A stretch of DNA of 47,593 bases from Candidatus Krumholzibacteriia bacterium (lineage in GTDB: Bacteria > Krumholzibacteriota > Krumholzibacteriia > Krumholzibacteriales > Krumholzibacteriaceae). The DNA is taken from positions 1-47,593 of the forward strand of contig JAPLKY010000206.1 of assembly GCA_026387805.1 (NCBI GenBank), in the 5' to 3' direction. The notes beneath the pieces were generated by a model. The model searched no databases. It was not told the DNA's origin and was given only the letters and a program-made list of their open reading frames with translations. This document shows positions 1 through 47,593 of the stretch, one piece after another. The position numbers and the translations under genes were made by a program. Position 1 is the stretch's first letter. Each line of letters starts with the position of its first letter.

Positions 1-1
1 G

Positions 2-943
2 AAGTTGAAACTGCCCCCCTCGAAAGAGTATCTGGGACAGGAGATCGACAATATAATCGAAGCGTGTCATATAATCGGCAAGCAGGTTCTGGGAGGTGGC
101 TTGGCGGATTTGAACGTCGCTCAAATCAAATCGTACAACAAACTCGTTCTCAAGAACCTGCCCCTGGACGAGGCGGTTATCCCCGGCGAAATCAGGCAGC
201 ATGATGTTTTTGTCGGCCGCTATAAAGGAGCGCCTCCCCAGGATTGCGAATTCCTCGTGGAGGGACTGTGCAAGTGGATCAATTCGGAGATCGCTGTTCC
301 ACAAGGTTACGAGATCGCCTTTGGAATAATAAAAGCGATCTTGGCTCATATCTACATTGCCTGGATACATCCGTTTGCTGACGGCAATGGTCGAACCGCA
401 AGATTGATCGAGTTCCAGATTCTTCTCGGCGTGGGGATTCCGGCTACAGCCGTGCATCTGTTGAGCAACCATTATAATCAAACGCGGAGCGAATATTACC
501 GCCAGCTCGATATAGCACATAAATCCGGCGGCAATATCTTCCCGTTTTTGGATTATGCCTTGCGCGGATTCATCGACGGCCTGAAGGAGCAGATTGATGC
601 AATCAAGAAACAACAAATGGCAGTTCACTGGATCAACTATGTGCATTCGATCTTCAAGGACAGAGACTCCGTAACCGATCTGAGGAGAAAGAGACTTGTG
701 CTTGATCTGGCAGGGCAGAATGCACCCGTTCCCCTTGCTCAAGTGAGATATATTACTCCTCGCATCGCAGAGACGTACGCGCGCAAGACCGAAAAGACCG
801 TGAAGCGGGACATTAACGCGCTCAAGACAATGAATTTGATTGAGCAGGATTCGGGCGCGATCAGGGCAAAGCAAGAAGTCATGCTCGCCTTCCTTTCGCC
901 GATACGAAAGAGCAAAGGTCCTCAGGCGGCAAATAAAGACTAG
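2..943 (+). CDS. Fic/DOC family protein, 5' end probably cut by the window edge
   Basis: The reading frame of ORF 5..943 is open to the window start. It has the canonical Fic motif HPFADGNGRTARL (nt 368-406). The C-terminal KRDINALKTMNLIEQ looks like a winged-helix. The motif sits at residue ~122, earlier than in most full-length Fic proteins, so the N-terminus is likely missing. Confidence 0.85.
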   Translation, partial: KLKLPPSKEYLGQEIDNIIEACHIIGKQVLGGGLADLNVAQIKSYNKLVLKNLPLDEAVIPGEIRQHDVFVGRYKGAPPQDCEFLVEGLCKWINSEIAVPQGYEIAFGIIKAILAHIYIAWIHPFADGNGRTARLIEFQILLGVGIPATAVHLLSNHYNQTRSEYYRQLDIAHKSGGNIFPFLDYALRGFIDGLKEQIDAIKKQQMAVHWINYVHSIFKDRDSVTDLRRKRLVLDLAGQNAPVPLAQVRYITPRIAETYARKTEKTVKRDINALKTMNLIEQDSGAIRAKQEVMLAFLSPIRKSKGPQAANKD

Positions 944-1006
944 AAACGCCGCCAGTGCGCCTTTCTTCGGGATCAAGCCGCGGCGAGCGGATCTCGCAGA
1001 GATTCG

Positions 1007-2041
1007 TCAGCGATAGCGCCCCTTGATCTCTCCCCACGTCGCCCGCCGCGCCGCGTCGGGTTGCGCGCAGCCCGGCTCATCGTATGCGCCCATCGATCCG
1101 CAGCTCTGGACGAGCGCCAGCGATCCTTCGAGGAGGGAGAGCTTATCCGCCGCGAGGTCGCAGAAGAGGGGATCCGCGGATATATTGCCATCGACGCCGG
1201 TCCGATCCGCGATCGCGCCGGCATAGTTGAAGCCTCCCGCCGGTCCGTTGTTCCAAACGTCGCAGCACGAGACGTTGTATATGCCCCCCGCGTCTCCGAA
1301 CAATCCGGCGGTTCCGTTGACCGCCACGATATCGCCGGCGATCGTCTGCGTATACGGCTTGCCCCCCGAGGCGACGTGGATTCCGGCGCCGGCATTTCCG
1401 GCGATCGTATTGCCACGCATCGACGAGGTCCCCTCGACGATCTCGATGCCGTGCCCCGCATTGTCATGAATCGCGTTCCCCGCGACCTCGCTGTACGAGT
1501 GCGTGATCGAAACGCCCGATGCGCCGTTGTCGCGGATCTCGTTGCCGGCGATTCTGGCCTTCCCCCCGCTCAGCTCCGCTTCTACGCCGTGCCCCGAATG
1601 GCCGCGAACGCGGTTTCCCTCTATCTTGACGTCCGAATAGGCGCCGCCGGGACACCCGGCGATAATGATCCCGCTCCCGCCCGATCCCGCAATATCGCAG
1701 TCCGCGACGACGGTGAGCGTGTTGCAGAGAATCCTCACCTGTCCGTTGATCGTGAAACCCCTGACGACGATCTTGCTCGAATTCACCAGCGCGAGATCGC
1801 CACTCAGCGTCGTCGCCGCGCGGCCCCCGCTGCTCACCAGGTGAACGTTGCCCTTGGTGTCAAAGAGAACCTGGGGCTCGGTGTACGTCCCCGGCGCCAC
1901 GAGGATCGTATCCCCGTTCCCGGCCCGATCGACGGCGGCCTGAATCGTCGCATAGGCGCCCGGCACTTTCAGCGTCGTCGCCGCGACCGCCGGCCCGAGG
2001 AACATCAGGATGCCGCATTGTATCCATATCGCAGCGCGCAC
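1007..2041 (-). CDS. secreted right-handed parallel beta-helix repeat protein (NosD/pectin-lyase-fold-like)
   Basis: 344-aa ORF with signal peptide MRAAIWIQCGILMFLGPAVAA. It contains tandem GNxIxxNxGxGI units (GNEIRDNGASGVSI, GNAIHDNAGHGIEI, GNTIAGNAGAGIHV) and ends ...TWGEIKGRYR. Confidence 0.75.
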   Translation of the reverse strand: MRAAIWIQCGILMFLGPAVAATTLKVPGAYATIQAAVDRAGNGDTILVAPGTYTEPQVLFDTKGNVHLVSSGGRAATTLSGDLALVNSSKIVVRGFTINGQVRILCNTLTVVADCDIAGSGGSGIIIAGCPGGAYSDVKIEGNRVRGHSGHGVEAELSGGKARIAGNEIRDNGASGVSITHSYSEVAGNAIHDNAGHGIEIVEGTSSMRGNTIAGNAGAGIHVASGGKPYTQTIAGDIVAVNGTAGLFGDAGGIYNVSCCDVWNNGPAGGFNYAGAIADRTGVDGNISADPLFCDLAADKLSLLEGSLALVQSCGSMGAYDEPGCAQPDAARRATWGEIKGRYR

Positions 2042-2122
2042 GTGGGATCCCTTCCTTATATGCAGCTTCCGCTCAAAAATATTTTATCACACCCGGGGGC
2101 TTTGAGCTACAATTCCGCCACC

Positions 2123-2908
2123 ATGCTGTTCGAAACGAAGAAGAAGCGCCGCGAGCGCCTCAAGAAGACGCCGTTCCCATCCGATCAGCTCGCGATCGTC
2201 GAGCGCAACGTGCCGTATTATCGCTTTCTCCCGCCGGCCGATCAAGAGGAGCTCCGGGGGCTCGTTCAGATCTTTCTCGCCGAGAAGAAGTTCGAGGGGT
2301 GCGACGGTCTCCTGATCACGGACGAGATCCGGCTCACGATCGCCGCGCAGGCATGCATGCTCCTGCTCCACCGGAAAACCGATATCTATCCCCTCCTGCA
2401 GTCGGTCCTCGTCTATCCGCGCGCGTTCGTCGCCCCGCTGAAGGAACGCGGGCCGGGCGGTGTCGTGATCGAGGACTTCGAGGAGCGCGACGGCGAATCG
2501 TGGGACATCGGAGCCCTCATCCTCTCGTGGGACGACGTTCTGGAAAGCGTCGCTGACGTCCACGACGGTTACAACGTCGTGTTCCACGAGTTCGCCCATC
2601 AGCTCGACGACGAATCGGGGATCGCGGACGGGGCGCCTCCGCTGCCGGAACAATCGATGTACGCCGATTGGTCGCGCGTCCTCGGCGCGGAGTACGACGC
2701 GCTCGTCGAAGCCGTGGAGCGCCACCGGCCGACGCTGCTCGACGAGTACGGCGCCGAGAGTCCCGCCGAGTTCTTCGCCGTCGCGACCGAGGCGTTCTTC
2801 GAGTTGCCGCACGATCTCAAGGCCGCTCACCCGGAGCTCTATGAGCAGCTCTCCCGCTACTACCGGCAGGATCCCGCCTCGTACACGCCTGCGGCCCCGC
2901 GTCGCTGA
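2123..2908 (+). CDS. zinc metallopeptidase, M90 (MtfA-like) family
   Basis: ATG at 2123 lies in frame inside the artefactually long ORF 1061..2908. It carries HEFAHQLD (nt 2585-2608), a downstream AEFFAVATEAFFE, and an N-terminal layout (PYYRFLPPADQEELRGLVQIFLAEKKFEG) typical of this family. Confidence 0.8.
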   Translation: MLFETKKKRRERLKKTPFPSDQLAIVERNVPYYRFLPPADQEELRGLVQIFLAEKKFEGCDGLLITDEIRLTIAAQACMLLLHRKTDIYPLLQSVLVYPRAFVAPLKERGPGGVVIEDFEERDGESWDIGALILSWDDVLESVADVHDGYNVVFHEFAHQLDDESGIADGAPPLPEQSMYADWSRVLGAEYDALVEAVERHRPTLLDEYGAESPAEFFAVATEAFFELPHDLKAAHPELYEQLSRYYRQDPASYTPAAPRR

Positions 2909-2921
2909 ACCCGCGCAGATG

Positions 2922-5153
2922 TCAGTACGCGCCGATAGCCCATTCGTCGAAGATGACGTCGGCGATGGAATCCACCTGCGCGCGATTGAAGAACCAGAGC
3001 GGGAATCCGAAGTGCACGCTCGGCGCATCCACGGCGTTCGGGGCGTCCGCGATGACTCCCGCGAATCTCGTCGTCCAGAACGCCACGACGTCGCCGTTTA
3101 TGGCGGAAAGCACGTTCCGGGTTCTCATCCGGTACATCGGGCTGAAGCACAGCTGTCTGCTCGTGTTGATCGTTCGCATCCAGTACGTCGGATTGTACAC
3201 CTCCACGTAGGTGAATCCCTGCACCTTGGGATCGAAGAACATCCCGTCCTTCGTGACCTGGCTCCAGAGCGTGAGCTTGTTGGGCAAATCGGGATGCCCC
3301 GTCGTGAGCGGCTCCCGGGTGTCCTTGAAGGCGTGTGCCATGGCGTCGTAGTCGATGCGCCGATCGGGCATCCGGGGATCGATGCGCGGAGCGGGTCTGA
3401 CCTTGTCGATGACGGTCACGCAATACGTCCGGTAAGCGATGCTGTTGACGCCGCTCGTGTCGCCTTCGCACCCCGTGCTCTGTCCCGCGATCTCGCACCG
3501 GAGGTTCCGGGGGAACGACTGATTCGTGATGGAGAGCACCGCCCCGAGGCCTCCCCGCGAATCGGATTTTCCCTCCGTCCAGATGTGCCCTCCGGCCGAT
3601 GCGTAATACGCGAGGTAGTTGAACCTCGCGCTCCTCGTTTCGGTGATCCACGATTCGGGCGTGAACCGGACCATGTCGTCCCACGCCATGACGTCGTCAC
3701 CCGCCGAATAGGTCCAGATGATGTTCTTGTATTTCCACAGGATCTCGATATCCGGCTCGAGGAAGCTCTTGCTGGCCGTTTCGTAGACGTCGGAGCCCGG
3801 ATCGAAATCCCTCGCCCTGCTGCAGACATGCAGCCAGAAATCGTCGTGCTCCTTTTCCGTCGGGAAGGCGTAGCTGGTCTGGGGAAAATTGGTCGAGTAG
3901 AAATCGTCGACCCAGAGCAGATTCCTCGTCATCTTCATGGGAAAGATCGTGAATTCGAACTGGGCGAGCGTCGTCGTGCCCATGTTGTCCGTCGCTTCGA
4001 TGTAAAGCGTATGGACTCCCGCGCGGAACGACGTTAGCGGCGCCGCCCTGACGAGCGGCGAGGGGAGCACGTCCCATTCGCTCGGATCGGAGAGATCCAC
4101 GACGTCCCACCCGTACCGGTACGAGCTCACGATGGCGCCGTAGGCCGACGCGTCGGCCGTCCAGCCGAAATCGAGCGTGAACCCGCCGGGGACGCGAAAC
4201 GTCTCTACCCTGTTCCTTCCGCCGATGAAGGTGTAAGAGCCGAGGTTCCGCTCTCTCACCGTGAGCAGCGGCCCCGGAGGATTGAACACCCTGAATATCC
4301 TCACGTTCTGGCCCGCATCGAACACGGACGTCACGGCGCCCGCTTCGTCCTTGGCCTGCACGGCGAATATGTATCCGAATCCCTTCGCGACGATCTCATC
4401 GTCGCCGATAATGGTCGACGTTCCGGAATCTCCCGGGGCGTGATACGGGATCCACGGACACCAGCGGCTCTCGAAATTCTCCGGATTCCTGTTCAGATCC
4501 TCGATGATGCTCAGCGAGTGGGTGGCGAGAAAATAGCGGATCGATTCGGGCTCCTGAACGTTCCACGGATCGTCGATCGGGTCTTCCCCCCTCCACGTGA
4601 ACCTGACGAGCGAAGGGAGCTGCTGCTCCCTCCCGGCAAACGCGTTGTGGGGGGACTCGATCACGGCGTAAGGGGCAAGGGTGCTCGCCGTGAACGACCG
4701 GTAGGCCGCTCTTGATCTCGTTCCTTTGTCGTCCACCGCCCTGATGAAGAACGTATGGACTCTCCGGCAATATGAGGAGTACTTGCCGACGCCGACGTTC
4801 ACCTCTTCGCCGTTCTCGGAGGCCGAAAACGCGAACGTGCTGTCCGTGCAGTGGATCTTCGTCCATGCACCGAGGCCGGTCGTATCGGCGGGATCGAAGC
4901 CTCCGGGGCTTCCGTCGCACATGACGTATTCGTAGCCCTCCACGGTGCCGTCGGGGTCGTTTCCCATCCAGCTGAACTTGATCCGGTAGCTCGTCGTGTC
5001 CCCCTCGGGAGGACCGCCGGTAAGGCGAACCGTCGGAGCCTGGTTCAAGGCCGGATCGCCGATAAAGGTGCTCTCGTCGCAGCCGAAAAGACACGCGAGA
5101 GCGAGCGCGCAAACGAGAACCGCAATCGATGGATATCCGCGCATGCGCATCAT
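2922..5153 (-). CDS. uncharacterised large lipoprotein (cassette copy 1, downstream gene)
   Basis: 743 aa with a signal peptide and lipobox (...ALACLFGC-DES). Its ATG overlaps the stop of the upstream gene (ATGA at 5150-5153). It is a paralog of 7829..10054. I recognised no catalytic motif. Confidence 0.85.
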   Translation of the reverse strand: MMRMRGYPSIAVLVCALALACLFGCDESTFIGDPALNQAPTVRLTGGPPEGDTTSYRIKFSWMGNDPDGTVEGYEYVMCDGSPGGFDPADTTGLGAWTKIHCTDSTFAFSASENGEEVNVGVGKYSSYCRRVHTFFIRAVDDKGTRSRAAYRSFTASTLAPYAVIESPHNAFAGREQQLPSLVRFTWRGEDPIDDPWNVQEPESIRYFLATHSLSIIEDLNRNPENFESRWCPWIPYHAPGDSGTSTIIGDDEIVAKGFGYIFAVQAKDEAGAVTSVFDAGQNVRIFRVFNPPGPLLTVRERNLGSYTFIGGRNRVETFRVPGGFTLDFGWTADASAYGAIVSSYRYGWDVVDLSDPSEWDVLPSPLVRAAPLTSFRAGVHTLYIEATDNMGTTTLAQFEFTIFPMKMTRNLLWVDDFYSTNFPQTSYAFPTEKEHDDFWLHVCSRARDFDPGSDVYETASKSFLEPDIEILWKYKNIIWTYSAGDDVMAWDDMVRFTPESWITETRSARFNYLAYYASAGGHIWTEGKSDSRGGLGAVLSITNQSFPRNLRCEIAGQSTGCEGDTSGVNSIAYRTYCVTVIDKVRPAPRIDPRMPDRRIDYDAMAHAFKDTREPLTTGHPDLPNKLTLWSQVTKDGMFFDPKVQGFTYVEVYNPTYWMRTINTSRQLCFSPMYRMRTRNVLSAINGDVVAFWTTRFAGVIADAPNAVDAPSVHFGFPLWFFNRAQVDSIADVIFDEWAIGAY

Positions 5154-7690
5154 CGTATCACCACGAATTTCCCGACGAACCTCGGGAATCGCCCGTCATC
5201 CGGTTCGACGCTGAAGAGATAGACGCCGCTCGTGACGGTCTGCCCGTTTCGCGATACCAAGTTCCATGCAAGAGTGCCGTTTCCGGCGCTCCCGTTGTGG
5301 CGAAGGATCTGCACGAGATCCCCCGCGACGGTGAATATGCGCACAGTGTTCGGACACTTCGGGAGGTTCCGGAATTCGGCCTTCTCTCCCGAAGGATCCG
5401 CGTTGTTCGGTTGGAACGTCCACGGCGCCATCGCTTCGCGCGTGACCGGATTCGGCACGACGTAGACGGCCTTCTCCGCGAAATCTTCCGCTTCCTGGGC
5501 TTCCGACCGCGGCATCGCGTACACGAAATTCGCGTAGGGCGTATCCGCCCGCCCCATGCCCTTCGGCTTGCCGTTGGAGTAGAGCGGCTCATAGGCGATG
5601 ACGGAGTAGAAATAGGGAATCCCGTTCTTCACGTCGTGGTCGACGTATCGGTAGTATTGTCTGCCGCCATCATAGCCGAGATTCCACCGCGCGAGCGCCT
5701 CCAGCGTGTCGCATTCCGCCTCCGTGACTCCGGGAGGGCAGGGGACCTTGCCGAACGGATCGTAGTAGAGATTCTCCTCGAAGGCCTTGAGCAACAGCGC
5801 TTTCCCTTCCACCTGCTGAAGAGGCTCGTATTGAAATCCGCCGTCGGCCCACGGTTTCTCGAGATCGATGTTCGGCTCGACGTCGTTCATGAGATCGCGG
5901 CTGTCGAGCAGGTGCCACAGATCGTCGCTCGGCCCGCTCGCTATCGTGGTCCCGGACGGTCGGTGCCATTCGTCCGCCCTCCACACCTGATAGCCCTCGA
6001 AGTCCTTCTTCAGCGTAATGGGATCGGGTGTGATCTCGCTCAGGTTATCCCAGATCAGGCCGACGACGCCGTCGCCGACGACGGCGCGCATGTTGGGCGG
6101 CGGCGGCGTTTCGCTCGTGATCCAGTTGATCCGGCTCTCGCGGCCGTTGATGCCCGTTTGAAAATCCCGGAAGTACATCGATCCCTTGAAGCAATCGGGA
6201 TAGTTCCAGAGCTCCGTCTCTTCGAAGCAATCGGCGTTTATCCAGATCGTGTCGCGAACGGCGACCTTGACCTTCTCCTGGCTATTGCAGGGATCGGGGT
6301 AGATCCCGTCTTTGGCGGAGCCTTCGTCGCCTATGAAGATCGATTCGCGGCCGTTGACTCCCGTATTGCGGTTCTTGTCCTTATCGACCCATGTGCCGTT
6401 GTAGATGAGCTTCATATACGCCGCGTTGTCGAGAAACTCATCGAGCCCCTTGCCGGCCGTGTACGCGATATCCAGCGCTATCGATTGCCCGGGACCGAGG
6501 AAGAACGGCCCCACGCTCATGAGAGCCTTGTAGTCGTTCGGCTGATCCGTGTTGGGTTGAAATACGCTTCTCGAGAGAAGCTCATAGCGCTGGAAGTCGT
6601 TGATCGGTTCGCCGCCGCGCTCGTACGGAAGCAAGCCGGCGAAAATGCGAATCGCCGCGGGAGACTCCTGCAATCTTTCAGCGGTCCCGTCGCTCATGAC
6701 CATCTGGGTCCCGAGAAGCACGACGCCGAAATAGCCTTGGGTCTTGCCGCCGTCCCCATCGTTGTCATAGACATAGAGCGTGCTGATCCTCTCGGGCATC
6801 TCGACGCCTCCGCCGATGGGAGCGCACCAAGTGCCCGACCATGAACCGATAAGATCGTCCTTGAAGTAAGTCGGATAATTCCTCGGTCCCGCGTCGAGAT
6901 CGGCGTATATTCCGAAATAGACGTTCTGGAGAAACCTGCCGCCCTCGTTGCCGATATCATAATGCACGCCCACGGAGTTGTAGCTGCTTTCCTCGCTCCA
7001 CTGGTACGTCTCCTGCCGAACTTTGATATTGAGCGGCGCGTGATTCGGCCATACCCGTCGCGCGACGGGTTGGTCGTCCGTGAACCAGCAGGAATACATG
7101 AGCTTCCCGATGGCGGCGAAATCCTCGTCGATGAGCCCGTCCCGGTCGTCGTCGCGCCCGTTGAGCCAGTCCTCGTTGATTCGCCCGTCGCCGTCGTCGT
7201 CGGGATTTGCGGGGTAATTGCGCCCCCCCTTCGACCCTTCGCTCGTCTTGTAGATGATATCGACCGGACTATCCGTGGGATAGAACTCCATTTCGGGGTA
7301 GCTGGTCGAGACCGAGGGCACTCCGTCGACCTCGGCTCCGATCCATAGTCCGGCGGCGTAGAGATATTCGACCCCGCTTCCCGCGGGCCATTGGGCCGAA
7401 GGAGAATCGGCCATTGGATAGCTGCTCTTGGGAAGCGATCCGAGAAAGCCGAAGTTCGTCACGTTCATCTGGAGGTTTCCGGCAGAGGTTACGGCGCTTC
7501 CGTCCAGGACGATCGACCGGCTGACCGCATCGAACTTGCCTTTGAGATTCTGCCCGCGTTCCTGAGCGTGCGCAGGTCCGCGCATAGCCATAACCGCCGC
7601 CACGACAATAGAATAGCTCGCCGCGCGCAGAAAATATGAACGCCGGAACACGAAAAGCGCCTCCCACCCTCCCTGGATTATCCGGGGCAA
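5150..7690 (-). CDS. large secreted protein with acidic DxDxDG Ca-binding-type repeats and a FlgD-Ig/T9SS-like C-terminal domain (cassette copy 1, upstream gene)
   Basis: 846-aa ORF from a TTG at 7690. An in-frame GTG at 7651 preceded by GGGAG is a likelier start, giving MFRRSYFLRAASYSIVVAAVMAMRGPAHA. It contains DDDGDGRINEDWLNGRDDDRDGLIDEDF and a C-terminus VVPNPV...VRIFTVAGDLV...SGVYLFSVEP...GKFVVIR. Confidence 0.85.
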   Translation of the reverse strand: MPRIIQGGWEALFVFRRSYFLRAASYSIVVAAVMAMRGPAHAQERGQNLKGKFDAVSRSIVLDGSAVTSAGNLQMNVTNFGFLGSLPKSSYPMADSPSAQWPAGSGVEYLYAAGLWIGAEVDGVPSVSTSYPEMEFYPTDSPVDIIYKTSEGSKGGRNYPANPDDDGDGRINEDWLNGRDDDRDGLIDEDFAAIGKLMYSCWFTDDQPVARRVWPNHAPLNIKVRQETYQWSEESSYNSVGVHYDIGNEGGRFLQNVYFGIYADLDAGPRNYPTYFKDDLIGSWSGTWCAPIGGGVEMPERISTLYVYDNDGDGGKTQGYFGVVLLGTQMVMSDGTAERLQESPAAIRIFAGLLPYERGGEPINDFQRYELLSRSVFQPNTDQPNDYKALMSVGPFFLGPGQSIALDIAYTAGKGLDEFLDNAAYMKLIYNGTWVDKDKNRNTGVNGRESIFIGDEGSAKDGIYPDPCNSQEKVKVAVRDTIWINADCFEETELWNYPDCFKGSMYFRDFQTGINGRESRINWITSETPPPPNMRAVVGDGVVGLIWDNLSEITPDPITLKKDFEGYQVWRADEWHRPSGTTIASGPSDDLWHLLDSRDLMNDVEPNIDLEKPWADGGFQYEPLQQVEGKALLLKAFEENLYYDPFGKVPCPPGVTEAECDTLEALARWNLGYDGGRQYYRYVDHDVKNGIPYFYSVIAYEPLYSNGKPKGMGRADTPYANFVYAMPRSEAQEAEDFAEKAVYVVPNPVTREAMAPWTFQPNNADPSGEKAEFRNLPKCPNTVRIFTVAGDLVQILRHNGSAGNGTLAWNLVSRNGQTVTSGVYLFSVEPDDGRFPRFVGKFVVIR

Positions 7691-7828
7691 AACATGAGCA
7701 CCTTACTGCACCAATATATCATACGCTCGGGGACGAGTAAAGTTCCTTAACGGGGCGGTCCGGGCGGGCGGTCGAGACGGCCTGCTTGCGGCGCGAGTCC
7801 CCGGTTCATCCCGCCGCCATTGTCTCCC

Positions 7829-10054
7829 CTAGTACTCGCCGATTTCCCATTCGTCGAAGATGGCGTCGGCTATCGAATCGACCTGGGCGCGGTTGAAGTA
7901 CCAGAGGGGCAGCCCGAAGTGCACGCTCGGAGCGGCGATGGCGCCCGGAACGGGCGCGGCCACATCGGCGTACTTCGTCGTCCAGAACGCAATCACCGCC
8001 CCGTTGATCGCCGAGACGGAGTTGCGCGCCCGCATGCGGTACAGAGGATGGAAGCAGGACTGCGAGCTTTCCCCGACGAAATCCATCCAGAACTGGACGT
8101 CGTACACCTCGACAAAGGTGAATCCCCTGACCTGGGGATCGAAGAAGTTGCCGGGCTTCGTCACCGTCGACCAGAGCTGAAGCTTGCCGGGCATGCCGGG
8201 ACGCGCCCCCGTGACCTCATCGAGCGGGTCGAGATAGCCGTAGCTCATCGCGTCCCATTCGATCCGTCTCTCGGGGACGAACCACCAAAAGGTGTTTCGG
8301 GGCATCGCCAGGACCTTGTCCAGCACGGAGACGCAGTAATCCCTGTACGCCATGCTCTCGACCCCGCTCGTATCATCCGCGCAGTCCCATTGCGGCCCGT
8401 CGATCTCGCATCTCAGGTACAGGGGAAACCGCTGCGCGTTCTCGGAGAGAACCGCGGCGAGCCCTCCCTGCCTGTCCGATCTCCCGCAGGTCCAGAGGTG
8501 CCCGCCCGAAGCCATGTAATACGCAAGAAGATTGAACGTGGAGTGGCCAAGCGTGGAAATGTGGCTCTCCGGAGTGAATCTTACCATGTTGTCCCACGTG
8601 CCGAATCTGCTGTCGGACGAATAGGTCCATATGATGTTCCGGTATTTCCAGAGGAGCTCGGGGCGCGGCGGAATGAAACTCAAGTCCTTGGTGTCGAACA
8701 CGTCGCGGTCGGGCTTGAAGTCCCGCGCGCGCGCGCAGATCCTGAGCCAGAATTGATCGTGCTCCTTCTCGGTCGGAAAGGAGTAATCGATCTGAACGAA
8801 ATCGGTCGAATAGAAATCGTCGACCCAGAGCAGGTTTCTGCTCATATCGATGGGGAAGATGCTGATCTCTATTTGCGCGAGCGTTGAATAGCCGTTGTTG
8901 TCGACGGCCTCGACGAACAGCGTGTGGACGCCCGAGCTGAAGCTCCGCGGCGGCGCCCAGGTCGTATAGGGACTCAGGGGCACCTCCCATTCGTTCGGAT
9001 TGGATAGATCCGCGACGTCCCATCCGTACCGGTAGCCGCTGATTATACCCCCGTATTCGCTCGCATCCGCCTTCCACGTAAAACTGAACACGAAGTTGGC
9101 GGGAAGGGAGAACGTCTGCGGCCGGCCCTTGGTGCCGAGAAACTTGTGCAGGCCGAGAAACGTCTCTTTGACCGCGAGCTCCGGCCCCACGACCTTGAGG
9201 AGCGCAAAGACCCGGACGTTCGATCTCATGTCGAATATCGACGTGACGGCCCCGGCATCGTCCTGAGCCTGGACGGCGAACACGTAACGTTTCTGCATGT
9301 CGAGCATCTCGTCGTCCCCGATGATGGTGGACACGCCCGAGTCGCCCGGCGCGTCGGTCGCGATCCACGGGGACCAGCGCGATTCGAAGCTGCCGAGGTG
9401 CTCGTTCAGCTCCTGCACGGTGCTGTCGGTAAAGACCGTGAGAAGATACCGGATCGAGTCGACCTTCGCGACGTGCCACGGATCGTCTCTCGGATCGATG
9501 CCCTCCCAGTGAAACCGAACGATCGGCGGCAGCGTCTGCGCGTGGCCCGGAAAGGCGTTGGGCGGAAAATCGATATTGACGCCCGGGGCCAGCGTCCAGG
9601 TGGTGAACGAGCGGTATGCCGGCTCAGACCGGCTTCCCCGATCGTCGACTGCCCTGACGAAGAAGGTGTGCGTTTTCTTGAATCGCGAGAACTGGTTCCC
9701 CCCTATCGTCAGGGTCGTATCGTATTGATCCGCGGCGAGCTTGAAGATGCTGTCGGTGCGCGCTGTCTTCGTCCACTTATCGAGCCCCGTCGTGTCCTGC
9801 CGGTTGAACCCGAGAGGGGCGCCGTTGCAGATGACGAACTCGTAGCGTTCGACCTTTCCGTCGCGGTCCTCCCCCAGCCAGCTGAGCTCGACCTTGTATC
9901 CCACGACGTCCTGCTCCACCGGGCCGTTCACGAGCTTGATCGTCGGCGGCGCGTTCGTTCCGGTCGAACCGATGAACGCGTTATCCGAGCAACCCCCGCA
10001 GAAGATCGCCGCGGCGGCGAACAGGATCGGGATTCTCCGGCCGTGCATGCTCAT
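7829..10054 (-). CDS. uncharacterised large lipoprotein (cassette copy 2, downstream gene)
   Basis: The track ORF runs to 10333, but that extension overlaps the upstream gene and is Arg-rich. ATG at 10054 (or 10048) gives MSMHGRRIPILFAAAAIFCGGC-SDN and lies 5 nt after the upstream stop at 10060. It is a paralog of 2922..5153. Confidence 0.85.
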   Translation of the reverse strand: MSMHGRRIPILFAAAAIFCGGCSDNAFIGSTGTNAPPTIKLVNGPVEQDVVGYKVELSWLGEDRDGKVERYEFVICNGAPLGFNRQDTTGLDKWTKTARTDSIFKLAADQYDTTLTIGGNQFSRFKKTHTFFVRAVDDRGSRSEPAYRSFTTWTLAPGVNIDFPPNAFPGHAQTLPPIVRFHWEGIDPRDDPWHVAKVDSIRYLLTVFTDSTVQELNEHLGSFESRWSPWIATDAPGDSGVSTIIGDDEMLDMQKRYVFAVQAQDDAGAVTSIFDMRSNVRVFALLKVVGPELAVKETFLGLHKFLGTKGRPQTFSLPANFVFSFTWKADASEYGGIISGYRYGWDVADLSNPNEWEVPLSPYTTWAPPRSFSSGVHTLFVEAVDNNGYSTLAQIEISIFPIDMSRNLLWVDDFYSTDFVQIDYSFPTEKEHDQFWLRICARARDFKPDRDVFDTKDLSFIPPRPELLWKYRNIIWTYSSDSRFGTWDNMVRFTPESHISTLGHSTFNLLAYYMASGGHLWTCGRSDRQGGLAAVLSENAQRFPLYLRCEIDGPQWDCADDTSGVESMAYRDYCVSVLDKVLAMPRNTFWWFVPERRIEWDAMSYGYLDPLDEVTGARPGMPGKLQLWSTVTKPGNFFDPQVRGFTFVEVYDVQFWMDFVGESSQSCFHPLYRMRARNSVSAINGAVIAFWTTKYADVAAPVPGAIAAPSVHFGLPLWYFNRAQVDSIADAIFDEWEIGEY

Positions 10055-10059
10055 GCCCT

Positions 10060-12606
10060 TCACCGTATGACGACGAATTTCCCTACGACCCGCCGGAATC
10101 TCCCGTCCTCCGGCTCGACGCTGAAAAGATACACGCCGCTCGCGATACTCTGCCCGTTCCTCGACACCATGTTCCACGGGAGCGTTCCGTTGCCGCCGAG
10201 GCCGTCGTGCGCGAGCGTCGAAACGAGATCTCCCGCGATCGTAAAGATTCTCACGGTGTTTCGGCACCTCGGGAGATTGCGGAACTCCAGCTTCTCCCCG
10301 CTCGGATCGCGGTTGTTCGGCTCGAGCGTCCACGGCGCCGTTTGCGCCTTCGTGACGGGATTCGGTACGACGTATATCTCTTCCTGAACGAAGTCCCCGT
10401 GCTCCTGCGCCGGAGAAAACGGTTCGACGTAGACGAAATTCGAAATGGGCGTGTCGCGCACACCGATGGCCGCCGGTTGACCGTTGAGCAGGAGATTGTC
10501 ATACGCCACCACGGAGTAGAAATAGGGCATCCCGTTCTTCGGCGCGGCGTCGACGTACTTGTAGTACTGCCTGCCTCCCTCGAGTCCGAGATTCCAGCGA
10601 GCGAGCGTCTCGAGCGTATCGCATTCCGCGCTCGTGAGCCCCGACGGACAGGGGAGCGGCTCGAGGGGCGCGGATGTCAGGCGCTGCTCGAACTCCTCGA
10701 TGAGGCTCTCGCGCTCGTCGAGTCGCGCGAGAGGATCGTAGCCGAATCCCCCCTCGGAAAACGATCGCTTGAAATCGTTGTCGGGCGCGAGCCCGTTGAC
10801 GAGATCCCTGCTCTCGATCAGATGCCACAGGTCGGCGCTCGGCCCGCTCGCGGCGTTCGTGCCGGGCGGACGGTGCCAGTCGTCGGCCCTCCAGATCTGG
10901 TATCCCTCGAAATCGTACCGCAGCGTGACGGGATCCCGCGTTATCTCGCTCAAGTTGTCCCAGAAGATCGTCGCCCTGCCGTCGCCGGCCATGGCCCGCA
11001 ACGCGGGAGGCGGAGGCGCCGTGCTCGTCACCCAATGAATCTGCGTTTCCTTTCCGTCGACGCCGGTTTGAAAGTCCCTGAGCGTCAGGTTTCCTCGGTA
11101 GCACGCGGAATAGTTATAGAACTCGAGTTCCTCCGCGCAATCCGCGTTCGTCCAGAGCGTGTCCCCTTTTCTCAGGCGGATGCTTTCATCGTAGCCGTCG
11201 CAGACGTCGGGGTCGACTGCATCCGCCGGCCCCCCAACCGGCGTCTCCCTGCCGCGGACCCCGGTTTCCGGCCGCCTGTCGACGTCGTACCAGATGCCGC
11301 GATAGACGTATGCCGCCATCGCGGCGTTATCGAGAAGCCCTTCGAGCCCCTCACCGCACGCGTAGGCCGCATGAATCTCGATCGCGGCGCCGGGCATGAG
11401 CTGGGAGAACGGGCCGAGGCTCATCAACACCCTGTAATCGTTCGGCTCGACCGTGTTCGGATCCTTCGTCGTATCCGAGAGCGAGGAATATCGCTCGAAA
11501 TCGTTCACCGGCTCTCCCCCGCGATCGAAGGGCAGAAGCCCGGTGAAAATCCTCACGGCGTTGAGCCGCCCTTTCGTTGGAACGGGATCCCCAGACGCTT
11601 GCGCCCAGGATCCGAGAAGCACGAGCCCGAAGTAGCCCGGCGTTCTGCCGCCGTCCCCGTCCGCGTCGTAAACGTACACGACGGTGAATCGCACCGGCAC
11701 GGACGCCTCGCCGACCCTCGCGCACCAGATCCCCTCCCAGGTCCCGATCATGTCGTCCCGAAAATAGTTGCCGAGGTTCCTCGGTCCGGCGTCGAGGTCG
11801 GCGTATATGCCGGCGTAGATATTCTCCAGGATGTCGTCTCCGGTATTTCTGACGCTGTAATGAACCCCGATGAAATTGTAGAGCTGCTTTTCGCTCCATT
11901 GGAAGGTCTCTTGCCGAACCTCGAGCCCGAGCGGCGAATGCTCGGGCCAAACCCGCCTCGCGGTCTCCTCGGTGTCGGAGTACCGGCACGAGTACATGAG
12001 ATTGCCGATCGCGGCGAAATCCTCGTCTATGCGCCCGTCGCCGTCGTCGTCGCGTCCGTTCAACCAGTCCTCGTTCACACGCCCGTCCCCGTCGTCGTCG
12101 GCGCGCCCGGGGTAGTTCTCGCCCCCCTTCGCCCCTTCCGCGGTGCGATAGATGACGTCAACCGGACCGCTCGACGGATAGAACTCGGTTTCGGGATATC
12201 CCGTGGAAACGGACGGCACGCCCGTTCTTTCCGCGCCGATCCAGATCCCCGCCGCGTAGAGATACTCGATCCCGCTCCCCGCGGGCCACTGCGCGGACGG
12301 GGAGTCGGACATCGGCATCCGGCTCGCCGGCATGGAGCCGAGGAATCCGAAGTTGGTCACGTTCATCTGGAGATTGCCGGCGAACTGGACGCGGCTCCCG
12401 TCGAGGACGAGCGTCTTCGCGATCGGGTCGAGCTTGCCGGGGAGCGCGGCCGCGCGGTCTTCCGGTCGCGCGGAGGTCAACGCGCCGGCGGCGGTCGGGG
12501 GCGCGCCAGCCGCGCGGGGGAACGGGCCGCCCGCGAAAAGAATCGCCCCGCACGCGAGCGCCATCGAGAGTATGATCTTCCTGATTTGCGGGAGAGAAAG
12601 CCGCAT
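10060..12606 (-). CDS. large secreted protein with acidic Ca-binding-type repeats and a FlgD-Ig/T9SS-like C-terminal domain (cassette copy 2, upstream gene)
   Basis: 848 aa with an ATG at 12606 and a signal-like N-terminus. It contains DDDGDGRVNEDWLNGRDDDGDGRIDEDF and a C-terminus VRIFTIAGDLV...SGVYLFSVEPEDGRFRRVVGKFVVIR. Confidence 0.85.
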   Translation of the reverse strand: MRLSLPQIRKIILSMALACGAILFAGGPFPRAAGAPPTAAGALTSARPEDRAAALPGKLDPIAKTLVLDGSRVQFAGNLQMNVTNFGFLGSMPASRMPMSDSPSAQWPAGSGIEYLYAAGIWIGAERTGVPSVSTGYPETEFYPSSGPVDVIYRTAEGAKGGENYPGRADDDGDGRVNEDWLNGRDDDGDGRIDEDFAAIGNLMYSCRYSDTEETARRVWPEHSPLGLEVRQETFQWSEKQLYNFIGVHYSVRNTGDDILENIYAGIYADLDAGPRNLGNYFRDDMIGTWEGIWCARVGEASVPVRFTVVYVYDADGDGGRTPGYFGLVLLGSWAQASGDPVPTKGRLNAVRIFTGLLPFDRGGEPVNDFERYSSLSDTTKDPNTVEPNDYRVLMSLGPFSQLMPGAAIEIHAAYACGEGLEGLLDNAAMAAYVYRGIWYDVDRRPETGVRGRETPVGGPADAVDPDVCDGYDESIRLRKGDTLWTNADCAEELEFYNYSACYRGNLTLRDFQTGVDGKETQIHWVTSTAPPPPALRAMAGDGRATIFWDNLSEITRDPVTLRYDFEGYQIWRADDWHRPPGTNAASGPSADLWHLIESRDLVNGLAPDNDFKRSFSEGGFGYDPLARLDERESLIEEFEQRLTSAPLEPLPCPSGLTSAECDTLETLARWNLGLEGGRQYYKYVDAAPKNGMPYFYSVVAYDNLLLNGQPAAIGVRDTPISNFVYVEPFSPAQEHGDFVQEEIYVVPNPVTKAQTAPWTLEPNNRDPSGEKLEFRNLPRCRNTVRIFTIAGDLVSTLAHDGLGGNGTLPWNMVSRNGQSIASGVYLFSVEPEDGRFRRVVGKFVVIR

Positions 12607-12825
12607 GCCTCGCCATGCCCCCCTATGGCATCGGGTGCAGATTGTGCCGAGAGCGATTCGTGCTTGGTCTTCTTGTGCTTAAAATATCGCGGTTTATGCG
12701 GCGCGCCGCAATTCCATAATGGCGTCGGGGCATCGAGGCGCGGTTCTCATTGCGCACGGCATGGGCTGCATTGCTCTAATTAGTGCCGGCTCCCCGAGAG
12801 GAGCCAACACCATTCCATGGCCGGA

Positions 12826-13338
12826 TCATTGAACAACGATCGTGGCTCCTCGCACATCCAGCTCTCGTGTAATCGATACCGCTTTGCCCGCATCATCGAG
12901 GAATTGAATGTTCTTGATGTTGATTCCCGTCGACCCAGCCGCAAGCCCAACAAATGTGACTTGGAGCAAGGCGCCGCTTCCTGAAACGCCGGCGTTGCCC
13001 TCCCCTCTTACTCTTCCAATGCCGACGCTCACCCCTCCGACAATAGGATGCGAGAAGGCGAGCGTGCTGCCCGTCCCAAGAATGCCCGAAGGCGGAATGC
13101 TCACGGCGGCCGCGCTCACTTTTGCCTCGTCGAAAAGGAGATCGAACGTGGCGGCGAAGAGATTCTTGGCAGCGCCCACATTCACGGCCATCGTCACCGT
13201 GCCTCCAACAGACACTGAGCACTCGGCAGGAGAGATTGAGATGCTCGCCCTCTCCTTCGGGGCTACTGGGCTGTCTTTCCCGCAACTGGTTACCAGGAGA
13301 CTGCACGCAATAGCCAGGATCATACACATTGCTTTCAT
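12826..13338 (-). CDS. cohesin-domain lipoprotein
   Basis: 170 aa with lipobox LLVTSC-GKD. The single domain has the cohesin-like pattern VSVGGTVTMAVNVGAAKNLFAATFDLLFDEAKV...GSGALLQVTFVGLAAGSTGINIKNIQFLDDAGKAV. It starts 12 nt after the stop of the dockerin-bearing gene. Confidence 0.6.
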   Translation of the reverse strand: MKAMCMILAIACSLLVTSCGKDSPVAPKERASISISPAECSVSVGGTVTMAVNVGAAKNLFAATFDLLFDEAKVSAAAVSIPPSGILGTGSTLAFSHPIVGGVSVGIGRVRGEGNAGVSGSGALLQVTFVGLAAGSTGINIKNIQFLDDAGKAVSITRELDVRGATIVVQ

Positions 13339-13350
13339 CTCAATCGCCCC

Positions 13351-16338
13351 CTATCTGATCAATACCATTTTCTTCGTTGCCGTGTAGCTCGGAGCAACGA
13401 GCCGATAGAAATATATGCCCGATGCAACTCTCTTCTCTTGATCATCCAAACCATCCCACATTACGCGATAGCTCCCGGGTGCGTGTTCCGCGTTCACCAG
13501 CAGCTTCACTTGTTGCCCACGAGCGTTATAGATTCTGATAGTTATGCACCCCTTGCTTGCCACGTCATACGCAATTTCTGTCGACGGGTTGAATGGGTTA
13601 GGATAGTTCTGGTGCACAAGGAATGCTTTGGGATCAGGAACGCCAAGGACTTTCTGAATGAACATTCTGATCTCATATTTCGGTCCTTCACGGGAATCCC
13701 GAACCTGATCATATAACATCTCCAGGACCTCCCTCTTCTCGCCGCGGCCGAACTCCTCCGTCCCCGGTCTGCTCGAAACGCCTCCCGAATGCGTCTTGCC
13801 CCAGTTCAGACAGACGGGGATAAAATCACCTATATCAATTCGTCCGCTGCCATCGGCATCGGCAAATGCGGCTTCGGGATCGGGCCAAATTCGTACGGTA
13901 TGCGATGACCATGCATAGTCAATCCCGATTCTCTGCGGCCCCGCTGCATACCAATGCTCGGCTAACGGCAGCACGTCGGCTGCTTCCACCACACCGTTGT
14001 TGTCCAAGTCACCCGGCCAGACGGCCAGCTCTCCTTGAATGGTAAAATCGCTGTTGCTTATCACAGAAGGATAGCCGTCGAGATCAGAGATCCGCACTCT
14101 GCACGTTGCAGAATGAACGGCGGGGACAGTCCATGTGTAGCTGCCATCATTTTCAGTACTCGACGTTATCGTGGACCAGTTGTTCCCGCCGTCGACAGAA
14201 TGCTCAATTCTGACGTTTCCCAAGACGCAGCTAGATTTCCAGACGATGTCACACGTATTGCCTGCGAGCAGTTTCTCGCCGCCGTTGGGAGCGGTCAAGG
14301 AGATTGCGGCTTCTTGAACCGTTATCCGCACTGGCGCTGATACCGCGAAGTCCAAACCGTCGCTTACGAGGAAAGTGACGTCGGTACGGCCCGACCAGTT
14401 TGCTTTAGGCTGAATATCGACGTATCGATTCCTGTCGATTGCCACCGCACAATTCGTGTCAGAATTCTCATGGACATAGTATCGCAGCTTGTCATCATCG
14501 CACTGCAGATCGACGGTGTACTGCCAGAGATCGAGAGCGTTGTCAAGTCGGCCACTTTCACATAATTGCAGATTGGGCTGGGTCCCCCACGCTATAATCG
14601 GTTTCGTATTGCGGTCTATCGTATTTTGGTAAAAGCATTGAACTCCGCCGCACCGGTCATATCCTTGTGCTATCCAGAACACCCAAAACCAACCGAAGGT
14701 TTCCGGATGAAACGATTGCACAACACGCCAAATTGGGCTGAATCCGTAGCAGTATTGATCGTACCCATCCGAGTTGCTGTCCATTAAATCCAAGAGGGCG
14801 CCTGTTACCCTGTATATCACTTTATCGCCGTTATCCCAGCCGTTACGCCACGTTGGTTTTTCGAGATCGACTGAACCTCCTCCTGGGAAATCAAATGTCT
14901 GATCGCCGATGACCGCCAGGGGATAGAAGTTCGCCCACCCCTCGTTCCATGCGCAATTCGATCCGCTCACCTTATAGGTACTGTAGAGCCCGTCATCCGG
15001 GCAGTCGCTAGGTGGCAGGGATTTATAGATGTTCCATATCATATTATGGGCCATTTCATGAAGTACGACGTCGGGCGCATCATCCGCGCTGCCCGTTTTT
15101 ATGTGAACATGACCTCCATTAGTATACCAGGCCAGAACATTGCCATTGTTCCACGGATCCTTATCATCAGGCCATTCGGCTATGGAACCGCCCGGCTGAT
15201 CGGGTGGATACCGAAAACCGCGATCCAAGTCATCCTTTATCCACCATGCCTTGACATAAAAAAACAGAATGCTCTTTGGTATGGCCCATGAGCCGATGCT
15301 GTTCGTGCCATCGGCAAACGCATACGCTCCAGTAGTGCCGTAGTATGTGTCATCCAGGCTGTCGCCCCCACGATGCACGACCAGGAGCTTGTAACTGTTC
15401 GGAGCGTAACTGACATACGTATAGATCCTGACTTTGACGCCAGTTGAGCCCGGATTGGTTACTGGTGGAAAGGTGAATTCCCCCCGACTATTGGTATATG
15501 CCCAAGCTAAATGGGATCCCGAACCATTCAGCAGCCGCACCAGGAAATAGCGGGCCGGCACCGGTTGGGCAAACAGATCATTCTCTGATCCCCTGTCGTA
15601 GTAGCTGAATTTCCCGGTGATTGTAAGGCTGCCGGCAGCGCTCTGCAGTTGGTGCGGGGCTACATTCTCCCGATCCGGATCCAGATCTGGAGGCTCTTCG
15701 GTAATCTCATCGACCGTCATACCTCGGATTCCCTCATTCGACCCTGTGCCGGGTAATGCATCCGGCAACTTTAGGGGCACAGCCTCAATGCGCATCGAAT
15801 CCCCTTCGAGAACATAACCCTCGCGGCTTCCGCTGTCATTGATGCTCAGCAGAAGATAGTCTACGGCGCTGTATGACGTGATTGAATCTGCTCGGGTTCG
15901 CGCACAAGCCTTGATGTACCAGTTCCCCGGGCTTTTAAACACGATCTGCGCTGAAAACGAATCAGGACTGCCTTGGCGCAAATCGCCGCGCCAGGAAAGA
16001 CTCCCTCCGGTCAGAGTTGCTCCTTCGGGCAATATGATTTCTGCGCTCACATTGGGCATATCCCAACTGGCATCCATGATGCAGCGAATTTCCGCTTGCT
16101 CCCGCAAGGCTGGAAACTCGGGCATGGACAACTTGACTTTGAGCGGAGTGCTGATTGCTTCGCGGGAAGGCTCCTTTCCAAGGTCTGTGTAGTCCTCATG
16201 CTGCTGCTGATCTTTCGCAATCGGTTTCATCCCATTGCCACTGATAATTCCCTCTCGTTCGCCCACCTGCCACGCCAATGACAAAACTAGAAGAACGATT
16301 GCAGTTGCCGGCACAAGAGCATATCGAGTGGTCTTCAT
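13351..16338 (-). CDS. 995-aa multidomain secreted HExxH protein with a dockerin module and a T9SS-type C-terminal sorting domain
   Basis: It has an N-terminal signal/anchor and HEMAH at nt 15046-15060. Two EF-hand-like dockerin segments, GDLDNNGVVEAADVLPLAEHW and ADADGSGRIDIGDFIPVCLNW, lie at nt ~13801-14013. The C-terminus is NYPNPFNPSTEIAYDV...IRIYNARGQQV...WDGLDD...SGIYFYRLVAPSYTATKKMVLIR. Confidence 0.8.
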   Translation of the reverse strand: MKTTRYALVPATAIVLLVLSLAWQVGEREGIISGNGMKPIAKDQQQHEDYTDLGKEPSREAISTPLKVKLSMPEFPALREQAEIRCIMDASWDMPNVSAEIILPEGATLTGGSLSWRGDLRQGSPDSFSAQIVFKSPGNWYIKACARTRADSITSYSAVDYLLLSINDSGSREGYVLEGDSMRIEAVPLKLPDALPGTGSNEGIRGMTVDEITEEPPDLDPDRENVAPHQLQSAAGSLTITGKFSYYDRGSENDLFAQPVPARYFLVRLLNGSGSHLAWAYTNSRGEFTFPPVTNPGSTGVKVRIYTYVSYAPNSYKLLVVHRGGDSLDDTYYGTTGAYAFADGTNSIGSWAIPKSILFFYVKAWWIKDDLDRGFRYPPDQPGGSIAEWPDDKDPWNNGNVLAWYTNGGHVHIKTGSADDAPDVVLHEMAHNMIWNIYKSLPPSDCPDDGLYSTYKVSGSNCAWNEGWANFYPLAVIGDQTFDFPGGGSVDLEKPTWRNGWDNGDKVIYRVTGALLDLMDSNSDGYDQYCYGFSPIWRVVQSFHPETFGWFWVFWIAQGYDRCGGVQCFYQNTIDRNTKPIIAWGTQPNLQLCESGRLDNALDLWQYTVDLQCDDDKLRYYVHENSDTNCAVAIDRNRYVDIQPKANWSGRTDVTFLVSDGLDFAVSAPVRITVQEAAISLTAPNGGEKLLAGNTCDIVWKSSCVLGNVRIEHSVDGGNNWSTITSSTENDGSYTWTVPAVHSATCRVRISDLDGYPSVISNSDFTIQGELAVWPGDLDNNGVVEAADVLPLAEHWYAAGPQRIGIDYAWSSHTVRIWPDPEAAFADADGSGRIDIGDFIPVCLNWGKTHSGGVSSRPGTEEFGRGEKREVLEMLYDQVRDSREGPKYEIRMFIQKVLGVPDPKAFLVHQNYPNPFNPSTEIAYDVASKGCITIRIYNARGQQVKLLVNAEHAPGSYRVMWDGLDDQEKRVASGIYFYRLVAPSYTATKKMVLIR

Positions 16339-16548
16339 AATCGAACCTCGCTTTCGGTTGGCTGGCCCTCGCCGAGAATAACGGCCGCATAGTGCGTTTT
16401 TCGGATTACAAAGCGATCGGAGAGAAAAACATTCGCTCGGACGGGATTCGCCGGCGAATTGGAATGGATCTATTTTCCGAAACCATCCCTTTCATGCCGT
16501 TCAATGGTCGACAAGCCGTGGAATCCAAACTCAAGAAAGGAGAGCGCC

Positions 16549-17202
16549 ATGAAACATCAATCCACTCACATTCCTCTCGTGCTTTCGCTCCTTATCCTTC
16601 TGCTGGCGGCGATCGCTACCGCCGGCCATTCCGAAGGGCAACTCAGGTTTGGCGGATACCTGCTTGCGCCCAGCGACGATGATATATGGAGCAAAGCGAG
16701 TGGAATGGATGCACAGCTTATCATGTGGGGTAAGCACGCAGGCATCGGCTTTACGTTCGGCTATGGCGAATGGACCGTTCCCGAGCAGTCCTCGGTCATC
16801 AGCAACTCATACTACGCGGTCGGGTCGGCGGTCGAGGGCAACGCGAACATGACCCCCCTCGGACTATCGCTGTTTCTCCGCACAGGCTCGAACAGCAAAG
16901 TGAATCTGATAATCGAAGGCGGGTTGCGCCTTCTCCTCATGGGATCCGATATCAATGCATCTCTTGTCTACTACGACTATTACAACTATGCAACCGCAAC
17001 CGGCACGATTGAGATCGACAACGCATTTGCGGGTATTCTCGCGGCGGACCTCGAGATCGGAGGGAATGAAACCGCCTCGCTCTTCGTTGGCGGGGGCCTT
17101 CAGATAGGCGGCACAAGCAAAATGAAATTTCAGAATCAGGAATTGGGCGAAGTCGAACTTTCCGCGGCCTTCTTACGGGCCGGCTTTACCGGAAGATTCT
17201 GA
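16549..17202 (+). CDS. outer-membrane beta-barrel protein (OmpA-barrel/OmpW-like porin family)
   Basis: ATG at 16549 follows an AAGGAG at 16537-16542, so the track's longer start at 16459 is unlikely. It has signal peptide ...LLLAAIATAGHS, alternating hydrophobic strands and a C-terminal ...FLRAGFTGRF ending in Phe. Confidence 0.65.
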   Translation: MKHQSTHIPLVLSLLILLLAAIATAGHSEGQLRFGGYLLAPSDDDIWSKASGMDAQLIMWGKHAGIGFTFGYGEWTVPEQSSVISNSYYAVGSAVEGNANMTPLGLSLFLRTGSNSKVNLIIEGGLRLLLMGSDINASLVYYDYYNYATATGTIEIDNAFAGILAADLEIGGNETASLFVGGGLQIGGTSKMKFQNQELGEVELSAAFLRAGFTGRF

Positions 17203-17236
17203 TCCCAGAGGACCGAAAAGAAGGGAAGGGGACAAA

Positions 17237-17860
17237 ATGAAGTTCATTTCTGTTTCGATCCTGGCGCTCGCCGTCACTGCATCAAATGCGTTCGCGGCGC
17301 CACCCAGCGAGGTCGAGCTCTTCACCGCGGGGCATGACTACTGGGGCCTGCAGGAGCAGGTCTTCATCAGAAACAATGGTCAGTATGGCATCAGCGCAAC
17401 CGTCGAAATCACCAGGATTCAAAGGGATCTCTGGATGAGCGAGGAATCCAAGGACTTTAAGAAACTTGATCTGGATCCCGGCGATACGATCTTTCTCGGA
17501 TACACCGTTGAGGATGGCATCGAATTTCAGTACCGCGTGGCGTCAGCCCGCTATATCGAGGATCGACCTCCCGCGCGCCGAGAATCCCCGGGGACGCGCG
17601 GCGAGATCAGAATACGACATGCCTCCGCGTATCCGTGGAGCATCCTCTTCGAAATGAACGGGCAGCGCTATGAATTGAACCCGGGACAGACGGTTGTCAT
17701 ACCGGCGAACGGATGGGCCAACGTCGCAGTATGGGAATGCGTCGGTGCGCGGGATAATTGCGGATGGGATCGGTACACATGCAGCAGTGGTATGAACTAC
17801 CGCATAGTCGATTACCCTGGCGGGCAACAATGGGATCTCGTCGTAGCGGTTGACAATTAG
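17237..17860 (+). CDS. secreted hypothetical protein
   Basis: 207 aa with signal peptide MKFISVSILALAVTASNAFA. It starts 34 nt after the OMP gene and is followed by a strong hairpin. I recognised no motif. Confidence 0.6.
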   Translation: MKFISVSILALAVTASNAFAAPPSEVELFTAGHDYWGLQEQVFIRNNGQYGISATVEITRIQRDLWMSEESKDFKKLDLDPGDTIFLGYTVEDGIEFQYRVASARYIEDRPPARRESPGTRGEIRIRHASAYPWSILFEMNGQRYELNPGQTVVIPANGWANVAVWECVGARDNCGWDRYTCSSGMNYRIVDYPGGQQWDLVVAVDN

Positions 17861-17918
17861 AGGGCGAACGCAAATGGAGCGGGCGAGCACCGGAGGGGTG
17901 CGAGGCCGAAGCCAGGCA

Positions 17919-17951
17919 GGAAGCAGGCGGGAAACCAGTCCGCCTGCTTCC
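17919..17951 (+). terminator. stem-loop, probable intrinsic terminator of the OMP/207-aa operon
   Basis: GGAAGCAGGCGG-gaaaccagt-CCGCCTGCTTCC forms a perfect 12-bp stem 59 nt after the stop at 17860. The T-tract is weak (atattct). Confidence 0.5.
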
Positions 17952-18074
17952 ATATTCTGAGTCTGACAATAAAGCTGCGAATTCCTTCCGAAATCGTGCA
18001 GGCTCTCGCGTTCCAAGAGTAGATGGACACATAGGAAACGGACAACCGACTCATATCGACGGGAGGTACAAGCG

Positions 18075-18896
18075 ATGTTCTCCGCAACAAACTGCGAAAA
18101 AGGCACACACTTCGTATTCCGCGAAGCGAAAACGATCGATGATCTCGGGGCGCTTCTGCGGCTTCGCTATCGGGTCTATCGCAACAGCAACCTCGCCAAG
18201 TTCATCCCACAAAACGACTTCAGTCTCGATGTCGATTGCTACGACGTGCGTGCACGGCACTTTGGACTATTTGAGGTAAAGAAGAACAAGGAACGGGCGG
18301 TGGGGTATCTCCGCGTCGTCGAGGATCGCCCGGTTCCGGCTCAGCACACCATCTTCAGCCTCGTCAATGGAATACCGGAGCTGCGCCGCAGGCTCGAGGA
18401 GACGCCCGAATATCCTTTCCCAATGATGAATTATCTGCCCGATCCCTCCGTTCTTGAGAATCTGCGCGAGAGCATAGCCGAGGACGGTGAACGCATGATC
18501 GAACCGTGCCGCTTTGCGCTCGATGAATCATTCAGGTCGCTCCGCCTCGCCAGGCATATGGTTGAATCGATACTCGCAATATTTGGATCATATCTGGGGA
18601 TTGACCACGCGATCTATTGCTGCGATGCCGCCAATGCAGCTTTCTACAAGGCATATGGATTCAATTATCTCGAGGGCATTCCAGTAAGCGACTTCGCGGG
18701 CATCGGCGAGAAGTCGTGCTGTCTATTCGCTTCATATGCGGAACTTCCATTGCCCGTTCGGGAGCGGATCGAACTAATGGCAGATGCCTATGCGGAAACC
18801 GGTAGGATCTGTTGCGTTCCCGGAGAACCGAATCAATTCTATAGCTCCGAACCCGCACCCGATTATGACTTGATTTTCGCCCTGGCAACGGCTTAG
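18075..18896 (+). CDS. GNAT-fold N-acyl amino acid synthase / acyl-HSL-synthase-like acyltransferase (FeeM / exosortase-associated acyltransferase type)
   Basis: A GGGAGG lies 8 nt upstream of the ATG. N-terminal FREAKTIDDLGALLRLRYRVYRNS...DVDCYDVRARHFGLF and C-terminal IEPCRFALDESFRSLRLARHM...FYKAYGF match the layout of this family as I remember it. Confidence 0.55.
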   Translation: MFSATNCEKGTHFVFREAKTIDDLGALLRLRYRVYRNSNLAKFIPQNDFSLDVDCYDVRARHFGLFEVKKNKERAVGYLRVVEDRPVPAQHTIFSLVNGIPELRRRLEETPEYPFPMMNYLPDPSVLENLRESIAEDGERMIEPCRFALDESFRSLRLARHMVESILAIFGSYLGIDHAIYCCDAANAAFYKAYGFNYLEGIPVSDFAGIGEKSCCLFASYAELPLPVRERIELMADAYAETGRICCVPGEPNQFYSSEPAPDYDLIFALATA

Positions 18897-18897
18897 A

Positions 18898-20571
18898 ATG
18901 GCAAGCGGATTCATCAAAGAAAACTCTGCCAACTCGATGGGGAGAAGCCTCATGCATGACTACGATGTGCTGATAATCGGCGGCTACTCGCTGGGCGACA
19001 GCTCCCCGGGCGCCGAAGTAAGGGATTCCATCCGGCTCAGCTACAAGAATCACTACGCGAGCTTGGACTTCATAAAGTTCCTCGTGGAATCAAAAGGCGA
19101 CCTGAACCTCGCCGAAAGCAACTACCGGGAGGGCAATAGATCTCGGCTCGTCGGCCGCCCCCTCAATTCCATATACCTTTATGATTTCCTCAATAGAAAC
19201 GGCATCAGAACGGAATCAGTCGGCTACTTCCTCCTCGAACAGAATAGGTTCAGGGATCTCATGGCTGCAGGACCAAAGGTTGTGGCCATATCGACAACTT
19301 TCATCGAGGACGCACAGAAAGTTGTCGAAATAGCACGGGCGGCACGAGAGCTATCGCCCACCTCCGTCATCGTCGTGGGGGGCGTCAAGATATTAAAGGA
19401 TTTCAGGAAATACTCTCTTTTCAACCAGGGCTACTTCGAAGCATGGGATAAGGAGGCGCTCTCCGCCCACAGCTTCTTTCTGAATGAGGAGCTCGACAAA
19501 AAGCTCGACGCTCTCGTAATAGAGGAATGCGGCGAGCTCACACTCCTCGAGATTGCACGAAAGATACTCGCGGGACAGGACTTCAGAACTTCGCCCAACA
19601 TTTCCTATAGAGCCAAGGGCTCCCTGATCTTCACTGAGCGCATCAGGGAACCGTATTCTTTCGACAAGAATATCATTCGGTGGGATGAAATACCGCGCGA
19701 CATGATCGGCTACGACATTCCCGTGCGCGCCGGGATGGGTTGTCCCTTCAAATGCTCTTTCTGCGACTTCGCGGGCTTGCATAGGGTGAAACTACGAACT
19801 CCCGAAAGCATCATCGAGGAGCTCGCACTCATCCATCGCAGCTTCCCGGAGGCGCACGTGTTTTTCACCGATGACAACCTGTTCACGACGAGGAAGCGCA
19901 CGAAGGATCTCGCGGTCGCAATGGCGCGCGCGGGATTGAAGATTCCCTGGCACGCGTTCTTTCGCACGGATGCGATTTCCGGGGAGAATGCGGAGCTCCT
20001 CGCCGAATCCGGCTGTTTCAATGCTTTACTCGGAATTGAATCCGGAGATGACACCGTCCTTAGGAATATGAACAAGAGAGCGACAAGAGAACAGAACCTG
20101 AAAGCGGTTGAGCATCTGAATAGACACGGCATCAGTACTATTTCCACTATGATAGTGGGCTTCCCTGGCGAAACCACCGAATCTGTCGATAGTACGATCA
20201 GCCTCTTGAACAGCTATCCAGACACGGAGTATCCCATCAACAAGTACTATCCTTTTGTTTTTGTGGTTCTTCCGCTGGCCCCAATCAACTCTCCGCTCAA
20301 CAGAAAAAGATACGCAATAACCGGCGGTTATAGCAAATGGGCTCATAGCACTATGGATTCCGCCACTGCCTCTGACGAGTTTCTGAGATTGTTCAGAGAA
20401 GTCAAGGTCCCCTCCGTGGCTTACCTTGAGTATATTGACCCTGATATTCCCGCTTCGAAGCTTGCTCAAATATCCAGAACCAGGGACGGCATCGTAAAGA
20501 CCCGCATACGGGTCATCGATAAATCGAATGTACAGACGGTGTATGAATCCTTCAAAAGAATCCTAGGTTAG
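18898..20571 (+). CDS. B12-binding-domain radical SAM enzyme (class B rSAM)
   Basis: The ATG lies 1 nt after the upstream TAG. The N-terminal Rossmann-like segment (KVVAISTTFIEDAQKVVEIARAARELSPTSVIVVGG) is followed by CPFKCSFC (CX3CX2C, nt 19741-19764). Confidence 0.8.
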   Translation: MASGFIKENSANSMGRSLMHDYDVLIIGGYSLGDSSPGAEVRDSIRLSYKNHYASLDFIKFLVESKGDLNLAESNYREGNRSRLVGRPLNSIYLYDFLNRNGIRTESVGYFLLEQNRFRDLMAAGPKVVAISTTFIEDAQKVVEIARAARELSPTSVIVVGGVKILKDFRKYSLFNQGYFEAWDKEALSAHSFFLNEELDKKLDALVIEECGELTLLEIARKILAGQDFRTSPNISYRAKGSLIFTERIREPYSFDKNIIRWDEIPRDMIGYDIPVRAGMGCPFKCSFCDFAGLHRVKLRTPESIIEELALIHRSFPEAHVFFTDDNLFTTRKRTKDLAVAMARAGLKIPWHAFFRTDAISGENAELLAESGCFNALLGIESGDDTVLRNMNKRATREQNLKAVEHLNRHGISTISTMIVGFPGETTESVDSTISLLNSYPDTEYPINKYYPFVFVVLPLAPINSPLNRKRYAITGGYSKWAHSTMDSATASDEFLRLFREVKVPSVAYLEYIDPDIPASKLAQISRTRDGIVKTRIRVIDKSNVQTVYESFKRILG

Positions 20572-20589
20572 GAATCGCCGAGAGGCGCT

Positions 20590-22254
20590 ATGACCCATCC
20601 ATCGAGACTCATAGAACAAGCCCTAGGAGAATGGGCGGAAACCCTCGGGTCAGATGCTGTCCTAACCGGCCTGAATGCGACGGAGCTTTACCGGACAAAC
20701 GAGCTTTCTGCCAAGCGCGACATTGCCGCTGTGCTGAAGCCCCGGGGTTCTTCTCAGCTTGTTGCAGCGGTGAGAACGGCGCGCAAGTGCGGCCTCCCCC
20801 TCTACCCCGTCAGCACCGGCTGCAACTGGGGATACGGCGCAGCGAGCCCCGTCGTAGACGACTGTGTAGTCGTCGACCTCTCCAAAATGAATCAGATAGT
20901 GGACTTCGATGAAGAGCTCGGGCTTGTGACCGTTCAGCCGGGGGTGACGCCCCGGCAACTGAGGGATTTCCTGGATGCGAGGAGATCCCGATGGCTTGTG
21001 CCCGTAAGCGGCGCCGGGCCGCAATGCAGCCTCATCGGAAATGCCCTGGAGCGGGGGTATGGTGTCACCCCGTATGTGGACCACTTCAGCGCCGTTACTT
21101 CCATCGAGGCAGTGCTACCCGACGGGGAGATTTATCGCTCGGCCCTTTCGGCTGCTGGAGGCGCGGAGATCGACCAAGCCTTCAAATGGGGCGTGGGTCC
21201 GTACCTCGATGGGATCTTCAGCCAGGGCGCCTTCGGCATAGTGACCGAGATGACTATCGCTCTTGCTCCTATCCCCGAGGAAGTGGTTGCATTCATCTTC
21301 AGCTTAAAAGCGGAAGAAGACCTTGAGCCGGCTATCATCGCAGTCCATGAGATCCTGAAGTCTGTGGGAAATGTCCTGGGCTCGATCAATCTCATGAACG
21401 GCCACCGAATGCTCGCGATGGTCGAAGACTATCCCTTCAACCGGGTCGAAAAGGGAAGCCTCATGACGCACTCCCTTGTGGATGATCTGCTCAAGAAGAA
21501 TTTCTTGGGACGATGGACCCTGGGGGGTATTGTCTACGGCGACCGAGGGCTCGTTAAGTCCGCAATTTCTCTGATCAAGAGACGATCGGCGGGGATCAAG
21601 TGCCGGAAGCTCTTCTTCAATAGAAAGCGAATCAATCTCCTCAAGGCAGTCGCGAGACGCCTGCCCGGATCGCAGGCGGCGATGCTACGAAAGCAGCTCG
21701 GTAACCTCGATGATGCCTTCAATGTCGCGGAGGGCGCCCCGACGGAAACGGCGCTCAAGCTCTGCTACTGGAAGAGCGGGCAGCGGCCGCCGGAGGGGCA
21801 ACTGATGAATCCGGCCCGCGACGGGTGCGGGGTCATCTGGTACTCCCCCCTCGTTCCGATGAAGCCGGAGAAGGCGCGGGCCTACGTGGACATGGTCTAC
21901 CGAGTATGCGCCGAACACCGGATAGAGCCGCTCATCACCTTGACCTCGCTCTCCCACCGCTGCTTCGATTCGACCGTGCCGATTCTGTTCGATCCGCGGC
22001 ACGCGGATGATACAGCGCGGGCGAAGAAATGCTATGAGGCGCTCTTCGAAGCCGGGAAGGAGCTCGGGGTCCTGCCCTATCGCGTGGGAATCGATCATAT
22101 GGGCCTCATTGTCCGGCCCGACTCGACGTACTGGAAACTCGTCGCCAGGCTGAAAGAAGCTATCGACCCAGGCGGCATCATCGCGCCCGGAAGATACTGT
22201 CCGACCGATCACCCTCACGGCGCGCCCGAATGCCGACTTGGCGAAAATTCGTAG
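20590..22254 (+). CDS. FAD-linked oxidoreductase, PCMH/VAO (4-cresol dehydrogenase / vanillyl-alcohol oxidase) family
   Basis: 554 aa containing VSTGCNWGYGAASP, DLSKMNQIVDFDEELGLVTVQPGVT, GNALERGYGVTPYVDHF and FKWGVGPYLDGIFSQGAFGIVTEM. These are the hallmark blocks of the PCMH-type FAD-binding domain and its 4-alkylphenol-oxidising subfamily. Confidence 0.8.
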   Translation: MTHPSRLIEQALGEWAETLGSDAVLTGLNATELYRTNELSAKRDIAAVLKPRGSSQLVAAVRTARKCGLPLYPVSTGCNWGYGAASPVVDDCVVVDLSKMNQIVDFDEELGLVTVQPGVTPRQLRDFLDARRSRWLVPVSGAGPQCSLIGNALERGYGVTPYVDHFSAVTSIEAVLPDGEIYRSALSAAGGAEIDQAFKWGVGPYLDGIFSQGAFGIVTEMTIALAPIPEEVVAFIFSLKAEEDLEPAIIAVHEILKSVGNVLGSINLMNGHRMLAMVEDYPFNRVEKGSLMTHSLVDDLLKKNFLGRWTLGGIVYGDRGLVKSAISLIKRRSAGIKCRKLFFNRKRINLLKAVARRLPGSQAAMLRKQLGNLDDAFNVAEGAPTETALKLCYWKSGQRPPEGQLMNPARDGCGVIWYSPLVPMKPEKARAYVDMVYRVCAEHRIEPLITLTSLSHRCFDSTVPILFDPRHADDTARAKKCYEALFEAGKELGVLPYRVGIDHMGLIVRPDSTYWKLVARLKEAIDPGGIIAPGRYCPTDHPHGAPECRLGENS

Positions 22255-22321
22255 TTCTTGTACCGCTGGGTGCATCTGAAGAAGACTTCATCGTGGGATC
22301 CATACTTAATGGAGTGGTGCG

Positions 22322-22771
22322 ATGCAAGCACGTTCCCATATCCTGCTCGGGCTCATTCTCGCTATCGTTTTCTCTGGTGCGTTCAACACCGTGCCTGGGC
22401 AGGCGAACGGACAGAGTGAGGCCGATACGGTGGCAGCCCAGGATAGCTTCACGCCAATGGAGCTCATCAAGTTCCCGAGCCCCATCTATCCGGACGAGTG
22501 CCATAAGCGAGGCATCGAGGCAATAGTCCACGTTGGGCTCATAGTGAATGAGGCTGGGAATGTGGCGCAAGTTTTTCAAGCTCACACGGATTTCGATAGT
22601 AAACTTGCCCGGCATATGGACAAGAACCGGCTAAGAAGGTTCGCAAAGCTCTTCGAGGACAGCGCCATTGCCGCGGTCAAGCAGTTTGAGTTCAAGCCGG
22701 CTACCCGCGGCGGTAAACCCGTGGCACAACGCGTATGTGATATGAAAATCAGATTTCAGTTACATGATTAG
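22322..22771 (+). CDS. TonB C-terminal-domain protein (short, membrane-anchored or secreted)
   Basis: 149 aa with a hydrophobic N-terminus ILLGLILAIVFSGAF. It has the TonB_C-like pattern PIYPDECHKRGIEAIVHVGLIVNEAGNV...FKPATRGGKPV and lacks a Pro-rich spacer. Confidence 0.6.
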   Translation: MQARSHILLGLILAIVFSGAFNTVPGQANGQSEADTVAAQDSFTPMELIKFPSPIYPDECHKRGIEAIVHVGLIVNEAGNVAQVFQAHTDFDSKLARHMDKNRLRRFAKLFEDSAIAAVKQFEFKPATRGGKPVAQRVCDMKIRFQLHD

Positions 22772-23012
22772 AAGAACTCTGCCGCTCGCCTTGTAGATGC
22801 GAAGATATCAATCGAGAGGATCTTGACGCCATTGGCGGCGCCTTCCATTCAGATTCTTCCGAGAAGAGCCCGCCGCTATCGTCGTCGTATTGGGAGGTTT
22901 CGAGGGAATGAGCTCCAAAACGACAGCGATAGCGCTTAGGCGAGCACCGGAAGGGAGTGCCCGGGAACTTTGTCGATCCGTTCTTGTGGACAGACAGAAA
23001 GCGAGCGCGTTG

Positions 23013-23387
23013 CTATTCTCCTATTATCAACCGCTTTCGTTCCTCTTTGATGCCCTGCGATGCGTGGTATGCATTCACGCAGCGCAGCGAGCAAAAATAG
23101 TCGCCGTCTTCGACGATTACTACACTCCTCATCAGTCTTTCTGCATCACCTTCGATGCTGCTCAAAGCCTGGTCCTTGTTCTTGTTTTGAACTACGTACT
23201 GCTCATCTGGACGCCGCCGTATAACGTCGTAGTATTTCCCGGGAATGAAGGGAACGATCTCGTACCGGGCATCGAGAATCGGCTCTTTGCAATAAGCGCA
23301 TCGAACCGTCTTGCTGACGAATTGAGAGGCACACGACGACAAAACCACAATCGCAGCCAACATAAGAAACAAGAAGCAGTTCCTCAT
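23013..23387 (-). CDS. small lipoprotein with a CxxC...CxxxC zinc-ribbon/TRASH-like motif
   Basis: AAGGAGG lies 7 nt upstream of the ATG at 23387, so the longer track start at 23480 is unlikely. It has lipobox VVLSSC and the motifs CAYCKEP...DGDYFCSLRCVNAY. Confidence 0.55.
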   Translation of the reverse strand: MRNCFLFLMLAAIVVLSSCASQFVSKTVRCAYCKEPILDARYEIVPFIPGKYYDVIRRRPDEQYVVQNKNKDQALSSIEGDAERLMRSVVIVEDGDYFCSLRCVNAYHASQGIKEERKRLIIGE

Positions 23388-23665
23388 ATGCCATCCCTCC
23401 TTTGACATGAACAACGTCAAAGAGAGCTGCTTTTCGGAAATCCCCTCCGGCCGCATACTGCGGATGAAGCAGAAAAACATCTATGCTCGTGCAGGCGGAA
23501 TCAAACCTGTTCTGATGGGCGAATGCCCGGAACCTGTCATAATTCGCCGGCGCGCTACGCGCTTCTTTCGCCCCGCTTCTACCCCTGCCGATTCATCATC
23601 CTTGCGCTCTCCCTGTAACGGGCCCTCCGCCACGCAGGGACAGATTAAGCGACTTCTGCAAGCAC

Positions 23666-24004
23666 ATGCTGGCCATGGCGACGGCCCTTATCCCGCCGCC
23701 ATGGCTACCATTTCGACTCATACCCATCCTACAAAACCGTCTCCTAGCTTACAGTCCCCATCCACCCACTTTTGATTGGGGGGCATTGCGCGAGTGCTTG
23801 AAAATGCGAGTATTGCTACAGCAAAACCTTTACCGACAGCAGGCTCAAGAGGCAAATATGATGTCGGTGCTTTACGACCGCTCGTCCGGGTCCTTACCCG
23901 AGAAGATGCGAGAAATGCAGCTTGGCCAGATAAGAGAGCTCAGAAAGAAGGGATTGAGCGATCATCCTTACGCCTGGGCCGGATTCATTGCGTCCGGAGA
24001 CTGA
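23666..24004 (+). pseudogene. remnant of a CHAT-domain protein C-terminus (third, decayed paralog)
   Basis: The last ~75 aa (GALRECLKMRVLL...MMSVLY...MQLGQIRELRKKGLSDHPYAWAGFIASGD) align with the C-termini of both full-length CHAT genes (GLRRAFEMAG...QMDQIKKLRAEGSADHPYSWAAFIAIGDW). There are no TPR repeats, no HLATHG/LSAC catalytic region and no Shine-Dalgarno (SD) sequence. The frame is open only from 23543. Confidence 0.6.
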
Positions 24005-24106
24005 AGAACTCGGCCGTAATGCGGGACTACTGCCGTTAAACCTTCGAAACGGTCCCGTCCCCAAATCTGATTCATTCAAGAGCAATCCGATTCGGGGAAT
24101 CTACCC

Positions 24107-24604
24107 TTAAAAGAGACTCTTGATAGCCCCCCAACTAGTACCCTCTACGGCAATAGGCTCAGACGTAGTCACTGATAGGATCCCATACCACCACACCAGA
24201 GCCCCGAAGTTGCATCCGCCCGTCTGGCCTTCTGCCTGAAGTGTTAGCTTGTGTATGCCAGAAGTAATAGCTCCAAAGTCAACAACGTCTGTCTTTAGCG
24301 GTCTCCCCATAGGATCGGGGGAGTCCAGGTAACCTAGCCACTCGCTAGTGGTCACATAAGCATCATCCAAGAAGAAGTGGACTCTTATGGATGAACAATG
24401 CCCCGTGACTATATATTGGGCTCTTAATACACCATCCGTCTTGGGGAACACGTTGAAGACAGGTTCACAAACTTGAGTGCCGGAACTTGAACAAAAAATG
24501 CTGATTGCATAAGATGTATCAACTTGACCAGTTGTTCTTGCACAAAGAGAACTGGCAATCAACAACAAGACAAAAGCATCAAGGAATATCGTGTGCCTTG
24601 TCAT
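24107..24604 (-). CDS. secreted Cys-containing hypothetical protein
   Basis: 165 aa with signal peptide MTRHTIFLDAFVLLLIASSLCA. It ends ...VEGTSWGAIKSLF, a C-terminal tag like that of the 1007..2041 product. Confidence 0.55.
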   Translation of the reverse strand: MTRHTIFLDAFVLLLIASSLCARTTGQVDTSYAISIFCSSSGTQVCEPVFNVFPKTDGVLRAQYIVTGHCSSIRVHFFLDDAYVTTSEWLGYLDSPDPMGRPLKTDVVDFGAITSGIHKLTLQAEGQTGGCNFGALVWWYGILSVTTSEPIAVEGTSWGAIKSLF

Positions 24605-24951
24605 TGTTCTACCCCCCGAGAATGGCTAGCCCTGTATCGCACTCCAGCACTCAGACTGCCTTTGCATTAGGGATACAAGACTTGGATTTCATGGGCAGAA
24701 TTTTACAACACACTACACATTTTGTGAAGTTTGTTTTTGCCGCCGCGGGGAATTGGAAGGGGAATCGTGATCCATGGCTGAGAAAGCTTCTTTGTCATGG
24801 GGAGGCGGGGTGGCTGGTGCTTCGGGGACGGGAGGGGCGAAAGGAGTAGGGTACGGACCCTCCCCCAATAAATTCCTCCATATATTGACTCCTGCTCCTG
24901 AAGCTGCACTCCGGCTTGAAGCTAAATCATTGGAACGGCGTAAGTGAAATC

Positions 24952-24980
24952 TTGACAGTGTGGGCCACTCATCGTATCCT
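24952..24980 (+). promoter_or_regulatory. sigma-70-like promoter candidate for the ECF sigma gene
   Basis: TTGACA (24952-24957), a 17-nt spacer and TATCCT (24975-24980) lie ~40 nt upstream of the ATG at 25021. It is unknown whether this lineage uses this consensus. Confidence 0.35.
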
Positions 24981-25020
24981 GCTTACGTTGTGGAAATCAC
25001 CCAAGCTATTCTTATTGAAA

Positions 25021-25647
25021 ATGGGGGTCCAATTGACGGAGGATTTTTCATGGCCTCCTTTTCTCAAGCTGCTCGACAGCGATCCGGCCGCCGCATTTGA
25101 CGGTTTTTATCGTTTTGCGGTCAAATCCCTCACAGATATGCCCCCGAGGCTGATGCGCACCATGAATCGCGACGATTTCGAGGATCTCCTTCATGAAATC
25201 ATCTACCACTGCGTTAAGGATAACTATCGAGTGCTCCGGCAGTACGTTGCGAAAGGACACAGCTTCGCAGCCTGGCTCTATACCGTCGCGCATAACAAAT
25301 GCTTGGACATCCAAAGAAAGCCCATGATTGATTGCGAACCGATAGACAGGGACAAGAACGGGAAGAGCCTGGCGAATGTTCTTGCCGACAAAAAGAGCCG
25401 CGGCGAAGACCGCGCCGAATTGGTGGAGATACTGGAGGCAACCAAAAGGGCAATGGCTCAGATGGATGAACGGTGCCGTCTTTTGCTCGCGCTTGCGGCA
25501 GAGGAATACAAACCAGAGGAAATGGTTCTGGTGTTGAGAATGCCGCCCGGGCAGAACAAGAAGGTTTCTGATGATCTAAGGTATTGCCGGGAGAAGCTGA
25601 AGAAACTGCTGACTCAGGCAGGAATTGATATTAGAGCGTTGCTCTAA
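25021..25647 (+). CDS. RNA polymerase sigma-70 family, ECF-type sigma factor
   Basis: Region 2 reads DDFEDLLHEIIYHCV...FAAWLYTVAHNKCLDIQRK. The region 4 HTH reads ERCRLLLALAAEEYKPEEMVLVLRM...VSDDLRYCREKLKKLL. The ATG at 25021 is preferred over the track's TTG at 24916 because the promoter candidate lies inside that extension. Confidence 0.8.
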   Translation: MGVQLTEDFSWPPFLKLLDSDPAAAFDGFYRFAVKSLTDMPPRLMRTMNRDDFEDLLHEIIYHCVKDNYRVLRQYVAKGHSFAAWLYTVAHNKCLDIQRKPMIDCEPIDRDKNGKSLANVLADKKSRGEDRAELVEILEATKRAMAQMDERCRLLLALAAEEYKPEEMVLVLRMPPGQNKKVSDDLRYCREKLKKLLTQAGIDIRALL

Positions 25648-25770
25648 GTTGCTTCTCGGCGGTAACTTTCTATTTCTCAATAAGATGATGGTCCAAGGAA
25701 TATTTTTTCGAATGCGCCGGCCCGGATCGTTATAATGTAGAGCGCAATTGCAGGGAGCGATAGAAAAAAG

Positions 25771-26778
25771 GTGACTATGCCCCAAAGGCCCGAAAATCAC
25801 GTCTCGGATGAAGATGCCTTGGTGAACAGGCTCATTAGAGAATCGCGCGCCGAGCCGGCGCCCGGCTTCACTCGGCCTACCCAAGAAACGATTCTCGCGT
25901 ATCTCATGGGAACGGCCACTGCTGAGCAGGAAAAGCTGGTACGGAAGGCACTGCTCGAATCAAGAACCTTTAGCGACGAAATCCTGTGCATGGCCCGAGA
26001 TATTGAATCTCTTGACAGAGAGCGACTCCTCGAGCAAAAAAAAAGCCCGGTAGGCATCGCTGCGCCGGAGCTCGCCGACTTCCTAAGGAGACATGAACCG
26101 GATAGAGAGGCGCGAGCAACAGGCTCATTCCTTTCCAGGCTTCAATGGCTGCTGGTTCCCCGCAGACTCGTGCCGATAGCCGCTTCCGCTCTTGCAGTTC
26201 TTACATTTCTAATCGTGAGAATGGCGACGGGGCCGGTGCCGCAGATCGCTGAGACCACGCCGCCCTCTACTGCCCCGGTCGAGGTTGCTCCCATTACCGT
26301 GGCACTCGCCACTTGGAATCTGGTCAATTCAGCATTGGATCCCGGATACTTGCAGTCGAACATAACGCGCGGCGCCGAAACCCCGCAGCTCTACTCGAAC
26401 GCAAAAGAGGCTGCGGTTGCGAAGATAGCGTATCTTCTTGAACCGGTGAAAGGCGGATTCCGCCCTAAGTCCATCGAAAAAATGCAGCGCCCCGAGGGCG
26501 CCTATAGAACTGTGATGCTCATCTGCAATGATGTATCGGGAAACCACATAAAGGACATCGTAACGTATATTCCTTCAGTGCCCAGCACTGCCCGGCCCCG
26601 CATAACCGCCTGGGCCCTGACTCTGCCGGCGAGGAATCTGTACAATCTTCCGATGAAATCGGATACGATAACGGTACTTTTCTCAAAAGACATGCCTGCG
26701 GACGCGTGTATCGTTTTCACCTATGCCAAAGACAAAGAGCAGAAGGCAATACCAGGGTACTCACTCGAGAAGCAATAG
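25771..26778 (+). CDS. single-pass membrane protein, putative anti-sigma factor
   Basis: It lies directly downstream of the ECF sigma gene. The N-terminus ILAYLMGTATAEQEKLVRKALLESRTFSDEI resembles an anti-sigma N-domain without zinc ligands. It has one TM segment (LVPIAASALAVLTFLIV) and a ~170-aa extracytoplasmic domain of unknown type. The start is GTG 25771 or ATG 25777. Confidence 0.5.
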   Translation: MTMPQRPENHVSDEDALVNRLIRESRAEPAPGFTRPTQETILAYLMGTATAEQEKLVRKALLESRTFSDEILCMARDIESLDRERLLEQKKSPVGIAAPELADFLRRHEPDREARATGSFLSRLQWLLVPRRLVPIAASALAVLTFLIVRMATGPVPQIAETTPPSTAPVEVAPITVALATWNLVNSALDPGYLQSNITRGAETPQLYSNAKEAAVAKIAYLLEPVKGGFRPKSIEKMQRPEGAYRTVMLICNDVSGNHIKDIVTYIPSVPSTARPRITAWALTLPARNLYNLPMKSDTITVLFSKDMPADACIVFTYAKDKEQKAIPGYSLEKQ

Positions 26779-26854
26779 TTCTTTGTGAACGTATCATTGT
26801 ACTTTTTGCGGCGGCTGCGTTAATCCATTGTGAAAAATGAACCGGAGGTGGGCA

Positions 26855-29800
26855 ATGTTTGCTGCCGGAAGGATTGTGGCGACTGTTGCCGTTTTCTTAT
26901 CACTGCTGAGTTACGGCGCCGCCGCTCAGACCTGGGAAGATCTCCTGAAGCAAGCGGATGCGCTGTCACAGGCGCAAAAAGCCGATTCCGCCCTCATCTT
27001 AGGCAAGAAAGCCCTGAAGCTGGTCGAAAAGGCGTATGGCACCGAGGATACAACTACAGCACGTGCCTTGCATCATGTGGGCATTTTCAGCACCGATGCG
27101 GGCAATTATGATGATGCCATCTCCTGCCTCAAGCGGGCTCTTTCAATCCGAGAAAGAGCTTTTGGCTCCGGGGCCATAGCTGTTGGCCATACCAAGTACT
27201 TCTTGGCAGACGCCTACTTCAAGAGTGGCGAAAACGCCCAGGCTGAAGAACTTCTTACTGCGGCGCTTGCGATATATAGAAGCGATAGCGGCGAGGCAAA
27301 CGAATGGGTCGGCAAATGCGTTCTGGAGCTCGCCAATGTCGAGAGGGCGCTGATGAAATGGCCCGAAGCAATTGCTCACTTCAAAGAAGCCCAAGCGATT
27401 TTCGAGAAACTCTATGGTCCCGAGAATTCTCTGGTAGCTCGTACCTTGCTTGGCAGGGCAAACCTGTATAGGGAAAAAAGCGAATACCGGAACGCGGAAG
27501 CCGCATATAAGGGTGCAATTTCAATCTGGGAAAGGACCGCGGGTCCCTTGGATCATAATCTTGCTTCGGCGTACGATAATTTGGCTTCTTCGTACCGGCA
27601 GGAGGGCAGATTTGCCGAATCCGAGGAGTATCACAAGAAGGCTCTCGGTATCGTGCAGAAGATCCTCAGGCCTGATCACCCTGATTTGGCATCGTACCTT
27701 TGCAATACCGCCACTCTCTACTGCGACTTGGGAAAGTTCGCCGAGGCGGAATCTCTCTACACGAGAGCCCTCACGATAGAGAAGAAGGCATACGGCGTCG
27801 ATAATTCGAAAGTGGCCGAAACCCTCGATCTGGTGGCCGGTTTCTACTTTGATACTCAGCAGTTCGAAAAGGCCGAAGAGGTTTCAAAGCAATGCTTGGC
27901 CATAAAAAGGAAAGAACTTTCACCCAATCATTACTTGCTCGCCACCAACTTATCCAATCTTGCCGTAATCAATTACGCGCTCGAAGATTATGCCGAAGTC
28001 GAATCCTTACTGAAAGAATCCATAGAGATATATGAGGCAGCGTCGGCCGAGGAGAATCACTACGCTGCCGCCGCAATATTGAATCTGGCGACCTACTATA
28101 TGTTGAGGGGTAACTATCCTGCGGCGGACTCCCTCAACAATGAAGCGTTGGCTATCTATGAAAAAATCTACGGGCCGGATCATCTCGACGTTGCTCTGAC
28201 CCTCGAAGCGCTTGCAACGAGCCAAATGGTACAAGAAGACCCCGCGAAAGCTATCGCTCTGGGCGAAAGGGCGTTCAAGATCCGGTGGCAGAACTTCCAG
28301 AACAACGGGTATATCCTTCCGGAAGAAGATGCATTGATCTATTCGGCCCAGCTGCGGGGAGCGGCAGATTTGGTACTTTCCTTCTACTTTGCCCTTCCCG
28401 GCGATGCACAGCTGGAAAGGGCCTCCTTTGCGAGAGGCCTGGCCGATATTGCCTTGGCTTCCAAAGGCAATGTATCGGATATTATTCTTGGACGGCAGCG
28501 ATCGCTAGCCGTCGAGAGCGATTCCATAGCTCGAGGGCTGGAAGATTCTTACAGAGCAACCATTCTGCGGTCTTCGGAGCTATTCGCTGAAAAGCCGACC
28601 GCAATGCCCCAGCGCACATACCGCCGACAGCTTGACTCACTTCAGCAAGTGATAGATCAGATGGAAGCGGAACTCAATCGCCACAGCGAGAGCTTCCGGG
28701 AAAAGCGGGCCTTGGAAAATATCAGTTGTGATCGGATACGCGAGTTGCTACCCCAAGGCGCGACCCTCGTTGAGTACGTAAAATATGATTTCATCCGATT
28801 GAGTCCCGCGGACACACAATCCTGCTACCTCGCCGTCACCCTGGACAATACCGGACCTCTCGCTTTTGTCGATCTCGGAGGAGCCGCGGCCATTGATTCT
28901 CTCGTTACCGCATATCTCGAACACATGGGTAGAATGGCATCTCGATCTCATGCGCCTTTGAAAGAGGATATGCCCGAGTACGAGCGCATCGCAAGGAAAC
29001 TCTACAGCGCCGTTATCGGCCCCGTGGAAAACCGTATTACTGGAAAGACCCTCGTTCTCATCGCCCCCGACGGCGCGCTGAATAGCGTCTCATTTGCCGG
29101 CCTTGTCGATAAGAGGGGAAGATATCTGATCGAAGATGTGCCGATCCATTATCTATCTACGGGCAGAGACCTCATACGCTTGGAGCATCGGAACGAATCG
29201 GGCGCCGGTCTCTTCGCTCTCGGAGATCCGGATTTCGATGCGACCCCGGCCGAGAGACTCTCTCGCATGGCATCTGCCGCATACGCAATGGCAGGCGAAG
29301 ATGCATCCATCAATCGCAAGGCGCGAGTGAATATGGGAAATATGCGGAGCTCGAAGCTGGCGCGATTGCCCCGCAGCCAGGCGGAGGTCAAAGAAATTGT
29401 GAAGGAATGGAGACGGCTCACCAAGGAACCGGTCGCCGAATTCCTCGGGGCGGAGGCCAGCGAAGACAATTTTGTTGCTCAGGCGCCGGGAAAAAGGATC
29501 ATTCACCTGGCGACCCATGGATATTTCTACGAAGCGATGAACGAACATCTTCAAGGCGAAGACGAATCTTCCATGCAACCGGGCGTCGCCGAGCTCAATC
29601 CTCTGCTTCTTTCAGGGCTTTTTTTCGCGGGAGCGAATTATGATGGCGCCGCGTCCGCCGCACAGGACGTTGAAGACGGTCTCCTCACCGCGTATGAAGT
29701 ATCCGCCATGAATCTCGCCGGCACCGACATGGTGGTACTATCTGCATGCGAGAGCGCCTTGGGTGCGATCAGATCGGGCGAAGGGGTCTACGGTCTTCGT

Positions 29801-30055
29801 CGCGCCTTCGAGATGGCGGGAGTACGGACCATCGTGAGCGCACTATGGCCGGTGCCCGACGCGGCGACCGCCCGCCTGATGAGCCAATTGTACGCGCATT
29901 CGGAGCAGCCGATCCCGGATCGGATTCGGCGCGTACAGATGGATCAGATCAAGAAACTGCGGGCGGAAGGCTCCGCCGATCATCCATACAGTTGGGCGGC
30001 TTTCATAGCCATCGGCGATTGGCACAGTTTATGGCCGGAGGCGGTCATCCACTGA
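26855..30055 (+). CDS. exported TPR-repeat + CHAT (caspase-like peptidase) domain protein, paralog 1
   Basis: The ATG at 26855 follows GGAGGTG; the track start at 26837 is also possible. It has signal peptide MFAAGRIVATVAVFLSLLSYGAAA-Q and a long array of TPR-like repeats. The CHAT domain carries HLATHGYF (His at nt 29516-29518) and VVLSACESALG (Cys at nt 29747-29749). Confidence 0.85.
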   Translation: MFAAGRIVATVAVFLSLLSYGAAAQTWEDLLKQADALSQAQKADSALILGKKALKLVEKAYGTEDTTTARALHHVGIFSTDAGNYDDAISCLKRALSIRERAFGSGAIAVGHTKYFLADAYFKSGENAQAEELLTAALAIYRSDSGEANEWVGKCVLELANVERALMKWPEAIAHFKEAQAIFEKLYGPENSLVARTLLGRANLYREKSEYRNAEAAYKGAISIWERTAGPLDHNLASAYDNLASSYRQEGRFAESEEYHKKALGIVQKILRPDHPDLASYLCNTATLYCDLGKFAEAESLYTRALTIEKKAYGVDNSKVAETLDLVAGFYFDTQQFEKAEEVSKQCLAIKRKELSPNHYLLATNLSNLAVINYALEDYAEVESLLKESIEIYEAASAEENHYAAAAILNLATYYMLRGNYPAADSLNNEALAIYEKIYGPDHLDVALTLEALATSQMVQEDPAKAIALGERAFKIRWQNFQNNGYILPEEDALIYSAQLRGAADLVLSFYFALPGDAQLERASFARGLADIALASKGNVSDIILGRQRSLAVESDSIARGLEDSYRATILRSSELFAEKPTAMPQRTYRRQLDSLQQVIDQMEAELNRHSESFREKRALENISCDRIRELLPQGATLVEYVKYDFIRLSPADTQSCYLAVTLDNTGPLAFVDLGGAAAIDSLVTAYLEHMGRMASRSHAPLKEDMPEYERIARKLYSAVIGPVENRITGKTLVLIAPDGALNSVSFAGLVDKRGRYLIEDVPIHYLSTGRDLIRLEHRNESGAGLFALGDPDFDATPAERLSRMASAAYAMAGEDASINRKARVNMGNMRSSKLARLPRSQAEVKEIVKEWRRLTKEPVAEFLGAEASEDNFVAQAPGKRIIHLATHGYFYEAMNEHLQGEDESSMQPGVAELNPLLLSGLFFAGANYDGAASAAQDVEDGLLTAYEVSAMNLAGTDMVVLSACESALGAIRSGEGVYGLRRAFEMAGVRTIVSALWPVPDAATARLMSQLYAHSEQPIPDRIRRVQMDQIKKLRAEGSADHPYSWAAFIAIGDWHSLWPEAVIH

Positions 30056-30133
30056 GGAGAGGCCCAAACGCTTTTCGAACGCCGCTACAAGCATGACAAC
30101 TATTTGGACGATCGCAATAAGAAGGAGGAAATT

Positions 30134-33100
30134 GTGAGGTCTATTTCGAGGATTGTGATGATGACCGCCATGTTTCTTATGGCGTGCTCGCAACCGCTTT
30201 GGGCAGAGAGCTGGCAGGAATCCCTGGCCCGAGCTGATTCCCTCTTCAACGCTCAGAATAAGGAATCCGCAATTGACGAATGCCGGAAGGCTCTCGAAAA
30301 GGCCGAGGGCATATTTGGACAGGAGGATACCTTAACGGCGCGCATTCTCCATCGGTTGGGATCCTATTATTCGGCAAGCAACAGATTTCAAGAAGCGGAG
30401 GGCAGCTACAAACGTTCTCTTTCCATCAGAGAAAGGGTCTTTGGCAACGAGAACCTCGAGGTGGCAAATAGTCTCGAGGCCCTGGCGATGCTCTATGTGC
30501 AACTTGGCAAGCCCATTGATGCTGAACCCCTGAGCCGCAGATCTCTCGCGATACGGGAGAAAATGCTCGGTATAGATGATCTCTCGGTTGCGAATAATCT
30601 CATGAATCTGGCAATCATTGTCGATTATCAAGGGAAATATGATGAGGCCGAGTCGCTCAACAATCGCTCTCTAGCGATCAGAGAGGCGAAGCTTGACCCT
30701 GAAGATCTCTCTATTGGTCAAGGCCTCAATAATCTTGCGATCGTCTATTACCAAAAAGGCAAGTACGCGGAGGCCGAGCCTCTCTACCGGCGCGCCCTGA
30801 TGATAAGAGAAAAGGGGCTAGGCAATGATCATCCGGAACTTGCGAAAACTCTCGCCAATTTAGCCCTCAATTATCGCGATCAGGGGAGATTCGCGGAGGC
30901 CGAGCCCCTTTTCCAGCGCGCCATATCAATCTTTGAGAAAAAGCTCCCGGCAGAGCACCCGGTCAAGGCGAACGCACTAACAAACTTGGGCAGCCAATAC
31001 TATCTTCAAGGGAGATATGAGGATGCGGTAACACTATACTCTCGTGCGCTCGCAATCATGGAAAAGGTGTATGGCTCCGAAAGCCTCAACATCACGAGCA
31101 GTCTCACCAATCTCGCGAACGTCTATGGGGATCAGGGCAAGTATGACCAGGCCACGGAGCTCAGCATGCGCGCCCTCGCAATCAAGGAAAAGTACTACCC
31201 GCCCAATCACCCGAGCATCGCGAATAGCGTGATCAATCTTGCGCAGCTTTATCATCTTCAGGGCCAATACGCTGAATCGGAAGCAATGCATAAAAGGGCT
31301 CTCGCTATACGCCAAGAGGTGTTGCCTCCGGGGCACCCGGATATCGCCCAGAGCTATGTTCAAATAGCCAATCTCTTCATTGACGAAGGTGATTACATCG
31401 CGGCGGACAGTGCATTGGACACTGCTTTGGCCATTCAAGAGACCTCTCTCGGTCCCAATCATCCTGACGTGGGCTTAACCCTGGAGCTAATGTCCGAATT
31501 GTGCCGGCATCGGAAAGAAGGAGAGAGGGCATTGCTGTTGGCCGAGCGAGCCGCACGGATAGCCCGCAGCAGCTTCATCGAGAATGCGAACGTCTTGCCC
31601 GAAAATGATGCGCTTACTTATTCTCATCTTTTCCGCAGATCCGCTTACAAATACCTGAGCGCCTACGAAGATCTAAGAGCCAGAAGTACTGAAACGGCGC
31701 TCGGAGTATCGGACGCACTCTTCAGTACAAAGGGGCAAGTCTCGGATGAAATTTTCGAACGCCGCAAGCCGCTCGTATTGGAGGGAGACTCAACCACCGT
31801 GACCCTTATGCAGAAACATAATTCGGCCCGGCGTCAACTCTCAAAGATCTTTATTCAGGGCCCTGGCAAGAACATTAGAGTATACAAAGCAGAGGTTGAT
31901 TCTTTGGCCAATGTGGTCGCCTCGCTTGAGTCCGATCTCTCGGCACAAAGCGCAACCTACAGGCGAGGTCAGCAGAGCAAGGACATCACTGCCCGGCGCA
32001 TCTCTTCTCTCTTGCCTCCCCAGAGTATACTTATTGAATACTTCAAGTACGATTATTATGGCATTCAGCCCAAGGTCAGAATCCCGCGGTACGTGGCCGT
32101 GGCGCTCGATGAAAAAGCCACGCCATTCATCGTCGATTTGGGAGCCGCAGCCGTTATTGACTCGCTCGTCGATGTCTACCATAACCACATGCTGGCTGTT
32201 TCCAAGAAACGGCATCTGCCGTTGAAGGAAGACCAAGCAGCATATTCAATGATTGCCTCGGAGCTCTATGCAAAGATATTTGCGCCGATCGAATCGTCGG
32301 TTCGTGGGAAGAAACTCGTATTCATCGCGCCCGACGGAGCGCTCAACCTGGTCTCCTTCGCCGCGCTGGTGGATAAGAGCGGAAAGTATGTGATCGAACA
32401 ATATCCAATCCACTATCTTTCCGCCGGCCGCGATATCATCCGCCTTCAATACAAGGATATATCCGCGCGCGGACTATTTGCCCTCGGCGACCCCAACTAC
32501 GACGATGCCCCGGCTCAATACGCCGCTACCGCGCGAGATGCATACGCCACCCGCAACATGCGTTCGGAGTGCACGAATCTGAACAGCCTGATGGCCAAAC
32601 GCCTGCCCCAAACAAAGAAAGAGATTCAACTGGTCGCGAATCTCTGGAAGACTCAGAGCGATGAACCTATGGAAATCTATCTTGATCGGGACGCCACCGA
32701 GGAAAACTTCAAGACAGAAGCTTCAAAAAAGAGATGCATTCACCTCGCCACGCATGGCTACTATTTGACGGGGGCATGCAAGAGTGCTCAAGGAGGACAA
32801 TGGTCGGCGCTCAACGAGGCGTTTGTCGGCGAAAATCCGTTGTTGCTCTCCGGTCTTCTGCTTGCCGGCGCCAATCGGCACGGCACCTCGGCCGATAGCC
32901 TTGGCACCGAGGACGGTATCCTCACGGCCTATGAAGTCTCCGCTATGGATCTTACGGGCACGGAAGTTGTTGTACTCTCCGCGTGCGAAACAGCTCTCGG
33001 GGACATAAAAGAAGGCGAGGGCGTTTATGGCTTGCGGCGCGCATTCCAGATGGCCGGTGCCCGGACGATTGTCAGCGCGCTCTGGCCCGTTCCTGATGAG

Positions 33101-33265
33101 GCCACGGCAGAGATGATGACGCGCCTCTATGCCCCATCGAAACAGTCTTTTCCCGATCGTTTCCGGCAGATGCAATTGGAGCAGATTAGAAAACTCCGCA
33201 GTCAGGGTTCCGCTGACCACCCTTACACCTGGGCAGGGTTCATTGCGATCGGGGACTGGAAATAG
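30134..33265 (+). CDS. exported (possibly lipoprotein) TPR-repeat + CHAT domain protein, paralog 2
   Basis: The GTG at 30134 lies 5 nt after GAAGGAGG; the track's TTG at 30104 is less likely. The N-terminus MRSISRIVMMTAMFLMAC-SQ is lipobox-like. After a TPR array it carries HLATHGYY (His at nt 32753-32755) and VVLSACETALG (Cys at nt 32984-32986). The C-terminal region is ~75% identical by eye to paralog 1. Confidence 0.85.
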   Translation: MRSISRIVMMTAMFLMACSQPLWAESWQESLARADSLFNAQNKESAIDECRKALEKAEGIFGQEDTLTARILHRLGSYYSASNRFQEAEGSYKRSLSIRERVFGNENLEVANSLEALAMLYVQLGKPIDAEPLSRRSLAIREKMLGIDDLSVANNLMNLAIIVDYQGKYDEAESLNNRSLAIREAKLDPEDLSIGQGLNNLAIVYYQKGKYAEAEPLYRRALMIREKGLGNDHPELAKTLANLALNYRDQGRFAEAEPLFQRAISIFEKKLPAEHPVKANALTNLGSQYYLQGRYEDAVTLYSRALAIMEKVYGSESLNITSSLTNLANVYGDQGKYDQATELSMRALAIKEKYYPPNHPSIANSVINLAQLYHLQGQYAESEAMHKRALAIRQEVLPPGHPDIAQSYVQIANLFIDEGDYIAADSALDTALAIQETSLGPNHPDVGLTLELMSELCRHRKEGERALLLAERAARIARSSFIENANVLPENDALTYSHLFRRSAYKYLSAYEDLRARSTETALGVSDALFSTKGQVSDEIFERRKPLVLEGDSTTVTLMQKHNSARRQLSKIFIQGPGKNIRVYKAEVDSLANVVASLESDLSAQSATYRRGQQSKDITARRISSLLPPQSILIEYFKYDYYGIQPKVRIPRYVAVALDEKATPFIVDLGAAAVIDSLVDVYHNHMLAVSKKRHLPLKEDQAAYSMIASELYAKIFAPIESSVRGKKLVFIAPDGALNLVSFAALVDKSGKYVIEQYPIHYLSAGRDIIRLQYKDISARGLFALGDPNYDDAPAQYAATARDAYATRNMRSECTNLNSLMAKRLPQTKKEIQLVANLWKTQSDEPMEIYLDRDATEENFKTEASKKRCIHLATHGYYLTGACKSAQGGQWSALNEAFVGENPLLLSGLLLAGANRHGTSADSLGTEDGILTAYEVSAMDLTGTEVVVLSACETALGDIKEGEGVYGLRRAFQMAGARTIVSALWPVPDEATAEMMTRLYAPSKQSFPDRFRQMQLEQIRKLRSQGSADHPYTWAGFIAIGDWK

Positions 33266-33616
33266 GAGGCCCATTGCCACAGGAAGAGCATGCTTCAATG
33301 GCATTGCATATCCAGAAGTGCCGCATTGAATATGAGCATAAATGGATGGGGAACACCGACCATCTCCATGTACGGGGCTCTGGCGAGCAACCAATACCGC
33401 TTCCGGCCTGTCTCCCGCAACGTGCCGCAAGATTATCATCTGTGGACCCGGTTACGTTGGGCCCAAAGTGGCAAAAGGTCATATTTGACATTGACCGGTT
33501 GCGCGGATGCATATTGCGCGGTTCGTGAAACATACGAATCCGATGATTCTCTCACGCGGGGTATCCGCGTTGGCTATTGATCATAGGGATCTGCTGCACC
33601 GCGAGAGCACGATCAC

Positions 33617-33650
33617 AAACCGGGTCGATTCCCAAGAATCGGCCCGGTTT
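33617..33650 (+). other. 15-bp stem-loop in a 523-nt non-coding spacer (terminator-like)
   Basis: AAACCGGGTCGATTC-ccaa-GAATCGGCCCGGTTT pairs over 15 bp with one G.U. The stem ends in TTT in either orientation and lies ~350 nt after the CHAT-2 stop. Confidence 0.35.
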
Positions 33651-33788
33651 CTAGAGGGAAAACACACTGTCATCGCCGGTTTTTTATAGTTCTCATGCCC
33701 AAAGATGCGCTATAATAACCCCCAGACGCACGGGGGAAAAGACCACATTGATATGCTAATTAGAAAAGCGTTAGCGAGGTGAGTTCGA

Positions 33789-34700
33789 ATGAGCAGTAAG
33801 TTCTTGTTCCGTGCCATCGGTCTGGCGATACTTATTCTCAGCTCAAATCTGGCTGCCCAAGAATGTCCTGAGGAATCTCCTTTGAAGAATTACACGGGCA
33901 CCGGTTCCATCGTCTGTCCATGTTTTGTTGCAGGGGAAGAAGCGGGTGCCGTGCTTAATGCCCCTGCCGAGCATTACCCCATTCAAGTCCTTCGTATTGG
34001 ACTCGGATGGAGCTCTCAATTCGGCGGAGCACCGCGGCAAGTCGAAGAGGCAATACATATCTATGAAGCGGGGCTTCCGAATCCTGGCGCGCGCCTTTAT
34101 TCCCTCGAGGGTCCCTATCTCACTGATGGGGCGATAAACGAATTCAATCTCGAAAGCCAACTCGGCAAGGTCATTGTCGATTCTGGGCCGTTCACTGTTA
34201 CGCTTCAGTTCTTTAACACGAATGCAGGGGATCCCTTCGCTCCCAGCATGGTACACGACGGTAATGGTTGTCAGACCGGCAAGAATGTAATCTATGCTAT
34301 ACCTGACGGCTGGATGAATGCGTGTGCCGCGGGCGCTACCGGAGATTGGATCCTGTATGCAGTTTATCGACGAGTCAACTGCACTACGGGCACTGATGAA
34401 GAATATATCGCCTCAAACCGCGTGCCGGCATTTCTCTGGAATGCGCAGCCGAATCCATTCAGCTCGAGCACGAGGATAGATTTTTTCCTCTCAAAAGAGG
34501 CCAAAATCCGCGTCGATGTCTATGATATACGGGGCAGCAAGGTTGCAACTCTGGCGGATTCCAACTTCCCCCCAGGTAAGCACTCCATCATGTGGGAAGG
34601 AAGATCGCCGAATTCGGCTCGCTTGGCCAGCGGGGTTTATTTCGTAGAGTTACGAAGGGACGATTTCAAAACCGTTAAGAAGGTGATCATTGCTCGCTGA
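33789..34700 (+). CDS. secreted protein with a T9SS-type C-terminal sorting domain
   Basis: 303 aa with an SD GAGGTGA and signal peptide ...LILSSNLAAQE. The C-terminus reads QPNPFSSSTRIDFFL...IRVDVYDIRGSKV...WEGRSPN...SGVYFVELRRDDFKTVKKVIIAR. Confidence 0.75.
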   Translation: MSSKFLFRAIGLAILILSSNLAAQECPEESPLKNYTGTGSIVCPCFVAGEEAGAVLNAPAEHYPIQVLRIGLGWSSQFGGAPRQVEEAIHIYEAGLPNPGARLYSLEGPYLTDGAINEFNLESQLGKVIVDSGPFTVTLQFFNTNAGDPFAPSMVHDGNGCQTGKNVIYAIPDGWMNACAAGATGDWILYAVYRRVNCTTGTDEEYIASNRVPAFLWNAQPNPFSSSTRIDFFLSKEAKIRVDVYDIRGSKVATLADSNFPPGKHSIMWEGRSPNSARLASGVYFVELRRDDFKTVKKVIIAR

Positions 34701-34817
34701 GCGGCGATTGATCAGCAAGCATGAAAAGCGAGCAAAACGGCAAACAGATTTGCAGAACTGATTTTGCTTGCCTGTTCTCCGGGAGAGATTCTGCTTCGAT
34801 AACCCGCCGGTATTTCG

Positions 34818-35810
34818 TCACTCTTCGCCGGAAACGATGTTCATTGGGCACGGCGGTTCTGCACCCGCAAGAATATCGGATGGATCCATCAGATTCCTGC
34901 ACTCATACCCATATATGGTTTGTACCCCCCTCTTATCGCCGCAGGACATGGTCCGTCTGAATGTCGCGCCGAGATCAGTGCTCCAGAACATCGTTTCTGT
35001 CATGCACGAAGGGTCCGTCAAATCATCGAGGCCCCACACATGCCCGAACTCATGCGTTAACACGGATTGCAAATCGAACTTATTGCTCTCACCATTTATG
35101 CCCCATGGTTCCCCAGAGTCAACCGTCACATCAACCTCCGTCACGTATTCCCCGGAATGCCACGTGTAAGTCTGCGCTAGAATCCCGCCGAATTCATCGA
35201 TTGGAGCCGCGTAGACTGCATTATACCCATCGCGGGCTCTGCCCACGCTTCTGAGGTTCAAATCGTAGCTAAATCCAATCTTGGCGCAGCTATTCCAATG
35301 CCATTCGCTCATTGCGCGTATGGCGGTATTGTTCGATATGCTTGTCCAGCCAGGATCGAGATTCTTGAAGCTCGGAGCCATCGCAATATTGACCCATTTG
35401 ATGCCTGCTACTTTAGCCCAGATCTTCGGCAGGGCCCGCCAACAACTCGAATTGCTATTGCACGCCCTCTCGCTAACGGGAATGACTGCCCTGGCTGTCG
35501 CAGAAGCTCCATCGTCGTCTGTCACTGTGAGGCTCACGGCAAAGTTGCCGAGGCGTCCGATTCTCTTAACAACCGAGGCATCGCTCGACGCGCTCCCGTC
35601 GTCGAATTTCCACTGAACTCTTGCTATGCGACCATCCGGATCACTCGAGGGTGACGAATTAAATAATATGTCCTCATTAATATATGTAGGGGTCGAGTAA
35701 CTGAACTTGGCGACAGGATCCCTGTTTTCCGGTTCAGAGCACCCGTAAAGCTGGCCCAATATCACCAAGAGTATCAGAGCAAGTACCGCTTTCGCGAAAT
35801 TCGTATCCAT
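34818..35810 (-). CDS. lipoprotein with a PKD domain and a metzincin-type zinc protease domain (HExxHxxGxxD, snapalysin/matrixin-like)
   Basis: AGGAGG precedes the ATG and the lipobox is GQLYGC. The PKD-like segment reads FNSSPSSDPDGRIARVQWKFDDGS...VSLTVTDDDGASA. HEFGHVWGLDD lies at nt 35022-35054 (minus strand). Confidence 0.75.
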   Translation of the reverse strand: MDTNFAKAVLALILLVILGQLYGCSEPENRDPVAKFSYSTPTYINEDILFNSSPSSDPDGRIARVQWKFDDGSASSDASVVKRIGRLGNFAVSLTVTDDDGASATARAVIPVSERACNSNSSCWRALPKIWAKVAGIKWVNIAMAPSFKNLDPGWTSISNNTAIRAMSEWHWNSCAKIGFSYDLNLRSVGRARDGYNAVYAAPIDEFGGILAQTYTWHSGEYVTEVDVTVDSGEPWGINGESNKFDLQSVLTHEFGHVWGLDDLTDPSCMTETMFWSTDLGATFRRTMSCGDKRGVQTIYGYECRNLMDPSDILAGAEPPCPMNIVSGEE

Positions 35811-35823
35811 ATTATCTCTCCTC

Positions 35824-36303
35824 CTATTCCTTTGTCATTATCTTGACTCGCGCCATATATGCCCGGACGCTTTCGCCTGATTCCTGAATGACATCATGTA
35901 CAATTGAGTACTTGCCCTGGGCCCCGTGCTTGACCCCGACCTTCCCGTTTGCTTGTGTTTCAAGATAGAGCAGCACTTCTTCGCCAAGTTCAAAGGTCGG
36001 TACATCGCTCACGATCAACCCAATATCTCCAATATGCCCGCCGACCACTGTAATTTTAACGAGAGTCACTTGTGGGTCGCCCTTAATGCACTTGTTGATT
36101 TGAACGGTATAGTCGGTGAAAATGAGCGCCCCGTCTTCGCTCCAGTAGCATTGCTTCCCGATCACCTTGCCGATGACAATCCCGCTGGATCTCTTTATCA
36201 GTTGCGCCTCCGGAACCTTCACCATGAGCGAATATGCTGATTGGGTTGCCATGACTATCGCCGCGCTTGCCAGAAGGATGATCCTAGAAATCCTCAAATT
36301 CAT
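35824..36303 (-). CDS. secreted hypothetical protein
   Basis: The ATG at 36303 follows GGGAGG, so the track start at 36339 is less likely. It has signal peptide MNLRISRIILLASAAIVMATQSAYS. Its stop lies 13 nt before the protease gene start, so the two are likely co-transcribed. Confidence 0.55.
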   Translation of the reverse strand: MNLRISRIILLASAAIVMATQSAYSLMVKVPEAQLIKRSSGIVIGKVIGKQCYWSEDGALIFTDYTVQINKCIKGDPQVTLVKITVVGGHIGDIGLIVSDVPTFELGEEVLLYLETQANGKVGVKHGAQGKYSIVHDVIQESGESVRAYMARVKIMTKE

Positions 36304-36494
36304 AACAGCCTCCCTCGAATTGACTGGACCGCTAATCAAGAATTGCTCTCCCTCTGCCTTAGATAACGATCATAAGCGGGGGGTTTCGGAGAAAGAAATT
36401 CGAGCACAATCAAATCAGAGTCGCGTTAGGATCAAGAACCGATGGAGGCGGCTTTGATGGGGGAAAACGTTCGTGTGTGACGCAACCAAAGTGA

Positions 36495-36545
36495 GGTTCA
36501 TAGCCTCGGCGTGGAGATCCGTTCTCCTCGGCGAGGCTATGAACC
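36495..36545. repeat. perfect 14-bp inverted repeat with a 23-nt spacer
   Basis: GGTTCATAGCCTCG (36495-36508) pairs with CGAGGCTATGAACC (36532-36545). It lies just downstream, on the minus strand, of the stop at 36569. It could be a terminator or an operator. Confidence 0.4.
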
Positions 36546-36568
36546 CGGAGAACTACCGTGAAAGCCTG

Positions 36569-36901
36569 CTAGTATCTGATGGTGATTTCCTTTCCCTTCA
36601 ACACCATAGGCCGCTTGAGGATAAGCTCGCTTGCGGAAAAGTAGTTCGTCGACCCCGGCTTGAAAATGAGCGTTGTTCCGCTCGCTGCTTTTAATATTGC
36701 TTCCTCTATGTTTTGGTAGGGATTGTCGGGGGTGCCATCGCCGCCATCGCTCGCACCAACGAACTTGACGCCAGTCTCGGGAGCAGCTCTAATGATGTTG
36801 TGCTGCCCTTGGTAGTTCAACGTTTTTGGAATACTCGCTGCCCAGCTGAAAGAACTCGCTGTTACCGTCAGCGCTACCATAATGAAGAGTATCCGCTTCA
36901 T
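36569..36901 (-). CDS. small secreted protein resembling only the N-terminal cap of beta-helix (pectin-lyase-fold) proteins; possibly a truncated gene
   Basis: The ATG at 36901 follows GAAGGAGGAGG. It has signal peptide MKRILFIMVALTVTASSFSWA. The segment GASDGGDGTPDNPYQNIEEAILKAASGTTLIFKPGS matches the usual start of such proteins, but the ORF ends after 110 aa. Confidence 0.5.
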   Translation of the reverse strand: MKRILFIMVALTVTASSFSWAASIPKTLNYQGQHNIIRAAPETGVKFVGASDGGDGTPDNPYQNIEEAILKAASGTTLIFKPGSTNYFSASELILKRPMVLKGKEITIRY

Positions 36902-36967
36902 GACCTCCTCCTTCTTTGGTCCATAGCAGCCAACTTCAATTTGATCAAACGCTTTCACCAAAGCTAG

Positions 36968-37505
36968 ACGCAGAAGAATCATCTTCCGATGACCGATAAA
37001 CTTGCCCGCGCGCATTTCACAGAAATAGATCCCCCGAGGAAACACTGACTCCGTGCGAATCCCTGCCGTCCCCCTGAACGCTTCTCTCTCCAGCTTCTTC
37101 TGCGGAATCCCGCAGGAGCTTTGCCCGCTGGCCGGCGACATTGAAGATCGCAATGACGACCCTGGATCGTTCCGCAAGGCTATATTGAATTTTCGTGCTG
37201 GGATTAAATGGATTCGGGAAATTCTACCGAAGGCAGAACACCCTCGGCGCAGTAAGCTCCACATCGGTTGTTGCCGTCTGCAGCCGAGGATTCCAGAATC
37301 CTGCAAATTGGATCGATCGGGATCCCGTGCTTGTGCTGGCGATTGCTTGCCCGAGCGACCCATAGAGCCTGATATCCCCACCCGCTGCGGGGCAATTACC
37401 CTCTCCATTCAGGCCGCAACTTCCTATCCTTTCTTCGGCCGCGAAAGCTGAGCTGGCAAAGATAGCAAGGCCGAGAAGACCGACAATTCTTCTCAGATCT
37501 AACAT
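36968..37505 (-). pseudogene. decayed small T9SS-cargo gene (in-frame stop + homopolymer frameshift + lost stop)
   Basis: AAGGAGG precedes the ATG at 37505, which opens a signal peptide MLDLRRIVGLLGLAIFASSAFA and a ...LYGSLGQAIASTSTGSRSIQFAGFW segment. An in-frame TAG follows at 37224-37226. The same frame then continues NFPNPFNPSTKIQYSLAERSRVVIAIFNVAGQRAKLL...DGRDSHGVSVSSG. The last part of the CTD (IYFCEMRAGKFIGHRKMILLR) is in another frame after a C5/G5 run at 37031-37035. No stop follows LLR. Confidence 0.6.
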
Positions 37506-37799
37506 GCTGCACACCTCCTTCTTATCTTTATGCCCGACTGACATTCTCTTTTCAGCGAACCTCCTCTACTCGCATAGGTTCAACGTACTGGCATTCAATG
37601 AGAATGTGACTTTCTTCGCTCAGTAACGGTTATTGCCTTGCCATTTCGGAGCCGCACAAAGAACCACCACCTCTTGATATCTGATTCGATGAGCTCCCCA
37701 GAGAGAGACCCAGGACAACTTAACCTGAGCTTCAATGGAAATGCGGGATTTCAAAGCGACCGCAAATGTGGGGGCTAAAAGTACTGCCCCAAGCGGCTC

Positions 37800-38927
37800 C
37801 TATGACGCCCTCTTGTGGAACCGCAAGGTCGCAAACCCGAACACGCAGACGCCGATGATGAGCAGCGCTCGCAGCTCCGGCCAGAGGACGCCGAGCCCTC
37901 CCCCTTTGAGGAAGATCTCGCGGTTGATCGCGATGAAGTAGCGCAGCGGATTGATGACCGTGATCATCTGCACGGCGCGGGGCATGTTCTCGATCGGATA
38001 GAAGAGGCCGCTGAGCAGGATGAATATCTGAAGGAAGAACCACGTGATGAAAAGCGCCTGCTGCTGCGTGCCGGCCAGGGTCGAGATGAGGACGCCGAGG
38101 CCGAGGGTGGCAAGGATGAAGGTGAATGCGAGGAGCGCGAGAAGGGCGACGTTACCGACGATCGGAATGTGGAACCAGAGAACGCCCACCGTCGTCGCGA
38201 GCGCCATCTCGGCGATGCCGAGCATGGCGAAGGGGATCGTCTTTCCGGCGATGATCTGCCAGGGCTTGAGCGGCGTCACGAGGAGCTGCTCGAGAGTCCC
38301 CGATTCCCGCTCCTTGACGATGGCGAGTCCCGTGAGCAGCATCGTGATGATCGTGAGAAGTATCGCGATGATTCCCGGGATCATGAAATAGACGCTCTTG
38401 AGCTCGGGGTTGTACCAGATGCGCGTCTCCGGCTCGATGAAGCGCATGGCGCGGGAGATCGAAGGCGAGCGGGCGAACCCTTCGGTCGCCCGATCGCTCG
38501 CGAACCGGTAGAGTATCCTGCTGCAGTAGCCGAGCGCGATCCCGGCCGTGTTCGAATTCTGCCCGTCGAGAAGGATCTCCACCTCGGTCGGCTTTCCTGT
38601 CTCCAGGCTCCGCCCGAAGTGCTTCGGAATGACGACCGCGAGCACCGCCTCGCCGCGTCGCAGGTACCCCTCGATTCCCTTTCCCGGGTCGGCTATCCGC
38701 TTCACGACGAAGTGCTCGTTGTGCGCGAAGCGATCGACGAGCCCGCGGCTCGCGCTCGTCGCGTCGCGGTCGATCATGAGCAGCGCCACGTTCTTGACGT
38801 CGAAGGTCACCGCGTATCCGAGGATGAAGAGCTGCAAGATCGGCATGAGAAAAACGATGCGCAGCATCATCGGGTCCCGGAAGACCTGCCGGAGCTCCTT
38901 GCGCACGAGATGGAGAACGCCTTTCAA
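37800..38927 (-). CDS. ABC-2 type transporter permease (YbhR/YbhS-like)
   Basis: 375 aa with an N-terminal KELRQVFRDPMML, a large periplasmic loop and then 5 TM segments. Its TTG start overlaps the upstream stop (38924-38927). Confidence 0.8.
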   Translation of the reverse strand: MKGVLHLVRKELRQVFRDPMMLRIVFLMPILQLFILGYAVTFDVKNVALLMIDRDATSASRGLVDRFAHNEHFVVKRIADPGKGIEGYLRRGEAVLAVVIPKHFGRSLETGKPTEVEILLDGQNSNTAGIALGYCSRILYRFASDRATEGFARSPSISRAMRFIEPETRIWYNPELKSVYFMIPGIIAILLTIITMLLTGLAIVKERESGTLEQLLVTPLKPWQIIAGKTIPFAMLGIAEMALATTVGVLWFHIPIVGNVALLALLAFTFILATLGLGVLISTLAGTQQQALFITWFFLQIFILLSGLFYPIENMPRAVQMITVINPLRYFIAINREIFLKGGGLGVLWPELRALLIIGVCVFGFATLRFHKRAS

Positions 38928-40087
38928 GCGCGCCCCCCCTTCGCGCCGAGCTTCAGGCTGAACCGCTTCACCGCGAGAATCATGAGAATGAGGCCGATGC
39001 CGACGAGCGCCGCGCCGTGCATCCAGAGATCCGGGAGCGTGCTCCCCTTGAGCATCACCCCTCTGATGATGACGAGGAAATGCGTCGCGGGAAGAACGAG
39101 CGACACGAGCTGGAGCACGCGTGGAATGCTCGCTATCGGGAAGATGAATCCCGAGAGCATGATCGTCGGAAGGAGCGTGAGCATCAGGGAGAGCATCATG
39201 GCGACCTGCTGCGTCGAGACGAGCGTCGATATGAGGATGCCGAGCGCGAGCGCGGTGAATAGGTAAAGAAGACAGTAGAGCATCAGGGCGGCTGCCGAGC
39301 CCGTGAAGGGCACCTTGAACCAGAAGTGCCCTACCGCCACGATCATCATCGCGATCGAGAACGCGAGCACGAGATACGGGAGCGTCTTCCCCGCGATCAC
39401 CTCGAACGGACGAATCGGGCTCACGAGGATCTGCTCCATCGTCCCCGTTTCTTTTTCGCGCGCGATCGTGACGGACGTCAGCAGCGCCCCGAGCATCATC
39501 ATGACGATCGCGACGAGCCCCGGCACGATGAAGTTGGTCGAATCGAGCGTGCGGTTGTAGAACACGACCGGCCTCGCCGCGATGAGCGGCGCGGCGCCGG
39601 CGCCCTGCGCGCCCGCGGCGGCCCGGCCCTCTCCCGCGCCCCCGGCCCCGGCCGAATGCGTCGCGATGAACGCCTCGAGATAGTTCTGCACGATCGAGGC
39701 GCTGTTCGCGTCGCTTCCGTCGATGACGATTCCCACCGTGGCGCGACGCTCGCGCTCGAGCTCTCTCGCGAAGTCCCGGGGAATGATCACCCCCGCGCGG
39801 ATCACGCGCCGCTCGAACAGGCGCTCCGTTTCCTCAGGATTCTCGCAGCGGGCGACGACGGAGAAGTAGCTCGACGCGTCGATCGCCGCGACGAGCTCCC
39901 GACTCTGGGGCGTGCGGCTCAGGTCGCAGACGCCGAGGCGGACGTCTTTCAGATCGAGATCGATCGCGTAGCCGAAGAGGAACATCATCACGTTCGGCAG
40001 CATGAAGATGATCCAGAGCGATCGCGGGTCGCGGAGGATGTGCTTGAACTCTTTCCGCGCGAGCGGCGGTATCCGTGAACCCATCAT
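38924..40087 (-). CDS. ABC-2 type transporter permease (YbhS/YbhR-like)
   Basis: The ATG at 40087 (MMGSRIPPLARKEFKHILRDPRSLW) overlaps the ATPase stop (ATGA at 40084-40087). The track ORF extending to 40939 is a GC-rich read-through artefact. Confidence 0.8.
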   Translation of the reverse strand: MMGSRIPPLARKEFKHILRDPRSLWIIFMLPNVMMFLFGYAIDLDLKDVRLGVCDLSRTPQSRELVAAIDASSYFSVVARCENPEETERLFERRVIRAGVIIPRDFARELERERRATVGIVIDGSDANSASIVQNYLEAFIATHSAGAGGAGEGRAAAGAQGAGAAPLIAARPVVFYNRTLDSTNFIVPGLVAIVMMMLGALLTSVTIAREKETGTMEQILVSPIRPFEVIAGKTLPYLVLAFSIAMMIVAVGHFWFKVPFTGSAAALMLYCLLYLFTALALGILISTLVSTQQVAMMLSLMLTLLPTIMLSGFIFPIASIPRVLQLVSLVLPATHFLVIIRGVMLKGSTLPDLWMHGAALVGIGLILMILAVKRFSLKLGAKGGRA

Positions 40088-40818
40088 GCGCCCCTCACGA
40101 GCTGAATGAACACGTCCTCGATCGAATGCGCGCCGTGGCGCGCCTTGAGCTCGGCCGGCGAGCCGAGGCTCACGATCTTCGCCGCATGCATGACGCAGAG
40201 CCGGTTGCAGTACTCCGCCTCGTCCATGTAGTGCGTCGTCACGATGATCGTCACGCCATCCGCAGCGAGAGCGTTGATGAGCTCCCAGAATCGGCGGCGC
40301 GCGATCGGATCGACCCCCGAGGTCGGCTCGTCGAGAAAGACGATCGCCGGCTTGTGCAGGATCGCGGCGCCGAGCGCGAGCCTCTGCTTGAAGCCAAGGG
40401 GGAGCGCCGCGGTGCGCCGGTCGAGCCATTCCCCGAGACCCAACGCCTCGTCCAGCTCGGCCGTCCGCTCCTCGACCCGGGCGCGGCCCAGGCCGTAGAC
40501 GCCTCCGAAGAACTGCAGGTTCTCCTTCACGGTGAGGTCGTTGTAGAGGGAGAATCGCTGGGACATGTAGCCGATGCTCTTCTTGATCATCTCGAACTGC
40601 GCGTTTATGTCCCAGCCGCCGACCGTGCCGCCGCCGGAAGTAGGGCGGAGCAGCCCCGTGAGCATCCGGATCGTCGTCGTCTTCCCCGCGCCGTTCGCGC
40701 CGAGGAGGCCGAAGATCTCCCCCGCGCGGACCTCGAAGGAGACGCGATCGACCGCGACGAAATCGCCGAAGCTTTTCGCGAGATTCTTCACGACGACGGA
40801 GCGCTCGTTCATGCTCAC
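40084..40818 (-). CDS. ABC transporter ATP-binding protein
   Basis: It has Walker A GANGAGKTTT, a degenerate signature region LPLGFKQRLAL and Walker B IVFLDEPTSGVD. The start is GTG 40818 (overlapping the upstream stop) or ATG 40812. Confidence 0.85.
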   Translation of the reverse strand: MSMNERSVVVKNLAKSFGDFVAVDRVSFEVRAGEIFGLLGANGAGKTTTIRMLTGLLRPTSGGGTVGGWDINAQFEMIKKSIGYMSQRFSLYNDLTVKENLQFFGGVYGLGRARVEERTAELDEALGLGEWLDRRTAALPLGFKQRLALGAAILHKPAIVFLDEPTSGVDPIARRRFWELINALAADGVTIIVTTHYMDEAEYCNRLCVMHAAKIVSLGSPAELKARHGAHSIEDVFIQLVRGA

Positions 40819-41735
40819 TCCCGCATGAGAGAGACGAACGTATCTTCGACGCCGGGGGGTATCTCCCGGCTATGCGACACGACGCCGCCCTGCCGCATCG
40901 TTTCGAGAAGGGCGCCGACCTCCTCCCGGCTACGCCCAAGCGCGAGCACCTGGACGGCGTCGCCGAGGATTCTCACGAGCTCGGGCTCAACCGCGTTCTT
41001 GAGCCGCGTCGATATAGCCTGGAGATTCGGCCCCTCGACCGAGAACACCGTTCCGCGGAAGAGCGCCGTGATCTCGCCGACGGTTCCCGAGGCGAGAATC
41101 CTGCCCTTGTGAATGAACACCATGTGCCGGCAGAGCGAGGCTTCGTTCATATACGGCGTCGAGACGACGACCGTCACGCCCTGCGCGCGCAGCCTTTCGA
41201 GCATATCCCAGAAATCGCGGCGCGACACGGGGTCCACTCCCGTCGTCGGCTCGTCGAGGACGAGAACCCGAGGTGTATGGACGAGCGCGCACGAGAGGGC
41301 GAGCTTCTGCTTCATCCCGCCGGAGAGCGCCCCCGCGCGCCGCTTCACGAAGGGACCGAGGCGGCTGAAGTCGAGGAGCTCCTCGGTTCTCGCGACGCGC
41401 GCCTCCTTCGCGACTCCGAAGAGATCGGCGAAGAATCTGATGTTCTCGGCGACGGTGAGGTCCGAATAGAGGGAGAAATGCTGCGGCATATAGCCGATTG
41501 CTTCCCGCACGCGCGCGGCCCCGGAGCGCACCGGGAAGCCGAGCACCCACGCCTCTCCCTCATCGGCATCGATGAGGGACGTGAGGATGCGCATGAGCGT
41601 CGTTTTGCCCGCGCCGTCGGGCCCGATGAGCCCGAACATCTCGCCGCGCTCGACGGCGAAGCTCACCGATGAGAGCGCGACCGCGGCGCCGTGGCTTTTC
41701 GAGATGCCTTCGACCCGGATGGCGGGGTCGTTCAT
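40815..41735 (-). CDS. ABC transporter ATP-binding protein
   Basis: The ATG at 41735 (MNDPAIRVEGISKSH) overlaps the HlyD stop (ATGA). It has Walker A GPDGAGKTTL, signature LSGGMKQKLAL and Walker B VLVLDEPTTGVD. The track start at 41879 is an artefact. Confidence 0.85.
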   Translation of the reverse strand: MNDPAIRVEGISKSHGAAVALSSVSFAVERGEMFGLIGPDGAGKTTLMRILTSLIDADEGEAWVLGFPVRSGAARVREAIGYMPQHFSLYSDLTVAENIRFFADLFGVAKEARVARTEELLDFSRLGPFVKRRAGALSGGMKQKLALSCALVHTPRVLVLDEPTTGVDPVSRRDFWDMLERLRAQGVTVVVSTPYMNEASLCRHMVFIHKGRILASGTVGEITALFRGTVFSVEGPNLQAISTRLKNAVEPELVRILGDAVQVLALGRSREEVGALLETMRQGGVVSHSREIPPGVEDTFVSLMRE

Positions 41736-42649
41736 TTGAGGTGCACCTCGGCGGGCATGCCGATCTTGAGCACGCCGGGGGGATTCTCGATCGAGACCTT
41801 GACCGCGTAGACGAGCTCCGCGCGCGCGTCCTTCGTCTCGACGTTCTTCGGCGTGAACTCCGCTTCGGGGGAAACCCACGAGACCTCCCCGGCGAGCGGC
41901 TCCGGATGAGCGTCGACGCGCACCTCCGCGGCGCTCCCGACGGCGAAGAGCCCGAGGTCCCTTTCAGACACGTATACCTTGATCCAGAACCTCTTCGTGT
42001 CGGCGATCTTGAAGACGGCGCTCCCCGTCGCCACGACTTCCCCGGACTCGACGTACTTCTCCGTGACGACGCCCGCGAGCGGAGCGATCACGGCGCCGTC
42101 TCGGATCTGTCTGTCGAGGAGCGCGATCGAAGCGCGGACCGTCTCCTCGCGGGCGTCGAGCGTCGCGCCCTGCGCCTTTGCCGATTCGAGCTGGCTCTGC
42201 GCCACGCGGTATTTTGTGTTGGCGTCGTCGTATTGCTGCTGCGTGGCCGTGCCCTGTTCGAAGAGCGCCGAGATGCGCCGGTAGCTCTTCTCGATATTCT
42301 CGAGATTGTCGGCGGCCTGCCTCACCGTTTCGGCGACGGGCTTCCGGTTCGCCCGTATCTCCTCGACGCTCGCGAGGAGCTGCCGGCGCTGGAGCATGAG
42401 CTTCTCGACGTCGATCAGCGCGAGCGTATCGCCGGCCGCGACGGCGTCCCCTTCGTCCTTCGCGAGCCGGAGAATCTGCCCGGCCGTCTGCGCCGCGACC
42501 GTGACCTCGGTCGCCTCGAGCGTCCCGGACCCCGCGAATCCCTGCTGTTTCTTCCCGCCGCAGCCGGAGAGGCCCCCGAACAGAAGAGCCCCGCATGCCG
42601 CAACCAGAAGCCCGGCCGCGATTCGCCGGCCAATGCCCGTGAGATTCAT
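41732..42649 (-). CDS. HlyD-family periplasmic adaptor (membrane fusion) lipoprotein
   Basis: AAGGAG precedes the ATG and the lipobox is GGLSGC. It has a coiled-coil middle (QRRQLLASVEEIRANRK...QSQLESAKAQ) and a beta-barrel C-terminus typical of YbhG-like adaptors. Confidence 0.8.
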   Translation of the reverse strand: MNLTGIGRRIAAGLLVAACGALLFGGLSGCGGKKQQGFAGSGTLEATEVTVAAQTAGQILRLAKDEGDAVAAGDTLALIDVEKLMLQRRQLLASVEEIRANRKPVAETVRQAADNLENIEKSYRRISALFEQGTATQQQYDDANTKYRVAQSQLESAKAQGATLDAREETVRASIALLDRQIRDGAVIAPLAGVVTEKYVESGEVVATGSAVFKIADTKRFWIKVYVSERDLGLFAVGSAAEVRVDAHPEPLAGEVSWVSPEAEFTPKNVETKDARAELVYAVKVSIENPPGVLKIGMPAEVHLK

Positions 42650-42855
42650 CCGTTCCGCTCCTTGTCATATTCCATATTTCGTACCCTGCGCTCGGGCCTC
42701 GATCTGAAGCTCCGAGGTTCTCGCCTCCTGCCTCATGCGCGAATAATAGCGCACTCCCCGCGCCGCAAGAAAGCGATTATCTTGCCCTCGCCGCGGTCAT
42801 CCCCGATGTTCGAGTGCTTTGCCGCGGCGCTTGCCTGTGCTAGAATCGAGGGCGT

Positions 42856-44574
42856 ATGAAGAACAGGGAAATCGCCGACCTCTTCAACGAAATCGCCGAC
42901 ATTCTCGAGCTTCGCGCCGAGAACGTCTTCCGCGTGAACGCATACCGCCGCGGCGCGCAGAATATCGAGGGCCTCTCGCGCCCGATCGAGGATAGTGCCG
43001 CCGAGGGCACGCTCCTCGATCTTCCCGGCATCGGCAAGGACCTCGCGGCGAAGATTGGTGAGTATCTCGAGTCCGGCGAGATCGACTATCTGAACGAGCT
43101 TCGCAAGGAAATGCCTCAGGTGCTCCTCGATATGCTGCGTATTCCCGGCATCGGGCCGAAGACCGCCGTGCGCCTGCAGGCCGAGCTCGGGATCAACTCG
43201 CTCGAAGAGCTCAAGCATGCCGCTCTCGAGCATCGCATCCGGGAACTCCCGAAGATGAAGGCGAAAACCGAGGAGAATATCCTCAAGGGCCTCGAGTTCC
43301 TGAGCCGCGCGAGCGCACGCACGCCGATAGGCGTCGCGCTCCCTCTCGCCGAGCGGATCGTCGACGCCCTCGCCGAGCTCCCCGAAGTGCAAAAGATCTC
43401 CATCGCCGGAAGCCTCCGCCGCTTTCGCGAGACCGTCGGCGATATCGATATCCTCGTAACGTCCCGCTCTCCCGAAAAGGTCATCGCGCACTTCACGCAT
43501 CTCGACGACGTCGCCCGCATCCTCGCGGAAGGCTCCACAAAGGGCAGCATCGTCACAAAGGACAAGATTCAGGCCGATCTCCGCGTCGTCGAAGCGGCAT
43601 CATACGGCTCGGCGCTCAACTATTTCACGGGCTCAAAGGAGCACAACATCAGGCTCCGCGAGATCGCCATTCAAAATGGTATGAAGCTGAGCGAATACGG
43701 CGTTTATAAGAAAGAGCTTCGCGTTGCGGGAAAAACCGAGGAGGACGTATATCGAGCGCTCGGTCTCCCCTATATCCCGCCGGAGATTCGCGAGGACTCG
43801 GGAGAGATCGAGGCGGCCCGCGCGGGAACGCTCCCCGATCTCGTCGAGATAGAAGATATCAGGGGCGATCTCCACTGCCATTCGAGCTACAGCGACGGCG
43901 CCGCGACGCTCGAGGAGATCGCCGCCGCGGGAAGAAAGAAAGGTTACTCATATATTCTCGTCACCGATCATTCGCGAAGTCTCCATATCGCGAATGGACT
44001 CTCCCCGGAGCGCCTCCGAAAGCAGCTCGCCGAGATCGATTCGATCAACGCGAGGCTCAGGGGCTTCAAGCTCCTCAAGGGAAGCGAGGTCGATATCCTC
44101 CCCGACGGCTCGCTCGATATGGACGAAGCTCTGCTCGCGCGCCTCGATATCGTCTACGTCGCGATTCATTCGAAATTCAAGATGGGGAGCGACGCCATGA
44201 CGAAGCGCGTCGTTCGCGCGATGGAGAATCCATACGCGAGCGTTCTCGCCCATCCGACGGGGCGTCTCATCGGCATGCGCGACGCATTCGAGATCGACAT
44301 GCAGGAGGTCATCCGCGCCGCTGCGAGAACGGGCACGGCGATCGAGATCAACGCTCATCCCGCGCGCCTCGATCTCGATGCGGCGAACTGCCGGGCGGCC
44401 GCCGCGGCGGGCGTCATGATCGGCATCGGGACCGACACCCACGTTCTCTCCGAGCTCGACTACATGCTCTACGGCATCGGCACGGCCCGACGCGGCTGGC
44501 TCACAAAGGCAAATATCCTCAACACAAGGTCCGCCCGAGAGCTCCTCTCCATTTTACGGATGAAGCGCCGATGA
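42856..44574 (+). CDS. polX: family X DNA polymerase with a C-terminal PHP phosphoesterase domain
   Basis: The N-terminus reads NREIADLFNEIADILELRAENVFRVNAYRRGA. It has HhH motifs (LPGIGKDLAAKI, IPGIGPKTAV) and a nucleotidyltransferase motif GSLRRFRETVGDIDILV. PHP motifs are DLHCHSSYSDG and ...TDTH. Confidence 0.9.
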   Translation: MKNREIADLFNEIADILELRAENVFRVNAYRRGAQNIEGLSRPIEDSAAEGTLLDLPGIGKDLAAKIGEYLESGEIDYLNELRKEMPQVLLDMLRIPGIGPKTAVRLQAELGINSLEELKHAALEHRIRELPKMKAKTEENILKGLEFLSRASARTPIGVALPLAERIVDALAELPEVQKISIAGSLRRFRETVGDIDILVTSRSPEKVIAHFTHLDDVARILAEGSTKGSIVTKDKIQADLRVVEAASYGSALNYFTGSKEHNIRLREIAIQNGMKLSEYGVYKKELRVAGKTEEDVYRALGLPYIPPEIREDSGEIEAARAGTLPDLVEIEDIRGDLHCHSSYSDGAATLEEIAAAGRKKGYSYILVTDHSRSLHIANGLSPERLRKQLAEIDSINARLRGFKLLKGSEVDILPDGSLDMDEALLARLDIVYVAIHSKFKMGSDAMTKRVVRAMENPYASVLAHPTGRLIGMRDAFEIDMQEVIRAAARTGTAIEINAHPARLDLDAANCRAAAAAGVMIGIGTDTHVLSELDYMLYGIGTARRGWLTKANILNTRSARELLSILRMKRR

Positions 44575-44776
44575 GGATGCTCCTCCATCGCTCCGCGAGC
44601 TGTCATTTCGCCACACATTTTCGGCCATATGCGCACTGCCATATTGGCATATTTTCCGCCGTTCTCTGGCTCCGGTGGCGCATTCTGTCAGCAACTCTGG
44701 TCTTCCGTGTCGACCGCGTTTTTCCACAATACCTATAAGTAATTATATATGAATGTGTTGGCGGCGCGCTTGGTCT

Positions 44777-44791
44777 TGGCACGGCTCCTGC
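44777..44791 (+). promoter_or_regulatory. sigma-54-type (-24/-12) promoter candidate upstream of hsp20
   Basis: TGGCACGGCTCCTGC has the correct GG-N10-GC spacing and one mismatch to TGGCACG-N4-TTGC. It lies ~70 nt upstream of the ATG at 44862. An unusual AT-rich patch with an IHF-like TATGAATGTGTTG sits at 44748-44760. Confidence 0.3.
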
Positions 44792-44861
44792 GATAGCGAT
44801 TGCACAGAAACGGAGTCAGCGAGAAAAGGTCGTGAAACAGTCCAAACGGGAGGTGTCCGAA

Positions 44862-45308
44862 ATGGCTATCGTAAGATGTAATCCCGTCAGGGATATGCTG
44901 GGGCTTCAGGATGAGATGAACATGCTGCTGGGCGATTTCTTCGGCGTGGACAAGCGCGGGGAGGAAACCAGGTTCATCCGCTGGGCTCCTCGTGTCGACA
45001 TCGTCGAGCAAGACGGCGGCTACGAGCTCGTCGCCGACCTTCCCGGCTTGAAGAAGGAAGACATCAAGATCGAGATCCAGGACAACACGCTCACCCTCAG
45101 GGGCGAGAAGAAGCTCGAAGATGAAAAGAAGGACAAGAACTACCGTCTCTGCGAGCGGTATTACGGCGAGTTCGTCCGAACCTTCACGCTTCCCGAGAAC
45201 GTCAACCAGGACGGCATCGTCGCCGAGTTCAAGGACGGGGTCCTCACGCTCGAGATCCCGAAGACCGAGAAGGCGCAGCCGAAACAGATCGAAGTGAAGG
45301 TGAAGTAG
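44862..45308 (+). CDS. Hsp20/alpha-crystallin family small heat-shock protein
   Basis: The ATG at 44862 lies 8 nt after GGGAGG (the track's GTG at 44832 is an alternative). The alpha-crystallin domain reads PRVDIVEQDGGYELVADLPGLKKEDIKIEIQDNTLTLRGEKK...GEFVRTFTLPENV...AEFKDGVLTLEIPK. Confidence 0.9.
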   Translation: MAIVRCNPVRDMLGLQDEMNMLLGDFFGVDKRGEETRFIRWAPRVDIVEQDGGYELVADLPGLKKEDIKIEIQDNTLTLRGEKKLEDEKKDKNYRLCERYYGEFVRTFTLPENVNQDGIVAEFKDGVLTLEIPKTEKAQPKQIEVKVK

Positions 45309-45364
45309 ATCTCTGGCCTGCCTCCAGAGAGCCCGGCCGCGTGCAATCCGCGGCCAAAACGAAA

Positions 45365-45390
45365 GGCGCCCGATCGCGGGCGCCTTTTTT
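45365..45390. terminator. rho-independent terminator, probably bidirectional (between convergent hsp20 and the TldD/PmbA-like gene)
   Basis: GGCGCCCG-atcg-CGGGCGCC is followed by TTTTTT. The upstream side is A-rich (ccaaaacgaaa), which gives a T-tract on the other strand. Confidence 0.75.
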
Positions 45391-45436
45391 CATTGCCGCG
45401 CTTCGTCATCCATTCCCCCGCGCTCTCCCATCCTCG

Positions 45437-47224
45437 CTATCGCGCGAAGTACGGATGCTCGGCGACGGGCGGTTTCGGCACGTCGTCGCCGGGCCTCTTG
45501 AGCGTGATCTCCTCGAAGAGCAAATCCGGCGTCACTACGGTAATGACGGGGGCGCTGGCGCTTGCCGAGCCGAATATCGCCGCGAGTCTCTCGGCTATGG
45601 CGGACATCCCCTCCCGCGTGTAGGGGAGCGTGACCGACGACGACGCATCGGAGGCGGCTACAATATCTCTGAAGGATGAAACGTCGACATCGTCGAAGGC
45701 TACGTTCCGCACGACTTCCTCCCGACCGTCCGGGTAGATCCTGTACGCGGCCAGTGCCGATTCGAGACCCGGGCTCTGTCCGCCCCCTCCCATGATCCGC
45801 ATCGCGGAGCTCATGAGATCGCTGGAGGCGGGGATCAGGTAAGGATTCCCCATGCGGCGCACAATGATTCCGTATTCGAGCCCACGTTCCTTGACGAGGG
45901 AAACGAGCCTCTCGCGGAGCTTCTTCTCCTTCAGCCCGCCCTGCGCGGTCAGGATGACGTTCGTCGGCGAGGCCCCTTCGCCGCGCCGGTTCCCCGTGCT
46001 TTTCAGAGCCCCGCGCGCCGGATTGCGGGTGCCGAGAAGGGCCTTCAACATTCCCCCTTCAACGAGAACCGTTCTGCCCGCGGGCACTCCGTCGTCATCG
46101 ATGGAATAACCCCCGAGGAGCCGCGCCGACCCGACGCGATCGAGCGCCGGATCGTCCTCGAGCTTCATGAAAACGGGAAGGACCCGCGCTCCGATCTTAT
46201 CGGCCATGCTGCTCCCCTGTCTCCGGAGGAACATTTCCATCTGAGCATTATCCGTGACCATCTGCCGGGATGCAATGAGGCGCGGCAAGAAGACCTGGGC
46301 GAGGAGCTCGGCCGCCGCCTGACCCTCGAAGAGAACGGGGCCGTTGTACGTTTCGAGGATCTGCCCGGCGCTCATCTCCTTCATGCGGACGCCGACCGCT
46401 CGAACTTCCCCGGCGAGCTTCTCCTTCGGGGGAAGATCTCCCATCGTGCGGCCGAAGAAGGCGGCGAAATCCCGAACCGGGAGTCCGTCCGGAGCGTACC
46501 CTTCGGCGCGCGCGAGGAGGCTTACCCCGGGATCGCTCCGCTTGAATTCGGTCCCCTCGCTGTTGACGTAACGCGTGAGCACGGTCGTGCCGTACAGGCT
46601 CACGCTCGAGGAGGAAACCTCCGGCATCTCCCGGAAGAGAATCGAGAGCTCCTTTACGAGAGCGCCGGCCTGCGCGAGATCCGGCGGCGGGCCTGCGGGG
46701 GCATCGAAGACCGCGGCGGGCTCCGCCGGGGCAAAATCGCTCAACTCCTCCGTCCGGGTCTTGTTCTCCAAGGCCGCTCTCTTCTTCGAGAGCTTCTCGA
46801 GGGCTTGCTTGTACGCCGCGTCCGTGGCCAGCCAGAGCTTGCGCTTGATCTCCCGGTAGCTGTCGTCGAGGGGAATATCGTTTGATTCGCCCATGCCGAA
46901 CAACGTGCCCTGATCAAACTGGAGAGAGAAATAGTTGGTGTTGTCCAGCGCCGCGTCCCCGATCCGCACCTCGACCTTGAGATTTCGTTTCTTCGTCTCG
47001 CTGCTCGTGACCAGGCTGCCGAAGGTGGCCTCCGCGCGGATCGCGATCGTTTCATCGATGCGGAACGCGATGAAGTACGGTTTCTCGAGGTTTTCCACGC
47101 GCAGGCTCTGCATCGATCGAGCCATCTCGTCTTTCATTGCCTGCATGATCCCGTCCGGCTCGGCGCCATGCCCGGGGCCCGCGAGGAAGAGCAGGACGAG
47201 AAGAATACTATGAATGCGGTACAT
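45437..47224 (-). CDS. exported TldD/PmbA-family (metallopeptidase-like) protein
   Basis: 595 aa with signal peptide MYRIHSILLVLLFLAGPGHG-AEP. The N-terminal pattern (KPYFIAFRIDETIAIRAEATFGSL...RNLKVEVRIGD) and overall layout resemble the family. The C-terminus lacks the GxCGK-type motif. Confidence 0.55.
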   Translation of the reverse strand: MYRIHSILLVLLFLAGPGHGAEPDGIMQAMKDEMARSMQSLRVENLEKPYFIAFRIDETIAIRAEATFGSLVTSSETKKRNLKVEVRIGDAALDNTNYFSLQFDQGTLFGMGESNDIPLDDSYREIKRKLWLATDAAYKQALEKLSKKRAALENKTRTEELSDFAPAEPAAVFDAPAGPPPDLAQAGALVKELSILFREMPEVSSSSVSLYGTTVLTRYVNSEGTEFKRSDPGVSLLARAEGYAPDGLPVRDFAAFFGRTMGDLPPKEKLAGEVRAVGVRMKEMSAGQILETYNGPVLFEGQAAAELLAQVFLPRLIASRQMVTDNAQMEMFLRRQGSSMADKIGARVLPVFMKLEDDPALDRVGSARLLGGYSIDDDGVPAGRTVLVEGGMLKALLGTRNPARGALKSTGNRRGEGASPTNVILTAQGGLKEKKLRERLVSLVKERGLEYGIIVRRMGNPYLIPASSDLMSSAMRIMGGGGQSPGLESALAAYRIYPDGREEVVRNVAFDDVDVSSFRDIVAASDASSSVTLPYTREGMSAIAERLAAIFGSASASAPVITVVTPDLLFEEITLKRPGDDVPKPPVAEHPYFAR

Positions 47225-47235
47225 ATTCGATCCTC

Positions 47236-47593
47236 CTATCGGCCCAGGGTGCCGCGCTCTGGCGCGGGAAGAAGCGGCGGCCGCTCTTGCGATTTCTCTT
47301 TCTTCTGCACCTCTATCTGATCCACGAGGATCGCGGGGGAGACGCAGGAGGTCGGCACCCCGCCCGACTCGGCGCCGCAGGTGCCGTTGAAGACCGCGAG
47401 TTCGTCGTCGCCCGCCGCGATACGGCTGAACGCGGTAAGCGGCGTGCCGATGAGATCGACGCCGCGCACGAGCTCCTCTCGGCCGTCGGGGAAGATGCGA
47501 TATACGAGCGTCGGGACGACGTTGAAGGCGTTCGGCATCGTGCGCCCGGTCATGGTGATTCCGCCCACGATGTCGTCGAAGAAGAGACCGTAC
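47236..47593 (-). CDS. TldD/PmbA-family protein, C-terminal part only (gene continues beyond the window)
   Basis: The frame is open to the window end. The C-terminal FNGTCGAESGGVPTSCVSPAILVDQIEV matches the conserved G-x-C-G-K/A...VP-V/T-S tail of TldD/PmbA proteins. Confidence 0.6.
   Translation of the reverse strand, partial: YGLFFDDIVGGITMTGRTMPNAFNVVPTLVYRIFPDGREELVRGVDLIGTPLTAFSRIAAGDDELAVFNGTCGAESGGVPTSCVSPAILVDQIEVQKKEKSQERPPLLPAPERGTLGR

Follow-up and report, generated by a model that had tools for sequence, protein, structure and literature searches.

Organisation of the three-gene cassette

The window, that is, the whole stretch of 47,593 nucleotides analysed here, is a contig of a metagenome-assembled genome (MAG) of Candidatus Krumholzibacteria. 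Three ORFs on its plus strand form a compact cassette, encoding a FeeM/LuxI-fold acyltransferase resembling N-acyl amino acid synthases (NAS; 18075-18896, 273 aa), a cobalamin-type (class B) radical SAM enzyme (18898/18952-20571), and a flavoprotein resembling the 4-phenol oxidoreductases of the VAO/PCMH family (20590-22254, 554 aa). All three are real ORFs and were recovered at the coordinates and in the single direction given for three packed genes in a preliminary description of this DNA. Of the two intergenic gaps proposed there, that of 18 nt between the second and third genes was confirmed, whereas that of 1 nt between the first and second depends on the choice of start codon. The longest radical SAM ORF, from 18898, has 557 aa, but the NCBI protein has 539 aa, homologues begin at MxDxDVLIIGG, and the ATG at 18952 has a GGGGAG Shine-Dalgarno sequence in front of it, so the gene probably occupies 18952-20571 and the gap is probably 55 nt. 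The acyltransferase gene has a GGGAGG Shine-Dalgarno sequence 8 nt upstream.

In the acyltransferase, the Pfam family FeeM (PF21926) scored 36.9 bits against a cut-off of 27, over profile positions 71-138 of 158 only, and Acetyltransf_5 scored 28.1 bits; PF21926 was also carried by 17 of 19 relatives (window protein not counted). The score against the NCBIfam profile TIGR03694, which represents exosortase-associated NAS, lay below the cut-off (26 vs. 111.95 bits), and a profile built from the family of the window protein was matched to TIGR03694 by hhalign with 97.2% probability. The AlphaFold model (pLDDT 88.8) was searched with Foldseek, and the top match was FeeM (2g0b, E = 4.5e-8), followed by the acyl-homoserine lactone (AHL) synthases MesI, BjaI, LasI, EsaI, and RpaI. 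Residues D57, R80, E143, and R146 (E143-x-x-R146) were invariant in the family, with D54 present in at least 90% of sequences; D54/D57, R80, and E143/R146 were aligned with D78/D81, R102, and E143-x-S-R146 of TIGR03694, a putative catalytic D..D, R, E-x-x-R constellation that we take to be the LuxI-family residues. The protein is predicted by family, from sequence and structural model, to be an NAS-type acyltransferase. It had been described as a GNAT-fold protein with the layout of NAS and AHL synthases, which agrees with the Pfam and structural matches, and its relatives among FeeM, TIGR03694, and the AHL synthases distinguish it from an ordinary acetyltransferase. FeeM itself is the N-acyl-tyrosine synthase of the fee cluster from soil eDNA, in which, as in the window, an NAS is accompanied by downstream tailoring enzymes. 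Identity between the window protein and 2g0b is only about 14%, a sequence-profile search against 2g0b gave E = 0.32, and the window family is set apart from FeeM by some 70 additional residues at the C-terminus, ending in an Ala-rich tail (...ALATA in the window).

The radical SAM enzyme scored 91.8 bits with Pfam Radical_SAM, and a script located the CX3CX2C motif of the [4Fe-4S] cluster, CPFKCSFC, at nucleotides 19741-19764 on the plus strand, exactly where it had been reported (residues 282-289 of the 557-aa ORF); its cysteines (C264, C268, C271) were invariant in 26 homologues. The cobalamin-binding type of N-terminal domain that had also been claimed is less directly supported by Pfam, since B12-binding reached 21 bits against a cut-off of 32.1; many homologues carry PF02310. 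The full-length model (pLDDT 91.2) matched best the B12-bound structures of TsrM, MgmA, OxsB, CysS, and TokK. The best NCBIfam match was the PhpK family (TIGR04479, 271 bits vs. a cut-off of 600), and no NCBIfam family (PhpK, HpnR, BchE, and others) was matched at its cut-off, the scores for those other than PhpK lying far below. The CX3CX2C motif and, probably, the two-domain architecture are shared with the methyltransferases TsrM, PhpK, CysS, TokK, and MgmA, which supply the best structural and HMM matches, although identity to solved structures is 13-17%. On these grounds the enzyme is a predicted cobalamin-dependent C-methyltransferase; the substrate of TsrM is an aromatic amino acid in its free form.

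The flavoprotein scored 89.4 bits with FAD_binding_4 and, among PDB sequences, matched VAD, nsVAO, PCMH, EUGO, and VAO with E values of 1e-60 to 1e-41, compared with 1e-13 for D-lactate dehydrogenase, so it belongs with the 4-phenol oxidoreductases rather than with D-lactate/glycolate oxidases. The three sequence blocks quoted earlier as typical of this subfamily, STGCNWGYG and FKWGVGPYLDG among them, were found at nucleotides 20812-20838, 21037-21075, and 21181-21213. When residues were mapped onto EUGO, with the numbering verified on the 5fxd sequence, the phenolate-binding triad Y91, Y471, and R472 corresponded to Y82, Y497, and R498 of the window protein, which were conserved in 118, 118, and 119, respectively, of the 119 members of the clade. 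The covalent-FAD histidine (EUGO H390, VAD H387), to be checked along with the triad according to the preliminary description, was absent: the position is Val415 in the window and Leu, Val, or Ile in 117 of 119 members. The acid near flavin N5 was missing as well, the position of EUGO D151 being occupied by Val139 (V139/S140) in the window and by Val in 112 of 119, though this mapping is approximate because of a loop insertion. In the clade the Asp-Leu pair is replaced by Val-(Thr/His/Ser) in a loop with a 3-residue insertion, PV[THSC]GAGPxC. FAD is probably held non-covalently, and with both the flavinylating His and the N5 Asp/Glu missing, the reaction chemistry may not be that of VAO. In nsVAO, too, covalent FAD and the acid are lacking (PMC7617285). 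Neither the flavoprotein nor any of 10 neighbouring ORFs examined in the interval 13351-26778 contained the CxxCH motif of cytochrome c. The window clade has the fold, the FAD_binding_4 domain, and the Tyr/Tyr/Arg triad in common with VAO, EUGO, PCMH, VAD, and nsVAO, but differs from the VAO/PCMH 4-phenol oxidoreductases in having neither the His, the acid, nor a cytochrome c partner, and in a genomic setting that appears biosynthetic rather than one of lignin or phenol catabolism.

Recurrence of the trio and neighbouring genes

The trio was found in six to seven other loci of related candidate phyla, five of them with the same gene order (L001, L002, L010, L169, L170) and one reversed, flavoprotein-radical SAM-FeeM (L009). 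Its recurrence in genomes independent of one another shows that the arrangement is not a chance one. It is not obligatory, since a Zixibacteria locus (L004) retains the FeeM and radical SAM genes but no more than a remnant of that for the flavoprotein, and another related locus (L171) has a FeeM-like gene with neither partner. The orthologues of the radical SAM enzyme form a small clade and, where enough flank was available, mostly lie beside FeeM-like genes (exception, L005), whereas about 50 remoter homologues (30-39% identity) have neither a FeeM-like nor a flavoprotein partner. The combination of a FeeM-like enzyme, a B12 radical SAM enzyme, and a VAO/PCMH flavoprotein had not been recognised as a described pathway, and no paper describing it was found in the literature.

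An upstream secreted-protein operon and a downstream TonB-C protein had been noted beside the trio. The latter is indeed present, as a small signal-peptide protein with a TonB_C domain (42.5 bits) encoded on the plus strand at 22322-22771, while the upstream ORFs at 16459-17202 and 17237-17860 matched no family. Neither the upstream ORFs nor the TonB_C gene had a counterpart at the related loci compared, a set without L169-L172, and both are therefore probably outside the system.

A different group of genes, all on the plus strand, follows the cassette over a larger distance. It begins with an ECF-type sigma-70 factor (24916-25647; TIGR02937, 44.8 bits against a cut-off of 42.9), homologues of which, with 27-51% identity, lie beside the cassette at L001, L010, L169, and L171. 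The next gene (25771-26778) matched no family and is a putative anti-sigma factor by position; its homologues adjoin the sigma gene at L001, L010, and L171. Two paralogous TPR-CHAT proteins are encoded at 26837-30055 (CHAT 210 bits, TPR_12 253 bits) and 30104-33265 (CHAT 226 bits), and homologues of the former lie beside the cassette at L001, L002, L009, L170, and L171. An ECF sigma/anti-sigma or a TPR-CHAT gene adjoins the trio at all six to seven other loci. Unlike the TonB_C gene and the ORFs upstream, this module is counted as part of the system, and expression of the cassette is probably tied to it.

Proposed pathway and alternatives

The reading that we favour, by a little over even chances, is that the trio is a cassette for a tailored lipoamino acid, an N-acyl-tyrosine-type lipid that is benzylically oxidised and C-methylated. 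In the order that we infer, the FeeM/LuxI-fold enzyme would transfer a fatty acyl group from acyl-ACP or acyl-CoA to the amine of a 4-hydroxyphenyl amino acid, most likely L-tyrosine, so that the first product would be N-acyl-tyrosine. The flavoprotein would then hold the phenolate in its Tyr/Tyr/Arg triad and abstract hydride at the benzylic position (Tyr C-beta) to give a p-quinone methide, which might tautomerise to N-acyl-2,3-dehydrotyrosine or be hydrated to the beta-hydroxy form. A methyl group would be placed by the cobalamin radical SAM enzyme on a carbon of the scaffold, possibly ring C-3, C-beta, or the acyl chain.

Related products are known from other enzymes. N-acyl-2,3-dehydrotyrosines whose ring is C- or O-methylated occur as natural products of NAS, methyltransferase, and desaturase together, and the clusters of the stieleriacine/tyrazolone type, which carry out methylation and 2,3-desaturation of the tyrosine side chain, are packed as tightly as operons (PMC12479983). 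The clusters for stieleriacine, for thalassotalic acid, and for kyonggic acid, as well as tyzACB of M. tuberculosis (tyrazolone) follow the same logic of acylation, methylation, and desaturation as proposed here. Their tools differ: the stieleriacine/tyrazolone type uses an O2-dependent nitroreductase-family desaturase (TyzC), a class I SAM methylase, and the ThiF-like TyzB, whereas the window has a VAO/PCMH flavoprotein oxidase and a B12 radical SAM methylase in place of TyzC and the class I methylase. No nitroreductase, ThiF, or class I methyltransferase was detected by Pfam among the main ORFs scanned from 13 to 38 kb, leaving NAS as the sole common component. The cassette would correspond to the stieleriacine, thalassotalic acid, and tyrazolone pathways without being homologous to them, with two tailoring steps performed by enzyme families unrelated to those of the known pathways and able, in principle, to run without O2; enzyme types so far not linked to N-acyl-tyrosine-like bacterial signal or surface lipids would thereby be connected with them.

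The phenol need not come from tyrosine, as the triad requires only a 4-hydroxyphenyl group. An aryl-acyl donor (p-coumaroyl or 4-hydroxyphenyl-alkanoyl, as with RpaI) might be used, or tyramine or another 4-hydroxyphenyl amine might be acylated, with the flavoprotein oxidising that moiety, and the structures closest to the acyltransferase model include RpaI, BjaI, and MesI, AHL synthases that depend on CoA and accept unusual acyl donors. This is judged improbable, however, because FeeM, which makes N-acyl-tyrosine, is the top match by both structure and Pfam, long-chain NAS is the annotation of the homologous TIGR03694 enzymes (Craig et al. 2011, cited in PMC7293339), and neither a coumarate-CoA ligase nor a decarboxylase gene occurs near the cassette. 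The role of the radical SAM enzyme may likewise be questioned, since it scores below all named families and counts the non-methylating BchE, HpnJ, OxsB, and AprD4 among its relatives; it could instead catalyse cyclisation, C-C coupling, or rearrangement of the acylated phenol, and the product would then be further removed from known N-acyl tyrosines. Such a role seems unlikely given that methyltransferases make up both its highest-scoring family, PhpK (271 bits), and the structures closest to its model, TsrM, MgmA, CysS, and TokK, and that ordinary SAM methyltransferases occupy the same slot in analogous loci.

Two further explanations were weighed. Lipidation by GNAT enzymes and methylation by B12 radical SAM enzymes are known in RiPPs, namely selidamides and proteusins, and with this precedent the GNAT protein might lipidate a peptide that is C-methylated by the radical SAM enzyme and oxidised at a Tyr residue by the flavoprotein. 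In L004, L009, and L171 the FeeM-like gene has a short ORF of about 80 aa directly upstream that could be taken as a precursor gene, but the window, L002, L010, and L169 show no short conserved ORF within or next to the cassette, the cassette genes are separated by just 55 and 18 nt, neither SPASM or RRE domains nor a peptidase/transporter partner were found, and the wider flavoprotein partners are NAS enzymes for free amino acids; a lipidated RiPP is accordingly regarded as highly improbable. Least credible is an incidental adjacency in which the flavoprotein degrades a 4-alkylphenol or cresol and has no tie to the acyltransferase. Homologues carry the JGI automatic annotation "4-cresol dehydrogenase (hydroxylating)", yet the trio is kept across several candidate phyla despite changes in gene order, NAS adjoins the flavoprotein in most well-flanked loci (28 of 31), and genes for a cytochrome c subunit, an aldehyde dehydrogenase, or ring cleavage are absent near the cassette, in contrast to true catabolic loci (L087, L088, L173), which have such genes, the cytochrome c difference being seen at L087 and L173.

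The acyltransferase-flavoprotein pair beyond the cassette

Returning to the N-acyl-tyrosine-type lipid, a wider reading may be offered tentatively, although we consider it rather doubtful. An NAS-flavoprotein route, with a quinone methide as intermediate and lipids of the N-acyl-dehydro- or beta-hydroxy-tyrosine type as products, would lie inside PEP-CTERM/exosortase loci in Proteobacteria, and in candidate phyla of the FCB group it would have gained a B12 radical SAM C-methylase and been wired to a dedicated ECF sigma/anti-sigma/TPR-CHAT module. If so, an oxygen-independent route could yield a lipid that serves at the cell surface or in signalling and is tied to control of the envelope or of protein sorting.

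The relatives bearing on this reading number at least 564 from the metagenome scan alone. A FeeM or Acetyltransf_5 gene was located within 8 kb of the flavoprotein gene in 53 of 84 loci overall and in 28 of the 31 that had 4 kb or more on each flank, often at less than 200 bp and on the same strand, and sampled NAS partners scored 232-254 bits on TIGR03694. The TIGR03694 acyltransferases are linked to PEP-CTERM/exosortase loci, are homologous to the window protein at the profile level, and adjoin flavoproteins of the window clade that are about 50% identical to that of the window. The settings differ in that no exosortase or PEP-CTERM genes occur in the window, where the cassette has T9SS-type secreted proteins and the ECF sigma/TPR-CHAT module as neighbours, and the radical SAM gene is missing from the exosortase-type loci.

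Elsewhere the methylation slot is occupied by methyltransferases that are not homologous to the radical SAM enzyme. Plasmid pMPPM04 of Methylorubrum populi carries genes for a FeeM protein (133.7 bits), a SAM methyltransferase of class I, a flavoprotein with 40% identity to that of the window, a halogenase, and an amidase, which points to the same logic with a non-homologous methylase. Class I methyltransferases lie close to the flavoprotein in 7 of 84 loci. At L171, the FeeM-like gene adjoins one for a carboxyl methyltransferase of the ICMT family; enzymes of this type act on lipid-tailed amino-acid carboxylates.

Layout and families of the three genes

The FeeM-like acyltransferase (gene 1; 18075-18896, + strand, 273 aa), the B12 radical SAM enzyme (gene 2; 18898-20571 in its longest form, + strand, 557 aa) and the VAO/PCMH-type flavoprotein (gene 3; 20590-22254, + strand, 554 aa) were found compactly arranged in one direction, as in the preliminary description, and were followed by a gene for a protein with Pfam domain TonB_C (22322-22771, + strand, 149 aa). 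The radical SAM protein was 100% identical to an NCBI entry of 539 aa from a Candidatus Krumholzibacteria MAG, which begins at M19 of the 18898 ORF. The start at 18898 was disfavoured; the deposited protein, the N-termini of homologues (MxDxDVLIIGG) and a Shine-Dalgarno sequence (GGGGAG) indicate that 18952 is most likely the start of the gene. With this start, the gap between genes 1 and 2 is 55 nt and not the 1 nt previously given. A Shine-Dalgarno sequence (GGGAGG) was also present ahead of gene 1, and scans for sigma-70 promoters and intrinsic terminators gave signals at background level and no operon boundaries.

The gene 1 protein scored 36.9 bits against Pfam FeeM (cut-off 27), with an additional match to Acetyltransf_5. 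Its placement by sequence was otherwise weak, with 26 bits against TIGR03694 (exosortase-associated acyltransferase) and E 0.32 in a profile search against FeeM, the eDNA N-acyl-tyrosine synthase (2g0b); sequence search of the PDB gave unrelated GNATs (E 0.035). An AlphaFold model was built with an input of 20 relatives (pLDDT 88.8), and its top match by fold comparison was FeeM (E 4.5e-8), followed by the AHL synthases MesI, BjaI, LasI, EsaI, RpaI and TofI; among the PDB searches, the predicted kinship with FeeM was thus resolved only at the level of the modelled fold. The family profile was aligned with TIGR03694 N-acyl amino acid synthases (NAS) over 206 columns (hhalign probability 97.2%, E 4.5e-11), and the invariant residues D..D, R and E-x-x-R occupied the same alignment positions in both. 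These results agree with the NAS/acyl-HSL-synthase-like GNAT originally proposed. An exhaustive search at E <= 1e-30 yielded 279 clusters at 50% identity, and the idea of an extremely rare family, derived from the 20 members returned by word-index search, was dropped. From the family size and the structural and profile results, the relatives of gene 1 form a separate subfamily, of moderate size, within the FeeM/LuxI-fold acyltransferases. FeeM-like proteins ended in a short Ala-rich tail behind a variable linker (ALATA in the window, 18870-18896); the terminal residue was Ala in 80 of 140 full-length representatives (from P0121-P0140 and P0261-P0404), and VAA, AVA, LAA and IAA were the commonest final three residues. 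This tail resembles an ssrA-type degradation tag and could shorten the life of the synthase.

The radical SAM protein matched Pfam Radical_SAM (91.8 bits) and, below threshold, B12-binding (21 bits), and its CX3CX2C motif was located at 19741-19764. Among NCBIfam models, PhpK, a family of B12 radical SAM methyltransferases, matched best (271 bits against a cut-off of 600, across residues 90-503), and scores for all other NCBIfam families were far under their cut-offs. Its model (pLDDT 91.2) was most similar in fold to cobalamin-bound TsrM (E 6.5e-19), with further matches to MgmA, OxsB, CysS, TokK and AprD4. The protein is a predicted class B-type enzyme, as first described, outside every named family, and its predicted activity is most likely methyl transfer.

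The flavoprotein matched Pfam FAD_binding_4 (89.4 bits) and contained all three motifs reported for it. The 4-phenol oxidoreductases VAD (8s7x, E about 1e-60), nsVAO (E 1e-59), PCMH (E 2e-50), EUGO (E 2e-49) and VAO (E 2e-42) were far ahead of D-lactate dehydrogenase (E 1e-13) among its PDB matches, which bears out the 4-cresol dehydrogenase/VAO subfamily assignment. The EUGO sequence, whose numbering was checked, was aligned with 119 clade members for residue mapping. The phenolate-binding residues of EUGO, Y91, Y471 and R472, correspond to Y82, Y497 and R498 in the window and were kept in 118, 118 and 119 of the 119 members, respectively, but the flavinylating His390 was replaced by Val, Leu or Ile, so that of the FAD-linking His and the phenol-binding residues only the latter were found. 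Two invariant tyrosines, Y393 and Y418, are candidates for a PCMH-type linkage to FAD (Tyr384 in PCMH). Asp151-Leu152 at flavin N5 was replaced by Val-(Thr/His/Ser) in a loop with a 3-residue insertion. The His and Asp-Leu positions govern covalent binding and oxygen reactivity, and nsVAO is a natural non-covalent member that is active (PMC7617285). The kept and replaced residues therefore define a predicted phenol-binding but atypical branch of the 4-phenol oxidoreductases. No cytochrome c motif was found in the neighbouring ORFs checked, and VAD, not PCMH, was the top match for both the pNL1 and the Paraburkholderia plasmid homologues. With 1801 proteins at E <= 1e-30, many of them ~50% identical, the clade is large, and no NCBIfam model covers it.

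Recurrence of the trio and its neighbourhood

Loci with close radical SAM orthologues (at least 44% identity) were surveyed, and the triad was present elsewhere. The order FeeM-rSAM-flavoprotein was found on an 893-kb MAG contig (L001/L008), in a metagenome (L002/L003), in Eisenbacteria (L010) and at two loci whose FeeM-like protein was 83% identical to that of the window (L169, L170), and the reverse order, flavoprotein-rSAM-FeeM, in a MAG (L009). A Zixibacteria locus (L004) carried intact radical SAM and FeeM-like genes with only a C-terminal remnant of the flavoprotein, so that the latter is either decaying or dispensable at this locus. That the trio is conserved although its order has changed speaks for a functional link, and the trio is a unit. 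The L004 remnant (9204-9812) comprised the C-terminal third of the flavoprotein, with 60% identity to residues 347-538, and abutted a histidine kinase gene.

No counterparts of the TonB_C gene or of the two genes for secreted proteins upstream, which had been listed with the cassette, were found at the related loci under comparison, and all three were rejected as parts of the system for this reason. The recurring neighbours were instead an ECF sigma factor (TIGR02937, 44.8 bits), a putative anti-sigma factor and one or two TPR-CHAT proteins, here named the regulatory module (24916-33265 in the window), parts of which flank the cassette or the FeeM-like gene in the window, L001, L002, L009, L010, L169, L170 and L171. 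A short ORF between the TonB_C and sigma genes held a 50-residue stretch (23852-24001) with 52% identity to the C-terminus of a CHAT domain (...HPYAWAGFIASGD), probably the remnant of a third TPR-CHAT gene. G+C falls from ~0.62 to ~0.53 across a 25-kb block (~13000-38000), which may be an acquired island; besides the cassette and the sigma/CHAT module, it encodes several secreted proteins bearing T9SS C-terminal sorting domains (13351-16338, 33789-34700). A family of ~80-aa ORFs (N-terminus MFF..., then E..L.aM.E.W.K) was located directly upstream of the FeeM-like gene at L171 (9734-9985), L004 (11805-12041), L009 (~9780-10258, two copies) and L001 (~8653-8859), and was absent from the 215-nt region upstream of that gene in the window.

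About 50 distant radical SAM homologues (30-39% identity; PVC group, Deltaproteobacteria and Dehalococcoidia) had no FeeM-like or flavoprotein partner, and their neighbours (regulators, FadL/TodX, an SDR) gave no clear functional clue. A FadL/TodX outer-membrane channel was repeatedly encoded beside relatives at this identity in PVC-group and Nitrospirota MAGs (L016, L020, L024, L032, L056, L058), most of which also had an adjoining hybrid histidine kinase, and a GAF-HD-GYP protein and a sigma-54 activator recurred near other distant homologues (L017, L032, L033, L039, L054). These neighbours suggest that the enzymes help to make or sense a hydrophobic small molecule. At L005 (9662-12953), two tandem paralogues (54% and 48% identity) adjoined a 7TMR-DISM/GAF histidine kinase gene on a contig with neither a FeeM-like nor a flavoprotein gene. 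Homologues of ~30% identity in eukaryotic data sets (P0104, annotated as Pelomyxa schiedti; P0062 and P0065, EukProt entries) suggest transfer of the family into eukaryotes.

Proposed pathway and alternatives

VAO-family enzymes remove a hydride from their substrates to give a p-quinone methide. After acylation by the gene 1 protein, the gene 3 protein would take a hydride from C-beta of an N-acyl-tyrosine, and the resulting p-quinone methide would give exactly the 2,3-dehydro product by tautomerisation or beta-hydroxytyrosine by hydration; the gene 2 protein would carry out C-methylation. Stieleriacines, thalassotalic acids, kyonggic acids and tyrazolones are N-acyl-tyrosines, most with a 2,3-dehydrotyrosine core and the stieleriacines additionally C- or O-methylated on the aromatic ring, and have been attributed to an NAS, a SAM methyltransferase, an O2-dependent nitroreductase-type desaturase and a ThiF-like enzyme (PMC12479983). 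On this product template and the VAO chemistry, a pathway of acylation, benzylic oxidation and C-methylation, as a non-homologous counterpart of those pathways, is the reading that we favour with modest confidence; the gene families and their linkage are observed, and we infer the substrate, step order, methylation site and product. Unlike the known pathways, the cassette consists of enzyme types without intrinsic O2 need, which fits the presumably anoxic lifestyle of the lineages that carry it, and it would exemplify convergent acylate/methylate/desaturate logic built from families able to work anoxically.

The favoured pathway could differ in its parts, in that tyramine or an aryl-acyl donor, and not tyrosine, might supply the phenol, which we consider rather unlikely, or the radical SAM enzyme might be something other than a methylase, to which we would give about the same small chance. 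The ~80-aa ORFs upstream of the FeeM-like gene in L004, L009 and L171 could be taken as precursors in a RiPP pathway, but the family is absent from the window, and neither a conserved precursor ORF nor an RRE/SPASM domain was found, which makes this reading highly improbable. A catabolic or incidental arrangement seems less probable still.

Full-text literature searches returned no paper in which NAS appeared together with radical SAM and FAD, or cresol dehydrogenase together with exosortase, in line with the combination not having been recognised as a described pathway; the sole match for 'N-acyl amino acid synthase' and 'cobalamin' was a comparative-genomics study that, judging by its title and abstract, is not about a cluster of this kind. 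NAS with tailoring enzymes is already known as a kind of system; new here are the families of the tailoring enzymes, the added radical SAM enzyme and the tie to ECF/CHAT genes. The bacterial signals and surface lipids that are N-acyl amino acids (stieleriacines, tyrazolones, commendamide) make up a growing class, and 4-phenol oxidoreductases are used in biocatalysis; the cassette would offer a new substrate class for these oxidoreductases and for class B radical SAM methylases.

NAS-flavoprotein pairs beyond the cassette

To our knowledge, the link of NAS to exosortase protein sorting has been without explanation since 2011, and the flavoprotein clade, with its kept phenol-binding site, is a candidate second enzyme for it, with the testable prediction that the clade oxidises N-acyl-tyrosine via a quinone methide. 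Flavoprotein neighbourhoods were sampled at 84 loci (80 from a metagenome scan and four by look-up), 31 of which had at least 4 kb on both sides. A FeeM/Acetyltransf_5 gene was found within 8 kb of the flavoprotein gene at 28 of these 31 well-flanked loci, and at 53 of all 84, often at a spacing of <200 bp on the same strand. The partners sampled were either genuine TIGR03694 proteins (232-254 bits) or strong members of the FeeM family, and other frequent neighbours were PEP-CTERM proteins, a Wza-like exporter, a large TPR protein and a priming sugar transferase. Craig et al. (2011), as cited in PMC7293339, had tied NAS genes to this exosortase/EPS setting.

On Methylorubrum populi plasmid pMPPM04 (L082; NZ_AP014813.1:1474-8740), genes for a FeeM protein (133.7 bits), a class I SAM methyltransferase, a flavoprotein 40% identical to that of the window, a flavin (Trp-halogenase-like) halogenase, an amidase and a flavodoxin-like reductase all lie in one direction. 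This gene content points to an N-acyl aromatic amino acid bearing halogen and methyl groups as the product of this apparently undescribed cluster, whose host is a cultured, tractable organism. BLASTP between the window FeeM-like protein and the Methylorubrum FeeM gave no significant similarity, so that the two loci are linked by the flavoprotein and the shared Pfam family and not by NAS orthology. At L171, the FeeM-like gene was followed by a gene of the ICMT family, which methylates carboxylates of lipid-tailed amino acids. On these observations the NAS-flavoprotein pair is general, and a methyltransferase of some kind is often present as a third member. Cassettes with a B12 radical SAM enzyme in this place are confined to a few FCB-related candidate phyla.

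At L138 (~2400-5613) and L140 (~4790-7990), a 1068-aa ORF with an NAS-like domain ended 10 bp upstream of the flavoprotein gene and may represent the synthase fused to further domains. At L085, a proteobacterial-type locus, the flavoprotein and NAS genes were followed by a gene of PF02441 ('Flavoprotein', EpiD/Dfp-like decarboxylase family; 10716-11327), which hints at oxidative decarboxylation as an extra tailoring step.

Follow-up and report, generated by a model that had tools for sequence, protein, structure and literature searches.

An ECF-type sigma factor, an anti-sigma-like membrane protein and exported TPR-CHAT proteins as a candidate envelope signalling module

When predicted exported TPR-CHAT proteins are encoded beside an ECF-type sigma factor, do they belong to the machinery that controls that factor or to its output? 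The question is raised by a locus on contig JAPLKY010000206.1 of a Candidatus Krumholzibacteriia bacterium (GCA_026387805.1), of which a stretch of 47,593 nt, here called the window, was examined. Between 25021 and 33265, its plus strand carries four genes, for an ECF-type sigma factor, a 335-aa membrane protein and two TPR-CHAT proteins (Table 1). All four open reading frames described in an earlier, sequence-only reading of this DNA are present, and the gap between the sigma gene and the 335-aa gene is exactly the 123 nt given there; the following spacers of 76 and 78 nt apply to downstream alternative starts, whereas the longest ORFs leave 58 and 48 nt. For the sigma gene, the NCBI call yields 204 aa and the longest ORF begins at 24916. 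The proposal that the genes form one co-directional module is supported, with a single sigma-70-like promoter in front. This promoter is the top-ranked promoter-like site within 24000..33900 and the sole match in the window to TTGACA-N16-18-TAYNCT (0.05 expected); in at least eight related loci, TTGACA and a TATnCT-like hexamer stand at an equal distance, ~85-106 nt 5' of the WPxFL codons. Between the module genes, the spacers are short and no convincing plus-strand terminator was seen, and a search for an ECF-type promoter motif common to different loci found none. The conserved sigma-70-like promoter and short spacers fit a constitutively made sensor operon.

Table 1. Positions of the module genes, their domains and neighbouring features in the window (residues are those of the protein named).
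Feature	Position	Strand	Basis or remark
Relic, last ~50 codons of a third CHAT gene	23843..24001	+	tblastn, CHAT-domain HMM
Sigma-70-like promoter, TTGACA-N17-TATCCT	24952..24980	+	~40 nt before sigma ATG
ECF-type sigma factor, 208 aa	25021..25647	+	Sigma70_r2, TIGR02937
Single-pass anti-sigma-like membrane protein, 335 aa	25771..26778	+	TM segment, AF2 model, synteny
335-aa protein, cytoplasmic helical N-domain	residues 1-~130	+	AF2 model, topology
335-aa protein, TM helix	residues 134-152, nt ~26170-26226	+	hydrophobicity
335-aa protein, Pro/Thr/Ala linker	residues 153-178	+	AF2 pLDDT 56-59
335-aa protein, periplasmic beta domain	residues ~179-335, nt ~26305-26775	+	AF2 pLDDT >90
CHAT-A, predicted exported TPR-CHAT protease, 1072 aa	26837..30055	+	Pfam, AF2, Foldseek
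CHAT-A signal peptide, AAA/QTW site	residues 1-~30	+	hydrophobicity, alignment
CHAT-A TPR and helical array	residues ~33-640	+	
CHAT-A CHAT domain	residues 717-1061, nt 28985-30019	+	
CHAT-A dyad	His894 nt 29516; Cys971 nt 29747	+	
CHAT-B, predicted paralogous exported TPR-CHAT protease, 1053 aa	30104..33265	+	Pfam CHAT, identity to CHAT-A
CHAT-B leader end, LMA/C (lipobox-like) or LWA/ESW		+	two alternatives
CHAT-B CHAT domain	residues 718-1051, nt 32255-33256	+	
CHAT-B dyad	His884 nt 32753; Cys961 nt 32984	+	

Profile searches matched sigma, TPR and CHAT domains and left the 335-aa protein without a match in Pfam or NCBIfam. The ECF-type assignment of the sigma factor rests on scores above the cutoffs of both Pfam Sigma70_r2 (24.6 bits, cutoff 24) and NCBIfam TIGR02937 sigma70-ECF (45.4 bits, cutoff 42.9); because the latter match spans residues 46-197, regions 2 and 4 are both there. 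Its family comprises 43 homologues with 37-62% identity, in which His63-Cys64, Cys152 and Cys189 are near-invariant. The 335-aa protein has a single hydrophobic segment at about residues 131-156, with Arg-rich flanks preceding the TM helix, and its AF2 model reaches a pLDDT of 83 overall, with the beta domain modelled best and the linker worst (Table 1). Its family, with 173 representative clusters, found neither a sequence nor a fold match in the PDB, and comparison of the protein with anti-sigma families gave nothing significant. Of the earlier description as a single-pass membrane protein with an anti-sigma-like N-terminus, the topology is borne out and the anti-sigma identity stays putative: zf-HC2 aligns with the family consensus at 13.4 bits (E 0.085), weakly but at the expected position, and with 3 of 75 single members at E ~0.03 or weaker. 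In one further protein (P0146), a bona fide zf-HC2 domain is fused to the same periplasmic beta domain, and the N-domain of the 335-aa protein may be the anti-sigma domain for the sigma factor.

Both TPR-CHAT proteins match Pfam TPR_12 (253 bits for CHAT-A, 283 for CHAT-B) and CHAT PF12770 (210 bits over profile positions 2-289 of 289, and 226.6 bits over 4-289 of 289), and they share 41% identity over their full length (residues 12-1062). The catalytic residues lie at the positions reported before, both Cys codons included. HLATHG and LSACE are unchanged across 10 of 10 module-linked homologues, and the Cys falls on that of craspase and on catalytic C907 of DdvA (8rot_B) in alignments; the His/Cys dyad is intact. 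The AF2 model of CHAT-A (pLDDT 86.9, pTM 0.81), in which the leader forms a helix over residues 2-24, has separase (E 2e-14), DdvA (6e-12) and Csx29 (8e-12) as its top Foldseek matches. Signal peptides were called from hydrophobicity and alignment only; an N-terminal hydrophobic, signal-like segment is found in CHAT-A, CHAT-B and all 19 related CHAT proteins examined, and the leaders of these 19 end right before a conserved (E/Q)(T/S)W..LL start. The secretion signals attributed earlier to both proteins are upheld as predictions. An LMAC lipobox is indeed in the CHAT-B sequence, but its reading as a lipoprotein site is ambiguous, because an LWA/ESW signal-peptidase-I site falls exactly at the predicted cut of the paralogues. 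With a hydrophobic leader in 82 of 120 CHAT-A homologues, exported TPR-CHAT proteins are, by this sequence criterion, not unusual.

The linkage of sigma, anti-sigma-like and CHAT genes, whose presence in related genomes the sequence-only reading had left to be checked, is conserved across phyla. In each of 23 independent loci, a gene of the 335-aa family comes directly after the sigma-family gene; the loci have unrelated flanks and belong to FCB-group bacteria (Krumholzibacteria, Eisenbacteria, Zixibacteria, Ignavibacteria, Fibrobacteraceae and unclassified MAGs). Of the 22 loci that could be evaluated, 15 have a TPR-CHAT gene next door; in L013, the TPR gene is cut by the contig end. The order and strand of the CHAT gene differ, placing it downstream, upstream (L008, L012 and the P0044 locus) or convergent (L023). 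An arrangement that independent genomes share despite their unrelated flanks goes far beyond chance; fortuitous adjacency of unrelated genes, to which we assign a negligible probability, is refuted by synteny in more than 15 independent loci of several phyla. An adjacent CHAT gene is absent from 6 of the 22 evaluable loci, three of them with a beta domain (L015, L021, L022), which means that the module can do without a CHAT gene in cis. Conversely, one or more close homologues of the CHAT proteins stand alone (L026).

Comparison among these loci reveals that the protease follows the periplasmic beta domain of the anti-sigma, not the sigma factor. The sigma factor of locus L027 is of ECF type but unrelated, with no match to the sigma-family HMM, and its anti-sigma joins a canonical zf-HC2 N-terminus (42 bits) to the same periplasmic beta domain (129 bits); an exported TPR-CHAT protein of the same clade (499 bits) adjoins. 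Four other loci (L017, L019, L018 and that of P0147) keep the N-domain, lack the beta domain and have no adjacent CHAT gene, although L018 has one at a distance of 4.4 kb. The tally of adjacent CHAT genes is 16 of 19 with the beta domain versus 0 of 4 without (p ~0.004, hypergeometric, calculated by hand on our own tallies). Between the roles offered by the sequence-only reading, sensor or site-1 protease on one side and effector on the other, these data favour the input side, with CHAT acting together with the periplasmic domain, because in L027 the sigma factor and cytoplasmic domain are swapped and CHAT still tracks the periplasmic one. It is quite improbable, in our estimate, that the TPR-CHATs are instead envelope effectors in the regulon or operon of the sigma factor, without part in its control. 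Regulon members are often encoded beside ECF sigma/anti-sigma pairs, and those who classify ECF factors caution that context cannot separate regulators from targets (PMC7826278); a CHAT gene that varies in position and strand, and is missing from some loci, would suit such a role. However, the L027 sigma would have another promoter specificity, yet CHAT is retained; loci with the sigma family and N-domain but no beta domain have no CHAT beside them; and the loci share no ECF-type promoter motif, the conserved operon promoter being sigma-70-like.

We give an even chance to the reading that sigma factor, membrane anti-sigma and a trans-acting periplasmic TPR-CHAT as site-1 protease constitute a three-component envelope signalling module, in which the TPR-CHAT probably acts in trans on the periplasmic part of the anti-sigma, freeing the sigma factor. 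The 335-aa single-pass protein would tether the sigma factor to the inner membrane, with its helical N-domain as the anti-sigma domain, whereas the flexible Pro/Thr/Ala-rich linker and the conserved beta domain, which has no known fold, would be the partner of the exported TPR-CHAT(s). The kinesin-light-chain-type TPR array may catch a signal in the periplasm, most probably a protein or peptide; binding of this signal would turn on the CHAT dyad, active CHAT would make the site-1 cut in the periplasmic part, and an RseP-type site-2 intramembrane protease and cytoplasmic proteases would afterwards free the sigma factor. In the RseA/DegS/RseP and RsiW/PrsW/RasP systems, a signal-activated site-1 cut of a single-pass anti-sigma leads to site-2 cleavage. 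The module would share with these a single-pass anti-sigma with a periplasmic part as the first target; its candidate site-1 enzyme, however, belongs to the clan-CD cysteine proteases rather than to the serine proteases or metalloproteases, has a TPR sensor and is encoded in the operon of its presumed substrate.

This design would be that of Myxococcus xanthus DdvS/DdvA with the protease split into its own gene and sometimes duplicated, and the module looks like an uncharacterised three-component variant of that known kind. The structure of DdvA, a membrane-spanning anti-sigma that carries TPR-CHAT on its periplasmic side, has been solved (PDB 8rot, 8rw5; PMC6061681, PMC11506125). For its CHAT, the part of site-1 protease and CHAT-dependent cleavage remain proposals; RseP cleavage once TPR-CHAT is removed is shown, and dyad mutants have no phenotype in unperturbed cells (PMC11506125). 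Common to both are an ECF sigma; a single-pass N-in anti-sigma, putative in the module, whose TM helix leads into a flexible linker in the periplasm; a TPR-CHAT on the periplasmic side that has the His/Cys dyad (matched in fold and at C907, as above); and the proposed sequence of CHAT as site-1 followed by RseP. The module differs from fused DdvA in that its protease is a separate product bearing a predicted signal peptide, duplicated in three loci; in the ~155-aa periplasmic beta domain, which has no DdvA counterpart; and in a non-zinc N-domain rather than a CHCC zinc anti-sigma domain. Moreover, there is no more than a distant relationship between the CHAT domains (profile E 3.6e-4 over ~65 residues), and the module occurs in FCB-group bacteria rather than Myxococcota, with no defence island in this window.

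The earlier statement that roles of this kind lack experimental precedent holds for the site-1 function of DdvA but not for type III-E craspase, whose TPR-CHAT has been shown to cut Csx30, a protein that binds an ECF-like sigma (PMC10028731). Craspase (Cas7-11/gRAMP, Csx29 TPR-CHAT, Csx30, Csx31 and an RpoE-like sigma; PMC10028731) resembles the module in the genetic tie between TPR-CHAT and an ECF-like sigma and, through Csx29, in fold class; it is, however, cytoplasmic, RNA-guided and CRISPR-associated, whereas the module proteases carry predicted signal peptides. The window yielded neither a Cas7-11 match nor a CRISPR array, and scores with the NCBIfam Csx29 (18 bits, cutoff 300) and III-E sigma (24 bits, cutoff 100) models were low. 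In ECF54, carboxypeptidase, subtilase and CHAT proteins occur in the genomic context and control by proteolysis has been suggested (PMC8999054, PMC7826278); by its description, that group is actinobacterial and without an anti-sigma, whereas the FCB-group family is always found with its membrane partner.

Separase, which the CHAT-A model matches best in structure, likewise has a helical/TPR-like array before a caspase-like domain and is regulated by a bound partner, but it is a much larger eukaryotic protein of the cytoplasm or nucleus without a sigma link. A partnership of that sort, which we consider unlikely here, would have the TPR-CHAT bind the beta domain as a co-sensor, or be restrained by it as separase is by securin; its substrates would be other periplasmic proteins, and the sigma factor would be freed by dissociation of the complex or by another site-1 protease. 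The co-variation of CHAT with the beta domain denotes coupling, not cleavage; separase is restrained by a pseudosubstrate inhibitor and the dyad of DdvA adopts a resting geometry (PMC11506125); and the two diverged paralogues found in the window, L001 and L025 could mean distinct substrates. Nevertheless, the invariant dyad argues for genuine protease activity, the flexible, low-confidence linker between TM helix and beta domain resembles a site-1 substrate, and the module has no other conserved protease.

With cleavage in trans as the preferred mechanism, one proposal, compatible with it, concerns purpose only, namely that the module senses a phage-associated protein in the periplasm and turns on defence genes. 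We regard this as doubtful. DdvS/DdvA does control a CBASS/CRISPR island (PMC11506125); protease/anti-sigma/ECF-sigma triads recur among defence systems (for example Craspase-Csx30-RpoE and CalpL-CalpT-CalpS); and AbiE pairs and a type I R-M methylase flank the module in L006/L007. PADLOC defence models, however, match none of the four proteins, generic TPR excepted; the window is free of CRISPR arrays, and the genes next to the module include none recognisable as defence genes; and most other loci are neighboured by housekeeping or T9SS-cargo genes.

Upstream of the promoter lies the relic of a third CHAT gene (Table 1), which in tblastn shares 60% identity with CHAT-B residues 1002-1051 (E 1e-13); the ORF at 23666..24004 scores 66.5 bits with the CHAT-domain HMM.

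The four genes that the sequence-only reading had grouped as one co-directional module are all present as plus-strand ORFs spanning 25021..33265: an ECF-type sigma gene, a gene for a 335-aa anti-sigma-like membrane protein, and two genes for paralogous TPR-CHAT proteins with predicted export, CHAT-A and CHAT-B. The intergenic spacers along the module measure 123, 58 and 48 nt, and no convincing plus-strand terminator was seen between its genes.

Features of the sigma/anti-sigma/CHAT module and its upstream flank, in window coordinates
Feature	Position	Strand	Description
Sigma gene	25021..25647	+	208 aa; ECF-type, TIGR02937 and Sigma70_r2
335-aa gene	25771..26778	+	Starts 123 nt after the sigma gene; one hydrophobic segment
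CHAT-A	26837..30055	+	1072 aa; TPR array and CHAT domain (Pfam)
CHAT-B	30104..33265	+	1053 aa; TPR array and CHAT domain (Pfam)
Promoter-like site TTGACA-N17-TATCCT	24952..24980	+	Best-scoring site of the region, just upstream of the sigma gene
CHAT relic	23843..24001, inside ORF 23666..24004	+	50 codons, 60% identity to CHAT-B residues 1002-1051

Related loci in other genomes were collected by contig look-up from 43 sigma homologues (37-62% identity) together with a sigma-alignment scan of one genome per GTDB species, and home-built HMMs of the three module families were applied to every ORF of these loci. The proposed linkage of sigma and anti-sigma-like genes is conserved: a member of the 335-aa family directly follows the sigma gene in 23/23 non-redundant loci, which derive from MAGs of the Eisenbacteria, Zixibacteria, Ignavibacteria/Ignavibacteriales and Fibrobacteraceae (FCB group) and have unrelated flanking genes. 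The association with CHAT genes was likewise borne out, a TPR-CHAT gene being the neighbour in 15 loci. This gene is usually downstream, but lies upstream in L008, L012 and the P0044 locus, and is convergent in L023; a paralogous CHAT pair occurs in the window, L001 and L025. No TPR-CHAT gene was found within the DNA available for L015, L017, L019, L021 and L022; in L013 a TPR gene is cut by the contig end, and L011 was left out of the adjacency judgement. Of two close CHAT homologues whose surroundings were inspected, one belongs to such a module (L025) and the other is solitary (L026).

Several loci carry further genes of note. In L018 (10..8117, minus strand), a divergent operon upstream of the sigma/anti-sigma pair, about 4 kb away, encodes a 1206-aa TPR-CHAT protein and a 968-aa Peptidase_C13 protein (legumain-like, likewise clan CD) that ends in a FlgD_ig tail, which hints at further clan-CD partners. 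A second sigma, anti-sigma, CHAT, CHAT module, that of L025, is followed (14293..17175) by genes for a CHASE2-SpoIIE (PP2C) sensor phosphatase and a 323-aa protein that has no Pfam match. L003 (4530..5549) and L006 (5733..6767) encode, some 400 nt upstream of sigma, a signal-peptide protein of ~340 aa that lacks a Pfam match and is absent from the window.

Domain-level HMM coordinates revealed that the protease tracks the C-terminal periplasmic domain of the 335-aa protein (beta domain). Every locus with an adjacent CHAT gene encodes the complete 335-aa architecture, and L017, L018 and L019 encode only its N-terminal half. At L027, the match of the relative P0146 is restricted to the TM helix and beta domain (129 bits, HMM positions 113-317), and a genuine zf-HC2 domain forms its N-terminal part (42 bits, cutoff 22). 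The sigma factor encoded upstream of P0146 is an unrelated ECF that matches Pfam Sigma70_r4_2 and gives no match to the sigma-family HMM; the next gene after P0146 is convergent and encodes a TPR-CHAT with predicted export that falls in the clade of the module proteases (499 bits). Another relative, P0147, keeps the cytoplasmic helical N-terminus (N-domain; 46% identity) and has a different and larger periplasmic part; a WD40 protein follows it, and no CHAT gene lies on its 14.8-kb contig. An adjacent CHAT gene is thus found in 16/19 loci with the beta domain versus 0/4 without it (p ~0.004, hand hypergeometric calculation). Together, the L027 and P0147 loci and this tally show the TPR-CHAT to be coupled to the sensing side of the sigma/anti-sigma pair and not to the promoter specificity of the sigma factor. 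That the CHAT protein is instead an output of the sigma regulon is disfavoured, as the exchange of the sigma factor at L027 speaks against it.

A word-indexed search with the 335-aa protein recovered, besides the query, a single close relative; when 1.84 billion representatives were scanned in full with HMMER, a family of 173 clusters emerged (E up to 1e-3), whose members are nearly all 290-345 aa long and mostly align end to end. Neither Pfam nor NCBIfam matches the window protein, and sequence and 75-sequence profile searches with the family gave no PDB match at E up to 10. In its AF2 model (mean pLDDT 83), N-domain helices (residues 13-25, 38-45, 51-63, 65-91 and 101-108) are followed by a TM helix (134-152) within the single hydrophobic segment (131-156), which an Arg-rich sequence precedes; a Pro/Thr/Ala-rich linker of low confidence (153-178) leads to a mostly beta C-terminal domain (179-335, pLDDT mostly >90). 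As Foldseek returned no significant PDB match for the model or its beta domain (best E 0.13) and the PDB sequence and profile searches were empty, the beta domain has no assignable fold family. A periplasmic domain family of ~170 sequence clusters, unnamed so far, is now defined together with a predicted partner.

The N-domain pattern I-x-AYL-x-G-x-A...Q...V-x2-AL-x2-S-x2-FR-x-E coincides with the zf-HC2 anti-sigma signature, the zinc ligands H-x3-C-x2-C being replaced by A-L-x2-S-x2-F in the family. The family consensus aligns with zf-HC2 (PF13490) at the expected position (residues 37-61 on profile positions 6-30) with a non-significant score (13.4 bits, E 0.085), and 3/75 family members match zf-HC2 at E ~0.03 or weaker. 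Placement directly downstream of, and co-directional with, an ECF sigma gene is that of class I anti-sigma factors in 23/23 loci, and the topology is N-in and single-pass. Because the beta domain is also found on the canonical zf-HC2 anti-sigma P0146, we infer that beta-domain proteins are anti-sigma factors with putative sigma binding. Within the beta domain (26305..26775), Arg200 is near-invariant and lies in a loop of the form (S/T)N-x-TR-G (residues ~194-202), and residues 279-292 carry the conserved motif AWxLxLPxRxLY; the exposed Arg200 loop is, speculatively, a candidate cleavage or docking site.

Both CHAT proteins look active, which makes them putative proteases on sequence grounds. 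Each combines a TPR array of kinesin-light-chain type with a full-length CHAT domain (PF12770; 210.5 bits over profile positions 2-289/289 in CHAT-A, 226.6 bits over 4-289/289 in CHAT-B) that conserves the catalytic His and Cys of clan CD peptidases. The dyad falls where it had been proposed, at His894 (nt 29516) and Cys971 (nt 29747) of CHAT-A and His884 (nt 32753) and Cys961 (nt 32984) of CHAT-B, and both motifs are invariant in 10/10 module-linked and 44/44 broader aligned homologues. Using a 10-sequence profile of the CHAT domain, the Cys aligns with C907 of DdvA (8rot_B), a Myxococcus xanthus anti-sigma fused to TPR-CHAT, and with the Cys of craspase, the type III-E system whose TPR-CHAT is Csx29; the CHAT domain alone gave no PDB match by phmmer. 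In the CHAT-A AF2 model (pLDDT 86.9, pTM 0.81), an N-terminal TPR/helical solenoid packs against a C-terminal caspase-like domain, as in other TPR-CHAT proteins, and the nearest structures in Foldseek, each at probability 1.00, are separase (2e-14), DdvA (6e-12) and Csx29 (8e-12). A recent tandem duplication as the source of CHAT-A and CHAT-B was rejected, as the two are 41% identical over their whole length and are not sisters in a star-like NJ tree. Upstream of the module, the C-terminus of a third CHAT gene remains as a relic, the remainder of the gene being gone; the surrounding 112-aa ORF was rejected as a real gene because its CHAT likeness is confined to the last 50 codons. The relic suggests that CHAT copies have come and gone here.

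Signal sequences of the CHAT proteins were judged by hydrophobicity, alignment and the AF2 model. A positively charged and then hydrophobic N-terminal leader is present in 19/19 module-linked or closely related CHAT proteins, a count that includes L005 after its called start was shifted upstream, and stops directly ahead of the conserved start of the mature protein, (E/Q)(T/S)W..LL...ADSL. In the CHAT-A model, residues 2-24 are a helix that stands apart, and the stretch after it is of low confidence. The LMAC sequence of CHAT-B could be a lipobox, non-canonical at position -2, and the LWA|ESW junction of the same protein matches the cleavage position of its paralogues. Since the CHAT proteins have no C-terminal sorting domain of type IX secretion, they are predicted most likely to stay in the periplasm after export. 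The leader also occurs on 82/120 CHAT-A homologues, so TPR-CHATs with predicted export are common.

The closest known system is DdvS/DdvA, with a similar proposed working. DdvA starts with a zinc anti-sigma domain, crosses the membrane once and continues through a flexible linker into a periplasmic TPR-CHAT of ~900 residues; its authors proposed that CHAT performs the site-1 step by autoproteolysis in trans, and showed RseP-dependent degradation after TPR-CHAT removal, and DdvA-like fusions are reported in Myxococcota and one Comamonas only (PMC11506125, PMC6061681). Here, by contrast, the anti-sigma-like protein and the TPR-CHATs are separate ORFs with their own starts, stops and predicted signal peptides, the extra periplasmic beta domain is present, and the CHAT and anti-sigma domains are only remotely related to those of DdvA. 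No anti-sigma/TPR-CHAT fusion occurs among the best 150 of the 173 family matches. Lacking the single-polypeptide architecture, the module was rejected as a DdvA-like family member, and we treat it as an independent split variant. In craspase, the CHAT protease Csx29 cleaves a sigma-binding protein, in the cytoplasm and under CRISPR guidance (PMC10028731). Identity with type III-E craspase was rejected because its models score clearly below their cutoffs, Csx29 at 18 bits (cutoff 300) and the III-E sigma at 24 bits (cutoff 100); the window contains no CRISPR array and gave no PADLOC craspase match. The ECF54 sigma factors, which have CHAT genes nearby, are actinobacterial and lack an anti-sigma (PMC8999054, PMC7826278), whereas this module belongs to the FCB group and has a membrane partner. 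The literature searched contained no earlier description of a split sigma/anti-sigma/exported-CHAT module, which is not proof of absence. The sequence-only reading, which took the CHAT proteins for possible proteases of the anti-sigma or effectors of the regulon, described a real feature and is partly supported and sharpened; DdvA and craspase are precedents for it.

These comparisons bear on a mechanism of regulated proteolysis in which the CHAT protein would cleave the anti-sigma in trans, a proposal to which we give an even chance. The N-domain would sequester sigma at the membrane, and the periplasmic linker and beta domain would serve as substrate or for docking. On detecting a protein or peptide signal in the periplasm through its TPR array, the exported CHAT would become active and cut the anti-sigma with its His/Cys dyad, and a site-2 protease would complete sigma release. 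The observed basis is the make-up of the module, its topology signals, the dyad and fold, the conserved synteny and the co-variation; from these we infer sigma binding, contact of CHAT with the beta domain, cleavage, processing at site 2 and what the signal is. In one of the main rival explanations, the CHAT protein is a non-cleaving partner of the anti-sigma or stands in an inhibitor relation with it; that CHAT and the anti-sigma periplasmic domain work together is held with considerably more confidence than cleavage. Tentatively, and with somewhat more doubt than belief, the trans-cleavage proposal may be generalized to a periplasmic TPR-CHAT serving in the FCB group as a dedicated, operon-encoded site-1 protease of the anti-sigma, with the beta domain, not described before, as docking or bait element and the domain-protease pair portable among unrelated cytoplasmic sigma/anti-sigma cassettes.

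In DdvA, whose CHAT is the proposed site-1 protease, protease and substrate are one polypeptide. The separate enzyme and substrate genes of the split module allow co-expression, in vitro mixing and independent mutation (Cys971/Cys961; linker, beta domain), so that site-1 cleavage of an anti-sigma by a periplasmic CHAT becomes directly testable. The module also brings to the envelope of several little-studied phyla a recurring triad (caspase-like protease, anti-sigma, ECF sigma) known from Myxococcota and from cytoplasmic CRISPR systems, and offers a hypothesis on the function of exported TPR-CHAT proteins, which are very common. After DdvA and craspase this is no great surprise; its split architecture, unnamed partner domain and FCB breadth open a mechanistic question to experiment.

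A role in phage sensing, which concerns purpose and is compatible with the trans-cleavage mechanism, is hinted at by AbiE and restriction-modification neighbours in L006 only. There (1..17872; L007 is the same locus), two AbiEii/AbiEi pairs and a type I R-M HsdM flank the module, an arrangement not seen in other loci. Neither PADLOC nor the window context supports this role: PADLOC gave only generic TPR matches for the module proteins, for which reason filing the module as a known defence system was rejected.

A sigma-70-like promoter at a fixed distance 5′ of the sigma gene is conserved in at least 8 loci. An autoregulatory ECF-type promoter was dropped, since shared bipartite motifs, sought in the regions before 20 sigma genes, were no more frequent than in shuffles and GGAAC was found in 4 upstream regions only. 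The conserved sigma-70-like promoter and the lack of a shared ECF-type motif fit a constitutively expressed sensor. Near the module in the window lie genes for type IX secretion cargo (Por_Secre_tail/FlgD_ig C-termini) and a PKD-matrixin metalloprotease (13351..16338, minus; 33789..34700, plus; 34818..35810, minus) and, upstream, radical-SAM/B12 (18898..20571), FAD_binding_4 (20590..22254) and TonB_C (22322..22771) genes; none of these is conserved beside the module in other loci. G+C is ~50-56% in 14000..38000, the module included, versus 58-66% in 1..14000 and 38000..46000, a contrast for which mosaic origin or mis-binning is possible.

The window sigma factor has regions 2 and 4 only, as in ECF (group 4) sigma-70 factors, and exceeds the family thresholds of NCBIfam TIGR02937 (45.4 bits, cutoff 42.9, residues 46-197) and Pfam Sigma70_r2 (24.6 bits, cutoff 24); Pfam Sigma70_r4 gave no match. 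Both scores barely clear their cutoffs, which marks it as a divergent ECF. Across 30 homologues, Cys152 and Cys189 are invariant and His63-Cys64 near-invariant, within a family that shares the motifs YHCVKD, CRLLLE and LRYCRxKL. Such a conserved His/Cys set is unusual among ECF sigmas, and these residues may form a metal or redox site.
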